Position numbers and translations under genes: made by a program. The notes beneath the pieces are model-generated. The model did no database searches. It had not been told where the DNA came from and worked only from the letters and a program-made list of their open reading frames with translations. DNA of 64,000 bases from Pseudomonadota bacterium (GTDB taxonomy: Bacteria; Pseudomonadota; Alphaproteobacteria; Caulobacterales; Hyphomonadaceae): the NCBI GenBank assembly GCA_039194965.1, contig JBCCVQ010000015.1, positions 22,675 through 86,674 on the forward strand, read 5' to 3'. Each line of letters begins with the position of its first letter. Position 1 is the first letter of the stretch. Positions 1-64,000 of the stretch are shown piece after piece.

Positions 1-232
1 CTAGCGTCCCGCCGACCTGAAAGGTCAATATACTCGTGTTCGATGCTTCGATCACAGCTGGAAGGTTCAACTGAAACACATTTGAACTCGACTCGACCTC
101 AACCAGCTTCACCGGTCGTATTGGATCTGGCGTTTCAATTGCTTCAGGCGACCCGCACGATGCAAGCAACACTGATAACGCGGCTACAATTGATACTGCA
201 CATGTTCTCGTGCGGTTAGACGAACCAATCAT
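1..232 (-). CDS. Efflux RND-type periplasmic adaptor (membrane-fusion) lipoprotein; N-terminal fragment that runs off the left edge
   Basis: Absent from the ORF track because it has no stop in the window. Hand translation from the ATG at 232 gives MIGSSNRTRTCAVSIVAALSVLLASCGSPEAIETPDPIRPVKLVEVESSSNVFQLNLPAVIEASNTSILTFQVGGTL... It has a lipobox-like LLASC. The following segment (P.V.V..V ... P.V.EAS....L.FQV.G.L) is typical of HlyD/AcrA-family adaptors. Confidence 0.5.
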   Translation of the reverse strand, partial: MIGSSNRTRTCAVSIVAALSVLLASCGSPEAIETPDPIRPVKLVEVESSSNVFQLNLPAVIEASNTSILTFQVGGTL

Positions 233-549
233 AAGACACCCTTTTGCCGTTCGATCTTTGCAATTTGCTATAAACGAGTTGTACGTGTTGCATAGGTATT
301 GCCGTCTTGATCTCCTAAACGACCAAATTCTTGTTCCAAAGCTTGCTGACAATCAGCGACAAGTCCACGCCGATGCAGGTGTGAACTGATCAATAGCTGC
401 GCAAACGGGAGCAAAGCATATCGGTGTCCTATTGTTCGATCTATTTTTTCCCAAGAATTGCTGACCCTGGGGGAATATATACCTGTCAGTGATCGCAGGC
501 TAACTTACCTCAAGACGTTTCCAATTGAGAAATCGCAGGTCGGAGGAAA

Positions 550-2298
550 ATGGCTATGCATGATCTTGTTATTCGTGGCGGGACAGTGGTTGATGGAACG
601 GGCTCGGAGCCTTTTGTCGCCGATATAGCGATTGACGGCGACCGAGTGAGTCTTGTGGGAGACGTCAAGGCACAGGGGCGCGAAGAAATCGATGCCACGG
701 GACGAATTGTGACACCCGGCTTTGTTGATGTGCACACTCATTATGATGGCCAGGCGACCTGGGATGATGAAATGGCGCCCTCCAGCTGGCACGGAGTAAC
801 AACCGTTGTCATGGGCAATTGCGGTGTCGGGTTTGCGCCAGCAAAGCCGGACAAGCATGAATGGCTCATTGGCCTCATGGAAGGCGTGGAAGACATCCCA
901 GGTACGGCATTGGCGGAAGGCCTGCCATGGAACTGGGAAACCTTTCCAGAATACCTTGATGCGTTGGAAGGCTTGCCGCGCACAGTTGATGTGGCAACGC
1001 ATGTACCCCACGGCGCAGTACGGGCTTATGTTTTGGGCGACCGGGAAAAGCCCGGCGCAGTGCCAACCGACGAAGATGTGGAGCAGATGTCAAAGATTGT
1101 TGAAGACGGTCTCCGGGCCGGCGCGCTCGGTTTCTCAACATCGCGGACCATTCTCCACCGATCCGTGGACGGAGAACTCGTGCCTGGAACCACAGCAACA
1201 AAAGAAGAGCTCATTGGCATTGGACGAGCCATGGGCCGGGTCGGGCACGGTGTCTTTGAGATGGCGTCAGATCTCAATAAGGAATGGAAAGAGTTTGAGT
1301 GGATGGGGGCTCTAAGCCGCGAAACCGGATTGCCTGTCACTTTCGCCGCGCTGCAATCCATCGCCAAAGATTCTTCACTGGATGAACAGATTTCTCTGAT
1401 GCGCGCTGAGAATGAAAAGGGCGCCAATATCGTTGCGCAGATTGCATTACGTGGAAACGGCATTGTAATGGCGTGGCAGGGCACGGTTCATCCATTCATC
1501 TCTTATCCGAGTTGGCAGACCATCGCCGAACTGCCATGGGACAAACAACACGCGAAACTGAAAGACCCGGCATTCAAAGCCCAGCTCCTCAGCGAGGAGC
1601 CGGCACCTCCTGAACAGATCGACTTGCTTCCAATCTTCTTAATCATCACGCAAGGCTGGACGGCTCAGTTCGAGATGGATGAAGATTTCAACTATGAGCC
1701 TCAAGTGGAAGAGAGCGTTGCCGCCCGCGCTGAAGCTGCCGGTAAATCAGCCGCTGAATACGCCTATGACATGCTGATGGCCGATGATGGCAAAGGCTTT
1801 ATCTACCTGCCGATCCTGAATTATGTCGACGGCAATCTCGATTTTCTGGTCGAACTGCAACATGCAGACGACACTGTAAACAGTCTGTCAGACGGCGGCG
1901 CCCATTGCGGCACGATCTGTGATGCAGCAAGCCCAACATTCATGCTGGAGCATTGGGTAAACAAACGCCCACGCGGCACCATCGCGCTAGAAAACGCAAT
2001 CAAGCGCCAATGCCTCGACACAGCGAGACTTTATGGTCTGAATGACCGTGGCGTCCTCAAGCCAGGCTATCTAGCCGATGTGAACGTCATCGATTTGGAT
2101 CGCATCAAGCTCGGCAAACCATGGCTCGCCTTTGACCTACCCGCGGGGGGTAAGCGCCTGCTGCAGAAGGCAGAAGGCTATGATTACACCATTAAGTCAG
2201 GACAAGTCACTTTCAAGAGTGGCATCGTCACCGACAACCGCCCCGGCGGCCTCATTCGCGGGCCTCAGCAGGTGGAAAGACTGCAGGCTGCAGAATAG
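550..2298 (+). CDS. N-acyl-D-amino-acid deacylase (D-aminoacylase) family amidohydrolase
   Basis: 582-aa ORF with GGAGGA just upstream. It carries the amidohydrolase HxH metal motif PGFVDVHTHYDG, then GVTTVVMGNCGVGFAP, and a C-terminal GYLADVNVIDLD block, all typical of D-aminoacylases. Confidence 0.75.
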   Translation: MAMHDLVIRGGTVVDGTGSEPFVADIAIDGDRVSLVGDVKAQGREEIDATGRIVTPGFVDVHTHYDGQATWDDEMAPSSWHGVTTVVMGNCGVGFAPAKPDKHEWLIGLMEGVEDIPGTALAEGLPWNWETFPEYLDALEGLPRTVDVATHVPHGAVRAYVLGDREKPGAVPTDEDVEQMSKIVEDGLRAGALGFSTSRTILHRSVDGELVPGTTATKEELIGIGRAMGRVGHGVFEMASDLNKEWKEFEWMGALSRETGLPVTFAALQSIAKDSSLDEQISLMRAENEKGANIVAQIALRGNGIVMAWQGTVHPFISYPSWQTIAELPWDKQHAKLKDPAFKAQLLSEEPAPPEQIDLLPIFLIITQGWTAQFEMDEDFNYEPQVEESVAARAEAAGKSAAEYAYDMLMADDGKGFIYLPILNYVDGNLDFLVELQHADDTVNSLSDGGAHCGTICDAASPTFMLEHWVNKRPRGTIALENAIKRQCLDTARLYGLNDRGVLKPGYLADVNVIDLDRIKLGKPWLAFDLPAGGKRLLQKAEGYDYTIKSGQVTFKSGIVTDNRPGGLIRGPQQVERLQAAE

Positions 2299-2458
2299 TT
2301 GCACAAGCTAATCTGAGTCGTCAGATGGATCATATCGCCGGAGATACAGCGAGGCCGGAGCGTCATTGCTCAGCGCCTTTGTGACCTCGCCACCTGGCTT
2401 ACTGACCTTTTTGACCCACCGTTGGGTCCGAATAGTTCCGCTAAGTCCTTGAAATCCC

Positions 2459-2534
2459 TGGTGGGCGGTAACGGGCTCGAACCGCTGACCCTCTCGGTGT
2501 AAACGAGATGCTCTACCAACTGAGCTAACCGCCC
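2459..2534 (-). tRNA. tRNA-Val (anticodon TAC)
   Basis: The reverse complement reads GGGCGGTTAGCTCAGTTGGTAGAGCATCTCGTTTACACCGAGAGGGTCAGCGGTTCGAGCCCGTTACCGCCCACCA. This is 76 nt with a 7-bp acceptor stem, a D-loop AGTTGGTA, an anticodon loop TT-TAC-AC, a T-loop TTCGAGC and an encoded CCA. Confidence 0.93.
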
Positions 2535-2579
2535 TTCCGGGACGCATCCTTTGCCTTATCTTGGCCTGACATGCAAGAC

Positions 2580-2605
2580 GGCCCCTGACAGAAAAGTCAG
2601 GGGCC
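2580..2605 (-). terminator. Strong hairpin downstream of lon; candidate terminator or processing structure ahead of tRNA-Val
   Basis: Perfect 10-bp inverted repeat GGCCCCTGAC / GTCAGGGGCC with a 6-nt loop, 24 nt after the lon stop. The minus-strand transcript has no clean U-tract after the stem, so the terminator function is uncertain. Confidence 0.5.
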
Positions 2606-2628
2606 GCTGCGGTTTTATGGATTTGGCC

Positions 2629-5037
2629 CTAGTGGCGAACCGATGCGCTGCCATCATTCGAGCTGCTGCGCCCGGCCAATGTCGCCGCAAGGGCTTGTTC
2701 ATCCTCTTCCGACCATTCAATCGGAGACAATGGACGCACCAAGGCGCGGGCCAGAACCTCATCAATATCGCTGACCGGGATGATAGATAGGCTTTCCTTC
2801 ACATTATCAGGAATATCCGCCAAATCTTTCTCATTCTCTTCCGGAATGAGAACGGTCTTGATCCCACCGCGCAGCGCCGCGAGGAGCTTCTCTTTGAGGC
2901 CGCCAATCGGCAAAACACGGCCACGCAGCGAAATTTCGCCGGTCATGGCGACGTCGCGGTGAACCGGATTACCGGTCAAAAGCGACACCATCGCTGTGGT
3001 CATGGCGATACCCGCACTCGGGCCATCTTTCGGCGTTGCCCCATCTGGCACGTGAACGTGGATGTCCGTCGTGTTGAAGGTGCTTGGCTTGATGCCGAGC
3101 GTGACAGCGCGCGATTTTACCAGCGATTGCGCAGCTGAGATGGATTCTTTCATCACATCACGCAAGTTACCCGTCACTTTGGTATTGCCGCGACCTGGCA
3201 TCGATACGGCCTCAACCGTCAACAAATCGCCACCAACTTCGGTCCATGCGAGACCCGTAACCGCACCGATTTGGTCTTCTTCGTCGGCCAATCCGAAGCG
3301 GAATTTCCGCACACCTGAATAATCCGCGAGATTATCAGCTGAAACGATGACTTTGACGATGCCATTATTGCCGAGTTCGCGAACAGCTTTACGGGCAAGT
3401 CTCGCCAGTTCCCGCTCGAGCGAGCGAACACCCGCTTCTCGCGTATAGTAACGTAGCAAATCGCGAATGGCGTCGGATTCGACCACCCACTCTTCTTCGT
3501 TCAAGCCATGATCGGCGCGAATCTTTGGTAACAGGTGACGCTCCGCAATTTCGCGCTTCTCATCCTCAGTATAGCCAGCGATGCGGATGATCTCCATCCG
3601 GTCTAGCAATGGCTGAGGCATGTTGAGACTGTTCGCCGTGGTGACGAACATGACGTCAGACAAGTCGTAATCAACTTCCAGATAATGGTCGTTGAAGGTC
3701 GAGTTCTGAGCTGGGTCCAACACCTCGAGCAAAGCCGCAGACGGATCCCCGCGATGGTCCATGCCCATTTTGTCAATCTCATCCAGCAAGAAGAGTGGAT
3801 TGCCCGTTTTGGCTTTCTTCAGGCTTTGAATGATGCGTCCTGGCATAGACCCAATATAGGTCCGGCGATGGCCACGAATCTCGCTCTCATCGCGCACGCC
3901 GCCTAGCGAAACGCGCACAAAGTCGCGACCCGTCGCATCAGCGATTGACTTACCAAGGGAGGTTTTACCGACCCCTGGAGGGCCAACGAGACACAAGATC
4001 GGACCTCGCAGCTTGTTCGTTCGCTTCTGAACGGCGAGATACTCAAGGATGCGCTCTTTGACTTTCTCCAGACCATAATGATCGTCATTCAGCTGCGTTT
4101 CTGCGGCATCCAAGTCGGTTGAGATGTCTTTGCGTTCGTCCCAAGGCAGAGACAGCAACCAGTCCAGATAATTGCGAACCACGGTCGATTCTGCCGACAT
4201 TGGGCTCATCTGGCGCAGTTTCTTGACCTCTTGCTCAGCCTTTGCGCGAGCTTCTTCTGAGAGTCCGGTCTCTTTAATTTTCTCTTCGATTTCAGCGACT
4301 TCGTCGCGCTCGCCTTCGCCTTGATCGCCAAGCTCGCGCTGAATGGCTTTCATTTGCTCATTCAGATAGTACTCGCGTTGAGACTTCTCCATCTGACGCT
4401 TGACGCGGTTTTTAATCTTCCGCTCCATCTGCATCATGCCCATTTCGCCTTCCATCAGCGAGAGGACTTTCTCCAGACGGTCTTTGACGTCAGACAATTC
4501 CAACAGACTTTGTTTTTCAGACAGTTTGACCTGTAGCTGTGACGCGACCGCGTCAGCGAGCTTTCCAGGCTCAGCGATGTCGGAAATCGTCGACACTGAT
4601 TCTGGTGGGATTTTTCGGTTCAGTTTGGCATAATTTTCGAACTGTTCAGTCACCGCGCGCATCAGCGCTTCGAGTTCGCTGGTGCTCGCATCCACCGGTT
4701 CGATAATGCCGACTTCAGCGATATAATAATCGCCGCGGTCTTCCAATTGATTGAGACGCGCACGGTTGCCGCCTTCGACCAGCACTTTCACAGTCCCGTC
4801 TGGAAGCTTCAAAAGCTGCAATATAGTGGCGGTTGTGCCAACGGCGTGGAGATCGTCGGCACTTGGGTCATCCGTTGAGGGATCCTTTTGCGCGACCAGC
4901 ATGATCTCGTTCTGGTTTTCATCGACCATTTCGAGCGCGCGTACAGACTTATCTCGGCCCACAAAAAGCGGCGCCACCATGTCTGGAAACACAACAATAT
5001 CTCTCAGCGGGAGAACTGGGAGGTTTTTCGTCGTCAT
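2629..5037 (-). CDS. lon: ATP-dependent Lon protease
   Basis: 802 aa. It has an N-terminal LON domain ([13 protein letters not shown]), Walker [10 protein letters not shown], and the protease serine motif PKDGPSAG. Confidence 0.97.
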
Positions 5038-5177
5038 AGCTGACTCCTTTGTTTCTGGCCCCGCTCAGCGGCGACCATCACCTTCACCCTGTTGTCGGAT
5101 GATTCTTGGCGTCTCTATTATTTGTTAATCACAGTTGTCGAGTTCAACCACAAAATTGCGGTGGAAAACTGCGAATT

Positions 5178-5197
5178 TAATCCTATGGGCAGGATTA
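5178..5197 (-). terminator. Weak AT-rich hairpin immediately after the clpX stop
   Basis: TAATCCT / AGGATTA 7-bp stem with a 6-nt loop that begins 1 nt after the clpX stop. A TTTT run lies about 12 nt further on in the minus-strand transcript. The stem is weak. Confidence 0.25.
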
Positions 5198-5198
5198 T

Positions 5199-6473
5199 CT
5201 AGGACGCTTCGTTCGGTTGAACTTGCTTTGCATGCACGTAAAGCGGTTTAGCATTGCCATCGACCACTTCTGCATTGATCACAACTTCGTCGACACCACG
5301 CAGACCCGGCAGCTCGAACATTGTGTCGAGCAGGATAGATTCCATGATCGAACGCAAGCCGCGCGCACCGGTTTTCCGATCAATCGCTTTCTTCGCCACA
5401 GCGGTCATCGCATCTGGCGTGAAGGTCAAATTGACGTCCTCCATCTCAAACAGCTTTTGATACTGTTTGACGAGCGCGTTTTTAGGCTCGGTCAGGATGG
5501 TTACGAGTGCGTCTTCATCCAAATCTTCCAAAGTCGCTAGGACCGGAAGACGGCCAATAAATTCTGGGATCAGACCATAACGTTGCAAATCTTCAGGCTC
5601 GACCGTACGCAGGACTTCACCGACGCGGCGCGCCTCTGGGTCTTGTACATCGGCGCCAAAGCCGATCGACGTCGCTTCGCCGCGTGAGGAGATAATCTTG
5701 TCGAGGCCGGCAAAAGCGCCCCCACAAATGAACAGGATGTTGGTCGTGTCGACTTGCAGGAATTCTTGCTGTGGATGTTTGCGGCCACCTTGCGGAGGAA
5801 CCGCAGCAACCGTACCTTCCATGAGCTTGAGCAGCGCCTGCTGAACACCTTCACCCGATACATCGCGGGTAATGGATGGATTGTCTGACTTGCGAGAGAT
5901 CTTATCGATTTCGTCGATATAGACGATGCCGCGTTGCGCGCGCTCGACATTATAATCGGAGGCTTGCAGGAGCTTCAGAACGATATTCTCGACGTCCTCA
6001 CCAACATAACCGGCTTCGGTCAGCGTCGTCGCATCTGCCATTGTGAACGGCACATCCAAAACGCGTGCTAAAGTCTGCGCGAGAAGGGTCTTACCGCAAC
6101 CGGTGGGACCGATGAGCATGATGTTCGATTTGGCCAGTTCAACCCCATCTGCACCGCCCGGATTGGCGAGACGCTTATAGTGGTTGTGAACTGCCACAGA
6201 GAGGATGCGCTTGGCATAGCTTTGACCGATCACATAATCGTCAAGCACTTCGCAAATCTCTTGCGGGGTTGGAACGCCCTCTTTCGCTTTAAAGCCCGAA
6301 GCTTTGTTTTCTTCGCGAATGATGTCCATGCAGAGCTCAACGCATTCATCACAAATGAAGACCGTTGGACCCGCAATGAGCTTTTTCACTTCGTGCTGGC
6401 TCTTTCCGCAGAAAGAGCAATAGAGCGTATTCTTCGAATCGCCGCCAGAACCGTTTTGCTTTGCCATGGGCAA
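5199..6473 (-). CDS. clpX: ATP-dependent Clp protease ATP-binding subunit ClpX
   Basis: 424 aa. It has the zinc-binding N-domain [26 protein letters not shown] and Walker A GPTGCGKT. It lies directly downstream of clpP. Confidence 0.97.
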
Positions 6474-6601
6474 CCTCTATGACACGCATGGATTAACATG
6501 CGCTTTACTGGGACCGAATCCCACACTCTACTCGTAACTCTATAACCCTGACGGGCAGGCGCAAGCCTTAGCTCTCATTCCTAATGCAGGATGAGTGCCT
6601 A

Positions 6602-7225
6602 TTAATCTTCACTTGGATCCGCGCGGCGTTCATAGACCGTATCAACAATTCCAAAGTCTTTCGCATCATCAGCTGTCATGAACGTGTCACGATCGAGTTT
6701 TTTCTCAATCGTTTCATAGTCTTGCCCAGTATGCTTCACGTAGATTTCGTTCAAGCGGCGCTTCAAATCCAAGATTTCTTCGGCGTGCCGTTCAATATCA
6801 GTGGCCACACCGCGATATCCGCCGGAGGGCTGGTGAACCATAACGCGTGAGTTTGGTAGGGCGATCCGGCTGCCTTTATCGCCTGCAGCGAGCAATAAAG
6901 ATCCCATGCTCGCAGCTTGTCCGATGCACAATGTTGAGATCGGGCATCGAATATATTGCATCGTATCATAGATCGCCAAACCGGCCGTGACGTAACCGCC
7001 TGGGCTGTTGATATAAATGCCGACATCTTTTTTCGGGTTTTCTGATTCTAAAAACAGAAGCTGTGCGCAGACCAAAGAGGCGGTCGTGTCATCGATTGGC
7101 CCAGTGATGAAGATCAGGCGCTCTTTCAGCAGGCGCGAAAAGATATCGAACGCGCGCTCGCCGCGGCTGGTTTGCTCAATAACAGTGGGGACCAGATTCA
7201 CATCAGTCGGGCGTGGATCGAACAT
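6602..7225 (-). CDS. clpP: ATP-dependent Clp protease proteolytic subunit ClpP
   Basis: The track ORF extends to 7288. I chose the internal start [33 protein letters not shown] because it matches canonical ClpP N-termini. The catalytic Ser is in [11 protein letters not shown] and the His is in MVHQPSGG. Confidence 0.93.
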
Positions 7226-7336
7226 AAAATTACCTTCAAGCGGAATAAAGTTGGCCAAGAACTGGCAGACGCTGACATATTTGTCCATTCGCCAAGAGAT
7301 ACAAGGTGTGGATGGCGCTTAACCGAACAATTCTTG

Positions 7337-7687
7337 CTAACTGCCTCTCGGCATCGGGGTGCCGTATTTCTGAGCAAAATACTTAGCGATATTACGCGCC
7401 GAGCCGAGATGCGACTTGCCGCGATCAACCCGAACGCCGGACAGGTCAGATGTGTCGACGGTATCGCCGAGCACCAAAGTTGGTGCGTTCCACCGGCCCT
7501 CCCCCAAGACGACGCAAATCGGCGCACGCGGATGCTCTATTCCGACATAATGAATGTCGAGCGCTTCCTTGATCGCCGGATAGTAACTCAGTACGCCCCA
7601 AAGCTCGGCGCATTCCGGGCAGAACTCACGGCGGCCATTGTCCTCAAAGCCGGGGGCGAGAAGAAATAAAGTGTCTTTGCTCATCAT
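7337..7687 (-). CDS. DUF3088-like small protein with a CPEC (CxxC) motif
   Basis: 116-aa ORF whose ATG overlaps the hflX TGA by 4 nt (ATGA at 7684-7687). The sequence LFLLAPGFEDNGRREFCPECAELWGVL resembles the DUF3088 family as I remember it. Confidence 0.6.
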   Translation of the reverse strand: MMSKDTLFLLAPGFEDNGRREFCPECAELWGVLSYYPAIKEALDIHYVGIEHPRAPICVVLGEGRWNAPTLVLGDTVDTSDLSGVRVDRGKSHLGSARNIAKYFAQKYGTPMPRGS

Positions 7688-9024
7688 GCATCCTCTAATC
7701 GCGTGAATTGATCGGCTGCGTGCGGAAATTTGACCGCCAAACGTCCGAACTCATCACGGGTGACGCTGATATGAAGTTCAGCATTGCCAGCGTCGTCAAA
7801 TGTCTCGGTCTCGACCTGTGTATTGGCATGCAGCCACGCTCGCAATGCGCCATCTTTATGCGTGAGACGCGCGCAAATTCGCGCGCGGTCCCGATCGAGA
7901 ATGCGCTCCACCTCCATCAGAAGCTCATCAATGCCCTCTCCAGAAATGGCGGAGACAGACACAGCGATCAATTCCTCTGACAAGCGCGTCCGCTCGGCCT
8001 CGAGGCCTGCTCTGACCTCAGCAGAGACCAAATCAATCTTGTTCCAGACCTCAATCATTGGCGGAAGCGCGACGCCTGTGAGGTCGGATAATTGAGACAG
8101 AACCTTCAGCACGTCCTGCTTCTGGTCATCATCTGCATCGCTGGATCGGTCACGAACGTGAATAAGGAGGTCGGCTTCCAAAGCCTCTTCCAAGGTGGCG
8201 CGGAAACTATCAACCAAATGCGTGGGCAGATCGGAGATGAATCCGACCGTATCGATCAAACTCGCCTCGCCGAGATTCGGGAGGTCCAGTTTGCGGATCG
8301 TCGTATCCAGTGTGGCGAAGGGCATGTCTTTGGCCATGACATCCGCACCCGTCAGATGGTTGAACAGAGTCGACTTCCCAGCATTGGTGTAACCAACCAA
8401 GGCCAAAATCGGAGTTTCGCGGCGGCGGCGACCCGCCCGCTGCACACGGCGCGTCCGCTGGACATCTGCCAAATCGCGGCGCAAGCGCCTGACGGCGCGG
8501 TCGATCATCCGTTTGTCGGCTTCCAATTGTGTTTCGCCCGGACCACCTAAGAAACCGCGACCACCGCGTTGTCGTTCCAAGTGCGTCCAAGTGCGGACCA
8601 GGCGCGAACGCTCATACAGCAAGCGCGCCAATTCAACTTGTAACCGCCCTTCTTTCGTCCGCGCGCGCAAGCCAAAGATCTCAAGGATTAAACCGGTGCG
8701 GTCGATGACCTTGACACCCAGTCGATTTTCCAAGTTCCGCTGCTGGATGGGGCTCAGCGCAGCATCGATGATGACGATTGAACAGTCATGCCCGTGCACG
8801 TCTGCTGCGAGGCGATCGAGCAGACCACCAGAAAGCAAATAGCCCGGCGTCGGCTTTCGCACATTTTCGGGCCGAATGAATTCGAGCTCACACCCGAGCG
8901 CTTCCACAAGACCGGCTGATTCCTCAAGGCGCACCTCGCTCGGCCGCTCTGAAGTCAGAGTCCAGGGGATGATAAGTCCAGCCTTTTCAGGCCTTTGTTC
9001 CAACTCAATGGGTGTTTGCGTCAA
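7684..9024 (-). CDS. hflX: GTPase HflX
   Basis: 446 aa. It has G1 GYTNAGKSTLFN, G3 DTVGF and G4 NKID. It lies immediately downstream of hfq, which is the conserved arrangement. Confidence 0.92.
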   Translation of the reverse strand: MTQTPIELEQRPEKAGLIIPWTLTSERPSEVRLEESAGLVEALGCELEFIRPENVRKPTPGYLLSGGLLDRLAADVHGHDCSIVIIDAALSPIQQRNLENRLGVKVIDRTGLILEIFGLRARTKEGRLQVELARLLYERSRLVRTWTHLERQRGGRGFLGGPGETQLEADKRMIDRAVRRLRRDLADVQRTRRVQRAGRRRRETPILALVGYTNAGKSTLFNHLTGADVMAKDMPFATLDTTIRKLDLPNLGEASLIDTVGFISDLPTHLVDSFRATLEEALEADLLIHVRDRSSDADDDQKQDVLKVLSQLSDLTGVALPPMIEVWNKIDLVSAEVRAGLEAERTRLSEELIAVSVSAISGEGIDELLMEVERILDRDRARICARLTHKDGALRAWLHANTQVETETFDDAGNAELHISVTRDEFGRLAVKFPHAADQFTRLEDA

Positions 9025-9029
9025 GTGAC

Positions 9030-9272
9030 CTAGCTATCGTCTTCATCGAAGAGTTGCACGTGTGCGCCTGGCGCAATGGTCGAGATTGCGTGCTTGTAAA
9101 CCAGTTGCGGGGGGCGTCCATCGCCACGCAACAACACACAAAAGTTATCGAACCAGGTGACAACGCCTTGTAATTTCACACCATTCACAAGGAATATGGT
9201 CAATGGTGTCTTGGATTTACGGACCGCGTTTAAGAAAGTGTCCTGGAGGTTCTGCTTTTTATCTGAAGACAT
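9030..9272 (-). CDS. hfq: RNA chaperone Hfq
   Basis: 80 aa. The Sm1/Sm2 motifs are [39 protein letters not shown]...YKHAISTI. Confidence 0.97.
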
Positions 9273-9342
9273 GTTTTGCCTGTCCTTCTTTTATATTGCA
9301 GCGGCTATAACGATTGCGCAAAAATGGCAAGCGATCGGGCGG

Positions 9343-10752
9343 TTATCTTTGCCAAAATGAAGGATTCAGAGCCGGAAGAAGCGCAATCACCTCTAAACGC
9401 CCAAGAATCATCCCCAAAATCACACAAAATTGGGCAACACCGGTCAGCTCCGCATTCATTCCGGCAATGATGTGACCCGCATTCGACAGACTGCCAATGC
9501 CAGCGCGTATGGCATCGTCAAACGCCAATCCGGTCGCGCTGAGCAGCAAAGTCCCGAGCGTTGAGGCAACAATATAGCCAACCAAGTAAACCCAAACGCC
9601 CATAACCGTGCGATCCGATTGGCGCCGACGGCGGAAAGTGAAGTGTTTAATACTGCCGCGATACCCCAATTGTACGAATTCCAGCGCAACGCGGCGACTG
9701 AGAACGATCAAACGCGCCAATTTGAACCCGCCTGCCGCGGACAATGCGGACCCGCCGATAACGACCGGAAATAGAACCAATACAATCGGCAAACGTGAAA
9801 ACTGTTGGGGGTCGGTGAGCGCGATCCCGCTCGTCGCGAGCGACGATGTCGCCCACCCAACACTTTCGATCAACGGCAGGCCTGCAAAAAACGCCAGCGT
9901 CGTGACCAAGAAAAGTGAACCGATCCACGCCAGTGTCTCTGGATCCACGAGGACGGCGCGCGCGCGCCCCTGGCCCGCCCCATCGACTGCGATCAGTCCC
10001 AATGTCCCCAAAACCAGACCGACCCACAAGACAAATGAATGAATGGTTCCGGCTTGCGGCGCCATATTGTAAGCCATTGGGTCTACCATGCCCGTGGTCA
10101 CGGCGCTTACGGCACCGGCGAGCGCATCCCGCGGTGCCAATCCGAGCGCGAGTAGAAAGGCCGCCAAAACGACTGTACAACTTATGACCAGTGCACCGCT
10201 CACACGAATGGCCCGAATGATCGGATCGAAAAAGCTCGTCTCGGGTTCGCTGAAGAAGCGATTGCGATGCACACCCGGACCCCCAAGGTTCATGCCCGAA
10301 AAGACGCTCGCGGCGATTGTTATGCTGGCAACCGCTCCCATCAAGTGCAGCATAGCGCGCCAGACAAAGATGCTGGTGGGCATAGGGTTTTGGATCGGAT
10401 CGACGCGACTATGACCGGTTGTCGTCAGGTTCGATACGCTTTCATAATAGGCCGAAAGAAAGTCGGAATTGCCAAGATAATCGACGAACGGAATGGCCGC
10501 GATCGCGCCGCCAACGGACCAAAACAGAAGCGCCACCGCCAACCCATCTCGCGCTTGCGCTCTTTTCTGCGGTTTATCCGTGAGAAGGATCACTGTCGAT
10601 CCGATTGCACCAAGGCTGATCGCGGTTCCGGCAAAAACCAGCAACTGTTGAGTCTCGCCTGTCGCAACAGCCACCAAGAAGCAGACGCCCATCGAAATCG
10701 CGAATGCGAGTGTGACGAAACAAAAAACTCGAACGACAGCGAGATGGTTCAA
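9343..10752 (-). CDS. trkH: Trk-type potassium uptake membrane subunit TrkH
   Basis: 469-aa polytopic membrane protein with four P-loop-like segments (NLTTTGHS, AVTTGMV, SLATSGIA, SLSNAGHI). It lies directly downstream of trkA. Confidence 0.8.
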   Translation of the reverse strand: MNHLAVVRVFCFVTLAFAISMGVCFLVAVATGETQQLLVFAGTAISLGAIGSTVILLTDKPQKRAQARDGLAVALLFWSVGGAIAAIPFVDYLGNSDFLSAYYESVSNLTTTGHSRVDPIQNPMPTSIFVWRAMLHLMGAVASITIAASVFSGMNLGGPGVHRNRFFSEPETSFFDPIIRAIRVSGALVISCTVVLAAFLLALGLAPRDALAGAVSAVTTGMVDPMAYNMAPQAGTIHSFVLWVGLVLGTLGLIAVDGAGQGRARAVLVDPETLAWIGSLFLVTTLAFFAGLPLIESVGWATSSLATSGIALTDPQQFSRLPIVLVLFPVVIGGSALSAAGGFKLARLIVLSRRVALEFVQLGYRGSIKHFTFRRRRQSDRTVMGVWVYLVGYIVASTLGTLLLSATGLAFDDAIRAGIGSLSNAGHIIAGMNAELTGVAQFCVILGMILGRLEVIALLPALNPSFWQR

Positions 10753-10766
10753 ACAGTCACTCCTGC

Positions 10767-12140
10767 CTAGAAGAAGTCGGCGCTAACCCTGAAGAATTGC
10801 TCGACTTTGCGGGTCGCGCTGTTCTCATAGAATAAGAGCAGCCGATCGTCTGTTTCGACCAGCGTTTTGGCATCCGGGAAGATGATTTCGTCTTCGCGAA
10901 TAATCGCCGCCGCGGTCACGCCATCCGGCAGGTTCGCATAATCAACGGGTTTGCCGATCAATGGCGAGGAATCTAACGTCACCCCTTCGGCAATTTCAGC
11001 CGCACCATCTTGTAGCGATTGAACTGACAATATCCGCCCGCGGCGCAGCTTGGTAAGGATTTTGGAGACACTCAATGCCCGCGGGTCGAGCACCGCATCA
11101 ATATCCAAATCCTGCGAGATGGCGATCAATTCATAATCGTTGACCAAAGCATGCGTGCGTTTAGCGCCCAATTGTTTGGCGAGCTTACCGATCAACATAT
11201 TGGTTTTATCATCATTGGTGACGGCGATGACAATGTCGGCTTGGTCTGCGCCCGCTTCCTCCAAGACATCGCGCGCGAGGCCGTCGCCATGAATCACAAT
11301 GGTCTGTTTAAGCGAAGAAACCGCCAAGTCTGCTCTCGCAGCGTCCGCTTCAACAACGCGCACCCGGACTCGGCCATCGCGCTCGAGGTGGCTGGCGACA
11401 TATGTGCCAACATTGCCGCCCCCGATGATCACCACGCGTTTGTGCTCCTCAACGTCGCGACTAAACAACTTATTGAGGCGTGGTGTTGAGCGCAGGGTCA
11501 CTGCAACATAGGCCAAATCACCGGGCTGAAGCTGATCATTTCCGCGCGGCGCAAAGATACTATTTCCGCGAGTGATTCCGACCACGCGTGCGCCTAGATC
11601 TGGGAAGATGCCTGAGATTTGATCCAGAGACGTCTCTAGCAAAGGACTGTCATCGCGGACCTTCATCCCCAGGACTTGCAATTCCCCGTCATGGAACGAG
11701 ATGCTCGAGGTCGCGCTGGGGGCTCGAATGCGCCGTAATATAGCTTCGCCGACTTCGATTTCGGGTGAGATGATCAGATCGATCGGCAACGCAGACTTCG
11801 AAAACAACTCCGCATTTCGCGGATCCAAATAGGCTTGCGCGCGCACCCTCGCGATTTTCGTCGGGACGGAGAATAACGTATCCGCAACCTGACAGATGAC
11901 CATGTTAATCTCGTCAAAATGCGTCACGGCAATGAGCATGTCCGTCGCGTCCGCACCTGCAGCCCGCAAGACATCCGGATGACCGGCGTGGCCGACGACG
12001 CCGCGCACGTCATAATCTATCTGAACTTGCTCGATCAGATCATGGTTTTCATCAATCATGATGATGTCGTGGTGCTCGTGCGCTAAGCGCCGAGCAATGC
12101 CCTGCCCTACGCGGCCCGCTCCACAAATGATCACACGCAT
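10767..12140 (-). CDS. trkA: Trk system NAD-binding subunit TrkA
   Basis: 457 aa with two tandem RCK/Rossmann units (IICGAGRVGQGIA and VIIGGGNVGTYVA). Confidence 0.9.
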   Translation of the reverse strand: MRVIICGAGRVGQGIARRLAHEHHDIIMIDENHDLIEQVQIDYDVRGVVGHAGHPDVLRAAGADATDMLIAVTHFDEINMVICQVADTLFSVPTKIARVRAQAYLDPRNAELFSKSALPIDLIISPEIEVGEAILRRIRAPSATSSISFHDGELQVLGMKVRDDSPLLETSLDQISGIFPDLGARVVGITRGNSIFAPRGNDQLQPGDLAYVAVTLRSTPRLNKLFSRDVEEHKRVVIIGGGNVGTYVASHLERDGRVRVRVVEADAARADLAVSSLKQTIVIHGDGLARDVLEEAGADQADIVIAVTNDDKTNMLIGKLAKQLGAKRTHALVNDYELIAISQDLDIDAVLDPRALSVSKILTKLRRGRILSVQSLQDGAAEIAEGVTLDSSPLIGKPVDYANLPDGVTAAAIIREDEIIFPDAKTLVETDDRLLLFYENSATRKVEQFFRVSADFF

Positions 12141-13532
12141 CTAACGATTATCCGTACGACTCGCCGATGCGTTTACCCCAAGGGCCTTTAATTTTCGGTG
12201 TAGAGCCGAACGTTCCATCCCGATAAACTCCGCCGTACGTGAGATATTTCCGTCAAATCGGGTGATTTGGAGGGTCAGATAGTCCCGTTCAAACTGCTCG
12301 CGAGCATCGCGCAGAGATAGACCGACAAAATCGGCTGAAACGCCCATAGCGTCGCCTGTTTCATCACTGCTGCGATCCAATGGCAGTTCTTCAACACTCA
12401 CCGTTTGATCGGTACTGTCGCGAGACAAGATCAATACGCGTTCGACCACGTTGCGCAACTGACGGACATTTCCAGGCCAATTCATCGATTGCAGCACCGC
12501 GATGGCTTCTTTGCTAAAAATTCGCGGCGTCAGGCCAGAAGAGTCGGCAATTCTAGCACTGAAATATTCTACCAAGTCAGGAATATCGTCTCGACGTTCT
12601 GCGAGAGACGGTACGGAAAGCGGCACCACGTTCAATCGATAATATAGATCTTTGCGGAATGCCGCTGCCTCGATCGCTTTTTCAAGATCCCGGGTTGAAG
12701 ATGACATTACGCGAACATCGACTTTGACGTCTGATCCCCCACCCACACGTTGAAACCTCTGTTCGGTTAGAACGCGGAGAATTTTGCTTTGAGTGCCAAG
12801 CGGCATATCGCCGACTTCGTCGAGCAATAGCGTGCCGCCATGGGCTTGTTCAAACACACCGATTTTGACCGGCATACCGGTGGAGTCTTCCTCGCCAAAC
12901 AGTTCACGTTCCATTTTCTCAGGCGCGATATTGGCCGCATTCACTGCCACGAATGGACCGCCAGCCCGGCGCGAGTGATCGTGGATAAGTTTGGCGCACA
13001 ATTCCTTGCCCACACCCGCTTCACCAGAGACCAAAACGCGCGAATTGGTCGGCGCGACTTTTTCAATATGCGCCCGCAGGGCTTGTGCAGCACCGCTGTC
13101 CCCCACCCATTCAGAAACCGAGAGATTTTGTGCCCGCAGTGTTTCGTTCTCGCGCTTAAGTTTGGCAGATTCAATTGCGCGCGAGACCAAGTGAAGCAAG
13201 CGGTCCGCTTTAAAAGGCTTTTCGATAAAGTCATAAGCGCCGCGACGGATCGCAGCGACCGCGGTTTCGACATTGCCATGCCCGCTGATTACGATCACTG
13301 GCAATAATGGATCGATGGCTTTGAGGTATTTAAGCACTGACAAGCCGTCCATATCGCTGCCTTGCAACCAGACATCGAGGACCACCAGGCTCGGTGTGCG
13401 CGAGCGAACTTCCTCGATCGCCGATTCCGCCGTGGCAGCGGTGCGAACACCGTGCCCGTCATCCTCTAAGACCCCGGCGATCAATTCGCGGATATCGGGT
13501 TCATCGTCTACGACTAGAATATCAGTGCTCAT
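12141..13532 (-). CDS. ntrX: Response regulator NtrX (receiver + AAA+ + HTH)
   Basis: 463 aa. It has a receiver domain (LVVLDVWL), Walker A GEAGVGKE and a C-terminal Fis-type HTH. It follows ntrY with an 11-nt overlap. There is no GAFTGA loop; the segment reads ELFGEEDSTGMPVKIGVFEQAHGG. Confidence 0.85.
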   Translation of the reverse strand: MSTDILVVDDEPDIRELIAGVLEDDGHGVRTAATAESAIEEVRSRTPSLVVLDVWLQGSDMDGLSVLKYLKAIDPLLPVIVISGHGNVETAVAAIRRGAYDFIEKPFKADRLLHLVSRAIESAKLKRENETLRAQNLSVSEWVGDSGAAQALRAHIEKVAPTNSRVLVSGEAGVGKELCAKLIHDHSRRAGGPFVAVNAANIAPEKMERELFGEEDSTGMPVKIGVFEQAHGGTLLLDEVGDMPLGTQSKILRVLTEQRFQRVGGGSDVKVDVRVMSSSTRDLEKAIEAAAFRKDLYYRLNVVPLSVPSLAERRDDIPDLVEYFSARIADSSGLTPRIFSKEAIAVLQSMNWPGNVRQLRNVVERVLILSRDSTDQTVSVEELPLDRSSDETGDAMGVSADFVGLSLRDAREQFERDYLTLQITRFDGNISRTAEFIGMERSALHRKLKALGVNASASRTDNR

Positions 13533-15726
13533 CTACAAGCTCCAAAGGCTGATCCTTTGCGTGTGAGTCTGATGCCAAACTCAACGGCAAAACAATTTTC
13601 ACGATTGCCCCCCGGGCCCCGTGATCTGGTTCGAGTAATTGTACGCTTCCGCCATGATCCATGATCACGCGATTGACGATTGCGAGTCCCAGACCCGTTC
13701 CACCTTCGCGGGCGGTGACATAGGGCTCAAGCAATTGTTCGCGGGCGTCTTGTGGGAAGCCCGGGCCATTGTCTTCGATCTGCATGACGATCATGCCATC
13801 CGCATCGGCAGGCGAGACGGAGACTGTTATCTGGCCCTGAACTTCGGTGTCCTCGGGCCTCGACGCGAGCGCTTCAGCGGCATTTTTTACAATGTTTGTA
13901 AAAGCTTGACCGAGTAGTCTTTCGTCACCCAGCATGGAAAGTCCGCCTTGTGGCAGGCTCAGGCTGAACTTGAAATCCGGATTGACTACGCGCTGCGCGA
14001 ACACCACGTCAGTGATCAAGGCCGCAAGATCAAATCGGCTCGGTGTCGGTTTCGGCATACGCGCAAAATCCGAGAACTCCTGGACCATCCTGCCAATGTC
14101 AGAGACTTGCCGCAAAATAGTATTGATACAGCGTTCGAACACTCCGTCTTCGTCATTTATCTGGTCGCCATACCGCCGCCGAATACGTTCCGTCGACAGT
14201 TGTATCGGTGTCAGAGGATTGCGGATCTCATGGGCAATGCGCCGCGCCACATCTCGCCAGGCCAATTGCCGCTGCGCTGAAATCAATCGCGTGGCATCGT
14301 CCAGCGTGATGACGGAGCCCTCAACGGAATCCGGCGTCACTTTGAGCCGGACATGGCGCAAACCATCATCGGTCATCAAATTGATGAAAGTATCATCTTG
14401 TGTGCGTTGGTTTTGGGCTGTCTTAACCTGCGCCCATAAATCCGGGCTGACATCTGCGAGCGGTCGCCCTTCTAAATGGCCTAGATTGAGTAGAGTTTCT
14501 GCCGAGCGGTTGGCGATCGTGACGATCCCTTCTGCATCCAGCCGGATAACACCGGCGCTAAGCTCTACAAGCAGGGTTTCCAGGAAACGCCGACGCTGTT
14601 CGGCTTCTTCGCGAGCCGACACCAAATCGTCTCGGCGTTCGTCCAATTGTCGTGTCATTTGATTAAATGAATTGGACAGCACCCGAACTTCATCTTCGGG
14701 TTCAGGTAGAGGCACTTCTACACCGCGTCGCCCCTCACTGACCTCAAGCGCAGCAACCGCCAAGCGACTGATCGGTCGCGAAATCCGGTCCGCGATTTCT
14801 TGCGCCAAACGCACAGAGAGCAGCAGCACCAGCGCAACGATTTGCAGATACGCAACGACGAACAATGTCTGGATCTCATTGCTTCGTTCTTGCGCCAATT
14901 GGTATTGCTGCTGCGCGTTTCGGGCCCGGTCTAATCGCGCGAACAGTTCGGGATTGATCGGTCGAATGAGATAGAGATAGCTTTCATTGAAGTTTGACAG
15001 CTTCTTCAGCGCGAACGTGTATCCCGCCTGTTGCCGTAAAACCGCAACGGTTTCCCCACGATCCGCGGCGACAAAGTCATCGGGGACCGGCGGCGCATAG
15101 CTGAAGGCCGGCGAGACGATTTGCGCTTCAGCCATCCGAAAGCCATTGCGGTCAATAATGTACGCCGCTGAGAAGTCGCGATAGGTCGCCACCAAGCTAA
15201 GGATCGTTTCAAAGGTTTCAGGATCGGCTTCAAACCCTTCTGCCGCCGCATCTACATCGTCCGCCACGGCAAGCGCGTCGGCCTCAAATCGGAAGGCAAA
15301 CTCTTCGCCGCTTTCGGCGGTGATCGTGGCGAATTCCTCAACGAGATTGAGCACCGTATCGCCCAGCCAGGTATCAATGCCCCTTGAAATTGTCAGCCAC
15401 AGGAACAGAGATACGATGACGGCCGGGATCATTGCCACGGTCCCGAACAATAGCATGAAGCGACGAGTCAGACGCCCACCACTCGCCAAATCTGGATTTC
15501 GCCGGATCGCTCGGTAGCGCGAAACCACCATCCACCCTAACGCGAACATGATCACCAGATTGGTCGCCAGAAGCGTTAGCAAGCCATCGGGAATGTCATC
15601 TGTCGGGCTGCTCCGCCCAAGAGCAAAGATCGTGGCCGCGGCGCTAATAACGCCCGCGAGAATAAACAGACCTTGAAACCAAAGTCCGCCATTCCTGCGA
15701 AGGGTAGCCAAAACACCTGATGCCAA
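13522..15726 (-). CDS. ntrY: Sensor histidine kinase NtrY
   Basis: 734 aa. It has N-terminal TM helices, HAMP and PAS domains, the H-box HEIRNPLTPI, and ATPase motifs NAAEA / DNGPGF / GTGLGL. Confidence 0.87.
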   Translation of the reverse strand: MASGVLATLRRNGGLWFQGLFILAGVISAAATIFALGRSSPTDDIPDGLLTLLATNLVIMFALGWMVVSRYRAIRRNPDLASGGRLTRRFMLLFGTVAMIPAVIVSLFLWLTISRGIDTWLGDTVLNLVEEFATITAESGEEFAFRFEADALAVADDVDAAAEGFEADPETFETILSLVATYRDFSAAYIIDRNGFRMAEAQIVSPAFSYAPPVPDDFVAADRGETVAVLRQQAGYTFALKKLSNFNESYLYLIRPINPELFARLDRARNAQQQYQLAQERSNEIQTLFVVAYLQIVALVLLLSVRLAQEIADRISRPISRLAVAALEVSEGRRGVEVPLPEPEDEVRVLSNSFNQMTRQLDERRDDLVSAREEAEQRRRFLETLLVELSAGVIRLDAEGIVTIANRSAETLLNLGHLEGRPLADVSPDLWAQVKTAQNQRTQDDTFINLMTDDGLRHVRLKVTPDSVEGSVITLDDATRLISAQRQLAWRDVARRIAHEIRNPLTPIQLSTERIRRRYGDQINDEDGVFERCINTILRQVSDIGRMVQEFSDFARMPKPTPSRFDLAALITDVVFAQRVVNPDFKFSLSLPQGGLSMLGDERLLGQAFTNIVKNAAEALASRPEDTEVQGQITVSVSPADADGMIVMQIEDNGPGFPQDAREQLLEPYVTAREGGTGLGLAIVNRVIMDHGGSVQLLEPDHGARGAIVKIVLPLSLASDSHAKDQPLELVDEH

Positions 15727-15802
15727 AGTTGGGACCTCTAATCCACACTGTCGCTAATCAGCAACACTGGTGATTTAGAGCAACACTTTGACTTTGCGTC
15801 AA

Positions 15803-17173
15803 TCAGTCTTCTGTCATTCCCAAGACCGTCATTCGGGCTCGTAACGTGTTGCGATTCACGCCCAACAACGCTGCTGTACGAAGCTTGTTGCCCGATGTCA
15901 CACTGAGCGCCAGCTTAATCAGAGGGCGTTCGACTTGCTCCAGCACGGTTTGATAAATCTTCTGCCCGTCTTCTCCGCCCTTCAAAAGGTCGGCCATCAC
16001 ATAGCGATGCAATAGGGTTTCGATCTCACTCTCTAGCGAAGCTTCAGGACTCAGCTCTTTCAGAGACTCGGCGCGAAGTTCACGCTCAATATCGCGTTGC
16101 GAGATTGTGGTGTCAGGACTGAGGGCCGCCAATCTAAAGATCAAATTTTCCAGTTCCCGGACATTGCCTGGCCAATCATAGGCCATCATCAGGTCCATAG
16201 CCGGTTGCGCGACCTGTTTCTGGGCCAGCCCGCGACTTTCAGCGCGGATCAAGAAGGCTTTGACCAATTCCGGAATGTCTTCTTTGCGGCGCCGCAAAGG
16301 CGGCATTTCGATGCGCACCACGTTCATTCGATAGTAAAGGTCTTCTCGGAAGTCGCCCGATTCAACCAAGGCTGAAAGCGGCTGGCGGGTCGACGCGACA
16401 ATACGGGCGCCCCCCTCTTCGCGCATCAGTTTGACCAATTGGGTTTGCGCTTCCTGGCTCAAGTCGCCGACTTCATCGAGATAGATGGTTGCTTCTCGAT
16501 CATAGGCGATCCCAGGATTGGCCTCAGTTCCGAATAGCTCACCGCTCACGTCTTGTGCTGCGCTTGTCGTAAGATCGAGAGAATAGAACGCGCCGGAGCG
16601 GGTTTGACCAAGATCGTGAATGGCGCGCGCGGCAAGTTCTTTACCCGTTCCAGACTCGCCTTCGATCAACACTGTCAGGTCTGTATTCATCACCCGCGAA
16701 ATCGTGCGATAGACATCTTGCATCACCGCGGACCGCCCAACCAATGGCAAGCCGCTATTCGTTGTGTCCGCACTCGCTCGTTTCGCCGGGGCTCCACCTG
16801 CGGGTTTTGTATCGGTGAGCGCGCGGTCGACCAAATCAGTCAATTGATCAATATCAAACGGCTTGGGCAGATAGTCATATGCACCATGCTGCGCCGCCGA
16901 TGCCGCTGTGAGAATCGTATTCTGGCCACTCATCACAATCACTGGCAGCTCAGGCCGCACCAGCTTGAACGAGGGCAAGAGTTCGAAGATTGGCGTATCC
17001 GTCAAATAGACGTCGGTCACGACAATGTCGCCTTCGCCGTTTCGAACCCAACGCTCAAGCGCTTCGGGTGAGCTGGTGGCGCGCACCGTATATCCGGCGG
17101 TGACCAGCGTCTGGTTCACAATCAATCGGATGCTGGCATCGTCTTCTGCGAGGAGAACAGTTTTTTGAGTCAT
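15803..17173 (-). CDS. ntrC: Response regulator NtrC-like enhancer-binding protein; the GAFTGA loop is missing
   Basis: 456 aa. It has a receiver domain (IVVTDVYL), Walker A GESGTGKE, the arginine-finger region WPGNVRELEN and a C-terminal HTH. It lies downstream of ntrB. Confidence 0.85.
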   Translation of the reverse strand: MTQKTVLLAEDDASIRLIVNQTLVTAGYTVRATSSPEALERWVRNGEGDIVVTDVYLTDTPIFELLPSFKLVRPELPVIVMSGQNTILTAASAAQHGAYDYLPKPFDIDQLTDLVDRALTDTKPAGGAPAKRASADTTNSGLPLVGRSAVMQDVYRTISRVMNTDLTVLIEGESGTGKELAARAIHDLGQTRSGAFYSLDLTTSAAQDVSGELFGTEANPGIAYDREATIYLDEVGDLSQEAQTQLVKLMREEGGARIVASTRQPLSALVESGDFREDLYYRMNVVRIEMPPLRRRKEDIPELVKAFLIRAESRGLAQKQVAQPAMDLMMAYDWPGNVRELENLIFRLAALSPDTTISQRDIERELRAESLKELSPEASLESEIETLLHRYVMADLLKGGEDGQKIYQTVLEQVERPLIKLALSVTSGNKLRTAALLGVNRNTLRARMTVLGMTED

Positions 17174-17178
17174 ATTTC

Positions 17179-18225
17179 TTACAGTCTTGGGAGCGGCAGA
17201 AAGATAGAAAAACGCGTGAGGCCGGGTTTGCTGTCGACTTTTATCCGCCCCTTATGAGCAGAGACAATCTCATTGACGACGCTTAGACCGAGTCCGCGTC
17301 CACCCGACTTAGACGACATGAACATATCGAACATCCGAGCTTTCTTTTCAGGCGGCACGCCTGGGCCGTTGTCTTCAACTGTCACACGGATAGCGCGTCC
17401 AAGTCGTTGAGTGCCGTCCTTTCGCGCAATCGCGAAGCTCGTTTCGAAAGCGGTCTCGATTTGAATTTGCGGACTTTGCGTATGCGCCATCGTCGCCTCG
17501 ACGGCATTGCGAAGAACATTCTGCAATGCTTCGTGCAAATGATCCTGGTCTGCCATCAATGATGGCAAAGATGGATCGTAAAGGCGCACAATCGAAACTT
17601 GGCCGCGCTGGGCTGCTTCCTCAGCCGCAATCACGCGGTCCAATAGCTCGTGAATATTCAGCTCTTCCTTTGCCGGCGCCGAGAAAAGCTCAAAAGCGGA
17701 TAGACGCGAGACCAGGCGCTCAATGCGGCGACTCTCGCTCTGGATGATATCGATCATCGCGGCCTGATCATCTCTCGCATTGCGCGAAAGAAGCTGTGCA
17801 GCACCCGAAATTCCAGCGAGCGGGTTCTTTACTTCGTGACCAAGAATGCGTCCAAAAGCTGCAACGCCCGCAGGATTGTTATGCACAACCTGAGTTTGTG
17901 AGGCTTCGGTCATGCCAATGACAATCCCACCATCATCAATAGGCCGCAACCGGAGGTCCAGTACACGCTGACGACGCAAAGATGGCCCACTGATTGGAAT
18001 GGCGTGCGCTGTGACATCGCCTTGCAGGCTCAACGCTTTGTCGATGAGCCCGAACACAGGAGAGTCATGAAACAGGATCTCGCTCAGCGGCTTGCGGTAC
18101 ATGGCGCGTTCGGAGTGCCCGAGAAACGACTGAGCCTCCGGATTGGCCGCACTGACCCGTCGGCGTTCATCGAGACCGAGCAGTGCAAAGGGGGAAAGAC
18201 CAACCAAATCAAGTGTTGTCATCAT
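17179..18225 (-). CDS. ntrB: Sensor histidine kinase NtrB
   Basis: 348 aa. It has a PAS-like N-terminus, the H-box HEVKNPLAGI, and DNGPGV / GRGLGL ATPase motifs. It overlaps the dusB stop by 4 nt. Confidence 0.85.
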   Translation of the reverse strand: MMTTLDLVGLSPFALLGLDERRRVSAANPEAQSFLGHSERAMYRKPLSEILFHDSPVFGLIDKALSLQGDVTAHAIPISGPSLRRQRVLDLRLRPIDDGGIVIGMTEASQTQVVHNNPAGVAAFGRILGHEVKNPLAGISGAAQLLSRNARDDQAAMIDIIQSESRRIERLVSRLSAFELFSAPAKEELNIHELLDRVIAAEEAAQRGQVSIVRLYDPSLPSLMADQDHLHEALQNVLRNAVEATMAHTQSPQIQIETAFETSFAIARKDGTQRLGRAIRVTVEDNGPGVPPEKKARMFDMFMSSKSGGRGLGLSVVNEIVSAHKGRIKVDSKPGLTRFSIFLPLPRL

Positions 18226-19220
18226 GCTGCCACCCGTAAAGTCTCGCCCGCGTATAGCGCTTGTATAGAACGGAGCAGTGTCACCGGATTGTCGATTCGA
18301 CAGAGGTCCGCTCGCTGCGTTCGCCGATCCGTTTCGCAGAGTGGGAGCGCGACTTTATCAACATGCGCAGCCACGTGCTTGCGGACGATCCGAATGCCGA
18401 GCGACGTCCCATAAAGACTCAAACTGTCTTCGATCTGTGCGCACAGGCCGTCCGCTTGTTCTTGCAGCGAGGGCACCACGAATGGGCGACCCTCAAGATC
18501 GGCGCTAATCTCGCCAAGCAGCCACGGACACCCCATCGCTGCGCGCCCGATCATCACGCCATAAGCACCAGATTCGAATTGCGCTTGTCTGGCCGAATTA
18601 GCGTCGTGAACATCGCCATTCGCGATCACCGGAACATCCAAAGCTTCAACCGTATCTCGGATCGCGCTCCAATCTGCGTTGCCTTTGTAAAATTGGCAGC
18701 GCGTCCGGCCGTGAACCGTGATCAGCTGCACGCCCAAATCCGTCGCAGCGCGTGCCAGCTCCGGGGCGTTCAGCCAGTTGTGATCCCACCCTAAGCGCAT
18801 TTTCAAGGTCACCGGCGTTGTCCCTGCGCCCTGCAGAGTGGCTTCGATGATTTGCTGCGCTAAGTCAGGCTCTCGCATCAAAGCTGACCCCGAATTGCCG
18901 CCTGTCACTTGCCGGGACGGGCAGCCCATATTGATATCGATGACATCTACCCCCGCACTGACGAGGATTTCAGCACCGCGCTGCATATCTTCGGGGCGGC
19001 GTCCCGCGAGCTGCACGACCCATAGACCCCTGCCTTCATGTCGACAGGTTTTGCGCACCACATCCGGACGGGCCGCAGCGAGAGCCTCACCGGCAACCAT
19101 TTCGGACACCACAATGGGCGCGCCATAGCGCACGGCTTGACGTCGAAAGGCGGCATCGGTTGAGCCGGACATCGGCGCCAGCCAAACCTTCTCTGCCTGA
19201 AATGCGGGCATTCTCATCAT
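18222..19220 (-). CDS. dusB: tRNA-dihydrouridine synthase B
   Basis: The track ORF extends to 19265. I chose the ATG at 19220 (MMRMPAFQ...), which is preceded by AAGG. Motifs are LAPMSGSTDAAFR, DINMGCP and the TIM-barrel FMN signature. The dusB-ntrBC synteny is conserved. Confidence 0.88.
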   Translation of the reverse strand: MMRMPAFQAEKVWLAPMSGSTDAAFRRQAVRYGAPIVVSEMVAGEALAAARPDVVRKTCRHEGRGLWVVQLAGRRPEDMQRGAEILVSAGVDVIDINMGCPSRQVTGGNSGSALMREPDLAQQIIEATLQGAGTTPVTLKMRLGWDHNWLNAPELARAATDLGVQLITVHGRTRCQFYKGNADWSAIRDTVEALDVPVIANGDVHDANSARQAQFESGAYGVMIGRAAMGCPWLLGEISADLEGRPFVVPSLQEQADGLCAQIEDSLSLYGTSLGIRIVRKHVAAHVDKVALPLCETDRRTQRADLCRIDNPVTLLRSIQALYAGETLRVAA

Positions 19221-19331
19221 GAGCCTTGTAAAACCACATTTTTGCACTGCACAAAAGTGGAGCACTGAATTTCCCTGATGCGTTCACGCAAGCTATGTGG
19301 CTTTTTTGCCGCAAACGGTTATGCAGCCAAC

Positions 19332-20477
19332 ATGTCTATTGCAGCCCTTATCGTTGCCGCCGGTCGAGGGGAGCGCGCTGGTGCAGGTGTGCCCAAACAA
19401 TTGCGCCAGCTTGGCGGCAAGCGTGTGTTCGAATGGTCGCTCGACGCGTTTTCCGGTCATGAGAGTATTGACCAATGCATTCTCGTGGTTCCCGCCGGCG
19501 AAGCGCACACATATTCATCGCTCTGCCCACCAGAGACGCAGATCGTAGAAGGCGGCGCCACCCGGACTGCGTCGGTCAAAGCCGGTCTTTCAGCGTGCTG
19601 GCGAGACACAACGCGATCGGTCCTCATTCACGATGCAGCGCGCCCGGGACTCACATCGCGCATGATTGATGCGTTGATCTCCGCATTGGAGACCGCCGAC
19701 GCGGCGGCGCCGGCTCTTCCGGTGACAGACGCCCTCAAACGGGCGACCGACGAGGCTGTCATGGACGTCGCACGCACAGATTTATATCGTGTACAAACAC
19801 CGCAAGCCTTTGGTTTTAATGCAATATCCTCTGCCTTAGAGAACGCTGCAGACTTGGTCGACGACCTCGCTGCGATTGAAGCGATTGGCGGAACCGTTCG
19901 CCTCATTGACGGCGACGAACGATTGGGGAAAATCACCTACTCTAGTGATTTAGTGACTCTGGAAAAACTTCTCATGCCTCCGACCGCTCCTCCACGTTTG
20001 GGAACTGGATTTGATGTTCACGCGTTTGAGTCGGGTGACCGCGTCATTCTGTGCGGTGTTGAGATCCCCCACACGCAACAACTAGCGGGACATTCCGACG
20101 CCGATGTCGCTTGGCACGCGCTGACGGACGCCGTCTTGGGTGCCGCCGCCTTAGGAGACATTGGCGATCATTTCCCGCCATCGGACCCTCAATGGCGCGG
20201 CGCGGATTCATCGGTTTTCCTGAAGCATGCCATCGAGATTGCACGTGATGCGGGTTGGCACCTCACCAGCTGCGATATCACCGTGATTTGCGAGGCACCA
20301 AAAGTAAAACCTCATCGCGACGCGATGCGCCAAACGACGGCAGACGTCACTGGGTTATCCTTAGACGCGGTCAGCGTAAAAGCTACCACCACTGAAGGCC
20401 TTGGCTTCACCGGACGGGGCGAAGGGATTGCCGCGCAAGCCAGCGCCGTTCTATCTCCGATCAGGCAAACTGAATAA
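19332..20477 (+). CDS. ispDF: Bifunctional IspD/IspF (MEP cytidylyltransferase / MEcPP synthase)
   Basis: The track ORF begins at 19278. [17 protein letters not shown] is the canonical IspD N-terminus. The IspF half has GTGFDVHAF and GHSDADV. Confidence 0.92.
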
Positions 20478-20486
20478 GAAGGTCCC

Positions 20487-20975
20487 ATGTTCCCAGATCG
20501 CATTCGAAATCTCGCCCTCCTAACCATGGACGAAGCCATGGAACGACGCGTCAAAATTGCCACGGCTGAGAGCTGCACGGGCGGTTTGATCGCTGGCCTT
20601 TTCACAGAATTTGCAGGCTCCTCAAAAGTGTTGGAACGCGGATTCGTGACCTACTCGAATGCTTCAAAGGCGGAAGTTCTCGGCGTTGCGGGCGACGTGC
20701 TCGCCGATTATGGCGCAGTATCTGAACCGGTTGCACGTTTAATGGCGGAAGGCGCGATGGAACAAAGCCGCGCGAATCTCGCCATCGCAGTTACCGGCAT
20801 TGCTGGTCCTGGCGGCGGCACACCGATGAAGCCTGTCGGCACCGTGCATCTCGCCTGTGCGCGGGAAAATAAGGCGATGATCCACGAAATGCTGACACTC
20901 GGGGACATTGGTCGACATGAGATCCGGATGGCCACCGTCGAGGCGGCGCTGAATCTGATCAAAGCCCAAATCTAA
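20487..20975 (+). CDS. CinA C-terminal domain / nicotinamide-nucleotide amidohydrolase PncC family
   Basis: 162 aa with the ATAESCTGGL signature and GIAGPGGG. Confidence 0.8.
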   Translation: MFPDRIRNLALLTMDEAMERRVKIATAESCTGGLIAGLFTEFAGSSKVLERGFVTYSNASKAEVLGVAGDVLADYGAVSEPVARLMAEGAMEQSRANLAIAVTGIAGPGGGTPMKPVGTVHLACARENKAMIHEMLTLGDIGRHEIRMATVEAALNLIKAQI

Positions 20976-21034
20976 AACGGCCCTAGGGCTCAGTGCCCGG
21001 CTGTGATACCCTCGATGAAAAATCGGGAGGTAAC

Positions 21035-21883
21035 ATGGCTTACGACGCCAATACAGAATTCACCAAGTTCGAGCCGCGACTCTTATCGCCGGCCATTGGC
21101 GCCGAGCTTATTGGCGCGGATCTCGCGAATTTTGATGACACGTTGATCGAAGAGGTCCGCGCAGCCTTGCTGAGATACCAAGTTGTCTTTTTTCGAGATC
21201 AACATGACCTGTCCCGTGAACAACACATTGCTTTCGCGAACCGTTTTGGTGAGTTGGAAATTCATCCTGCCACACCCAAAGACCAGCCAAATCCAGAAGT
21301 CTTGCGCATCGCTCACGGGCCCAACTCAAAAGGTCAGGAAAATAATTGGCACTCGGATGTGACGTGGCGCGAAGAACCATCTCTGGGCTCGATCTTGCGG
21401 GCGATTGAGCTCCCTGAAATTGGCGGCGATACGCTGTTTTCAAATATGGTTATGGCCTATGCAGACCTGGAAGATGACCTCAAAGACCGGCTTTGCGAAA
21501 TGACCGCAATTCACGATATTGCACGCGTGTTTTCGCGGCGGCTCAACAAAGATGCCTCGGCGCTGCATGAGAAATTTCCACCACAAGAGCACCCCGTCAT
21601 ACGGACACACCCGGAAACCGGTGAGCGGTTACTTTATGTGAATATCGCTTTCACCGACCATATCGTCGGTATGGACCGAGATGAGAGCGACCAACTTTTA
21701 GCTTTCCTCTATCGCCGGGCATGGCTTCCAGAGTATCAATGCCGGTTCCGCTGGGAACCTGGTTCTCTGGCATTCTGGGACAATCGCGCGTGCCAGCACT
21801 ATGCCGCGAGTGACTACTTCCCGAACATCCGCATTATGGAACGCGTCACGATTGCCGGCGATCGGCCGTTCTTTACGGCCTAA
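21035..21883 (+). CDS. TauD/TfdA-family Fe(II)/2-oxoglutarate dioxygenase
   Basis: The ATG at 21035 follows GGGAGG; the track ORF begins at 20993. It has the HxD motif NWHSDVTW and a distal His context (ACQHYA) typical of TauD-like enzymes. Confidence 0.78.
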   Translation: MAYDANTEFTKFEPRLLSPAIGAELIGADLANFDDTLIEEVRAALLRYQVVFFRDQHDLSREQHIAFANRFGELEIHPATPKDQPNPEVLRIAHGPNSKGQENNWHSDVTWREEPSLGSILRAIELPEIGGDTLFSNMVMAYADLEDDLKDRLCEMTAIHDIARVFSRRLNKDASALHEKFPPQEHPVIRTHPETGERLLYVNIAFTDHIVGMDRDESDQLLAFLYRRAWLPEYQCRFRWEPGSLAFWDNRACQHYAASDYFPNIRIMERVTIAGDRPFFTA

Positions 21884-21983
21884 AGGCAAGCGCCTGAAAA
21901 CAATAATGGCGTTCTGATCCTGGTGGGACTATATACCCGCCAAACCTATCTGCTGCGGGCCTTGAACCCGTTTGGAGACGAAT

Positions 21984-23180
21984 ATGATTGACCTTAAAGC
22001 GCTCGCGACTCGCGAGCCTGATCCTGCGCCTGGTACTCTGAATGCACTCGGCTTTGCGAAACCACCGTCTGAAACGCGGGTTGTTGCGGCCATGTCGGGC
22101 GGCGTCGATTCATCCGTCGTGGCCGCTTTGCTGGCCGCGCGTGGTTATGAAGTGATTGGGATTACGCTACAGCTTTATGATCATGGCGCCGCAATCGAGA
22201 AAAAAGGCGCTTGCTGCGCCGGACAAGATATTCATGACGCGCGCAATGTTGCCGACCAAATTGGTATTCCGCATTACGTCCTCGATTATGAAAGCCGATT
22301 CAAAGAGCAAGTCATGGAGGATTTCGCTGACACGTATCTGTCCGGCGCGACCCCTATTCCGTGCATTCGCTGCAATCAAACAGTGAAATTCTCCGACCTT
22401 TTGCGGACAGCCAAAGAGTTAGGCGCGGATTGCCTAGCGACGGGACATTATATCCGCCGCGAAGACGGCGCCGCTGGACCAGAGCTGCACCGCGCTGCGG
22501 ATGCCAGCCGTGACCAATCTTACTTCTTGTTCGCCACCACGTCTGAGCAACTTGACTATGTGCGATTTCCGCTCGGCGATCTGCCGAAAACAGAAGTGCG
22601 CGCGTTAGCCGATCATTTCGCGCTGCCGGTCGCGAGCAAACCGGACAGCCAAGATATCTGTTTTGTGCCGGAAGGATCCTACGCCAAAGTGGTTGAAAAA
22701 CTGCGCCCTGGTTCGGGGCGCGGTGGCGAAATCGTGCATCTCGATGGCCGTGTACTGGGCGAGCACTCTGGGGTCATCCATTACACAATCGGTCAACGCC
22801 GCGGACTTGGGGTTGCCACAGGTGACCCCCTCTTCGTTGTAAAAATTGACGCCCCCGAGCGGCAAGTCATTGTTGGCCCAAGGGAAGCATTGCTGACGGC
22901 CGGCCTGACGATGGAAGAACTGAACTGGCTGGGTGATGATACACTCGCGGCGGCGTGCGAACGCGCGGACCCGGTTTTGGTGCGCGTGCGCTCGACCCGC
23001 GAACCGGCTCCTGGTCGTTTAGGCTTCCACCAAGGCGCGCCCGCCGTTTGGTTTGATGCACCTGAAGAAGGCGTCGCGCGCGGCCAAGCCAGCGTTCTTT
23101 ATGACGCGAGTGGATCTACCCGGATTTTAGGCGGTGGCTTCATCGCTTCCACCATCGCCGCGGACGAACGTTTGCGCTAA
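21984..23180 (+). CDS. mnmA: tRNA 2-thiouridine(34) synthase MnmA
   Basis: It has the PP-loop [10 protein letters not shown], the catalytic Cys contexts IPCIRCN and DSQDICF. The ATG at 21984 follows GGAGA; the track uses the TTG at 21972. Confidence 0.94.
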
Positions 23181-24439
23181 GGGAAGATGCGCATTTTCAC
23201 CAGCGCGCGATTGTCCGTAAACGGCTGCACGTCGGACTGGTGATCAATCACTTCATAGCTGCCTTCAAGCCAGACACTTTGATTGATTTTCCAGTTCGCG
23301 CCGACATTCAAATTCACCCGATCATCATCGCGCTCAATTGTTTCAAACGCGTATTGGCCAAACCCTGCCTCACCTGTCAGTGACAGCCGCGACGTCAGTC
23401 CCTGTTCTAGGCGAACGCTGGCCTCCGTCGCGATGGCGGCATTTGAAAGCGCGATACCTGGATCAATGACCGACCGCTCAGCCTCCGCGCCGAGTGTTGT
23501 GCGCGGCGTGATTTGCCAATCAACGTGACCGGCGAAAGCGACGTCGCTGATATCCTCAAATATCACGTCGTCATATGTGTAATACTGGTATCCCACACCG
23601 ATATCGCCCGACAAAGATTGACCGACTTGAAACTCCGATCCGACGAGCAGCACGGTGCCGGTATGGTCGCGGTTGGTTGCGTTGAAGATATTTGGCTCAG
23701 CATAATCGGCTTGTACGACTGTGCCTTTGGCATAAACGACATTTGAATCATTAAGCGCATACCCCAAGCGACCTGACGCTGACAGTTCGTCGCGATCGCG
23801 AAAGTCCTGATCTTGGAACAGGTCGCCCGCCAATTCGGTGTCGTCATAATCGTAGGTGGCGAGTCCGACATCACCCTGCAATTGCAGCGCGCCAGCTTGA
23901 TGTTCGAATCCTAACGCCCCACGGGCGCTGGTATATTCATTTGGTTCAATCGACCCCGCAACATTGGAAAGAGCTAAGCGATCCTCTGTTTGGTCGGCGC
24001 CTTTAATCTTAACCGTAAAACTCGTATTCTCTCCAAGGTCGAGACGTCCGCGAAGCTTCACTTTAAGGTCAGTCCGGCTCTCACTGTCGAGATCGGCATA
24101 CTCACGATGATCGATCACGACTGCGCCGCCGAGACCATGACGTTGCCAATTTGAGTCGACCCTTAAAGATGGCTTAAAGCCAACAAATGAGTCTTCGACT
24201 TCATTCAGGTCAGATGCGAGCGCGTTGGACTGAGATCCGGCCGTGAATACGAGTTCGGGGCGCAATTCGAAACTGCCTTCCACAATAGGCGTCGGATCTA
24301 CGTCTGGATTGGCGCGCTCGCTAATTGGGATAACGCGATCTTGCGTCGACTCGTCGGCGTTTTGCGCGACGCTGATAGCCGGCAAAAGCAAACATGTGAG
24401 TGCGGCTCCACTGACCGCAGAGCTGAATTTGATAGTCAT
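23177..24439 (-). CDS. Outer-membrane beta-barrel protein (BBP2-like)
   Basis: Internal start [26 protein letters not shown] gives a signal peptide. Alternating amphipathic beta-strands run throughout ([17 protein letters not shown]). The C-terminus is ...VKMRIFP. The family assignment is from memory. Confidence 0.6.
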
Positions 24440-24577
24440 GAAACAAACGTCCGCGTACTCGTTATAATTGTCGGGATTATCGCGCGAGAGTGTTCCAAAG
24501 ACCTTAAGCACTCAAATGAAAACTTGGTCACACAGCTAACCGTAACCAAATTCAAATACTTCTGTATTATTAATGGG

Positions 24578-25027
24578 TTATACGAAACGCCGATCAGCTT
24601 CGGCACGAAAGGCGTCCATTATTTTTTGGACAGCTAAGCGGGTATTGGTCCTGGCAATAAACCCGAGAACCGGGTTTTTGAACTCATAATCGATAAAACA
24701 ATGCACGCGGGTCTTACCCTCTTCTCGCGGATCGAATCGCCAACGGTTGCGCAAGTGGCGAAACGGGCCGCGCGCCAGATTTACATCGATGTTGCGTGAT
24801 GCTGGATCGGCGAGCACGTGGGTCGAGAATTTTTCATCAAATCCGCTGAAATGCACAGAAGCTGTTCCGATACACTTATAATCAGAGGTAGCGTCTCCGT
24901 GCTCTTCCGATACAGAAACCTTCTTGATCCAGCGAATAAATTCCGGATAGCGCCGAATATCGCGGACCAATTCGTATAGATTGTCAGCTGTGTGCGGGAT
25001 GAGAACTTGCTCGGAAACTCTAGGCAT
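24578..25027 (-). CDS. SRPBCC (RatA / COQ10-like) START-domain protein
   Basis: Internal start [33 protein letters not shown]... The ATG at 25027 overlaps the lipA stop by 8 nt. Its length is about 149 aa, typical of this family. Confidence 0.72.
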
Positions 25028-25976
25028 TCTGCCCCAGTTGCGCCTCGCGCGCGGCCCGCAGCTGAGCAAAATCTTCACCAGCATGATAGCTTGATCGCGT
25101 GAGCGGCGAGGCAGAGACCATGAGAAAGCCTTTCGATCGGGCAATCTCCTCATAGGCTTCAAATTCGTCAGGCGTGACGTATCGATCGACCGCTGCATGC
25201 TTTCGTGTGGGTTGCAAATATTGGCCGATGGTGAGGAAATCGATGCCCGCGGATCGCATATCGTCCATCACTTGCATGACTTCTTCTTTAGTCTCTCCTA
25301 AGCCGACCATCAATCCAGACTTCGTAAACTGAGACGGATCCCGGTCTTTGACTTTCTCGAGCAAGCGCAGCGAGTGGAAGTAACGCGCCCCAGGTCGAAT
25401 AGAGAGATAGAGGCGCGGCACGGTTTCGAGATTATGATTAAACACGTCTGGTCGGGCGTCGATAACTTTCGCCTCCCAACCGTCCTTGCGCAGGAAGTCT
25501 GGAGTGAGAATCTCAATCGTCGTTGACGGCGATGCATCACGAATGGCTTGGATGGTGTGAACGAAATGCATCGCCCCGCCATCTTCCAAATCATCTCGAT
25601 CAACCGATGTGATAACCACATGTTCGAGCGCCATTTCGGCCACCGCTTGGCCAACTCTACGTGGTTCATCCAGGTCGAGCGGTGCCGGTTTTCCTGTGAT
25701 CACATTGCAGAAGGAGCATGCGCGCGTGCAGGTATCGCCCATGATCATCATCGTCGCGTGTTTTTTATCCCAGCACTCGCCAATATTCGGGCATCCGGCT
25801 TCTTCGCAAACCGTTACAAGCCCTTTCGACTTCACGATCTCACGCGTCTCAGAATACCCTTTCGACGTCGGCGCCTTAACGCGAATCCAGTCAGGTTTGC
25901 GCAAAAGCGGCGTGTCCGGACGATTGCGTTTCTCCGGATGACGATATTTGGGCTTGTTATCGATGATCGTAGCCAT
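25020..25976 (-). CDS. lipA: Lipoyl synthase
   Basis: It has [12 protein letters not shown] (auxiliary cluster) and the radical-SAM motif CTRACSFC. I chose the start [16 protein letters not shown]..., giving about 318 aa. The track ORF extends to 26078. Confidence 0.94.
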
Positions 25977-26129
25977 GCGCTTTAAATGGAGTGAATTGGC
26001 CAAATCTGCAAGCGTCAGAGCGACATAGCGCCTATGCATCCTGCGAAGAAATGCAGCAAAGATACTTGCACCGCTCACTCAGTGTGACACTTTGTTGCAA
26101 ACACGTAATCGACGAGAGCTTAGACCCCG

Positions 26130-27710
26130 ATGACGGATACGACCATTCCCGCGCCCCTGCCTTGGCGCGCCAATCGTGCGAAAACAGATATCTTTTCGGC
26201 GGTTATTCGATCCTCAAAAGAGTTTGGTGGCAAAACCGTAGCGATTGTGGACGGCGATGGTACCGAGGTTGATTATAAGACGATTTTGCGAGGATCGTTT
26301 GCGCTAGGTTCGGCTTTAGGAAAGAAATTCGGCCGCGGCGAAACCGTTGGGATTATGTTGCCGACGGGGGCCGGCGCGGTCATCGCGTTTTGCGCGGTGC
26401 TGGCCTCAGGTCGACTGCCGGCCATGCTGAACTTCACCGCCGGATCGGCAAACATAAAGTCGGCTATGAAAGCCGGTAAGATCTCGAAAATTGTCACTGC
26501 GCACAAGTTCGTCGAACTGGGCGGGCTCGAGCCTTTGATTGCGGAACTCGAAGACGCCGCGGAGTTCATCTACCTTGAAGATGTTCGCGAGAGTCTCGGC
26601 TTAATGGATAAAGTAGCCGGAGGCCTAGGGCCGATCTTGCCGGGCTTGTTTCACAGACGTCAAAATCACAAAAAGCCAGGGGTTGTCCTATTCACCTCAG
26701 GTACTGAGGGTGAACCAAAAGGCGTGGTGCTTTCACACCACAATATTATCGCCAACGTTGAGCAGGTCCGCTCACACATTGGTCTCGATCCAAAAACCGA
26801 TAGCGTATTCAATCCGCTGCCGACCTTTCACTGTTTCGGCTTAACGGTTGGCGCAATTCTACCGCTCATCGCGGGGGTACGCGCGGTATTCCATCCCAGC
26901 CCACTACAGCCACGTGAGATTGCTGGCCGAATTGAGGAGACGCGAGCGACGATCCTCCTCGCGACGGATACCTTTATTGGACAATATGCCCGCGTCGCCA
27001 AAGAAGGCGCCATGGATTCCGTCCGATTGGCGGTTTGTGGCGCGGAACGCGTTCGGGATGAAACCCGCGCCTTTGTGCGCAAGAAGTTCGAGATAGAAAT
27101 CCTAGAAGGATATGGCGCGACAGAAGCTGCGCCTGTCGTAGCGGCGAACACAATGGAATTTAACAAACCAGGAACAGTTGGCCGCCTGATGTCCGACATG
27201 GAATATGAACTGGTGCCGGTTGAAGGCATCGAAGAAGGCGGCAAATTGCGCATTCGTGGTCCGAACATAATGCTCGGCTATATGCGTTCATCAGCGCCAG
27301 GTGTGATCGAACCGCCTTCGGATGGATGGCACGATACAGGCGACATATGCATCATGGATGAAGACAATTGCATCCGCATCATGGGCCGCGTGAAGCGGTT
27401 CGCCAAAATTGGCGGTGAGATGGTATCGCTGGCGGTTGTCGAGAATTGCGCCAGCGCGATTTGGCCAGACGAAATGCATGCCGCAGCCGCAATCCCGGAC
27501 CCCCGTAAAGGTGAGCAAATCGTGCTGCTTTCGACCGCTAAGGATGCCGATAGAAGCGCCCTACTCGCGTGGTGTCAGTCGCACGGCGTGTCAGAACTAT
27601 CTGTCCCGCGCAAAGTCTTCCATGTCGAAGAAGTGCCAGTGCTCGGCACCGGCAAAACGGATTATGGTGCTGTCGGGAAAATGGTGCAGACCCTGACGGA
27701 ACCTGCCTAA
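26130..27710 (+). CDS. AMP-dependent synthetase/ligase (acyl-ACP synthetase, Aas-like adenylation domain)
   Basis: 526 aa with AMP-binding motif I LFTSGTEGEPKGV, GYGATE, and the C-terminal lysine context GTGKTDY. Confidence 0.78.
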   Translation: MTDTTIPAPLPWRANRAKTDIFSAVIRSSKEFGGKTVAIVDGDGTEVDYKTILRGSFALGSALGKKFGRGETVGIMLPTGAGAVIAFCAVLASGRLPAMLNFTAGSANIKSAMKAGKISKIVTAHKFVELGGLEPLIAELEDAAEFIYLEDVRESLGLMDKVAGGLGPILPGLFHRRQNHKKPGVVLFTSGTEGEPKGVVLSHHNIIANVEQVRSHIGLDPKTDSVFNPLPTFHCFGLTVGAILPLIAGVRAVFHPSPLQPREIAGRIEETRATILLATDTFIGQYARVAKEGAMDSVRLAVCGAERVRDETRAFVRKKFEIEILEGYGATEAAPVVAANTMEFNKPGTVGRLMSDMEYELVPVEGIEEGGKLRIRGPNIMLGYMRSSAPGVIEPPSDGWHDTGDICIMDEDNCIRIMGRVKRFAKIGGEMVSLAVVENCASAIWPDEMHAAAAIPDPRKGEQIVLLSTAKDADRSALLAWCQSHGVSELSVPRKVFHVEEVPVLGTGKTDYGAVGKMVQTLTEPA

Positions 27711-28522
27711 AGCGCGCCTTCGTAATGCCACCCGTCAAATGCGGGCTCGACGCCCGCCGGTAGCTCGCGTTTCAGCGTGGCGTAGTCGAGATCGACATGT
27801 AAGTTGGTCAGCACCGCACGTTTCGGTTTGAGCGCTTCGATCCAAGCCAATGCCTGATCGACTGTCGCGTGCGAAGGGTGGGGTGTGTAACGAAGCGCGT
27901 CGATGGCCAGCAAATCCAGACCGTGCAAATATGCCATAGAGTCTGACGGTAAAGCATTTAAATCGTTGCAATAGGCGACGTTGCCAATGCGGAACCCGAG
28001 CGAACGGATATAGCCGTGCTCCTGATCGATCGGCAGCCAATCGACCTGGCCACCGGGCCCATCTATCGGAAAGATTTGATAAGCTTCTATCTCGGGTTGG
28101 ATATCATAAAGAGACGGATACCCACTCGCGCCCTCGAATACGTATTTGAACTTCGGGACCAGGGTGCTCGCGGTTGAAGCATCCATAAAGGTTTTTACGC
28201 GTGCTCGATTGCGAATAGCCAACGCTCTGACATCGTCGATACCGTGCGTTTGATCCGCGTGGTCATGCGAAAACACAATTGCATCGAGCCGGGTTACATT
28301 GGCGTCCAGTAACTGTTCGCGCATGTCTGGTGAGGTATCAATGAGGACGATGGTTGTGTCTTGCGGTTTCGCATCATCCCAAACTTCTACGAGTGCTGAA
28401 CAGCGTCTACGGCGGTTTTTGGGTTCAGACGGATCGCAGGCGCCCCAGTCGCCGCCGACGCGGGGTACCCCCCCAGACGAGCCGGTCCCCAGAAGCGTGA
28501 GCTTGATCCGTCGTTCGGTCAT
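27707..28522 (-). CDS. MBL-fold metallo-hydrolase (PhnP-like)
   Basis: Start MTERRIKLTLLGTGSSGGVP at 28522 overlaps the tatD stop by 4 nt. It has the HxHxDH motif FSHDHADQTHG. Confidence 0.72.
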   Translation of the reverse strand: MTERRIKLTLLGTGSSGGVPRVGGDWGACDPSEPKNRRRRCSALVEVWDDAKPQDTTIVLIDTSPDMREQLLDANVTRLDAIVFSHDHADQTHGIDDVRALAIRNRARVKTFMDASTASTLVPKFKYVFEGASGYPSLYDIQPEIEAYQIFPIDGPGGQVDWLPIDQEHGYIRSLGFRIGNVAYCNDLNALPSDSMAYLHGLDLLAIDALRYTPHPSHATVDQALAWIEALKPKRAVLTNLHVDLDYATLKRELPAGVEPAFDGWHYEGAL

Positions 28523-29289
28523 GAAACGCGCTGGAAAAGGGCCAGAGAATTGGCCTCGCACATTTGTCCGATTTGGTCGCGTGTTGAACCGTGTAGTTCC
28601 GCCAACGCGTCAGCCACGTAGGGCAAATAAGATGGTTCATTGCGGCGCCCTCGATACGGCATCGGCGTGAGATAAGGACAATCGGTTTCGAGAATGACTC
28701 GATCGAGCGGAACATCCTTGATCACTTCACGCACGTCTTTCGCACTTTTGAACGATAAAATACCAGATACCGAGACATAGGCCCCAAGGGCGAGACCGCG
28801 TTGGCATAGATCTGCCCCGCCGGTGTAGCAATGGAGCAAGATCGGAAACGCACCTTTCGCGGTTTCATCTTCCAAAATCTCGGCGGTTAAATCATCCGCT
28901 TCGCGGGTATGCACGATGAGCGGTAACTGTGTTTCACGCGCCGCGGAAATGTGTGTTCGGAAACTCGCTTCTTGCTGCGCTTGCGGGCTGTATCCATAAT
29001 GTAGATCCATACCAGTCTCGCCAATCGCGACGACTTTCGGATCCTGCGCCCGCTCAATCAGATCGCCAGCAACCGTGTCAACAAAGTCTTTTGCGTGATG
29101 CGGATGTGTTCCAACGCTGCACCAAATGTCAGCGTTCGCATCGGCGATGGCCTTCACGCGCGGAAAACTGTCTAGGCGTTCGCAGATCGCCAACATGCGA
29201 GAGACGCCCGCGTCGCGCGCCCGTGTTAGAACGTCTTCTAAGTCCGCTTCATAGGCTTCAGCGTGGAGATTCACATGTGTGTCGAACAT
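28519..29289 (-). CDS. tatD: TatD-family metal-dependent hydrolase
   Basis: 256 aa with MFDTHVNLH, IGETGMDLHY and ETDCPYL. Confidence 0.9.
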   Translation of the reverse strand: MFDTHVNLHAEAYEADLEDVLTRARDAGVSRMLAICERLDSFPRVKAIADANADIWCSVGTHPHHAKDFVDTVAGDLIERAQDPKVVAIGETGMDLHYGYSPQAQQEASFRTHISAARETQLPLIVHTREADDLTAEILEDETAKGAFPILLHCYTGGADLCQRGLALGAYVSVSGILSFKSAKDVREVIKDVPLDRVILETDCPYLTPMPYRGRRNEPSYLPYVADALAELHGSTRDQIGQMCEANSLALFQRVS

Positions 29290-29293
29290 GGCG

Positions 29294-30223
29294 TCAGGCG
29301 CTTACAGCCTTCACGCCATCTTGCAAGACTGAAAACAGCTTTGTCGCGGTTTGTAGGGGCGTCAGGTTAAGATTATCCGCCGTCGCCCGCACTTCATGCA
29401 TCGCCAGCCATGTCGCACTGAGGTCGGGATCACTCTCGGCCTTTTCGGCGACCCAATGCATCAGCGTATCGGTAAATGCTTGAAGTGAGCCTTCATCCAC
29501 CAAAGTCGACGTCAACGCTGCGGAAACGACGCCGCCACTTGGCTTACGCACATTTCTCAGTAATGCACGCGCCGTTTGAACCGCTTTTGCCCCAGCGGTT
29601 TGCGCGAGCGCGATGCCATAGCCTGGCCGACCAGGAGCCAGGTCCAGGGCCAATTCCGTATCGACATCTTGCGGCTCTAGCACGTCTCGCGTGTCCGCTT
29701 CATTTAAGGGGTAAAGTCGCAGAACCTGACACCGCGAGCGGATGGTCGGCAAAATGGGTTGCGTAGCATGTGAGATCAGTATCAGCAGCGCATTCTTTGG
29801 TGGTTCTTCGAGCGTTTTGAGCAAAGCATTCATGCCCGAAACGTTCATCTCATCCAGCGCGTCGATTATTCCAACACGCCAACCTGCAAGCGCCGGGCGC
29901 AAATGGAAGAACTGATTGAGCTCGCGAATTTGGTCGACGGTGATGTCTTGTCGAAGCTTACCTTTTTCGTTCAATCCTCGTTCGATCCATTTCAAATCTG
30001 GATGGCCGCCCGATTGAATGAGTTGCATGGTCTCATCATTCTCGTCAGCGTCCATTGAGGCGGCCCCCAACATCAAACCGGCGACGCGGCGCGCAAGGAT
30101 GGATTTGCCAATTCCGGAAGGCCCTTGAAAGATCCATCCATGATGAAGACGGCCTGACGCTCGCGCTTTCAAGAACCGCGCAATCGACGGTTGATGACCG
30201 ATCAAAGGAAACGCCGCGCTCAT
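29294..30223 (-). CDS. holB: DNA polymerase III delta-prime subunit
   Basis: 309 aa with HHGWIFQGPSGIGKS, the sensor region LKTLEEPP and SRCQ. The tmk-holB-tatD order is conserved. Confidence 0.85.
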   Translation of the reverse strand: MSAAFPLIGHQPSIARFLKARASGRLHHGWIFQGPSGIGKSILARRVAGLMLGAASMDADENDETMQLIQSGGHPDLKWIERGLNEKGKLRQDITVDQIRELNQFFHLRPALAGWRVGIIDALDEMNVSGMNALLKTLEEPPKNALLILISHATQPILPTIRSRCQVLRLYPLNEADTRDVLEPQDVDTELALDLAPGRPGYGIALAQTAGAKAVQTARALLRNVRKPSGGVVSAALTSTLVDEGSLQAFTDTLMHWVAEKAESDPDLSATWLAMHEVRATADNLNLTPLQTATKLFSVLQDGVKAVSA

Positions 30224-30873
30224 GCCAAGGCCAATCTTTGATCAATGGCATTTAATGCATCCGCCAAGACTTGTGCGGGTGATTGCAACGCATCGACGAC
30301 CTTGCACCGATGAGGTTCCGCTTCTGCGATGGCCAGGAATGCCGACCGGATTCTCTGATGAAAGCCGAGATCTTTCGCTTCAAACACATCGTCCGTGCCG
30401 CGCGCGCGTCGGCGTTCGGCCAGCGCCGCTGGGTCGGCATCTAAGATGAGGGTTAGATCTGGCCTCGTCTCGCCGACCACGGCACGCTCCAGTGCCATTA
30501 GCGTCTCGCCTGGGACACCATCCACACTCTGATAGGCCCGCGTTGAATCCGCGAACCGATCGCACAACACCCACTTGCCCTGTGCCAAGGCCGGGCGAAT
30601 ACGTTTTTCGAGATGGTCGCTGCGAGCCGTGTTCATCAATAAGGCATGTGACAAAGCCGACCAAGACTGATCATCTGGTGGCATCAACGCCAATGACCGC
30701 ACGCTTTCGGCAAGCGGCGTTCCACCCGGCTCGCGGGTGATGACAACCTCTATGTTTCGGCGTTCAAACTCTGCAGAAAGCCCTTGTATCAGAGTCGACT
30801 TGCCCGCTCCTTCACCGCCTTCTAGCGTAATGAAGCGTCCTGGTTCAGACACCTGACTAAGCTCCACCTTCAA
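30220..30873 (-). CDS. tmk: Thymidylate kinase
   Basis: 217 aa with the P-loop LEGGEGAGKST and the DRF motif (CDRFADST). Confidence 0.93.
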   Translation of the reverse strand: MKVELSQVSEPGRFITLEGGEGAGKSTLIQGLSAEFERRNIEVVITREPGGTPLAESVRSLALMPPDDQSWSALSHALLMNTARSDHLEKRIRPALAQGKWVLCDRFADSTRAYQSVDGVPGETLMALERAVVGETRPDLTLILDADPAALAERRRARGTDDVFEAKDLGFHQRIRSAFLAIAEAEPHRCKVVDALQSPAQVLADALNAIDQRLALA

Positions 30874-32005
30874 GCATGCGGCTCAGGCCATCGACGGCTT
30901 TTCCGATGAACCCGAGCCGAGAAACATCTTCTGTTGCTAGTAATGGCAGTTCAATTGGCGCTTTGCCTTCAATCGTCACCACCAGGGTTGCAACTTCATC
31001 CCCAGCTTTGATTGGTGCTTCGAGCAAACGATCATAGACGATCTCGGACTTGCCCTTTGCAAATGCACGTTTGTGCGCGGTGACATCGGCGCTCTCTGAG
31101 AGGCGAACGCCGACGGTGCGGCTTTCGCCCATCCAAACATCCAACTCCGCCAGCCGCCGGTCTCCGGCTTCAATGGTTCGCGTTTCGAATGCGCTGAACG
31201 CCATGCGCATCAATCGTTCGGCTTCGCGGGCGCGCGCTTGTTTGCTTGGCAAACCATTGATCACAATAATCCGACGTTTGCCGTCGCGCACCGCCGATGC
31301 CGTGAGGCCATATCCTGAAATATCAAGATGGCCGGTCTTTAAACCATCAGCCCCTTCAATTGTTCCCAAGAGTGGGTTGCGATTGGCCTGAGTATACTGC
31401 CCCCAAGTGTAAGATGGGGCGCTGTACCAATCATAATATTGCGGATAATCGTCGATGATCCGTTTTGCCAATTTGGCAAGATCGGTCGACGAAACAATAT
31501 GGCCGTCGCCTTCTAAGCCAGTCGCATTGACGAAATTGACACTGGTCAAACCAAGCTCATGCGCGCGTTCAGTCATTTGCCGTGAAAAAGCTTCTTCTGA
31601 CCCAGCAATCCCTTCAGCGAGCACGATACAAGCATCATTTCCGGACATAACGATCATGCCTTGCAGCAACTGGCGGACCGTCGGTCGCTCTTTCGGACGC
31701 AATCCCATGGTCGAAGTCCCCGACGGGAACCCTCCGCGTCGCCAGGCATCCTCGCTCACTTCCATTTCGGTATCGAGCGTGATCTCGCCTTGATCGATCA
31801 AATCGAAGACAAAATACGCGGTCATCATTTTCGTCATAGACGCCGGGATCATCAATTCGTCGCCATTCTTAGACCACAGCACCTCGCCGGATTCATGATC
31901 CATTATGACCGCATAATCCGCATCAGATTCGAGTATTTGGGCCGTCGCTAAGAAAGGCAAAAGCAAGCTTGTGAGCGCCAACGCAGCAATTCGCCTGATC
32001 CGCAT
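30857..32005 (-). CDS. D-alanyl-D-alanine carboxypeptidase (PBP5/6 class)
   Basis: 382 aa with a signal peptide, SxxK as ASMTKMMT, SGN and KTGH. Confidence 0.88.
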   Translation of the reverse strand: MRIRRIAALALTSLLLPFLATAQILESDADYAVIMDHESGEVLWSKNGDELMIPASMTKMMTAYFVFDLIDQGEITLDTEMEVSEDAWRRGGFPSGTSTMGLRPKERPTVRQLLQGMIVMSGNDACIVLAEGIAGSEEAFSRQMTERAHELGLTSVNFVNATGLEGDGHIVSSTDLAKLAKRIIDDYPQYYDWYSAPSYTWGQYTQANRNPLLGTIEGADGLKTGHLDISGYGLTASAVRDGKRRIIVINGLPSKQARAREAERLMRMAFSAFETRTIEAGDRRLAELDVWMGESRTVGVRLSESADVTAHKRAFAKGKSEIVYDRLLEAPIKAGDEVATLVVTIEGKAPIELPLLATEDVSRLGFIGKAVDGLSRMLEGGA

Positions 32006-32032
32006 ATTCCGGTCCTTTCACCAGTAAAACTA

Positions 32033-32062
32033 AGCCCTTTTTCCTTACTCGGAAAAAGGGCT
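32033..32062 (-). terminator. Rho-independent terminator-like hairpin after rlpA
   Basis: Perfect 12-bp inverted repeat AGCCCTTTTTCC / GGAAAAAGGGCT with a 6-nt loop. On the minus-strand transcript it is followed by TTAGTTTTAC. It lies 40 nt after the rlpA stop. Confidence 0.65.
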
Positions 32063-32101
32063 AGTTCGTGGCGAAGGTCAATCTTTGTCGTGGACGAGGG
32101 A

Positions 32102-33271
32102 TCAGCGCGTGGTCAGGAACCCATCCACGACGCCATCGCGCGATAATTGCTGGCGCTCACGCTCGGCCATATCACGGCTTGGGAAAGGCCCAACCAAGAC
32201 GCGGAAGAAGTCGCCGCCATTGACGCGAGCTTCCTCGATTTTGACCGGCAAGCCTGCGCCAATATTCGTGGTCAGGCGCTGCGCATTGGCAATATCCGAG
32301 AAGGCGCCCGCTTGGATAAATACATTACCAGCAGGTGCGGCGGGCCCGACACTCAGACTTGCGACGCGGACAGGCGCTGGCCGCGTAGTTGGTAAGACGG
32401 GTTGTGTTACGGTCGAGACTTCACGCACGGGTGCGGGAGTCGCGACGGGTGCTGCAGCGAGCGGAGGTAAGGACTCATTCTCTACCGTCGACATGGCGTA
32501 GGTTTCTGGATTTTGTTGAACCGGCGCTGGACCGAGATAACGCAGCCGGACAGATGCAAACCGGCCCTGCCCCATGCCCAACACCGTTGCGGCACGCGGC
32601 GACAATTCTAAGATCCGTTTTCCGTCAAACGGTCCGCGATCATTCACGCGCACGACAACTTCGCGGCCATTGTCCTCGTTGATCACTTGCACAAGGCTCG
32701 GCAGCGGAAGACTTGGATGCGCCGCGGTCATTGCTGTTTCGTCGAAAATTTCGCCATTGGCGGTCGGCTGGCCATCAAAGCCGTCCATGTAGATGCCCGC
32801 TTCGCCGCGCTCTTCGCGGATTTCCGCGTCACGATCGGCGCGAACACGACTCAGCGTGAGCGGCTTGCCAGTGCGCGCCGTTGTCTGCGGCTGAACTGAG
32901 GCAATCCGAATCGGCTGACTGGCCGGACTGACTTCGATAGAGGGTTCGGCGACGCGGAAGGAGAAAGGGTCAGATGTGGATGCAGACGGTCCTTGCGAAA
33001 CAGGAAAGGTTGGCGTCGGTGTGAGAGTCGCAGTCGATGGCGCAGCGCTCTGCGTCGGATATTGGAACTCAATACGGCGATTTTCCGTCACCGTTGCCGT
33101 CGTAGCCAGATCAGACTGAACTGCCGTCTCAGAGGGAGGCGCATCAGTTGCATCCGCGTACACAATCGGTGCGGCCCGCCGATCCGCGTGAGCGGGCGCG
33201 AGCAATCCAATGGCTATAAATGTCGTTCCAGTCAGCGCAATTCCGAGCGCGCGGGACACAGACGTTTTCAT
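32102..33271 (-). CDS. rlpA: Septal ring lytic transglycosylase RlpA-family protein (DPBB + SPOR)
   Basis: 389 aa. It has a signal peptide, a Pro/Ala/Thr-rich linker, a DPBB core (TANGEIFDETAMTAAHPSLPLPSLVQVIN...VVVRVNDRGPF) and a C-terminal SPOR domain (VFIQAGAFSDIANAQRL...FFRVLVGPF). Confidence 0.85.
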   Translation of the reverse strand: MKTSVSRALGIALTGTTFIAIGLLAPAHADRRAAPIVYADATDAPPSETAVQSDLATTATVTENRRIEFQYPTQSAAPSTATLTPTPTFPVSQGPSASTSDPFSFRVAEPSIEVSPASQPIRIASVQPQTTARTGKPLTLSRVRADRDAEIREERGEAGIYMDGFDGQPTANGEIFDETAMTAAHPSLPLPSLVQVINEDNGREVVVRVNDRGPFDGKRILELSPRAATVLGMGQGRFASVRLRYLGPAPVQQNPETYAMSTVENESLPPLAAAPVATPAPVREVSTVTQPVLPTTRPAPVRVASLSVGPAAPAGNVFIQAGAFSDIANAQRLTTNIGAGLPVKIEEARVNGGDFFRVLVGPFPSRDMAERERQQLSRDGVVDGFLTTR

Positions 33272-33500
33272 CTCTTACCTCTTTCTGCGGTCGCGACCCT
33301 TTTCGGGCCGACAGAGCGTTCAGCTCTTTCTCGACGAAGCGTTTGTTTACCATAACAAGCTGCACGCCCGGTGAACGGAAACAAAAACTTGAGTCAATCG
33401 ACAGAAAGATCTGATTAACCATAGATCATCTGAATGCAGGCAATTTCATGACAGGCCTTGCAATTGTCCGCGGACTGTAGAAAAGGAAGCGTCCTGCTGC

Positions 33501-33590
<90 letters not shown>

Positions 33591-33822
33591 TCAGATGTTT
33601 GTTTTATCTCATTATATTCAAGGGAATAAGCGAACGCGCATTACTCGTAAGAGCGCTGTTTCAGCCCCCGCCACTGCTCCGAAGCACACCCGCCAGCGCG
33701 ATTGTCCGCGATCCTATCGCTTTATCTATTGCGGAGTTGTGGGCTCGCGGAAGTGAATCGGCTGGAAGGCTCTGCTTAAATGAATGTGGGCATGCACTGA
33801 CCTAGTTGCGGCAGTACGCAAA

Positions 33823-34302
33823 CTATGGACGTTCATCTAGGGCGCCAATATCGAGGACCGGGGCCGCGTCTAGATCTTCAGCGTCTAATAGTGCTGCGAT
33901 CCTTTCGAGCGAAGAAACCAGCATTGATTGATGCCAATCAGGCAGATTTACGAACCGGGTCTGGAAGGTCTGCTGGAGCAAATCAGGCGCGGACGTAATC
34001 ATGGTCTCTCCCTCTGGCAACAGTTTGAGCCACACGCGTCGGCGATCTTCTTCGCATCTCCGTCGCGTCGCCACGCCGCGCGCCACCAGTTTGTCCACCA
34101 AGCTCGTGATGGTCGCATGTTTGAGCTGGGTCAGATTCGAAACTTCGCCAACAGAAATTTCGCCCCGCTCCGAGAGTATTTGCATCACCAGCAACTGGGA
34201 CGGCGTGAGGCCAGCATGGGCGGCGAGTTTCTTGGACGCTTGCTCGGTGCGCCTTTGGATTTGCCGAAGCGCGATCAGAGCGTCTTCAGATCTTGCACTC
34301 AT
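33823..34302 (-). CDS. MarR-family transcriptional regulator
   Basis: 159 aa with a winged-HTH segment LTPSQLLVMQILSERGEISVGEVSNLTQLKHATITSLVDKLVARGV. It starts 11 nt after the sulfotransferase stop. Confidence 0.85.
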   Translation of the reverse strand: MSARSEDALIALRQIQRRTEQASKKLAAHAGLTPSQLLVMQILSERGEISVGEVSNLTQLKHATITSLVDKLVARGVATRRRCEEDRRRVWLKLLPEGETMITSAPDLLQQTFQTRFVNLPDWHQSMLVSSLERIAALLDAEDLDAAPVLDIGALDERP

Positions 34303-34313
34303 CTTCTTATTCC

Positions 34314-36323
34314 TCAGTCACTTAAGAGCGATGGACCCAATGCCCTTTTTAACGGATCGAGGAAGGGTTCAAACGGCTTCCATTGATCTTGTCCAGCACG
34401 ATTGATCGGTCTGCGCACTTGTTCTGAACTGGCCGTTCGAACGGCTCTATCCGTCTTATAGAATTCAATGCACGCGGCCTCAAACGGCAGGTCACAATAA
34501 TCCAGGATACGACGAACTTCACCCTCCAAATTATCGAGGACGTCTTCGTGCTGTACGCGCAAAATGCGTCCTGACGGTAGAACCGACTCCCAGTGATCCA
34601 TCAGATCGACATAGCCCTGATAATAATGCCCGATATCCTCAAGTCCGTAGGTAAACTCCTGACCTTCGGCGAACAATTGTTTGTAGGCTGACCAGCAACA
34701 GTCGAGTGGTGCACGTCGGGCATCGATGATTTTGGCGTTCGGTAAAATGAGATGAATGAGTCCGAGATGACGGAAATTATTCGGCATCTTATCGGTGAAA
34801 TAGGCCGCGCCTTTGCGGTGGATTTGTGTGTCTTCTAGATAACGCTCACCCAAAGTTGTGAGCTCTTCAGCTGATAATTCGGCGAGAATTCGCGGATAGC
34901 GGTCTCGATCACTGATGATATTACGCCCCCGCAATCGATGCGCCAGAGATAAGATGTTTGGAAGTTCAAGCGTGCCGTCGACTTGACTGTGAGAGGCGAG
35001 GATTTGCTCAATCAGCGTTGATCCCGCGCGCGGCAACCCAACGATAAAAATCGGATCTGGCGCGGGGCATCCTTGATCGCTTTGCGACCCGAGGACGTCT
35101 TCTGAGCAATGAGTTTTCTGGGCGTCAAACTCAGCCAACATCTGTTCCGTAGTGTAACGCGTCTGTTTTTGCTTGAGTGAGTTTCCCGTTTGATAGCTGT
35201 CGAACGCTAAGGCGAAGTCGCGGCGATCTTCGAACGCTTTGCCGAGCGCAAACGCAATGTGCACCCGCGACATAAAGCTGAGGTCCGGCGATTGCTGGGC
35301 GGCTTGCATGTCGTGCAGCTCATCGTCTGAAAAGCGATACGTCTTCAGATTGGCAAGCGCGTACCAAGCATCTCCATTATTGGGGTCTGCGCGCAACGCG
35401 GCCCGGTAGGACGCAACAGCATCATCTGAATGACCATGGGTTTTTAGTGCATGCCCCTGTGACGTGAGCGTTGCAGGGTCGTCCGGTCGTTGGGCGAGAA
35501 CTTTCTCAAACGCTTGCAGGGCTGTCTCATAGTCACCTGCTTGCATAGATTCGATCGCGAATAAGGATTGAAATACGGGGCTGTTTGGATCGCGTTCTAG
35601 CAAGGTTTTCGCTTGGGTGAGAGCCGCACCGTATTTTTGTCGCTTTCGCAGCACTTGAATGTAATCGATCCGCAATTGGACATTATCGGGCTCAAGCTGG
35701 ATTGCGGACTCTAATAGTAAATCTGCGTCTTCATGGACACCGAGTCGCGACCCGATATCGGCTAAGAGACGCATCGCCTCGATATTGTGGGGGTGCTTTT
35801 GCAAAAAAGCTCGAACCAATTTTTCGGCCTTCAGCACGCGGCCTTCATAGAGGTGATTTGTCACCGCCAACAAAACACGCGGCAATGATTGGATTCGGTT
35901 TAGTTGAGCTTTTGCCGCGTCGGCTTCAGACTGTTGCTCGGGCGAGAGCAACAATTCAACTTGCGCGCGCCAACTCGCGACCAATGCAGGATTGTAGCGC
36001 ACCGCCAGTCTAAAGGCGTTGAGCGCGCGATCTGTATCCCCCATCGCTCGGAATAAATGCCCCTCCTCCTGATAGGCGCGACCATATTCGGGTGCTGCCT
36101 TTTTGAGCTCATTTAAGTGGCCCAACGCAACAGAAAACTGCCCCAAATAGCGCGCCGCGACAGCCGCAAGATAGAGCGCGTCTTGATCCGCCGGAGCCGA
36201 GGATAACATCGAATCAGCAATTGCCGCCGCCTCATCGAAGCGGCCAGCTTGCATATCTGACTGCGCTTGCTTGATACGTTTGGCATGAATGGCGTCGACA
36301 GTTTGGGTCATGGTACATTCCAT
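34314..36323 (-). CDS. TPR-repeat protein fused to a PAPS-type sulfotransferase domain
   Basis: 669 aa with no signal peptide. The N-terminal ~380 aa are TPR repeats (recurring A..AL..DP.N..A-type units). The C-terminal domain has the 5-prime-PSB-like loop FIVGLPRAGSTLIEQILASH and the family tail RTASSEQVRRPI. Confidence 0.75.
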   Translation of the reverse strand: MECTMTQTVDAIHAKRIKQAQSDMQAGRFDEAAAIADSMLSSAPADQDALYLAAVAARYLGQFSVALGHLNELKKAAPEYGRAYQEEGHLFRAMGDTDRALNAFRLAVRYNPALVASWRAQVELLLSPEQQSEADAAKAQLNRIQSLPRVLLAVTNHLYEGRVLKAEKLVRAFLQKHPHNIEAMRLLADIGSRLGVHEDADLLLESAIQLEPDNVQLRIDYIQVLRKRQKYGAALTQAKTLLERDPNSPVFQSLFAIESMQAGDYETALQAFEKVLAQRPDDPATLTSQGHALKTHGHSDDAVASYRAALRADPNNGDAWYALANLKTYRFSDDELHDMQAAQQSPDLSFMSRVHIAFALGKAFEDRRDFALAFDSYQTGNSLKQKQTRYTTEQMLAEFDAQKTHCSEDVLGSQSDQGCPAPDPIFIVGLPRAGSTLIEQILASHSQVDGTLELPNILSLAHRLRGRNIISDRDRYPRILAELSAEELTTLGERYLEDTQIHRKGAAYFTDKMPNNFRHLGLIHLILPNAKIIDARRAPLDCCWSAYKQLFAEGQEFTYGLEDIGHYYQGYVDLMDHWESVLPSGRILRVQHEDVLDNLEGEVRRILDYCDLPFEAACIEFYKTDRAVRTASSEQVRRPINRAGQDQWKPFEPFLDPLKRALGPSLLSD

Positions 36324-36326
36324 AAA

Positions 36327-36360
36327 AAGGCAGCGCCTTGATGGATCAAGACGCGGCCTT
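36327..36360 (-). terminator. Possible attenuator hairpin between the TBDR and sulfotransferase genes
   Basis: The minus-strand transcript reads AAGGCCGCG-(15-nt loop)-CGCTGCCTT followed by TTTTT and then directly the ATG of the sulfotransferase. 8 of 9 stem positions pair. Confidence 0.3.
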
Positions 36361-36382
36361 CATTCGCTATTCGAGGTTTCGA

Positions 36383-38953
36383 CTAAAAGTCATAGCCGAC
36401 TCGGACCCCAATGGTACGTGGTCGCATTGGCGTTACCCGGTTTCGGTCAAACTGGAAACTATTGCTAAGCTCAGCATACTCGTTCGTCAGATTGGTCGCG
36501 AACAATTCGGCAGACCATTGATCTGCGGTCACACCCAAGGTGCCCCCTAAGACGACATAACCATCAACATCGCCCTTGTTGATCTCGACAATATCGCTGA
36601 CGGAATCATCAGAAAAAACGATCTGCGGCATGATATGCGCGGTCAGTGAGGAGCCACCGACTTGCTGTTCGAGATCCCATTCATACCGAACCCGAATGTT
36701 GCCTTGATAAGCTGGCGCAAAGGCGAGATCGGATCCCTGCAGAACATCATCCGTTGGGACCAGAACCTCTGTGATTTCCGTATCGAGTAAGGAGAAAGCA
36801 CCGGCAATGGTTAAGCCGTCGACTGAATATGGCGCCCAGGTAAAGTCACCCTCTAAACCGCTGATTTCGGCATTTGCCGCATTGTCGGAGAAGAATAAGT
36901 TCACAATCGAAGGATCAAAAATTGTGGCCTGCAGGCCTTCAATCTCGACAAAAAACGCTGAACCATTGAACCGAAGCGAGTTGTCGAAAAGCTCCGTCTT
37001 CCAGCCGATTTCATAGTTCTGAATGTCGTCTGTATCGACGGCAAATGGGACCGTATACGTTCCGGCTGGATTGGATCGCCCACCTGGACGGTTGAGTAGG
37101 CCGGGACGGAAGCCTTCCGAATATGTCGCATATAGAAGCACGTTGTCGGTCGGCGTATAGGATCCCGTCAATTTATAGATCGTGCCATCCGTGGAGGCCG
37201 TATCCGGCGCGCCGAAGGGATTATTGGGGGCGAACTGAGCCGAGATGTTCGTGCCGGCGCGTTGTTGGTCGGTGGCTTGCCCGAGATTGAAGAATGACGA
37301 GTTGGCCGAGCCTTCGAGATCGACTTCGATGTCATACCATCGCGCTCCGAACGTGATCGCGAATTGCTCGTTTAGGTCGAAAGTTGCTTCCCCGAACAAG
37401 CCAAGCTGTTCATCTGTTCGCAAGACATCATTGCGGAAGATAGCGGATTCTGGGAACGGTCCGGGATCGCTAAAAAATCCGGGTTGAGCGCTACCGATTT
37501 CTCCGGTCACCGCAGTATTGGTAAGCGGGTAATTGTCTGGGAATCCTGCGACGCCACTAAATCCAATGGCAAAGCGCGAGCCCGGATAGGTGAAGTCATT
37601 GCGTTCGAGCAATTCAAGATCAGAATAGAAACCTCCAAACGTGGCGCGCAATCTATGCTCAGCTGGTGTGTTGAAGCGTAACTCGTGCGTTTCGACTTTT
37701 AACTCTGTCAAAGAGTCGACGAACAAGTCTGGTGCTTGGCACGTGCCGCTTGGTGCGGCTGAGCCAGGATAGGTCACCGACCCATCGCAAATGTAGTAAG
37801 GAAGATACTGACCGACAAAAAGGTAGTCAGTATAGTCGACCGTTTGATCCGTAGTTCGGTCTGTATAGGCGCCGGTATAGAGGGCTTCGAGCATTCCAAT
37901 CCGGCCTTCCAGGGTCCAGCTCGTATTGTGATAACTGTCTTCGATTTCGTCGTCCGAGAACCGCTGGATGTCGTAATCGTCAAGCTCAGGGTCGGCGAAA
38001 AACACGCCTTCTGTGTCGAGCTGTTGTTGGGCGTGTGAAACCAACAAGCTCCAATCAGAGTTGAACTCATAGACGGTGCTTAAGCGAAACCCCGCATAAA
38101 CCGTGTCATTGAAATCGTTCTCAACGATTGAGCTGTTATTGGCGGGGATAAAAGTAACGCCCGACAAGTCCGCCCCGGCTTGGAAACCAGCCCGTCCTGG
38201 CGATACGACGAGACCATTGTCGCGCACCGTGCCCGCTGGACGGAAGCGCGCGGATTCTTGGGCTGTCACAGTACCACCGACATTGTCGATATAGCCGCCT
38301 TGATTATCGGTATAGACGACGCCCCGCACCGCGAATTTGTCTGAGACGGGCAGGTTAAGCATGGCTTCTACGCTATTGCTCATCTCACCACCGTCGCTAA
38401 ACGAGGTTGACGCTTTCACGGACGCAGCAACGCCTGAAAAATCTGGCTTATTGGTGATCAATCGAACAGTGCCCGCTTGAGAGCTTGCGCCGAACAGCGT
38501 CCCTTGTGGGCCGGAGAGCACTTCTACGCGCTCGAGATCAGCGGCATAAACGTCGAGATTGCGCCCAGGTTGGGCCAATGGCTGCTCATCAAGATAGAAG
38601 GAGACATTCGGCGCGAGACCCGCAACGCCGGCAATAGTTGCTGCCGGAGTCGTGGAGGCTAGACCGCGGATGTAGATGGAATTTTGACCTGGGCCGGAAC
38701 CACCCGCTGTGACGCCAGGCAGCTGGATGAGGTAATCGGTAAAGTTCTTGACGCCGAGTTCTTCCAATTCTTGTTCGCCGATCGCGTCGACAGCAACTGG
38801 GATACTTTGCGCACTCTCGGAGCGTTTCGTGGCCGTCACGGTCACAGACTGAAGGCGCTTCACCTCTGGTTCAGCAGCATCTTGTGCAACGGCACTCATG
38901 CCGCAAAGGCCGATCATGGCGATCAGCGATGCGCCACTCATTAATCGATACAT
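36383..38953 (-). CDS. TonB-dependent receptor
   Basis: 856 aa. It has a signal peptide, a TonB-box-like LQSVTVTATK, a plug domain (IPVAVDAIGEQELEELG...IYIRG) and a C-terminal barrel ending IGVRVGYDF. Confidence 0.92.
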   Translation of the reverse strand: MYRLMSGASLIAMIGLCGMSAVAQDAAEPEVKRLQSVTVTATKRSESAQSIPVAVDAIGEQELEELGVKNFTDYLIQLPGVTAGGSGPGQNSIYIRGLASTTPAATIAGVAGLAPNVSFYLDEQPLAQPGRNLDVYAADLERVEVLSGPQGTLFGASSQAGTVRLITNKPDFSGVAASVKASTSFSDGGEMSNSVEAMLNLPVSDKFAVRGVVYTDNQGGYIDNVGGTVTAQESARFRPAGTVRDNGLVVSPGRAGFQAGADLSGVTFIPANNSSIVENDFNDTVYAGFRLSTVYEFNSDWSLLVSHAQQQLDTEGVFFADPELDDYDIQRFSDDEIEDSYHNTSWTLEGRIGMLEALYTGAYTDRTTDQTVDYTDYLFVGQYLPYYICDGSVTYPGSAAPSGTCQAPDLFVDSLTELKVETHELRFNTPAEHRLRATFGGFYSDLELLERNDFTYPGSRFAIGFSGVAGFPDNYPLTNTAVTGEIGSAQPGFFSDPGPFPESAIFRNDVLRTDEQLGLFGEATFDLNEQFAITFGARWYDIEVDLEGSANSSFFNLGQATDQQRAGTNISAQFAPNNPFGAPDTASTDGTIYKLTGSYTPTDNVLLYATYSEGFRPGLLNRPGGRSNPAGTYTVPFAVDTDDIQNYEIGWKTELFDNSLRFNGSAFFVEIEGLQATIFDPSIVNLFFSDNAANAEISGLEGDFTWAPYSVDGLTIAGAFSLLDTEITEVLVPTDDVLQGSDLAFAPAYQGNIRVRYEWDLEQQVGGSSLTAHIMPQIVFSDDSVSDIVEINKGDVDGYVVLGGTLGVTADQWSAELFATNLTNEYAELSNSFQFDRNRVTPMRPRTIGVRVGYDF

Positions 38954-39244
38954 ATGTAATCCCTCGGGGGGTTGCTCCGGTCACGCAGGCCCACGCCGAA
39001 TTACGCAGGGCACACTAGAATCGCGACCGCTCTTTGGTCAGCGTTACCTAACAGATAGTTTGATGATGGAAAGATTATGCACTGTCATTGGCGTCCGAAA
39101 TCGAAACTCAGGGCGACTCTGTGCCAATTATACAGCACTTCCGGGGCGTCACCTCTGCACCCACACGCGGACGCGTGCGCCAAATGCTTTGAAGATCGAC
39201 ATAATTCGTGCATGACGAGCCAAACAGATTTTTGAAAGGACCGT

Positions 39245-40846
39245 ATGCCGGATTCTGAAGCCATCTCCTCGGTCGAAACCGAGTATGATACCGAATATGA
39301 GGTCGGTCAGGACAATGTCGAGGTCCTGGGATTGGACGTCCATAATCCGGTTTTCTTTTTGGCCGCCAGCCTCGTACTTCTCTTTGGCGGACTCACCCTC
39401 GTCTTTCCAACCGCCTCTGGCGAGATGTTGAGTGCTGCCAGATCTCACACATTGCAATCCTTCGATTGGTTGTTCGCCGCGACGCCCGTGCTGGTGTTCG
39501 TTTTCTGTCTAAGCCTGGCGATATCACCGCTCGGCCGTATTCGTTTGGGCGGCCGTGACGCGACACCTGATTACAAAATACACTCTTGGATTGCGATGCT
39601 GTTCGCAGCTGGCGTGGGCATTGGGTTTATGTTCTGGGGGGCGGCTGAGCCACTGGCTTACCACACAGATTGGTTCGGTATGCCGCTCGGCGCTGAACCC
39701 GGATCGCCAGAAGCGAACCGCTTGGCGTTTAGCGCCACCTTGTTCCATTGGGGCCTAGCGCCTTGGGCGATTTACGCTATCGTCGGACTGTCGCTGGGTT
39801 TTTTCGCGCACAATAAGGGGCTCCCGCTTTCGGTTCGCTCGGCTTTTTATCCCCTGTTAGGGGAACGGGTCTGGGGCTGGTGGGGTCATGTGATCGACCT
39901 GTTTGCCGTCGTATCCACGATCTTCGGGCTAGCGACCACAATTGGCCTCGGCGGCACACAAGCCGCCAGCGGCCTCGGCTACATGTTCGATTTTGAGCCC
40001 AATGTGTGGACGCAAATCGGCTTGATCGGAGCGATGACGGGATTGGCGGTGCTCTCGGTAATCCGTGGAATGGATGGTGGCGTAAAGCTTTTAAGCAATA
40101 TCAACATGGTGGTTGCTTTTTGCCTTTTGCTATTCGTGATCATCGCGGGTCCAACGGCATTGATTTTCACCGGCATGGGAGAAAATCTTGTTGCTTACAT
40201 CGTCGACACACCCGCGCTGACCAACTGGGTCGGTCGTGAAGACATAGCGTGGTTCCATGATTGGACGATATTCTACTGGGCCTGGTGGATATCGTGGTCA
40301 CCTTTTGTGGGCATGTTCATTGCGCGCATTTCGAGAGGAAGAACCGTGCGCGAATACTTCTCGGTCGTGTTGCTCGCACCATTTACAATCTGCGTCGTCT
40401 GGTTCTCCGCCTTTGGAGAAACGGCGGTCTTCCAGTATGAGAACGGCATCGGCGATCTGTCGGGCGGCGTTGTGAATTCAGCGACGGTTTTGTTCCAGAT
40501 GTTGGCGGCGTTACCTTTGAGCGGCGTCACGTCAGTCATTGCAATTGGTTTGCTGATTGTCTTCATCGTAACCTCTGCAGACTCGGGCGCTTTGGTTGTC
40601 GATACGATCACGTCTGGCGGCAAGACCAATGCACCAATCGCGCAACGTGTTTTTTGGGCGTGCATGCTCGGCTTAACCGCATCAGCGCTGCTGTATGGTG
40701 GCGGAACGTCTGCGCTCGAAGCTCTGCAAGCCGGCACAATCGCGGCAGCGCTGCCATTCACGATCGTCCTGCTCATTTGTTGCCTCAGCCTCTATCTCGG
40801 CATGCGGGATGATATGCGCGCGGCAGCGGAGCATCCGGACGGATGA
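39245..40846 (+). CDS. BCCT-family betaine/carnitine/choline transporter
   Basis: 533 aa. It has the glycine-rich TM3 motif AMLFAAGVGIGFMFWGAAEP and the BCCT tryptophan box HDWTIFYWAWWISWSPFVGMFIARISRGRT. Confidence 0.9.
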   Translation: MPDSEAISSVETEYDTEYEVGQDNVEVLGLDVHNPVFFLAASLVLLFGGLTLVFPTASGEMLSAARSHTLQSFDWLFAATPVLVFVFCLSLAISPLGRIRLGGRDATPDYKIHSWIAMLFAAGVGIGFMFWGAAEPLAYHTDWFGMPLGAEPGSPEANRLAFSATLFHWGLAPWAIYAIVGLSLGFFAHNKGLPLSVRSAFYPLLGERVWGWWGHVIDLFAVVSTIFGLATTIGLGGTQAASGLGYMFDFEPNVWTQIGLIGAMTGLAVLSVIRGMDGGVKLLSNINMVVAFCLLLFVIIAGPTALIFTGMGENLVAYIVDTPALTNWVGREDIAWFHDWTIFYWAWWISWSPFVGMFIARISRGRTVREYFSVVLLAPFTICVVWFSAFGETAVFQYENGIGDLSGGVVNSATVLFQMLAALPLSGVTSVIAIGLLIVFIVTSADSGALVVDTITSGGKTNAPIAQRVFWACMLGLTASALLYGGGTSALEALQAGTIAAALPFTIVLLICCLSLYLGMRDDMRAAAEHPDG

Positions 40847-41994
40847 ATACGATTCTAACAATCGCCATTCTATTCACACTCTGCACGTCGCTTATTCTTG
40901 TCACTAGGTTTCGCAATCTGAAACTCAATGGCGGTGACCCATTGCCGCTCACTGCGTTCATGGCCATCCTGTTTACGTCCGGTCTCGATGTCGGATTGAT
41001 CATGTTCCCCCTCACTGAATTCCCTGTTTATGAGACCGAGGCCGCTTATCAGTTCACCAATGCCCTCGCGATTGAGTTCGGCTTCTGGGGCTTTTTGGTT
41101 TGGGGATTCTACTTTCTAACGACCTTCTATTTTTGCGTGGTAGAACCGAAGTTGAAAATATTCGAAATAGGTTGGGTGAAACTGATCAACAATGCCGTCA
41201 TCATAGCCACATGCGCGTTCACCGGTTTTTTGTTTCTGTCCTATTTGCCGAACTATATCGAAGGTATCAGCGATCCGTTCCGATATGGACTGGTCGCCAT
41301 TGTGGTTTTAGCGGCGGTGATTTCAAGCACCGACATTCGATACGTTAAGTGGCTAGGACTCGGATCTAGCGGTTTGTTCTTTGGCCTGATCGCCTTGCTT
41401 TGGCTCACCAGCGGCGCCGGCGTTTCGGGGCTTGCACAGAGCGCATCAAATATCGGCGGCTATTTCACAAATCTCCCAAAATTTACGCACCCGCAGACGG
41501 ATTATCACGCCTTTTATCTGTTCTGGTGGTTTGCTTGGAGCATCATGATCGGGCAGTTCGTGGCACGGTTCGTAGGTGGCTTGCGGACGTATCAATTGAT
41601 GCTGGCGCTGCTTATTCTACCTTCCATCCCAATCGCGCTGTGGTTTTCGATCCTCTATATCTATCACGCACAATCCATCGAACTGGTACAATGGCTGCAG
41701 ATTAGCATGGTCGTTGTCGGCGTCATCTTCGTCATCAATTCACTCGACTCGTTGACCCGGCTCTATTCTGAAAATCTCGGGCTCACAGTCACGCGCCTGA
41801 GCGGTCCGGTTTATGTGGCGACGCACTGGGCCCTGCTGTTCAGCTTGATCCTGCTCTACCAATTCACACCGCTCAAGATCGAATGGATTGGGCTGGTCGT
41901 GATCGGCATCTATTGCGCAATCTATGTCCTGACCTTTATCAGACGCGATGCGCTTAGAGGGATAGAGGAAGCAGAGGCAGCTCGCCATGGATAA
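40843..41994 (+). CDS. Compact (383 aa) divergent BCCT-like membrane protein
   Basis: Its ATG overlaps the BCCT stop (ATGA at 40843-40846) and its stop overlaps the next ATG by 8 nt. It has degenerate BCCT motifs in the right order: [19 protein letters not shown], then [27 protein letters not shown], then VINSLDS. It is visibly more AT-rich than its neighbours. Confidence 0.6.
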
Positions 41995-43672
41995 GACATT
42001 CGACTTCATCATTGTTGGCGCAGGTTCGGCGGGCTGCGTATTGGCCAATCGTTTGTCTGAGGACGGCAAGCATTCGGTCCTTCTGCTTGAAGCCGGCGGC
42101 AGCGATCGCAACATCCTGATCGCTATGCCAACGGCGTTGTCTTACCCGATGGCGTCGAAGACCTATAATTGGGGTTATGAGTCTGACCCTGAGCCTTATG
42201 TCGAAAATCGGCGCATTACGTGTCCACGTGGCAAAGGGTTAGGCGGCACATCTTCAATCAATGGTATGGTGTATGTGCGCGGCCATGCCTGCGACTTTGA
42301 CGAGTGGGAAACCCTCGGCGCTAAGGGCTGGGGCTATGCCGACTGCCTGCCCTATTTTAAACGCTCCGAGACCTGGCAAGGCGGCGAAGACTTGTATCGC
42401 GGCGGAGCTGGTCCGCTCGGCGTCTCCGGCGGGAACAATATGTCCCGCAATCCGCTATATCAGGCGTTTATCGATGCGGGAGTTGAGGCAGGCTATCCAC
42501 GAACAGAAGACTATAATGGCGAATGCGGCGAAGGCTTCGGTCCGATGCATATGACAGTCGCCGACGGCGTCCGCGCCTCGACATCTCGGGCGTATCTACG
42601 CCCGGCGCTGAAACGATCCAATTTGACGGTCATGAAGCAGGTTCTGGTCGATCGCTTGATCGTCGAGGGAAAGCGAGTCACCGGCGTCGTTGGCGCACAC
42701 AAAGGCAAGCCAGTGGAGCTGATAGCCGGCCGGGAAGTCATCCTGTCGGCTGGGTCAATCGCTTCACCCATGATCCTTCAGCGATCTGGTATCGGCCCGG
42801 CGGCACTACTGAAGCGACTTGGCATCACACCGCACCATGATTTGCCGGGGATTGGCCAAAACCTACAAGACCATCTTGAAGTCTATTTTCAATATCATTG
42901 CAAACAGCCGGTCAGCCTCAACAGCCAACTTAATCTGTTTAGCAAGTTTCTGATTGGCGCACGCTGGTTCTTCTTTAAATCAGGCCTCGGCGCGACCAAT
43001 CACTTTGAGTCTTGTGCCTTTATTCGATCCCGCGCAGGTTTGAAATCGCCCGACATTCAATATCACTTCCTGCCAGCAGCGATGCGCTATGACGGCACAA
43101 CTTCGATCAAAGGTCACGGCTTTCAAGTTCATGTTGGGCCCAACAAACCAAAAAGCCGCGGTCGTGTTGAAATCACATCAGCGGACCCGGCGGCGCATCC
43201 GAGCATTTTATTCAACTATCTGCAGCACGAGAATGACATCGCCGCCTGGCGCCAATGTATTCGCCTGACGCGGGAAATCATCGCCCAACCCGCTATGGAG
43301 GCTTATCGCGGCGAGGAACTTCAACCCGGTCTGGAGATTCAATCGGACGCGGATATCGATCGCTGGGTGCGCGAGAATGTTGAAAGTGCTTATCACCCAT
43401 GTGGAACAGCTCAGATGGGCATGACAGACGATCCGAATGCAGTGGTCGACACAGATTGCCGCGTACGCGGCCTCGACGGCGTGCGGGTGGTCGACGCCTC
43501 TGTCTTCCCAACGGTGCCGTATGGTAACATCAATGCGCCGACCATTATGGTGGCCGAGAAAGCGGCAGATGCGATTCTAGGTAAGGCGCCACTTTCACCC
43601 GTGGCGGCTCCATTCTGGACCGATCCGAATTGGGAAACACAACAAAGGCCGGGTGCCGCATCACGTCGCTGA
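41987..43672 (+). CDS. betA: GMC-family FAD oxidoreductase, choline dehydrogenase-like
   Basis: 561 aa. It has the FAD fold [40 protein letters not shown], the C-terminal active-site region [11 protein letters not shown] and VVDASVFP. Confidence 0.75.
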
Positions 43673-43938
43673 GGACTATTCAATTTCGCGGATCAAAACA
43701 TGAAGAATGTACTCAATTTGGCGCAACATGACTTACAGAGTTAGGGACAAAAGGCGCAATCTGCCACCAACCTTGCCGGTCCGATTTAGATAGCAGACCG
43801 ACCAATTTCTCAGTCTATCGTTACATTACCTGTCGCTCACAAGGCCGACTTGGTCTGTCGAATTCATGCTCCAGATGATTGCATCCTCTGGCAAATTGAG
43901 GCGAAGTGATCAGAAGAATACATATCAGGAGAGCGTGC

Positions 43939-45855
43939 GTGCGATTACCAGTGATTGTTAGCATGGGCGGCGTCAACGCTGCCGGTCGTACTTCAGGCCA
44001 TCAGAGTTACCGCCGTATGGTGTTGGGACAGCTGTCTGAGGCTGAGCAAGCGCAAACTATTTGCGGACTTGCCGTGATGATGCAGCTTGTAAGCGCAAAC
44101 GATGATGGCACCTATGCCCCGAATGATGACCAAGCCAATGACCAGACTTTGTCACAAGCAGATGTGGTAAACCGCTTCAAAGACGCGGTCCTAAGTGGCA
44201 CATTGGTTCGGCGTGTTGAACCCTCCCATTTTGATGTGGACGCACTGTATTGGCAATCCAATGCTTCTCTACAGCCTGAAGGCGAGGCGTTCTGCTTCAA
44301 CTTGGCAACAGATAAAGTCCCGGTAAATCCACCCGACTCCTGGGCCATTGAGACTGTCGACGACAAAACCGTGCGGGTGACCGTAAACGGCGCGCTCGAC
44401 GTAAAATTTGAAAATGTGCGCGACTTTCCCATCAAAGCGGCGGGACAGCTGCCGACCGGATTCGACATGGCGCGCCTTTACAATTCTCGATTTCAACCGC
44501 GTGGCCTACAAATGGCGCTGTTCGGTGCAACGGATGCGTTGCGTGCGATGGGGATCGAATGGGAGACCGTGTTGGAACACATTGGCCCGGATGAAGTGGG
44601 GGTCTATTCTAGCAGCGGCTTCGGCCAAATGGACAAAGAGGGCTATGGCGGTATGCATCAAGCCCGGATGAAAGGCGAGCGGGTCTCAACCAAGGCGCTG
44701 GTCATGGGCATCAACTCGATGCCAACCGATTTCATCAACGCTTATGTCCTTTCAAATGTCGGCATTGCGAGCAGCTCGGTTGCAGCGTGCGCGACGTTCC
44801 TTTCAAACTTGCGGCATGCTGTGTCTGATCTGCAAGCTGGCAAAATTCGCGTGGCCATGGTCGGCAATAGTGAGGCCCCGATCGGCCCTGAATTGATGGA
44901 TGGATTTGGCACCATGGGTGCGCTCGCCAGCGATGATGCGATGGTCAAAACGTATGGCGATCCAAACGTCGATCATCGTCGTGCCAGCCGACCGTTCGGA
45001 AAGAATTGCGGCTTCACCATTGGTGAGTCGAGCCAATACTTCATTCTCATGGATGATGCGCTCGCGATGGAGCTCGGCGCGCCGTGCCTCGGCGCCATAC
45101 CAGACGTGTTCATTGATGCGGATGGCACCAAAAAGTCCATCACCGCCCCAGGGCCTGGTAATCATATTAGTATGGCCAAAGCGACCGCCGCGGCTGCGAA
45201 TATCGTGGGTCTCGATACGGTCAGGGAGAATAGCTTCGTACTCGCCCACGGCTCGAGCACACCACAGAACAGGGTCACTGAATCTCAGATATTTGACCAA
45301 GTCGCAGAAGCGTTCGGGATCGAGTCTTGGCCTGTGGTCGCGGTTAAAGCCTTCCTTGGACATACGATCGCTCCAGCGAGCGGCGATCAATTAACCGCGG
45401 CGCTCGGTTGCTTTGCACATGGGGTGTTGCCCGGAATCTCCACGATTGATGCTGTCGCCGAGGATGTGCACCAATCTCGATTGAAACTCGGTCCGGATCA
45501 CCAGGTTAGAAACACTGAAGATTTGGAAGTTGCCATTCTCAACTCGAAAGGTTTTGGCGGCAATAATGCATCCGCGGTGGTGCTCTCGCCTGCCCGAACC
45601 GAAGCCATGTTGGAAAAACGATACGGGTCAGACAGGATGGCGGCCTATCTCGATAAACGCGAGACCGCCCTCGGCGCGTCCCAAACATATATCGATGGCG
45701 CAGATCGGGGAGCGTACGCGCCGATTTACCGGTTCGGCGACCCTCAGATTGCTGAAAGCGATATCGACATGACGACGTCGGCCATCACGATCAAAGGATT
45801 GGCCAACCGTATCGAGCTGCCCAGCCAAAACAATTATGCCGACATGACTGACTGA
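43939..45855 (+). CDS. fabY: FabY-class (PA5174-like) beta-ketoacyl synthase, KAS I/II fold
   Basis: The track ORF starts at 43906. The GTG at 43939 sits 6 nt after AGGAGA and gives VRLPVIVSMGGVNAAGRTSGHQSYRRMV..., which matches the remembered FabY N-terminus MSRLPVIVGFGGYNAAGRSS. It has the Cys-His-His triad contexts AACATFL, AHGSSTPQNR and KAFLGHT, plus NSKGFGGNNAS. Confidence 0.7.
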   Translation: MRLPVIVSMGGVNAAGRTSGHQSYRRMVLGQLSEAEQAQTICGLAVMMQLVSANDDGTYAPNDDQANDQTLSQADVVNRFKDAVLSGTLVRRVEPSHFDVDALYWQSNASLQPEGEAFCFNLATDKVPVNPPDSWAIETVDDKTVRVTVNGALDVKFENVRDFPIKAAGQLPTGFDMARLYNSRFQPRGLQMALFGATDALRAMGIEWETVLEHIGPDEVGVYSSSGFGQMDKEGYGGMHQARMKGERVSTKALVMGINSMPTDFINAYVLSNVGIASSSVAACATFLSNLRHAVSDLQAGKIRVAMVGNSEAPIGPELMDGFGTMGALASDDAMVKTYGDPNVDHRRASRPFGKNCGFTIGESSQYFILMDDALAMELGAPCLGAIPDVFIDADGTKKSITAPGPGNHISMAKATAAAANIVGLDTVRENSFVLAHGSSTPQNRVTESQIFDQVAEAFGIESWPVVAVKAFLGHTIAPASGDQLTAALGCFAHGVLPGISTIDAVAEDVHQSRLKLGPDHQVRNTEDLEVAILNSKGFGGNNASAVVLSPARTEAMLEKRYGSDRMAAYLDKRETALGASQTYIDGADRGAYAPIYRFGDPQIAESDIDMTTSAITIKGLANRIELPSQNNYADMTD

Positions 45856-45866
45856 TTGGCGGAGGC

Positions 45867-47021
45867 ATGAGCGATCTAAGAACTGTCACTGACATGCTAG
45901 AGACGTTGATAGGGTTCGATACGACGTCGCGAAACTCCAATCTCGACGCCATCGAGTGGATCGAATCCCATTTGGAACCCTTAGGCGTAACTCTGACCCG
46001 GATAGAGAACAGCGCCCAAAATAAGTCGAATCTTTGGGCTCGAATTGGGCCCGATGTGCCCGGAGGCGTGGTCTTGTCAGGCCACACAGATGTCGTCCCA
46101 GTGGACGGACAAGATTGGCAGACAGACCCGTTTTCGATGACAGAGCTCGATGCACGTTTATATGGCCGCGGGACCAGTGACATGAAGGGCTTTATCGCCC
46201 TGTGTCTCGCCTTCGCCCCAGCAATTTCCGAACTGGACTTGCAGCGACCCATCCATTTTGCGTTTTCCTATGACGAAGAAGTCGGCTGCCAAGGCGCACC
46301 GCATATGATCCGCAAAATGGTCGAGCAAGGTGCACGGCCGGATGCCGTCTGGGTGGGAGAACCAACCCTCTGGCAAGTGGTCTCGGGTCATAAAGGGATC
46401 CGGTTGACCGAAGTGGTCGTCACTGGAAAAGAAGCCCATTCGAGCTTACCGCATCTCGGCATCTCAGCGAATGGCGAAGCCGTCGATTTGATGATCGAAT
46501 TGCGAAAAATTCAAAGCGAACTGATCGCAACCTCAGACCCTGACTCGCCATTTGATCCGCCCTACCCCACCCTGAGCATTGGCGAATTAAACGGCGGCAC
46601 CGCCACCAATATTCTGGCCCGCGAGTGCAAGTTCTTATTCGACCTGCGATGTCCGCCAGGATATGATGCAGACGCCGTGCTCGCGCCTTTTTTGCAAGCA
46701 GCAAAGGCAAAAAATTTGGAGTTGAAGTCACGCTTTGAAGAGTGCGGCGTGACCGTCACTCAACTCACCGACGTTCCATTCTTAGCGCCGGGCGAAGACA
46801 ATCATGCTGAAACACTTTTGCGTGCTCTAACCGGCGACAATGCGCTCCGCGCTGTCGCTTATGCGACCGAAGCGGGCCAGTTTCACGAAGCTGGGATGCC
46901 GTCTGTCATTTGCGGACCAGGCTCGATTGATCAAGCCCACACGCCGAATGAATTTATCGACATGGCCCAGTTGAGCGAAGGGGTGGAAATCTTCAAGAAA
47001 TTCATCCGCCGCATCGCCTAA
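45867..47021 (+). CDS. M20-family metallo-deacylase, acetylornithine deacetylase (ArgE)-like
   Basis: 384 aa starting 11 nt after the ketosynthase stop, with GGAGG as the SD. Motifs are SGHTDVVP, GRGTSDMKG, and DEEVG in the metal ligand region. Confidence 0.75.
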   Translation: MSDLRTVTDMLETLIGFDTTSRNSNLDAIEWIESHLEPLGVTLTRIENSAQNKSNLWARIGPDVPGGVVLSGHTDVVPVDGQDWQTDPFSMTELDARLYGRGTSDMKGFIALCLAFAPAISELDLQRPIHFAFSYDEEVGCQGAPHMIRKMVEQGARPDAVWVGEPTLWQVVSGHKGIRLTEVVVTGKEAHSSLPHLGISANGEAVDLMIELRKIQSELIATSDPDSPFDPPYPTLSIGELNGGTATNILARECKFLFDLRCPPGYDADAVLAPFLQAAKAKNLELKSRFEECGVTVTQLTDVPFLAPGEDNHAETLLRALTGDNALRAVAYATEAGQFHEAGMPSVICGPGSIDQAHTPNEFIDMAQLSEGVEIFKKFIRRIA

Positions 47022-47034
47022 ACGGCACACCACT

Positions 47035-47274
47035 TTATTGCGATGCTAACCACGGAACGACGATAAAGTGCGCAATCAATGTCAGAATGATCGCGCCGCC
47101 GGTGGCCCAGAGCGCTTTCTTCTTTAGCATCGGCTCTTTTGGTGCGGCCTCTTCAGTGCCTTCGACCACGTCACCATCCTGTTCATATTGCGATGTGACA
47201 CCGATCGGCAGCACGCAAAAAAAGCAAAGCCACCAAGAAATGATGAGAATAACGACGAAGCCCACGGGATCCAT
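47035..47274 (-). CDS. DUF1467-family small membrane protein
   Basis: 79 aa with two TM helices. It is directly abutted to the mce stop. From memory, this position downstream of mce/rnj/nuo is typical of alphaproteobacteria. Confidence 0.6.
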   Translation of the reverse strand: MDPVGFVVILIISWWLCFFCVLPIGVTSQYEQDGDVVEGTEEAAPKEPMLKKKALWATGGAIILTLIAHFIVVPWLASQ

Positions 47275-47709
47275 TTAGTGATGCCCGTCTTTCGGCGTTT
47301 CCATCAACTCGACCAGCACACCATTAGAGTTTTTCGGATGCACAAAAATAATCATCGTCCCATGTGCGCCAATCCGCGGCTCTCCGAGCACCGTCGCGCC
47401 GCGGGTCTTCATTTCGTCGACCGCTTGGTTGATGTCTGCCACTTCGAAACAGACATGGTGCTGGCCGCCCCGGGGATTCTTTTGGATGAAGTTGTGAATG
47501 GGGCTGTTTTCATCGAGCGGCTCAATCAGCTCGATCTGGCTATTTGGCAAGTTCACAAAGCAGACTTTCACACCTTGCGCCGGCATGTCGAAAGGTTCGG
47601 TGACATCCGTCGCGCCATACAGTGTGCGATAGGTATCCATCGCTTCGTTGAGATCCGGAACGGCGACCCCGACATGATTCAGCGGTCCAATTTTGAAAGC
47701 AGCAGTCAT
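47275..47709 (-). CDS. mce: Methylmalonyl-CoA epimerase (VOC family)
   Basis: 144 aa with LNHVGVAVPDL, the QIELIEPL and HHVCFEV metal-ligand contexts, and VLVELME. Confidence 0.82.
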   Translation of the reverse strand: MTAAFKIGPLNHVGVAVPDLNEAMDTYRTLYGATDVTEPFDMPAQGVKVCFVNLPNSQIELIEPLDENSPIHNFIQKNPRGGQHHVCFEVADINQAVDEMKTRGATVLGEPRIGAHGTMIIFVHPKNSNGVLVELMETPKDGHH

Positions 47710-47724
47710 AGCCAGTCTCCTTTG

Positions 47725-49410
47725 CTAGACCCTTAGCACATTGACATCGACGATGGGCTTGCGACCGAACGTCCGTTCGCAGGCTTTCTTGACGGCCCTC
47801 GTGAGGACTCGCTCAACTTCTTCATCATCTTGGCGTTTCCGGCGCTTCATTGCGCTGACTGCCTCTTCAACGAACTCGTCGACATCAATAAGGCTTTCGT
47901 CAGCATTGCTGCCATCTGGTTCAGATAATCCGCGCGCGGTAAGCAATGGACCATCAACCACATCGCCGTCCTCGTCGATCGCGATGGCAACACTGACATG
48001 GCCCCAATTGGCGAGGGCGCGGCGTTCCCGAATACCTTCACTTTCCGCAGGTACGAGCCGACTACCATCCAGATAGAGGCGACCATTGGGCACAGAATCG
48101 ATGGTCTGTGCAGGTCCCGGGGCAATGCGAATGAGATCACCATTTCGAGGCGTAACCGCCTCGCTGACCTGCAGACTTTTTGCGTAAGCTGCGTGTTCCA
48201 TAATATGCCGCCGCTCGCCGTGTACCGGCACAGCGATCTTAGGGCGTACCCATTGATACATTCGACGCAATTCATCTCGCGCAGGATGACCGGAGACGTG
48301 GATCGGACCATCCGTCATTTTATCTGTAATCACGCGGACGCCCTTTTCCGCGAGCGCATTTTGCATGTCGTAAATGCCCTTTTCATTGCCCGGGATCACA
48401 CGGCTCGAGAAGATCACTGTATCGCCATCACCGAGGCTAATATGGCGATGATCATCGCGTGAAATCCGCCCCAGGGCGGCACGGGCTTCGCCTTGCGATC
48501 CGGTACACAGGAAAAGCAAATTATCGTCCGGCAAACTCCCCGCTTGGTCTTCACTGATTAGGTCCGGTAGATCTTTGATCACACCCGTGGCAATCGCGGC
48601 ATCCGTGATCTTATGCATGCTGCGACCGACGAGACACACGCTCCGGCCAGCGGCGCGAGCAGCTTCGATCACGCTGGCGACTCGCGCCACGTTAGAGGCG
48701 AATGTGGTTACAGCAACCCGGCCAGATAGGCTCGCGATAAGCTCTTTAAGGTTCTCCCGCACCACGCCTTCAGACCCACTCTCACCCTCAACGAAGACAT
48801 TCGTGCTGTCACAAACCATAGCGAGTACGCCTGCGTCGCCAAGTTCAGAGAGCGCATCGATGTCGGTTTGGTCACCGATTTGAGGATCCGGATCAATCTT
48901 CCAGTCACCCGTGTGCAAAATCGTGCCGAGCGGGGTTTCGAGCGCCAAAGCGTTAGGTTCGGGGATCGAATGTGTGAGTGTGATATAGCGCACCTTGAAT
49001 GGTCCAGCTTTGACCTCAGCACCAAGCGGTAAGACTTGAATGCTGGTCTTCTTATCGCCGCGTTCGATGAGTTTCGCTTGCGCTAAATGCGCAGTAAATG
49101 GCGTGGCATAAATGGGCGCGCGGGTTTGGAGCCGAGGTAATATAAGGCCGATCGCACCAATATGGTCTTCATGAGCGTGGGTTAGGAAAATCGCGTCGAT
49201 TTGATCGCCCTGCTCCTCGAAAAAGGCGGGATCCGGTGTAATTAGGTCGATACCTGGCGTATCATCGCCCCCGAATGTCACACCGACATCAATCAATATC
49301 CAGCGGCGATCGTGCGCAGGACCGTAGCCGTACGCATTGAGATTCATCCCAATCTCACCACATCCACCCAATGGCAGAAACACTAGCTCTGCGTCGCCCC
49401 GATTTGCCAT
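47725..49410 (-). CDS. rnj: Ribonuclease J (MBL / beta-CASP)
   Basis: 561 aa with the HxHxDH motif THAHEDHIGA, the beta-CASP region and HVSGH. Confidence 0.85.
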   Translation of the reverse strand: MANRGDAELVFLPLGGCGEIGMNLNAYGYGPAHDRRWILIDVGVTFGGDDTPGIDLITPDPAFFEEQGDQIDAIFLTHAHEDHIGAIGLILPRLQTRAPIYATPFTAHLAQAKLIERGDKKTSIQVLPLGAEVKAGPFKVRYITLTHSIPEPNALALETPLGTILHTGDWKIDPDPQIGDQTDIDALSELGDAGVLAMVCDSTNVFVEGESGSEGVVRENLKELIASLSGRVAVTTFASNVARVASVIEAARAAGRSVCLVGRSMHKITDAAIATGVIKDLPDLISEDQAGSLPDDNLLFLCTGSQGEARAALGRISRDDHRHISLGDGDTVIFSSRVIPGNEKGIYDMQNALAEKGVRVITDKMTDGPIHVSGHPARDELRRMYQWVRPKIAVPVHGERRHIMEHAAYAKSLQVSEAVTPRNGDLIRIAPGPAQTIDSVPNGRLYLDGSRLVPAESEGIRERRALANWGHVSVAIAIDEDGDVVDGPLLTARGLSEPDGSNADESLIDVDEFVEEAVSAMKRRKRQDDEEVERVLTRAVKKACERTFGRKPIVDVNVLRV

Positions 49411-49419
49411 ATGCCCCGA

Positions 49420-50193
49420 TTAATCTTTCTTGTTGCGGCGGTAGACCTCTAGCAGGCCGACCTCCATCAATGTTTGATCGAAGTGATCTATCGTTTGACT
49501 TGCACCATCAAAAAGGGACGCAACGCCGCCGGTTGCGATAACTTTGAGTGGTGCTGAATATTCAGCCTTAACGCGGTTCACCAAGCCATCAATTAGATCA
49601 ATATATCCCCAAAATACACCTGACTGCATCGCACTGACTGTATCTTGCCCGATCACTTGTGGCGGCTTTTGGATAGCGATACGCGGCAATTGCGCTGCCG
49701 CATCATGCAATGCTCGCATGGAGAGGTTTATTCCAGGTGAAATAATCCCGCCCTCAAAGCCACCATCTGGTCCGACCAGATCGAACGTTGTCGCTGTGCC
49801 GCTATCGATGACCAATTTCGCGCCTTGATACAATTGGTGCGCGCCAATGGCCGCAACCAGTCGGTCTGCACCGACCTGTTCCGGGCGCCTAATCCGAATA
49901 GGCACACCGAGTTTCGTCTCTGGGTCTCCGACAAACATCGGTTCGGCATCAAAATAGCGCCGCGACAAGTTTCGAAAGTTAAACTTCGCTTGCGGCACCA
50001 CCGATGAAATGATGCAGCCTTTAATCTGCGAGAGTTCGAGCTTCTCCAATCGCATGAGCGTGCCCAGCCATACCGCATAATCATCCGCGGTGCGGGTCGC
50101 ATCTGTGGAGCTGCGCCAGCTCGACACCCATTCTTTTTCATTGTGGAGGGCGAACACGGTATTGGTGTTACCCACATCAATCACTAAAAGCAT
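49420..50193 (-). CDS. coaX: Type III pantothenate kinase
   Basis: 257 aa with [19 protein letters not shown] and ATGG. Its start overlaps the birA stop by 1 nt (TGATG). Confidence 0.9.
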
Positions 50194-50933
50194 CAGCTAA
50201 CTCGTTTCACTAGGTCTACATCGCCGGCCCTTATGATGCGCTGCTCGCCATTGGGCAATCGCAAGATCAGGGCGCCATCATCGGACAGACCCTCAAATAT
50301 GCCTTCTATACGCCGATCGGAAGGCCCCGCGCGCACAATTTTCCCACGACCTTCGGCGACATTGAGCCAGGCATTCAATAGGCCGGAAAAGTCGGTTCGG
50401 GCTTGCTCGATCCGGGCGCGAACGGCGGCACGCAAGTCATCCAAAACCAAATCCGGCGTCAATGCCTGGATTCCCCCCTCTTCGACCAAGGAAGTTGCAG
50501 ATTGATCGACATTATCAGGTGAGTGCTGAACGTTCATGCCGATCCCCAAGGCGACCCAGACGACGCCGTTTGTCTCTCCAGTCTCGGTCAAGATCCCGCT
50601 AATCTTGCGGCCATGAATACGTACATCGTTCGGCCATTTCAGCAGCGCTCCGATGCCTGGAACCAGAGCCGTGCAGGTGTCGTGTACTGCGAGCGCTGCG
50701 GCAAACGGAACCCTAGCCGCGTGCGCTAATCCGCCGGGTTCCGGAAACAAATAGGTCGAGAACAGATTGCCAGTTGGCGAAACCCACGCTCGCCCCAAAC
50801 GCCCCTTCCCGGCTGTCTGTTGACGCGCTGCAATCCAAATCGCAGTCGTCTCTCCCCGGCGGGCGCGGCGCTTGGCTTCCTCGCTGGTACTGTCGATTTC
50901 ATCATACCAGTAAACTGGCGCAGAGTGACTCAC
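50193..50933 (-). CDS. birA: Biotin--[acetyl-CoA-carboxylase] ligase (group I, no HTH domain)
   Basis: 246 aa with [15 protein letters not shown], a variant of GRGRxGRxW. The GTG start overlaps the nuoN TGA (GTGA). Confidence 0.85.
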
Positions 50934-52360
50934 GAGACCAATCCTGCGGCCACCGAAGCGGCGAGCTCGCTGAATGGACTTACAAAGACGAGTAGCGCCA
51001 CACTGATGATCGCCGTCGTGTAGACCGTTGCAGTGACCCAGCCATCAACGGGCTCAAAATCTGCGGCCTGATCATCGAACCACATGATCTTCACGATGCG
51101 TAGATAATAATACATCGCGACCACAGAGCTTAAAACCAGGACGATAATCAAAGGCATCAAGCCCGCATCCCATCCAGCCTCCAACACGGCCAACTTGCCC
51201 AAGAATCCAAAGGCCAGTGGGAAACCGGACACAGAGACCAAGAGCACGGTCAAAGCCGTCGCTAGACCCGGCTGGCGGCGAATAAGACCGGCGAGTTCGT
51301 CAATATTCTCGACCATACCACCTTCGCGGCGCATCGATAGAACACCTCCAAACAGACCGAGTGATGCGATTACATAAGCGGTCATGAAGATGAGCAAAGA
51401 CCCCGCGCCATACTGCACACCGGCAGCGACCGCAACCAAAGCATAGCCCATATTGGCGACTGAGGAATACCCCAGCAATCGCTTGAGATTAGCTTGTGGC
51501 AGCGCACCGAAAGCGCCGATGAGCATCGACGCCGCTGCGATAATGCCAATGATCATTTGCCAATTGTCAACTGCCGTCGCCTGCGGGAATGCGGTAAACA
51601 TGACGATCGCAAACACCACCATACTGGCCATTTTCGGTGCGGTTGCGAAGAAGGCGACGACGGGGCTTGGCGAGCCTTCATAAACATCCGGCGTCCAAAC
51701 ATGCATCGGCGCAGCGGAAACTTTAAAGGCCAGCCCCGTAATCATCAGCACCATGCCAAACATGAATCCGATGGTGGCCTCCGATTCAGCGATCACTTCG
51801 TAGCTGGTGCTGCCAGAGAAACCGTAAACTAGCGACATGCCATAAAGCAGCAAGCCGGACGCGAGCGCCCCGAGAACGAAGTATTTCAGGCCGGCTTCCG
51901 CTGAACGCGGACTATCGCGATGGAATGAGGCAAGCACGTAAGATGACAGGCTCAACGTCTCGACGCCGAGATACAGAGTCATAAAGTCAGACGAAGATAG
52001 AATGATCCCCATGCCCAACGCGGCGAAGATGACCAGTAAGGCATATTCGTAGCGCATCGTATCATGTTGGCGCAGGAACCCCTCGGCCATCAAAAGCGTG
52101 ATCCCGGCGCAGACAAAGCTGACGACTTTCGCAAAATTAGCGAAACTGCTGGTTTCAACCAAACCATCGAAAGCGCGACCACCTGGCCAATAGAGCGCCG
52201 CCAGAGCCGCCGCCGCAAACAGCACAACGGCACCGATCTTAAATGACAGCCCATTAAACCGGTCACCAATCAACGCGCCGACCGTCACACCAAGCAACCC
52301 GGCGGCAGCCAACAGGAGTTCAGGCGCAATCGTATTTAGGATGGCTTCTAGATCAAACAT
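50930..52360 (-). CDS. nuoN: NADH-quinone oxidoreductase subunit N
   Basis: 476-aa antiporter-like polytopic protein in the last position of the nuo operon. Confidence 0.93.
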
Positions 52361-52365
52361 GGGCT

Positions 52366-53856
52366 CTATCCTCCCGCCATCTGGGCGAGTGCGTGGAGTG
52401 ATGATTCACGCGTGATGTCGAAGATGAGATTTGGCAAAATACCGAACAAGATCGTGCCGATCGCCAATGGGATGAGGCAGATCATTTCTTTGATGTTGAC
52501 GTCTTCGATGGTCTCCAATTCTGGATTGGTGATCTTGCCGAACACTGTGCGGCGATACAGGGTCAACATATAGACCGCAGAGAAAATCACGCCGAGCGCT
52601 GCACCCGCAGCGGCCCAGGTATTGGCTTGATAGGCCCCGACCATGGTCAGGATCTCCCCGACAAAACCACTGGTCCCTGGCAGGCCAACATTCGCCATGG
52701 TGAATAACATGAAGAGCGTCGCATAGACTGGCATCCGATGCACCAATCCACCATAAGCGGCAATCTCCCGCGTGTGCATGCGGTCATAGACGACGCCAAC
52801 GATCAAAAAGAGAGCCCCAGAGATCAGACCATGGCTGAGCATCTGGAACACAGCGCCTTGTACGCCATACTCGGTGAACGAGAAGATGCCGAGCGTGACA
52901 AATCCCATATGCGCCACGGATGAGTAAGCGATGAGCTTCTTCATGTCCGTCTGACGCCACGCAACCAGCGAAGCGTAGACAATGGCGACCACTGACACGA
53001 CGAAAATGAAAGGCTGGAAGAATAGGCTCGCATCCGGGAACATCGGCAAGCTGAAGCGCAGGAAGCCATAGCCACCCATTTTCAGCAATATACCCGCCAG
53101 AATAACCGAGCCTGCTGTCGGCGCCTGCACGTGCGCGTCGGGCAGCCATGTATGGACCGGCCACATGGGAAGTTTCACCGCAAACGAGGCGAAGAAGGCC
53201 AACCATAGCCAGATCTGCGCATCCTTGGCGAACTCAAACTGTTCGAGTTGAACGACATCCGATGTGCCAGCGGTCAGATACATATAGACCACTGCGGCCA
53301 GCATGAAGAGCGACCCAAGCAGCGTATAGAGGAAGAATTTGAAACTCGCATAAATGCGATCAATGCCGCCCCAGACGCCGATAATTATGAACATCGGGAT
53401 GAGACCAGCTTCGAAGAACACGTAGAAGACGACGAGATCGAGCGCACAGAAAACGCCAATCATGAACGTCTCAAGCACCAGGAATGAGACGATATATTCG
53501 GTCAATCGGTGCTTGATTGAGCCTATGCTGGCGATAAGGGCGATCGGGGTTAGTAAAGTCGTCAACAAGATCAGCAAGAGCGACATGCCGTCGACGCCCA
53601 TCTTGTATTTTATCCCAGAGAACCAATCGACTTCTTCGACCAGCTGATAGCCGGTGCCGTTCATGTCGAAGCTGAAGAACATGAAAATGGAGACAACGAA
53701 TGTCGCGCCGCTGAACATCAGCCCCGCATACATAACGCGCTCGTCTTCGGTCCCGTCCGGACGCATCTGTGTACCGGTCAGCATTTTGACCAGAAGAATC
53801 AACACCGCTCCCGCAAGCGGAATGAAGGTCACCGCAGAAAGAATTGGGAAATCCAT
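52366..53856 (-). CDS. nuoM: NADH-quinone oxidoreductase subunit M
   Basis: 496-aa antiporter-like subunit with [28 protein letters not shown]. It is TAATG-coupled to nuoL. Confidence 0.95.
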
Positions 53857-55964
53857 TAGCCTGCACCTCCGCCGCGCAAGAATAGGATCGCTCCAAACAC
53901 CAGAGCCGCGCCAATGATCACAAACGCATAGTGATAAAGATAACCGGTATGCATTGCGGACAAGCGCCGCGAGCTCCAGCGAACAAGGGCCGCAACGCCG
54001 TCAGGGCCAACGCCATCAACGACCTTTTTGTCGCCGGTCTTGAAGATGTCACCCAACCAAGCCGTCCCGCGAACGAGCGTCGCATTGTACAGCTCGTCGA
54101 AATACCACTTATTGGCGAACAGGGCGTGGAGCGGCCCGCCATTCTGCGCAATTTTTGCGCCCACACCGCGATTGATTAGGTAGGTGAATGTAGCGATGAG
54201 GAAGCCGGTTACCGTTACGATTAACGGCGCCCAGAACACCCATTCTGGGACATCATACTTGTCCTTGAGCACCGTGTTTTCCTTGGCTGTGTAAATCGCG
54301 CCGTCCCAAAACGCTTTGTAATCGTGCCCGACGAACGCGTCATAGAAATACCAACCCGCAAATACTGCCCCGAGACTGAGCAGGCCTAACGGAATGAGCA
54401 TGACCATGGGCGACTCATGCGGATCGCCGTGGTGGTGGTCATCATGTCCATGCGCTTCGTCGTGATGAGGCTCGGCGCGCGGACCGTGGAACGTCATGTA
54501 AATCAGGCGCCAGGAATAGAAGCTGGTCAGCAAGGCTGCGACAATGCCGAACCAGAACGCCAGTTGGGCGAAAGCAACGCCTTTCGTTCCAGCCGCAAAG
54601 GCGGTTTCGATAATTGCGTCTTTTGAGAAGAACCCTGACAGGCCCCACACATGCGGTAAGCCTAGACCGATAATCGCGATCGTGCCGATCATCATCGCGC
54701 CATAAGTTAGCGGCATATAGCGGGCAAACCCGCCCATGTTCCGCATATCCTGCTCATGGTGCGCACCGTGAATGACTGCACCGGCCCCGAGGAAGAGCAG
54801 CGCTTTGAAGAAAGCGTGCGTGAACAAGTGGAACATCGCCGCTTCATACGCGCCAACACCGGCTGCGAAGAACATGTAACCGAGCTGCGAACAGGTCGAA
54901 TAGGCAATCACCCGTTTGATATCGTTCTGCGCCATGCCGACGGTCGCCGCATAGAGCGCAGTGACGGCGCCAATCAGGGCGATCATGGAGGCTGCGAATG
55001 GTGCATATTCATAAATTGGTGAAACCAGGCAGACCAAGTAAACACCCGCCGTCACCATCGTTGCGGCGTGGATGAGCGCCGATACAGGCGTTGGCCCTTC
55101 CATCGCATCAGGTAGCCAGACATGTAGGAAGAATTGCGCTGATTTCCCCATTGCGCCGATGAACAGCAATACGCCGATCAGTTCCAGCGCTGGGATGTTC
55201 CAATTGAGGAAAGGCACGACCAGCTCGCGCACCGTGCCTGCTTCGGCGAGTGCCAATGGCACGACTTCGGCATTCTCCTTGATCGCAGCCAGGACGGTAT
55301 CGAATTCGACCGATCCAAATACAAGGAAGACCGCCATAATGCCGAGGGCTAAACCGAAATCTCCCACCCGATTGGTCACGAACGCTTTAATCGCCGCATC
55401 GTTGGGGGCTTTGTTTTGATACCAGAAGCCGATCAGCAGATAAGACGCGAGGCCGACGCCTTCCCAGCCGAAGAAAAGCTGGATGAAATTGTCGGCGGTC
55501 ACCAGCATCAACATCGCAAATGTAAAGAGGGACAAATAGGCAAAGAACCGCGCTTTGTGCGGATCCTCTTCCATATAACCCCAGCTATACAGATGAACGA
55601 GGCCCGAGACGCTGGTGATAACGGCCATCATCACAATCGACATGGCGTCAACGCGGATGGCCCAATCGGCTTTGAATTGACCGACTTCCATCCACGTAAA
55701 AAGCTTTATTACATGATGCCCAGCATAGCTTGCGGCTTCGCCTGTATCGGCCGCCAATGACGCATGCTCTGCATGTCCGGCGCCGCCAGCGCCCGCAGCG
55801 TACATAAACAACTGATAAAGCGATAAAACGCCCGCCATCAAGACGATTGTAGTGGTGACAACCATCGCGCCACGATCGCCAATAAATCGCTGGAACAAGC
55901 CCGCGACGAGCGCTGCGAGGCCGGGTCCGAGGACGATGAATTGAAGGGCTTCGTCAAATAACAT
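53856..55964 (-). CDS. nuoL: NADH-quinone oxidoreductase subunit L
   Basis: 702 aa with WLPDAMEGPTPVSALIHAATMVTAGVY and a long C-terminal extension consistent with the lateral helix. Confidence 0.95.
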   Translation of the reverse strand: MLFDEALQFIVLGPGLAALVAGLFQRFIGDRGAMVVTTTIVLMAGVLSLYQLFMYAAGAGGAGHAEHASLAADTGEAASYAGHHVIKLFTWMEVGQFKADWAIRVDAMSIVMMAVITSVSGLVHLYSWGYMEEDPHKARFFAYLSLFTFAMLMLVTADNFIQLFFGWEGVGLASYLLIGFWYQNKAPNDAAIKAFVTNRVGDFGLALGIMAVFLVFGSVEFDTVLAAIKENAEVVPLALAEAGTVRELVVPFLNWNIPALELIGVLLFIGAMGKSAQFFLHVWLPDAMEGPTPVSALIHAATMVTAGVYLVCLVSPIYEYAPFAASMIALIGAVTALYAATVGMAQNDIKRVIAYSTCSQLGYMFFAAGVGAYEAAMFHLFTHAFFKALLFLGAGAVIHGAHHEQDMRNMGGFARYMPLTYGAMMIGTIAIIGLGLPHVWGLSGFFSKDAIIETAFAAGTKGVAFAQLAFWFGIVAALLTSFYSWRLIYMTFHGPRAEPHHDEAHGHDDHHHGDPHESPMVMLIPLGLLSLGAVFAGWYFYDAFVGHDYKAFWDGAIYTAKENTVLKDKYDVPEWVFWAPLIVTVTGFLIATFTYLINRGVGAKIAQNGGPLHALFANKWYFDELYNATLVRGTAWLGDIFKTGDKKVVDGVGPDGVAALVRWSSRRLSAMHTGYLYHYAFVIIGAALVFGAILFLRGGGAG

Positions 55965-55970
55965 GTGGCC

Positions 55971-56279
55971 TTATCCCTTCATCAAATCGACGCTCTCGAC
56001 CGCAATGTCTCCGCGATTGCGGAAATAGACGACGAGAATGGCGAGCCCTACGGCGGCTTCTGCGGCCGCAACGGTCAAAACCAGCATGGCAAAAATCTGA
56101 CCGGCAATAGTGCCGGAAAAGACTGAGAAAGCGACCAAATTGATATTCACCGACAAGAGGATGAGTTCGATCGCCATCAGAATGACGATGATGTTTTTGC
56201 GGTTCACGAAAATGCCGACCACGCCAATTGTGAACAGAATGGCTGAGACAGTCAGGAAGTGGTTGATGGTCAATTCCAT
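55971..56279 (-). CDS. nuoK: NADH-quinone oxidoreductase subunit K
   Basis: 102 aa with three TM helices and [16 protein letters not shown]. Confidence 0.95.
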
Positions 56280-56281
56280 AT

Positions 56282-56875
56282 CTAGATCCCCTTCCCTGGT
56301 TCGACTTCGACCTTTTCGATCGCGTCTTCACGGCGGCGGGAGGTTTGCCGGGCAATGTTCTGCCGCTTCACGCCTGGCCGCTCGCGCAGTGTCAGAACGA
56401 TGGCGCCAATCATTGCAACCAGCAGGATCAATCCAGCCATTTGGAACAGCAAGAAATAGTCGGTGTACATAACCTGGCCGATGGCTTCGGTATTCGTTTC
56501 AGCCCCTGGTGAAGCATCAAAAGTGGTCGTGCTTCCCGTACCCCGTGCGAAGCTTGCCAAGGCAATCTCTGCGATAAAAGCGAGACCGATCAACGTCGCA
56601 AAGGGCCAGTATCGCAGTGTGCCTTGCTTGAGTTCAACAAAGTCGACATCGAGCATCATCACGACGAATAAGAACAAGACCGCGACAGCGCCGACATAAA
56701 CAACCACGAGCAGCATGGCGAGGAACTCTGCCCCGACCAGCACGAACAAACCGGCTGCGGTGAAGAAAGTTAGGATCAACCATAGGACCGAATGCACCGG
56801 ATTCTTGGCCATAATCACGGCCAAGGCGGACACGGTCACAATCGCCGCGAAAATATAGAAGGCAATCAGTTCCAC
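56282..56875 (-). CDS. nuoJ: NADH-quinone oxidoreductase subunit J
   Basis: 197 aa. The N-terminus [32 protein letters not shown] is typical of NuoJ. Confidence 0.93.
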
Positions 56876-56927
56876 TGTTTCAGCCCCAAGTCCCTTCCGG
56901 CGGTTTCCCGCCCCTCAATTGCGAACG

Positions 56928-57413
56928 CTACCGATACGGCGCGTCCAGTTCTAAGTTCTTTGCAATGAGTCGTTCCCAGCGGTCCCCATTCGCCAGCAAT
57001 TTCTCTTTATCGTAATACAGTTCTTCGCGCGTCTCGGTGGCGAACTCGAAGTTCGGCCCTTCGACAATCGCGTCCACCGGACAAGCTTCCTGACAGAAGC
57101 CGCAATAGATGCACTTCACCATGTCGATGTCATAGCGCGTGGTGCGGCGCGAGCCGTCTTCGCGGGGCTCGGCCTCAATCGTAATCGCTTGCGCCGGACA
57201 GATCGCCTCGCAGAGCTTACAGGCAATGCAGCGCTCTTCGCCATTTGGATAACGGCGCAACGCGTGTTCTCCGCGAAATCGCGGACTGAGCGGGTTCTTT
57301 TCGAACGGGTAATTCACCGTCGCTTTGCGCTTGAACATTTCAGAAATGCCGAGCCCGAAGGCCGACAAGAAATCGGTCAGTAACGCGCCTCGAATGGTCT
57401 GAACTAAGCTCAT
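56928..57413 (-). CDS. nuoI: NADH-quinone oxidoreductase subunit I
   Basis: 161 aa with two 4Fe-4S ferredoxin motifs, [12 protein letters not shown] and [12 protein letters not shown]. Confidence 0.96.
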
Positions 57414-58486
57414 GCTTGAACTCCCGCATAGACGACATATCCCCCAACAATCACCACAGCCGCGAGCGCCGTTGGGAGGAAGATCTTCCAGCCCAACCGC
57501 ATCAGCTGATCATACCGATAACGCGGCACGACGGCCTTCACGAGGGCGAAGAGGAAGAAGAAAAAGACCAGCTTGGCCATGAACCAGGCAAGGTGCCCAA
57601 GGTTCACGATCCACTCCGGGAACATGTTCACGAAGTCAGCGCTCAGAGGGATTGGCCCATGCCATCCGCCGAGGAAAAGGATGGTCATCATGGCGCACAT
57701 TAGGACGATGTTGAGGTACTCGCCGAACATGAAGAGGAGGTAGGGAGTAGCTGAGTATTCGACCTGATACCCGGCGACCAGTTCGGACTCGGCTTCGGGG
57801 AGGTCGAAGGGCGGGCGGTTGGTTTCGGCCAGGGCGGACACGAAAAACATCACGAAAGCAGCCAACATCACTGGAATCATTGGGAAATGTTCGAAAGTGA
57901 TCAAGTGCCACGTCCAGAAACCACCATCCTGCGCATCAACAATCTCCGTTAGGTTCATCGATCCGGCCAGGAGGATGACGGTGATGATAATCAGTCCGAT
58001 TGAAACTTCATAAGACACCATCTGCGCGGCGCTGCGGAGCGAGGCCAGGAAGGGATATTTCGAGTTCGAAGCCCAGCCGCCCATGATGATGCCATAGACG
58101 CCGAGTGAGGAAATCGCGAACAGGTAAAGGATCCCGACATTGATGTCGGAGATCACCCAACCGGGGGCAACCGGAATGGCGGCCCAAGCGGCGAAGGCCA
58201 GCGTCAGGGTCAATATCGGCGCGATCAGGAAGACGGTTTTATTCGCCCCCGCGGGAATAATGATCTCTTTCAGCAAGAACTTTCCGAAATCTGCAAAGCT
58301 CTGCATCAAGCCAAAGGGGCCGACCACGTTCGGGCCTTTGCGCATCATGACGGCCGCCCAGACTTTACGGTCGAGCAGGAGCAGGAAAGCAATCGACAAA
58401 GACAAAACCAGCGTGAATAGGCCAATCTGGCCAAGCACCAGAAGCCAACCGGTCAGCGCGCCATATTGTTCGATCAAACCACTCAT
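57410..58486 (-). CDS. nuoH: NADH-quinone oxidoreductase subunit H
   Basis: 358 aa with [26 protein letters not shown], and [20 protein letters not shown]. Confidence 0.96.
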
Positions 58487-58495
58487 CGATCCGCC

Positions 58496-60595
58496 CTATT
58501 CTGCTGCCATCACGGTTGCAACACCTTGTTTTTGAAGCGAACACTCCGCCATCGTCTTCGACGCCCGGGCGATCGGATTGGTCAGGTAAAAGTCCTCGAT
58601 CGCTGCCGAGAATGGCGTGCTGCTAAGGCTGCTGCCGCCGGCATCAATCGGCGCCTTCAACGCTTCGACCCCTGCGTCCCCAGGCGCATAGCCAAACCCT
58701 GAGAAGACGTCATTCTGCTCGCGCAATGCCGCCCGCAATTCATCGGCTGAGTCGTAGGGCAAGGTTTTACCCACCACATCCGACAGCGCCCGGAAGATCG
58801 CCCACGCCTCTCGCGCTTCGCCTTTTGGCTGTACGGCGCGGCGGGTCATCTGAACCCGGCCTTCGGTGTTCACATAAGTCGCGACCATTTCGGTATAGGC
58901 GGCGGCGGGCAGGATAATGTCCGCTTTGCTCGCCCCGGCATCGCCATGGCTGCCGACATAGATGATCGTCGCATTACCGGTCTTAGACAGGTCGACTTCA
59001 TCGGCGCCCAAAAGCACCACGGTTTCCATCTCTCCGCCAAGGATACGCGCCGTATTACCCCCGTTTTCGCCGGGGATAAATCCGACATCCAACGCGCCGA
59101 CCCGGCCTGCCGCAGAGTGCAGAATTCCGAACCCGGCCCAGTCGTCCTTGATGGCTTGGATGTCCAGCGCATAGTCATGCGCCTTGGCGAGAATGGCCGC
59201 TCCGTCTTCGCGCGCGAGCACGCTTTCGCCGACGACAATCATCGGTTTTTCGGCATTCCGAAGTGCCTCGCAAATGCTGCTATCTCTCGCTGAAATGCCG
59301 CTCAAACTCGCTGAACTGTCACCGAGATGCTCGTAATCATAGGTCAGGTCGGCGGCTTCGCCGATGACGCCCACTTTCAGATCATTCCACAGCCAAGCTT
59401 TGCGAATTCGCGCATTCCACACCGCCGCCTCAACTCGCGGGTTTACCCCGATGAGGAGCAAAGCGTCCGCCTCTTCCACACCGGCGAGGGTTGGATTGAG
59501 CAGATAATGCTCACGCACTCCGTCTGTGCCATAGGTGGCGCCAGCGGGTCGACAATCGGTGTTCTGCACGCCGAGTGCTCGGGCGAGATCAAACGCCGCT
59601 TTAGCTTGTTCGACTTCGATCAGATCCCCGGCGATGAAACCTATCTTCTCCGGCGCGCCAGAGAGCGCTGCTTTTACGGCATCGAAAGCTTCGCCCCAAT
59701 TGACCGGGGTGAGTTTGCCATCCTTGCGGACATAAGGCTTGTCCAGACGTTGGCGCGCCAGACCGTCCCAAATGAAACGCGACTTGTCGGACAGCCATTC
59801 TTCATTCACCGCTTCATTGATCACCGGCATGATACGCATCACCGCATCGCCTTTGGCATCGACGCGGATGTTCGAGCCGAGCCCATCCATGATGTCGACG
59901 CTCTCCGTCTTGCGCAATTCCCAGGGGCGGGCGTTGAATGCATAAGGCTTAGAGGTCAGCGCGCCGACCGGGCAGAGGTCGATGACATTGCCGGAGAGTT
60001 CAGAGCTCAGGCTCTCTTCGAGATAGGTGGTGATCTCGGCATTTTCGCCGCGCGAAATCATGCCAATCTCTTCGACGCCTGCGACTTCGGCGGCAAAGCG
60101 GACACAGCGTGTGCATTGGATGCAGCGGGTCATGATGGTCTTGACCAGGGGGCCCATATTCTTGTCTTCAACCGCGCGCTTGTTCAGCTCATAACGGCTA
60201 TCGGCGCGGCCATAGGCCACCGCCTGGTCTTGCAAGTCACACTCCCCGCCTTGGTCGCAAATCGGGCAATCCAACGGATGGTTGATGAGCAGGAATTCCA
60301 TCACGCCATTGCGGGCTTTTTCGACATAGTCGCCTTTGGTCGAGATGTTTGGCGGCGTGCCATCCGGGTTCATTCGCATATCGCCCACCGTCTGCGCACA
60401 AGACGCAATCGGCTTCGGCGCGCCATGCCATTGGACCAGACACATCCGGCAATTACCAGCGACGGACAGCCGCTCATGATAACAAAAGCGCGGGATCTCA
60501 GCGCCCGCGGCCTCGCAGGCCTGCATCAACGTGTACGAGCGCGGGACTTCAACGTCCTCGCCGTCAATGTTCAGTTTGAAAAGATCGTCGGACAT
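58496..60595 (-). CDS. nuoG: NADH-quinone oxidoreductase subunit G
   Basis: 699 aa. It has the N-terminal 2Fe-2S motif CYHERLSVAGNCRMC, the 4Fe-4S motifs HPLDCPICDQGGEC and CIQCTRCVRF, and a molybdopterin-oxidoreductase-like domain. Confidence 0.96.
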   Translation of the reverse strand: MSDDLFKLNIDGEDVEVPRSYTLMQACEAAGAEIPRFCYHERLSVAGNCRMCLVQWHGAPKPIASCAQTVGDMRMNPDGTPPNISTKGDYVEKARNGVMEFLLINHPLDCPICDQGGECDLQDQAVAYGRADSRYELNKRAVEDKNMGPLVKTIMTRCIQCTRCVRFAAEVAGVEEIGMISRGENAEITTYLEESLSSELSGNVIDLCPVGALTSKPYAFNARPWELRKTESVDIMDGLGSNIRVDAKGDAVMRIMPVINEAVNEEWLSDKSRFIWDGLARQRLDKPYVRKDGKLTPVNWGEAFDAVKAALSGAPEKIGFIAGDLIEVEQAKAAFDLARALGVQNTDCRPAGATYGTDGVREHYLLNPTLAGVEEADALLLIGVNPRVEAAVWNARIRKAWLWNDLKVGVIGEAADLTYDYEHLGDSSASLSGISARDSSICEALRNAEKPMIVVGESVLAREDGAAILAKAHDYALDIQAIKDDWAGFGILHSAAGRVGALDVGFIPGENGGNTARILGGEMETVVLLGADEVDLSKTGNATIIYVGSHGDAGASKADIILPAAAYTEMVATYVNTEGRVQMTRRAVQPKGEAREAWAIFRALSDVVGKTLPYDSADELRAALREQNDVFSGFGYAPGDAGVEALKAPIDAGGSSLSSTPFSAAIEDFYLTNPIARASKTMAECSLQKQGVATVMAAE

Positions 60596-61104
60596 TAGCG
60601 CTCGCTCCTGTTCGAAATTCTGTTCACCAATTCTTCGGCGTGTTCAGAAAATGCACTGCAATTCTGCAACTGGGTCCAAAGCAATCCGTTACGCAGAGTT
60701 AGAACAATCCAAATCGGATCTTCGGGGGTTCCAAACATGCCGGGCACAAAGTCACCGTTACAAGTGTTCATTCCCTGCTCGAACTCGCAATGCGAGTTGT
60801 ACGAGACTGAACTAACACCGTTAAGATGCGCGATTACCACATCGCCCGATGCGGCACCTTTATAAGACTCCACAATCTTAAAACTTCCGATTGGGCGAAA
60901 TGGATCTCGTGGTCGATCGTACTTCGTACAGACTTTCATTGGCGTAAGTTGTGCATCCAACATGTATCCTTTGAAAACTAGATCGGCTTCCGAGAACTCT
61001 CGTTCAGCGACAGCTTCTCTATCATTGATGACGCACGAGCACGCTGATGCGACTGGTGCACCGAGCACAGCCACAAACAGAAGACTAAAGGCGAATCGTA
61101 GCAT
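60595..61104 (-). CDS. Secreted Cys-rich hypothetical protein (mature N-terminus CSC; TIMP/NTR-like pattern) inserted between nuoF and nuoG
   Basis: 169 aa with the signal peptide MLRFAFSLLFVAVLGAPVASA followed by CSCV. It starts 3 nt after the nuoF stop, and its stop shares one base with the nuoG ATG (TAATG). It is markedly AT-richer than its flanks. Confidence 0.65.
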   Translation of the reverse strand: MLRFAFSLLFVAVLGAPVASACSCVINDREAVAEREFSEADLVFKGYMLDAQLTPMKVCTKYDRPRDPFRPIGSFKIVESYKGAASGDVVIAHLNGVSSVSYNSHCEFEQGMNTCNGDFVPGMFGTPEDPIWIVLTLRNGLLWTQLQNCSAFSEHAEELVNRISNRSER

Positions 61105-61107
61105 CCC

Positions 61108-62415
61108 CTACTCCGCCGCCACCGTATGACCCTGCACCAACGCCCGTGGCGCGCGGTACTGGATGATGCGTTCTTCGATTTCATGCCGGAAGTGGCGGAT
61201 GAGGCCTTGGACGGGCCAGGCGGCCGCGTCGCCAAGGGCGCAAATGGTGTGGCCTTCGACTTGTTTGGAGACGTCGAGCAGCTTGTCGATATCGGCATGA
61301 TGCGCTTCGCCGGTGACCATTTGCTCGAGCACGCGCCACATCCAGCCGGTGCCTTCTCGGCACGGCGTACACTGGCCGCAGCTTTCATGCTTGTAGAAGT
61401 AAGAAATCCGAGCAATCGCGTGGATCAGGTCGGTCGACTTGTCCATGACGATGACCGCTGCCGTACCGAGGCCCGATTGCAAGTCGCGCAAAGTGTCGAA
61501 ATCCATATGCGCGTCCATGATTTGTTCGGCCGGCACCATGGGCACCGATGAGCCGCCGGGGATCACGGCTTTGAGATTGTCCCAGCCGCCGCGAATGCCG
61601 CCGCAATGCGTATCGATTAAGTCCTTGAACGTAATCGACATTTCTTCTTCAATATTGCAGGGCGCGTTGACGTGGCCGGAAATGCAGAACAGCTTCGTAC
61701 CGGTATTATTCGGGCGTCCGAACCCGGCAAACCACCCGGCCCCGCGGCGCAGAATGGTTGGCGCGACCGCGATTGATTCAACATTGTTCACCGTCGTCGG
61801 GCAGCCATAAAGACCGGCATTGGCCGGGAATGGCGGCTTCAAACGTGGCTGACCTTTCTTGCCTTCCAGGCTTTCTAGGAGCGCGGTTTCTTCGCCGCAA
61901 ATATAAGCGCCTGCGCCGTGATGGACGTAGAGATCGAAGTCCCAGCCATTGACATTGTCTTTGCCGATCAGTTTGGCTTCATAGGCCTCTTTGACCGCTT
62001 TCTCGAGTGCCTCACGCTCCGCGATATATTCGCCGCGCAGATAGACGTAACAGGCATGCGCGCGCATCGCCCGGCTCGCGACCATGCAGCCTTCGATCAG
62101 CAGATGCGGATCATGGCGCATAATCTCGCGGTCTTTACAGGTGCCGGGTTCGGACTCATCGGCGTTGACGACCAAATAGTGCGGTCGATCACCAACGCTC
62201 TTGGGCATGAAGGTCCATTTTAGCCCGGTTGGGAATCCCGCGCCGCCGCGACCGCGCAGGCCGCTCTCTTTGATCTGGTTGCAAATCCAGTCGGGGCCTT
62301 GCGCCAGCATTTCGCGGGTTAGGTGCCAGGCCCCGCGCTTCTTAGCGCCTTCTAACCCAGGATCATGGGCGCCATAGAGATTGGTAAAGATACGATCTTT
62401 ATCTTGAAGCATCAT
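61108..62415 (-). CDS. nuoF: NADH-quinone oxidoreductase subunit F
   Basis: 435 aa with [11 protein letters not shown], the FMN/NADH site [10 protein letters not shown] and the N3 cluster motif [12 protein letters not shown]. Confidence 0.97.
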
Positions 62416-62611
62416 TTTGCTCCTTCATCTCGCGAATGGCGGAAATCATCAGCGGTGCGGCGACGCCCGTGGCGATAAAGATCGCGCCGAGGATCCAGAC
62501 CATGTTTCCAGATGTCACAAATAGAGCCACGCCAAGCGCGATGATGACAAAATCAATCACAGCGGCGAGCATCAGCTTTCGGCGGGGATCCGGTTTTTCG
62601 ACCAGTGCCAT
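62399..62611 (-). CDS. Two-TM micro-protein (unidentified reading frame) between nuoE and nuoF
   Basis: 70 aa with two hydrophobic helices ([20 protein letters not shown] and [19 protein letters not shown]). Its start is TAATG-coupled to the nuoE stop, and its 3-prime end overlaps the nuoF start by 17 nt. Confidence 0.55.
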
Positions 62612-63651
62612 TATTCATCCCCCTCATCTTTGGAGGACTCGACTTCGCCCGCATCGACGCGCTTTGAGAACGCAGTCTCTTCGCCGTCTGCGAGGGTTTT
62701 CGCTTGGGCGATCCAGTCTTCGCGCTCAATCCGTCCCGGGAAGGACATGAAGTCTTCGACCCAATCGACATTGGCTGGGGTCCAGGACGCGATTTGGCTG
62801 AACTTATAGATGCCAAGTTCGTTCAGGGCTTTTTCATTGACGGGGCCGATGCCTTTAATGCGCTTGAGATCGTCTTCTTCACCATCCGCCAGTTCGACCA
62901 CGTCCGGCTTGTCTTCGGGCTTCGGCGCGGGCTTGGAGTCTTTGATCAGTGTGGTTTTGGCCTCTTTGGCCGGGACTGGCTCTGGCTCAGCCGGCGCTTC
63001 GCTCGGCAGATTTGGCAGCGATGTGATCGCATTGCGAGATCCATCATAGAGATCATCAGCGAGCAGACTGGTCGCCCCACCCTGCGGTGCGGAATTTAAG
63101 CGATCCACATATGGGCCCGGCTTCACTTCGGCGCCGTGTTCGAGCTTGGTGAGAATTTCATCGAAACTCTCAACTGTCAGGTCTTCATAATAATAGTCGT
63201 TGATTTGCACCATTGGCGCATTCACGCAGGCGCCTAAACATTCGACCTCTTCCCAGCTCAGGCGGCCATCATCGGTGACATGCATAGGGTCGCCAATTTT
63301 CTTGCGGCAAACCTCTTTCAGGTCATTTGCGCCACGCAGCATGCAAGGGGTCGTGCCGCAAAGCTGGACGTGGTTTTTGCCGACCGGCTGAAGCCGGAAC
63401 ATGGTGTAGAAAGTCGCGACTTCATACACACGGATATAGGGCATTTCGAGCCGATCTGCGACTTCGCGCATGGCCGGTTCCGAGAGCCAGCCCTGATTGT
63501 CCTTTTGCGCCAGCCAGAGGAGCGGGATCACCGCAGAGCGTTTCTTCTCCTCAGGATATTTCCCAAGCCAGAACGCGATCGTCGGTTCAGTTTCGGGTTT
63601 GAACGCGAAACTGTCGCCGCCGGCTTCCAGATCAAAACGTCTCAGCGCCAT
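62611..63651 (-). CDS. nuoE: NADH-quinone oxidoreductase subunit E with a ~140-aa C-terminal extension
   Basis: 346 aa. The 2Fe-2S ligands are in LCGTTPCMLRG and ECLGACVNAP. A Pro/Glu/Lys-rich linker follows, then IKGIGPVNEKALNELGIYKFSQIASW, which looks like a helix-hairpin-helix module. Confidence 0.94.
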   Translation of the reverse strand: MALRRFDLEAGGDSFAFKPETEPTIAFWLGKYPEEKKRSAVIPLLWLAQKDNQGWLSEPAMREVADRLEMPYIRVYEVATFYTMFRLQPVGKNHVQLCGTTPCMLRGANDLKEVCRKKIGDPMHVTDDGRLSWEEVECLGACVNAPMVQINDYYYEDLTVESFDEILTKLEHGAEVKPGPYVDRLNSAPQGGATSLLADDLYDGSRNAITSLPNLPSEAPAEPEPVPAKEAKTTLIKDSKPAPKPEDKPDVVELADGEEDDLKRIKGIGPVNEKALNELGIYKFSQIASWTPANVDWVEDFMSFPGRIEREDWIAQAKTLADGEETAFSKRVDAGEVESSKDEGDE

Positions 63652-64000
63652 TACGCTGTCTCCTCGAGGAAGGGGTCTATGTCATTTTTGAGCAACCGAA
63701 ACTCGCCCTTGCCGCGCGCCTGGCACCAGGCATTCGCATCGTCGAACAGGGCTTGGATAGCATCTGCATTGAGATCGGTCGTGGCGAACTTTTCAGAAGC
63801 GCGCTCGCCTGTGATCGCGACGCGCAGGCCGTTATCTTCGGGATCACGTTCAATCTCGTGATAGAAATGTGTCGCCCAGCCTTTGACGCCAATCACGGGG
63901 GCATCGGTGTCAGGGTCGGCGTTAAACGGGAGGTCTTTGTCTGCGTAAAAGTCGACATTGCAGACATCGCAAATGGCTTCGAATTTGTCTGAGTTTGGGT
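63651..64000 (-). CDS. Acidic hypothetical protein upstream of nuoE; partial, open to the right edge
   Basis: The track lists 63651..63896 from a GTG. My hand translation shows the frame stays open to position 64000 (...PNSDKFEAICDVCNVDFYADKDLPFNADPDTDAPVIGVKGW...). Its TAA shares a base with the nuoE ATG (TAATG). It does not resemble the NuoD C-terminus. Confidence 0.5.
   Translation of the reverse strand, partial: PNSDKFEAICDVCNVDFYADKDLPFNADPDTDAPVIGVKGWATHFYHEIERDPEDNGLRVAITGERASEKFATTDLNADAIQALFDDANAWCQARGKGEFRLLKNDIDPFLEETA

Follow-up and report, generated by a model that had tools for sequence, protein, structure and literature searches.

A putative TIMP-like passenger gene between nuoF and nuoG of the complex I operon in a few marine Hyphomonadaceae

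Why does a complex I operon carry, between nuoF and nuoG, a reading frame for a small Cys-rich protein that is apparently exported and does not look like a complex I subunit? The question is raised by a 64,000-nucleotide stretch of DNA (the window) from a bacterium of the Hyphomonadaceae (assembly GCA_039194965.1, contig JBCCVQ010000015.1), for which the original prediction, made from the sequence alone, proposed a secreted protein with a TIMP/NTR-like pattern, translated together with complex I. The coordinates given there, the length of 169 aa, the 3-nt gap after nuoF and the TAATG overlap with nuoG are all confirmed by the sequence, and the protein sequence is as quoted, with six Cys at mature positions 1, 3, 38, 85, 94 and 128. 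The features of the locus are collected in Table 1.

Table 1. Features of the nuoF-nuoG slot, with positions in the window
Feature	Position	Strand	Remarks
nuoF, upstream conserved arm of the slot	61108..62415	(-)	Pfam Complex1_51K, SLBB (SLBB_2), NADH_4Fe-4S
GGAG, Shine-Dalgarno-like	61111..61114	(-)	Within the last nuoF codons, 6 nt upstream of the ORF ATG; putative function
Putative TIMP-like passenger CDS	60595..61104	(-)	169 aa, ATG start, stop codon included; from the ORF list and the sequence
Predicted signal peptide, residues 1-21 (MLRFAFSLLFVAVLGAPVASA)	61042..61104	(-)	Ends in signal peptidase I motif A-x-A
Predicted mature chain, residues 22-169	60598..61041	(-)	Predicted OB-type beta-barrel; helices 29-39 (N-terminal) and 152-168 (C-terminal)
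Cys-Ser-Cys, predicted mature N-terminus	61033..61041	(-)	Counterpart of TIMP Cys1-Thr/Ser2-Cys3; C22 and C24 invariant
C22 codon	61039-61041	(-)	Invariant Cys
C24 codon	61033-61035	(-)	Invariant Cys
C59 codon	60928-60930	(-)	Invariant Cys
C106 codon	60787-60789	(-)	Invariant Cys
C115 codon	60760-60762	(-)	Invariant Cys
C149 codon	60658-60660	(-)	Invariant Cys
AGGAG	60605-60609	(-)	9 nt upstream of the nuoG ATG
TAATG, overlap of ORF stop and nuoG start	60593..60597	(-)	Translational coupling; read from the sequence
nuoG, downstream conserved arm of the slot	58496..60595	(-)	Pfam Fer2_4, NADH-G_4Fe-4S_3, Fer4_Nqo3, Molybdopterin, NADH_dhqG_C

The ORF is closely packed between its neighbours. 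The nuoF stop codon (TAG, 61108-61110) is followed by GGG and then by the ATG of the ORF at 61104, and the TAA of the ORF (60597-60595) has one A in common with the ATG of nuoG (60595-60593). We found no promoter-like or terminator-like sites in 60300-61400. With this geometry, a ribosome-binding site in the end of nuoF would serve the ORF and the TAATG overlap would pass ribosomes on to nuoG; with no promoter or terminator of its own, the protein would be produced whenever complex I is.

The composition of the ORF differs from that of the flanking genes, with a GC content of 0.484 and a GC3 of 0.488, compared to 0.586 and 0.692 for nuoF and 0.590 and 0.681 for nuoG, and its GC content falls in the lowest 1% of the 510-bp tiles of the window (mean 0.549, sd 0.026). 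The G+C counts made by hand for the original prediction were exact (26/60 in the ORF, 31/60 in nuoG and 42/60 in nuoF). The composition called ‘foreign’ there is indeed low in GC, but the departure is modest, and seven other patches of the window have a GC content about as low.

The ORF belongs to a family that is real, but unusual and very rare. We searched 1.84 billion cluster representatives exhaustively with HMMER and obtained 8 matches (E = 5e-37 to 7e-6), which, together with P0009-P0011 and the window allele, make 12 distinct sequences from a search space of about 15 billion proteins, all of them unnamed or annotated as ‘hypothetical’. The family is not recognised by Pfam, NCBIfam, PHROGs, PADLOC or PDB sequence and profile searches; Pfam TIMP (PF00965) has no match at E ≤ 10 to the window protein or to any of the 10 members, and Pfam NTR/C345C (PF01759) has none in any family member. 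We made family alignments A1 and A3 and counted residue conservation over 10 members; 14 residues are invariant in the 10-member alignment A3 (A19, A21, C22, C24, A40, F44, G46, C59, G83, C106, C115, W132, G140 and C149). The frame is intact at 10 loci, with 169-201 codons, and its start and stop positions relative to nuoF and nuoG are kept. Moreover, the closest pair of alleles (loci L002 and L082, 60% identity) has a dN of 0.29 with a saturated dS, which indicates purifying selection.

The ORF is thus a genuine gene and more than a chance ORF: it has homologues, and in these the frame, all six Cys and the place in the genome are preserved. The low GC and GC3, the extreme rarity, the lack of a curated family match and the very high divergence might have suggested a decaying or spurious reading frame, without function, in a fast-evolving spacer. 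We consider this extremely improbable, given ten intact frames, invariant residues that include all six Cys, the signal of purifying selection between L002 and L082, and a confident compact fold obtained by AlphaFold2 from the alignment. The loss of the six Cys or of the CxC N-terminus among homologues had been named beforehand as an argument against the proposal; both are retained.

The genomic context is known for 10 family members, each of them encoded between nuoF and nuoG, and family searches found no member outside the nuo operon. In 9 of these 10 loci the stop codon of the cassette and the start codon of nuoG overlap or adjoin, as TAATG or ATGA; at L088 three bases lie between them. So strict an operon position, coupled to nuoG translation, would be explained if the protein were a periplasmic factor, specific to this lineage, that assists complex I or its assembly, by analogy with disulfide-rich subunits of the intermembrane space; the mitochondrial complex has supernumerary Cys-rich subunits on the face that corresponds to the periplasmic one. 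We regard such a role as quite improbable, however. First, NuoF and NuoG are cytoplasmic, and we found no family match between the ORF and a complex I core or known supernumerary subunit. Second, the gene is missing from the closest relatives, even though their NuoF and NuoG are 95–97% and 85–89% identical to those of the window, and in nine of the closest Henriciella-type genomes the slot is empty (9 bp); the 3' end of nuoF (GTGGCGGCGGAGTAR), which stands upstream of the cassette in all members, stands upstream of nuoG in these relatives. Third, a survey of the nuoF-nuoG spacer in alphaproteobacteria, proposed as a check of the original prediction, found a slot of at least 150 bp in 98 of 155 loci, and the slot contents elsewhere belong to at least nine unrelated families, including HhH-type, DUF3291, pentapeptide repeat, TM2 and membrane proteins. 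This diversity argues that the slot is a site for passengers (‘URFs’) and not a part of complex I.

A role outside complex I has been shown experimentally for the product of another ORF of a nuo operon. In Rhodovulum sulfidophilum, urf1, between nuoE and nuoF, is expressed from the nuo operon and encodes the LH1-RC auxiliary protein-3h, which acts elsewhere, in a different complex (PMC13066640). Like the ORF described here, urf1 is a same-strand ORF between complex I genes, lacks Nuo homology and varies among taxa. However, it occupies another slot and belongs to an unrelated protein family, whereas the TIMP-like protein is predicted to be exported and disulfide-rich, and its gene shows presence/absence polymorphism within a genus and deeply divergent alleles.

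The divergence of the alleles is best seen by comparing the window with L082. Between these two loci, protein identity is about 99% in the flanks but only 26% in the ORF; at the DNA level the figures are 91% for the flanks (flank dS 0.37) and about 51% for the ORF (dN 0.94), and the drop in identity has sharp edges at the ATG of the ORF and at the nuoG start. An allele that is 26% identical between flanks that are about 99% identical suggests a replaceable cassette. It is also a poor fit with a conserved docking surface on complex I, which would be expected of an accessory factor, since the alleles differ by about 75% against a background of complex I subunits with about 99% identity. Identity of the flanks does not track that of the ORF (Spearman 0.24, p = 0.12). 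We infer turnover of alleles by recombination mainly from this one clear pair; in other allele pairs the flank dS is near 1, which is compatible with very fast vertical divergence. In marine Hyphomonadaceae, the slot is either empty or filled with very divergent alleles, which would be swapped by recombination, with the conserved nuoF and nuoG as the arms. The low GC of the ORF is likely explained by its status as a passenger cassette that recombines, at a site often taken up by unrelated genes. The original prediction had placed the ORF in the nuo operon as a coupled gene that is not a complex I subunit, and the empty slot in the nearest relatives and the hypervariable alleles agree with this; that it may be a recombining cassette in a commonly filled slot had not been foreseen.

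The second part of the question is what the gene encodes. As predicted originally, the signal peptide runs directly into Cys-x-Cys, and this junction, A-x-A followed by C-x-C, is conserved in 10 of 10 members. Position -3 of the junction is always Ala, as is position -1 (A19 and A21), while position -2 varies (S, L, N, Q, F or C), and mature residue 2 is Ser in 8 of the 10 members, Thr in one and Val in one. Nine members have six Cys; the seventh Cys of P0008 sits in its A-C-A cleavage motif.

A Cys directly after the signal peptide could also mark a lipoprotein, in which signal peptidase II would cut before Cys22 and the lipid-modified Cys22 would have no free alpha-amino group and would tether the barrel to either the inner or the outer membrane. 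Indeed, V-A-S-A-C with the Cys at 22, together with Arg3, fits a permissive PROSITE-style lipoprotein rule, to which 8 of the 10 members conform, and there is a precedent in Tim, the TIMP-like lipoprotein of Listeria, which has an LTAC lipobox; in other Firmicutes, the signal peptides of its relatives are of the SPase I type (PMC8235301). We nevertheless think lipidation unlikely. The strict lipobox [LVI][ASTVI][GAS]C is found in 0 of 10 members, compared to 10 of 10 for A-x-A; position -3 is never Leu, Val or Ile, and the residues seen at -2 are atypical of lipoboxes. Lipidation of Cys22 would also leave five Cys, an odd number, although all six are invariant, and the Bacillus and Nonomuraea relatives described below have SYA before CDC and AHA before CSC and are anchored instead by a C-terminal transmembrane helix. 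Because A-x-A is conserved, the strict lipobox is absent and the Cys count is even, a free N-terminal Cys after signal peptidase I cleavage is most likely, with the cleavage site placed from conservation. In this case the Sec pathway would export the protein and signal peptidase I would cut after Ala-Ser-Ala, to give a mature chain with a free Cys in Cys-Ser-Cys. The distinction matters: a lipidated Cys22, if true, would block a TIMP-type mechanism.

AlphaFold2, run on A3 (10 sequences), gave a compact model with a pLDDT of 82.4 and a pTM of 0.72. The top Foldseek match of this model in the PDB is TIMP-1 (3ma2_B; E = 8e-3, probability 0.99, TM 0.36/0.49), followed by the PCOLCE NTR, TIMP-2, meteorin-like and meteorin NTR, and complement C345C domains; NTR-type structures make up about 15 of the best 50 matches and dominate the top ranks. 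No PDB match had E ≤ 1e-3, and TM-scores were < 0.5. The mature chain is predicted to be a disulfide-locked OB-type barrel with weak best matches to TIMP and NTR structures. The OB/NTR similarity proposed originally is therefore upheld by the identity of the best PDB matches, but only weakly by their scores.

In TIMPs, the inhibitory ridge is formed by the disulfides Cys1-Cys70 and Cys3-Cys99. By hhalign, the family counterparts of these residues are C22 (C1), C24 (C3), C115 (C70) and C149 (C99), and from this alignment Cys22 and Cys24 would form ridge bridges with Cys115 and Cys149. The other two, Cys59 and Cys106, would form a third bridge that appears to be specific to the family; no family Cys aligns with C13 or C124, which form the third disulfide of the TIMP N-domain. 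The Cys-for-Cys match with TIMP in the original prediction is thus right only in part, and the Cys13-Cys124 pair has no counterpart. Compared with N-TIMP (vertebrate TIMP-1/-2/-3, PF00965, NTR/OB fold), the family has the same Cys-Ser/Thr-Cys start, block order and order of secondary structure (helix, five strands, helix), but it has no significant direct sequence match, a bacterial host, no known matrix metalloprotease partner and, probably, a different third disulfide. The mature chain, with 148 aa and six Cys in all, is a single domain and lacks the C-terminal TIMP domain, and its Cys spacing differs from the characteristic six-Cys spacing of NTR/C345C.

Is the likeness to TIMP due to common descent? 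When the mature family was compared to N-TIMP-1/2/3 (sequences checked against the PDB), hhalign aligned the two N-terminus to N-terminus, with a local score of 21.4 (P = 0.007, probability 5%), and 0 of 150 column-shuffle controls reached this score. The register of blocks in the original prediction (CxC, ADLVF, ...YKG, ...NGLL...C-S-F) was recovered. The direct similarity to TIMP, both by Foldseek and by hhalign, is below conventional significance. There are, in addition, bacterial intermediates. TIMP-type single-domain proteins are placed in ‘various Eubacteria’ in a statement of PMC3516229 that cites Brew & Nagase 2010. The CxC proteins of the Bacillus cereus group (about 180 aa) bear the NCBI name ‘cobalamin biosynthesis protein CbiN’, and some have PF00965 matches; we grouped an ORF of Nonomuraea gerenzanensis with them. 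The full-length family aligned to the Bacillus sp. N5-665 and Nonomuraea CxC proteins with a probability of 93% (E = 3.3e-7), and the mature family alone with 78.7% (E = 1.7e-5, 98 columns), a score reached by 0 of 120 plain and 0 of 120 CxC-fixed shuffles. The Bacillus and Nonomuraea proteins in turn aligned to N-TIMP-1/2/3 with 95.6% (E = 1.2e-8, 106 columns), and the Bacillus sp. N5-665 protein matches Pfam TIMP (E = 4.9e-4) and NTR (E = 5e-3). On these profile comparisons, the transitive link holds as distant homology, which suggests that the family is a distant bacterial homologue of N-TIMP. The TIMP/NTR-like pattern described originally is thus borne out through the bacterial intermediates, but the Pfam TIMP and NTR models are blind to it and the direct TIMP scores are sub-significant.

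The family and the Bacillus and Nonomuraea proteins, both functionally uncharacterised, have in common a signal peptide with a small-x-small end directly before C-x-C, and the same order of motifs: (A/T)D-x-VF-x-G, K-x-x-KG, S-C and C-S/G. They differ in several respects. A C-terminal transmembrane helix anchors the Bacillus and Nonomuraea proteins, which contain four Cys and are encoded by free-standing genes of Gram-positive hosts. The family has six Cys, some 35 extra residues inserted between strand three and the last hairpin, and a polar amphipathic C-terminal helix (EHAEELVNRISNRSER) in place of the anchor; it would reside in the periplasm of Gram-negative cells, its genes were found only within the nuo operon, and it scores below every Pfam threshold.

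What might such a protein do? Inhibition of metalloproteases is plausible, and is the most conjectural step in our reading: in the periplasm or outside the cell, the ridge at the N-terminal Cys would dock, as in TIMP, into the active site of a zinc metalloprotease. The NTR fold does not imply inhibition: the NTR module of PCOLCE-1 leaves metzincins (MMP-2, BMP-1 and ADAMTS enzymes) uninhibited, even in a form that begins with its first Cys (PMC2871463). Thus, it is possible, if rather doubtful, that a passenger with this same fold is a non-inhibitory binding module of the NTR type, which would bind a metal ion, a polymer of the cell envelope or some other protein of the periplasm, and in which CxC would be only a structural disulfide anchor. 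Most NTR modules (PCOLCE, netrins, sFRPs, complement C345C, meteorin) bind rather than inhibit, and NTR modules are prominent among the Foldseek matches. Linkage to a protease gene is also absent; we found no metzincin or secreted metalloprotease genes in the window, nor beside the Bacillus homologue. In the Mtz-Tim system of Listeria monocytogenes, Tim is likewise an exported bacterial protein that resembles TIMP by structure prediction only; Tim is a substrate or effector of its metzincin, which cleaves it, and not a classical inhibitor, and its gene adjoins that of the metzincin, with a CI/Cro-like switch of phage origin (PMC8235301). At the window locus, by comparison, no linked protease, regulator or phage context was found.

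However, the family and the Bacillus and Nonomuraea proteins alike retain specific determinants of TIMP inhibition, namely Cys1 at the predicted cleavage site and the two ridge Cys pairs; Ser or Thr at position 2, present in 9 of the 10 members, is a further such determinant. A CxC that was structural only would not require the chain to begin at that Cys. Although the PCOLCE-1 NTR, the meteorin NTR and complement C345C have the fold class in common with the family (Foldseek ranks 2–9), these modules are internal or C-terminal parts of multidomain animal proteins, in which the first Cys is not the N-terminus of the chain and residue 2 is not Ser or Thr (PMC2871463).

We therefore favour, with a probability of roughly 0.6, the reading that the ORF encodes a Sec-exported, TIMP-like OB-barrel passenger protein with a free Cys1, that its alleles are exchanged and that it may act by inhibiting a protease. 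In these few marine Hyphomonadaceae, the ORF is thus a passenger of the nuo operon and encodes no subunit of complex I, and its product is probably unrelated to respiration.

The ORF at the nuoF–nuoG junction probably encodes an exported passenger protein of the TIMP/NTR superfamily (TIMP being the animal metalloprotease inhibitor) rather than a part of complex I, a reading to which we assign a probability of about 0.8. The gene order is nuoE, a 70-aa membrane ORF, nuoF, the ORF, nuoG, nuoH to nuoN, birA, coaX and the RNase J gene. The coordinates of the ORF, its gap from nuoF and its TAATG overlap with nuoG are exactly as in the original prediction, based on our reading of the sequence, and the three G+C counts made by hand in that prediction were all exact on recount. 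GGAG is found within the final nuoF codons, 6 nt upstream of the ORF start, and AGGAG within the 3' end of the ORF, 9 nt upstream of the nuoG start; we found no promoter-like or terminator-like sites across 60300-61400.

Features of the nuo operon at and upstream of the nuoF–nuoG junction, in window numbering
Feature	Coordinates	Strand	Description
ORF	60595..61104	-	169 codons, ATG start; read from sequence
nuoF stop codon, TAG	61108-61110	-	followed by GGG, then the ATG of the ORF
TAATG	60593-60597	-	one A common to the TAA of the ORF and the nuoG ATG
70-aa predicted membrane ORF	62399-62611	-	between nuoE and nuoF; overlaps the nuoE stop with its ATG and the nuoF start with its end; no Pfam match
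NuoE	62611-63651	-	346 aa
81-aa ORF	63651-63896	-	ends at the nuoE start codon; no Pfam match

The G+C content of the ORF is 0.484 (GC3 0.488), compared to 0.586 (0.692) for nuoF and 0.590 (0.681) for nuoG, and places it among the lowest 1% of the window's 510-bp tiles. The dip by itself is not unique evidence of foreign origin, because other patches of the window (1-250, 6200-6800, 8900-9700, 24100-25000 and 40760-41600) are similarly GC-poor, at 0.46-0.48. The slot has clean junctions, at the stop codon of nuoF and the start codon of nuoG, and neither flanking direct repeats nor an IS element or tRNA was detected there. Searches of PHROGs, PADLOC and NCBIfam gave no match and leave a phage or defence origin of the ORF unsupported; a Foldseek comparison of the predicted structure with a viral structure library gave nothing meaningful.

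On the sequence evidence, the ORF is a real gene of a very rare family. Searches of Pfam, NCBIfam and PDB sequences with the ORF protein returned no match, nor did a word-indexed search of 5.8 billion clusters with the single protein as query. Exhaustive HMMER comparison with 1.84 billion cluster representatives found eight relatives (E = 5e-37 to 7e-6); the word-indexed search with a family alignment (A1) as query returned three proteins only, and added one homologue, P0009. Cluster look-up gave 11 distinct family sequences among ~15 billion, every one unnamed or ‘hypothetical’; no database record was found for the window's own allele, and the known family sequences number 12. A metagenome locus scan with the four closest members gave no match, a scan with the NuoF C-terminus returned 80 loci and zero new family members, and a tblastn search of plasmid records with the mature protein as query yielded chance umuD matches only. 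Pairwise identity in the 10-sequence alignment is just 23-44%, yet the six Cys and the A-x-A followed by C-x-C are kept throughout. Indeed, the six Cys and CxC N-terminus pointed out in the original prediction are kept by all 10 aligned members, among 14 invariant residues (A19, A21, C22, C24, A40, F44, G46, C59, G83, C106, C115, W132, G140 and C149, numbered with the signal peptide, so that C22 is mature Cys1). Most pairs of alleles yield no dN/dS value because synonymous sites are saturated; in the closest pair (60% identity), dN is 0.29 with saturated dS, and we therefore infer purifying selection.

The residues preceding the mature chain are consistent with export and cleavage. In the 10 members, positions -3 and -1 are always Ala, while -2 may be S, L, N, Q, F or C, and A-x-A with a variable -2 reads as the signature of signal peptidase I. 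Lipidation of Cys22 is the alternative: a permissive PROSITE-style rule detects a lipobox in 8 of 10 members and the strict rule in 0 of 10, and the even number of invariant Cys (six) is expected if Cys22 is disulfide-bonded, not lipidated. We clearly favour the prediction of a free N-terminal Cys. A copper or other metal site at the CxC is unlikely: the compartment is oxidising, and the Cys are even in number, six, with every one of them invariant.

The relationship to TIMP is best seen through bacterial intermediates. We used human N-TIMP-1, -2 and -3 sequences (the N-terminal NTR/OB-fold domain), checked against PDB chains before use, and ran hhalign in local mode with shuffle calibration; the global mode alignment was meaningless. 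The direct comparison of the mature family with the N-TIMPs gave a weak local match (score 21.4, P = 0.007, probability 5%), which runs N-terminus to N-terminus, with CxC on CxC, ‘F-x-x-AD-x-VF’ on ‘F-C-N-SD-LVI’ and ‘KVV...KG’ on ‘IKM...KG’; 0 of 150 column shuffles reached 21.4 (mean 11.4, sd 2.3). With N-TIMP-2 as query, tblastn against plasmid-labelled records picked out two ORFs of bacteria, one from Bacillus sp. N5-665 and one from Nonomuraea gerenzanensis. Both start with a signal peptide that leads into CDC or CSC, contain ‘(T/A)D-x-VF-x-G-x-V’, ‘...KG’, ‘SC’ and ‘CSG’, and end in a transmembrane anchor. The Bacillus protein matches Pfam TIMP with E = 4.9e-4 and NTR with 5e-3, just under the gathering scores, and several of its 220 Bacillus cereus-group relatives, which carry the NCBI name ‘CbiN’, have precomputed PF00965 matches. 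These two proteins align with the N-TIMPs at an hhalign probability of 95.6% (E = 1.2e-8, 106 columns), and the family aligns with the two at 93% with signal peptides included and at 78.7% (E = 1.7e-5, 98 columns) with mature chains only. The real score of 35.4 was reached by 0 of 120 plain shuffles and 0 of 120 with the CxC fixed; the highest shuffle scored 23.8. The alignment maps C22, C24, C115 and C149 to TIMP C1, C3, C70 and C99, and the residue before C115, S114, is near-invariant. C59 and C106 have no TIMP counterpart in the alignment and may form a third, family-specific disulfide in place of TIMP C13-C124. Single-domain proteins of the TIMP type have been described before from ‘various Eubacteria’ (PMC3516229), and a TIMP-like protein is known in Listeria (PMC8235301).

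In the Bacillus cereus-group proteins of ~180 aa (for instance at 2429-2968 of contig L170; homologues P0012-P0131), an N-TIMP-like domain is preceded by a signal peptide and CxC and followed by a transmembrane anchor at the C-terminus. Their names in NCBI and UniRef, ‘cobalamin biosynthesis protein CbiN’ or ‘cobalt transporter CbiN’, are probably a propagated misannotation.

The predicted fold points in the same direction. AlphaFold with the single sequence gave a useless model (pLDDT 40.7), but with the family alignment the model was confident (pLDDT 82.4, pTM 0.72), with a signal helix, helices at 29-39 and 152-168, and strands at 42-53, 71-82, 89-93, 100-102, 108-110, 131-138 and 141-144. 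The top Foldseek match in the PDB was TIMP-1 (3ma2_B; E = 8e-3, probability 0.99, TM 0.36/0.49), followed by the PCOLCE-1 NTR, TIMP-2, the meteorin-like NTR and the meteorin NTR, and further down by the C345C domains of complement C3, C4 and C5 and by Sizzled. NTR-type structures account for ~15 of the top 50 matches, and zero matches in the PDB had E ≤ 1e-3; the evidence from the modelled fold is the consistency across matches, not the strength of any single one. Ecotin, Ivy/MliC/PliC, the serralysin inhibitor Inh and CusF-like OB folds were rejected, being absent from the top 50 structural matches. The TIMP/NTR reading of the original prediction stands in part: the profile link via bacterial intermediates and the TIMP/NTR proteins at the top of the Foldseek matches favour it, whereas Pfam is silent and the direct scores are weak.

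All 10 family loci with known context lie between nuoF and nuoG, and the stop codon overlaps or abuts the nuoG start in 9 of these, with three bases between in the remaining locus (L088). The gene is lower in GC than its flanks at every family locus (0.43-0.53 versus 0.56-0.65). A NuoG scan assigns the window to Henriciella and the Hyphomonadaceae (88-89% identity to the nearest species representatives), and the slot is empty (9 bp) in nine of the closest genomes. Compared to the window, locus L082 has flanks with 99% protein and 91% DNA identity (flank dS 0.37), but an ORF with only 26% protein and ~51% DNA identity (dN 0.94); identity drops directly past the ATG and returns at the nuoG start. 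Over all pairs, ORF and flank identity were not correlated (Spearman 0.24, p = 0.12). Highly similar flanks around a divergent ORF with sharp edges suggest allele replacement by recombination via conserved arms, and we read the turnover of alleles in this way, although the case is clear-cut in the window-L082 pair only; long-lived polymorphism is the alternative. Other inserts were also seen: locus L090, with a NuoF 96% identical to that of the window, has a different insert of 780 bp in the slot, and L009 has an insert of 1127 bp with no long same-strand ORF.

The nuoF–nuoG junction is a general insertion hotspot in alphaproteobacteria. It spans at least 150 bp in 98 of the 155 alphaproteobacterial loci holding both genes (among L001-L169), and the inserts belong to at least nine unrelated families, including a ~230-aa HhH-motif protein, a 162-aa family of unknown function, DUF3291, pentapeptide repeats, TM2-domain proteins and small membrane proteins, among them proteins of 126 aa. 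The family HMM had zero matches among the other slot inserts. Passenger reading frames (URFs) in alphaproteobacterial nuo operons are a phenomenon long known, which the occupancy of the slot matches. The product of one such frame, urf1, was recently shown to belong to the LH1-RC photocomplex as an auxiliary protein, rather than to complex I (PMC13066640).

Similar additions are found elsewhere in the operon. Residues ~180-346 of NuoE form a ~170-aa C-terminal extension with a weak helix-hairpin-helix match, and its motif DLKxIxGIGPxxExxLNxLGIxxFxQIAxWT... recurs in the ~230-aa slot ORF of Mesorhizobium and relatives; the module thus occurs in the operon as a fusion to NuoE in some cases and as a separate ORF in others. 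The 70-aa ORF, with equivalents of 63-71 aa in contigs L081 and L083-L085, is a further operon passenger. Between nuoD and nuoE, the related contigs L081 and L083 carry a glyoxalase-family gene of 149-150 aa and an ORF of 158 aa; further inserts thus lie upstream, cut off by the end of the window.

The best-supported mechanism is one in the manner of TIMP, in which the N-terminal ridge would dock on a periplasmic or extracellular zinc metalloprotease; we propose this because four features are conserved, namely the Cys1 chain start, Ser/Thr at position 2, both ridge-forming Cys pairs and the exported barrel. Such inhibition, suggested by analogy, is possible but doubtful, since NTR folds are often non-inhibitory (PMC2871463) and the Listeria homologue acts as a protease substrate or effector (PMC8235301). 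No protease genes are encoded near the ORF in the window or near the Bacillus homologue. Less probable still is a scheme in which the family is a hypervariable cassette of TIMP-type inhibitors, acting in the periplasm or outside the cell, that marine Hyphomonadaceae swap by homologous recombination via the ultra-conserved arms of nuoF and nuoG. The operon would then serve, for this respiratory passenger slot, as a constitutive promoter-free expression platform, and an arms race with foreign zinc metalloproteases (of competitors, predators, hosts or phages) would maintain allele diversity and presence/absence polymorphism; were it true, inhibition through an N-terminal Cys would have arisen anciently in bacteria and not in metazoans. 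We would describe the ORF product as a new and highly divergent variant within the N-TIMP-like proteins of bacteria, a poorly known group, in what appears to be a recombining cassette of the complex I operon.

To our knowledge, bacterial TIMP-like proteins are mentioned in reviews with essentially no assigned function. The practical significance of the family is limited, as it is rare (12 sequences) and its function is inferred, but it provides a small and soluble example that lends itself to testing. The family indicates that the TIMP hallmarks, a Cys-Ser/Thr-Cys chain start and two ridge-forming Cys pairs, are retained in a Gram-negative lineage at similarity levels well under what Pfam can detect, which makes a stronger case for the functional importance of the N-terminal-Cys wedge in bacteria. 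For annotation, ORFs in the slot should not be labelled complex I subunits. At least one of the nuoF–nuoG passengers appears to be a hypervariable cassette that recombines within an operon both essential and highly conserved, and this may bear on how operons recruit and exchange genes.
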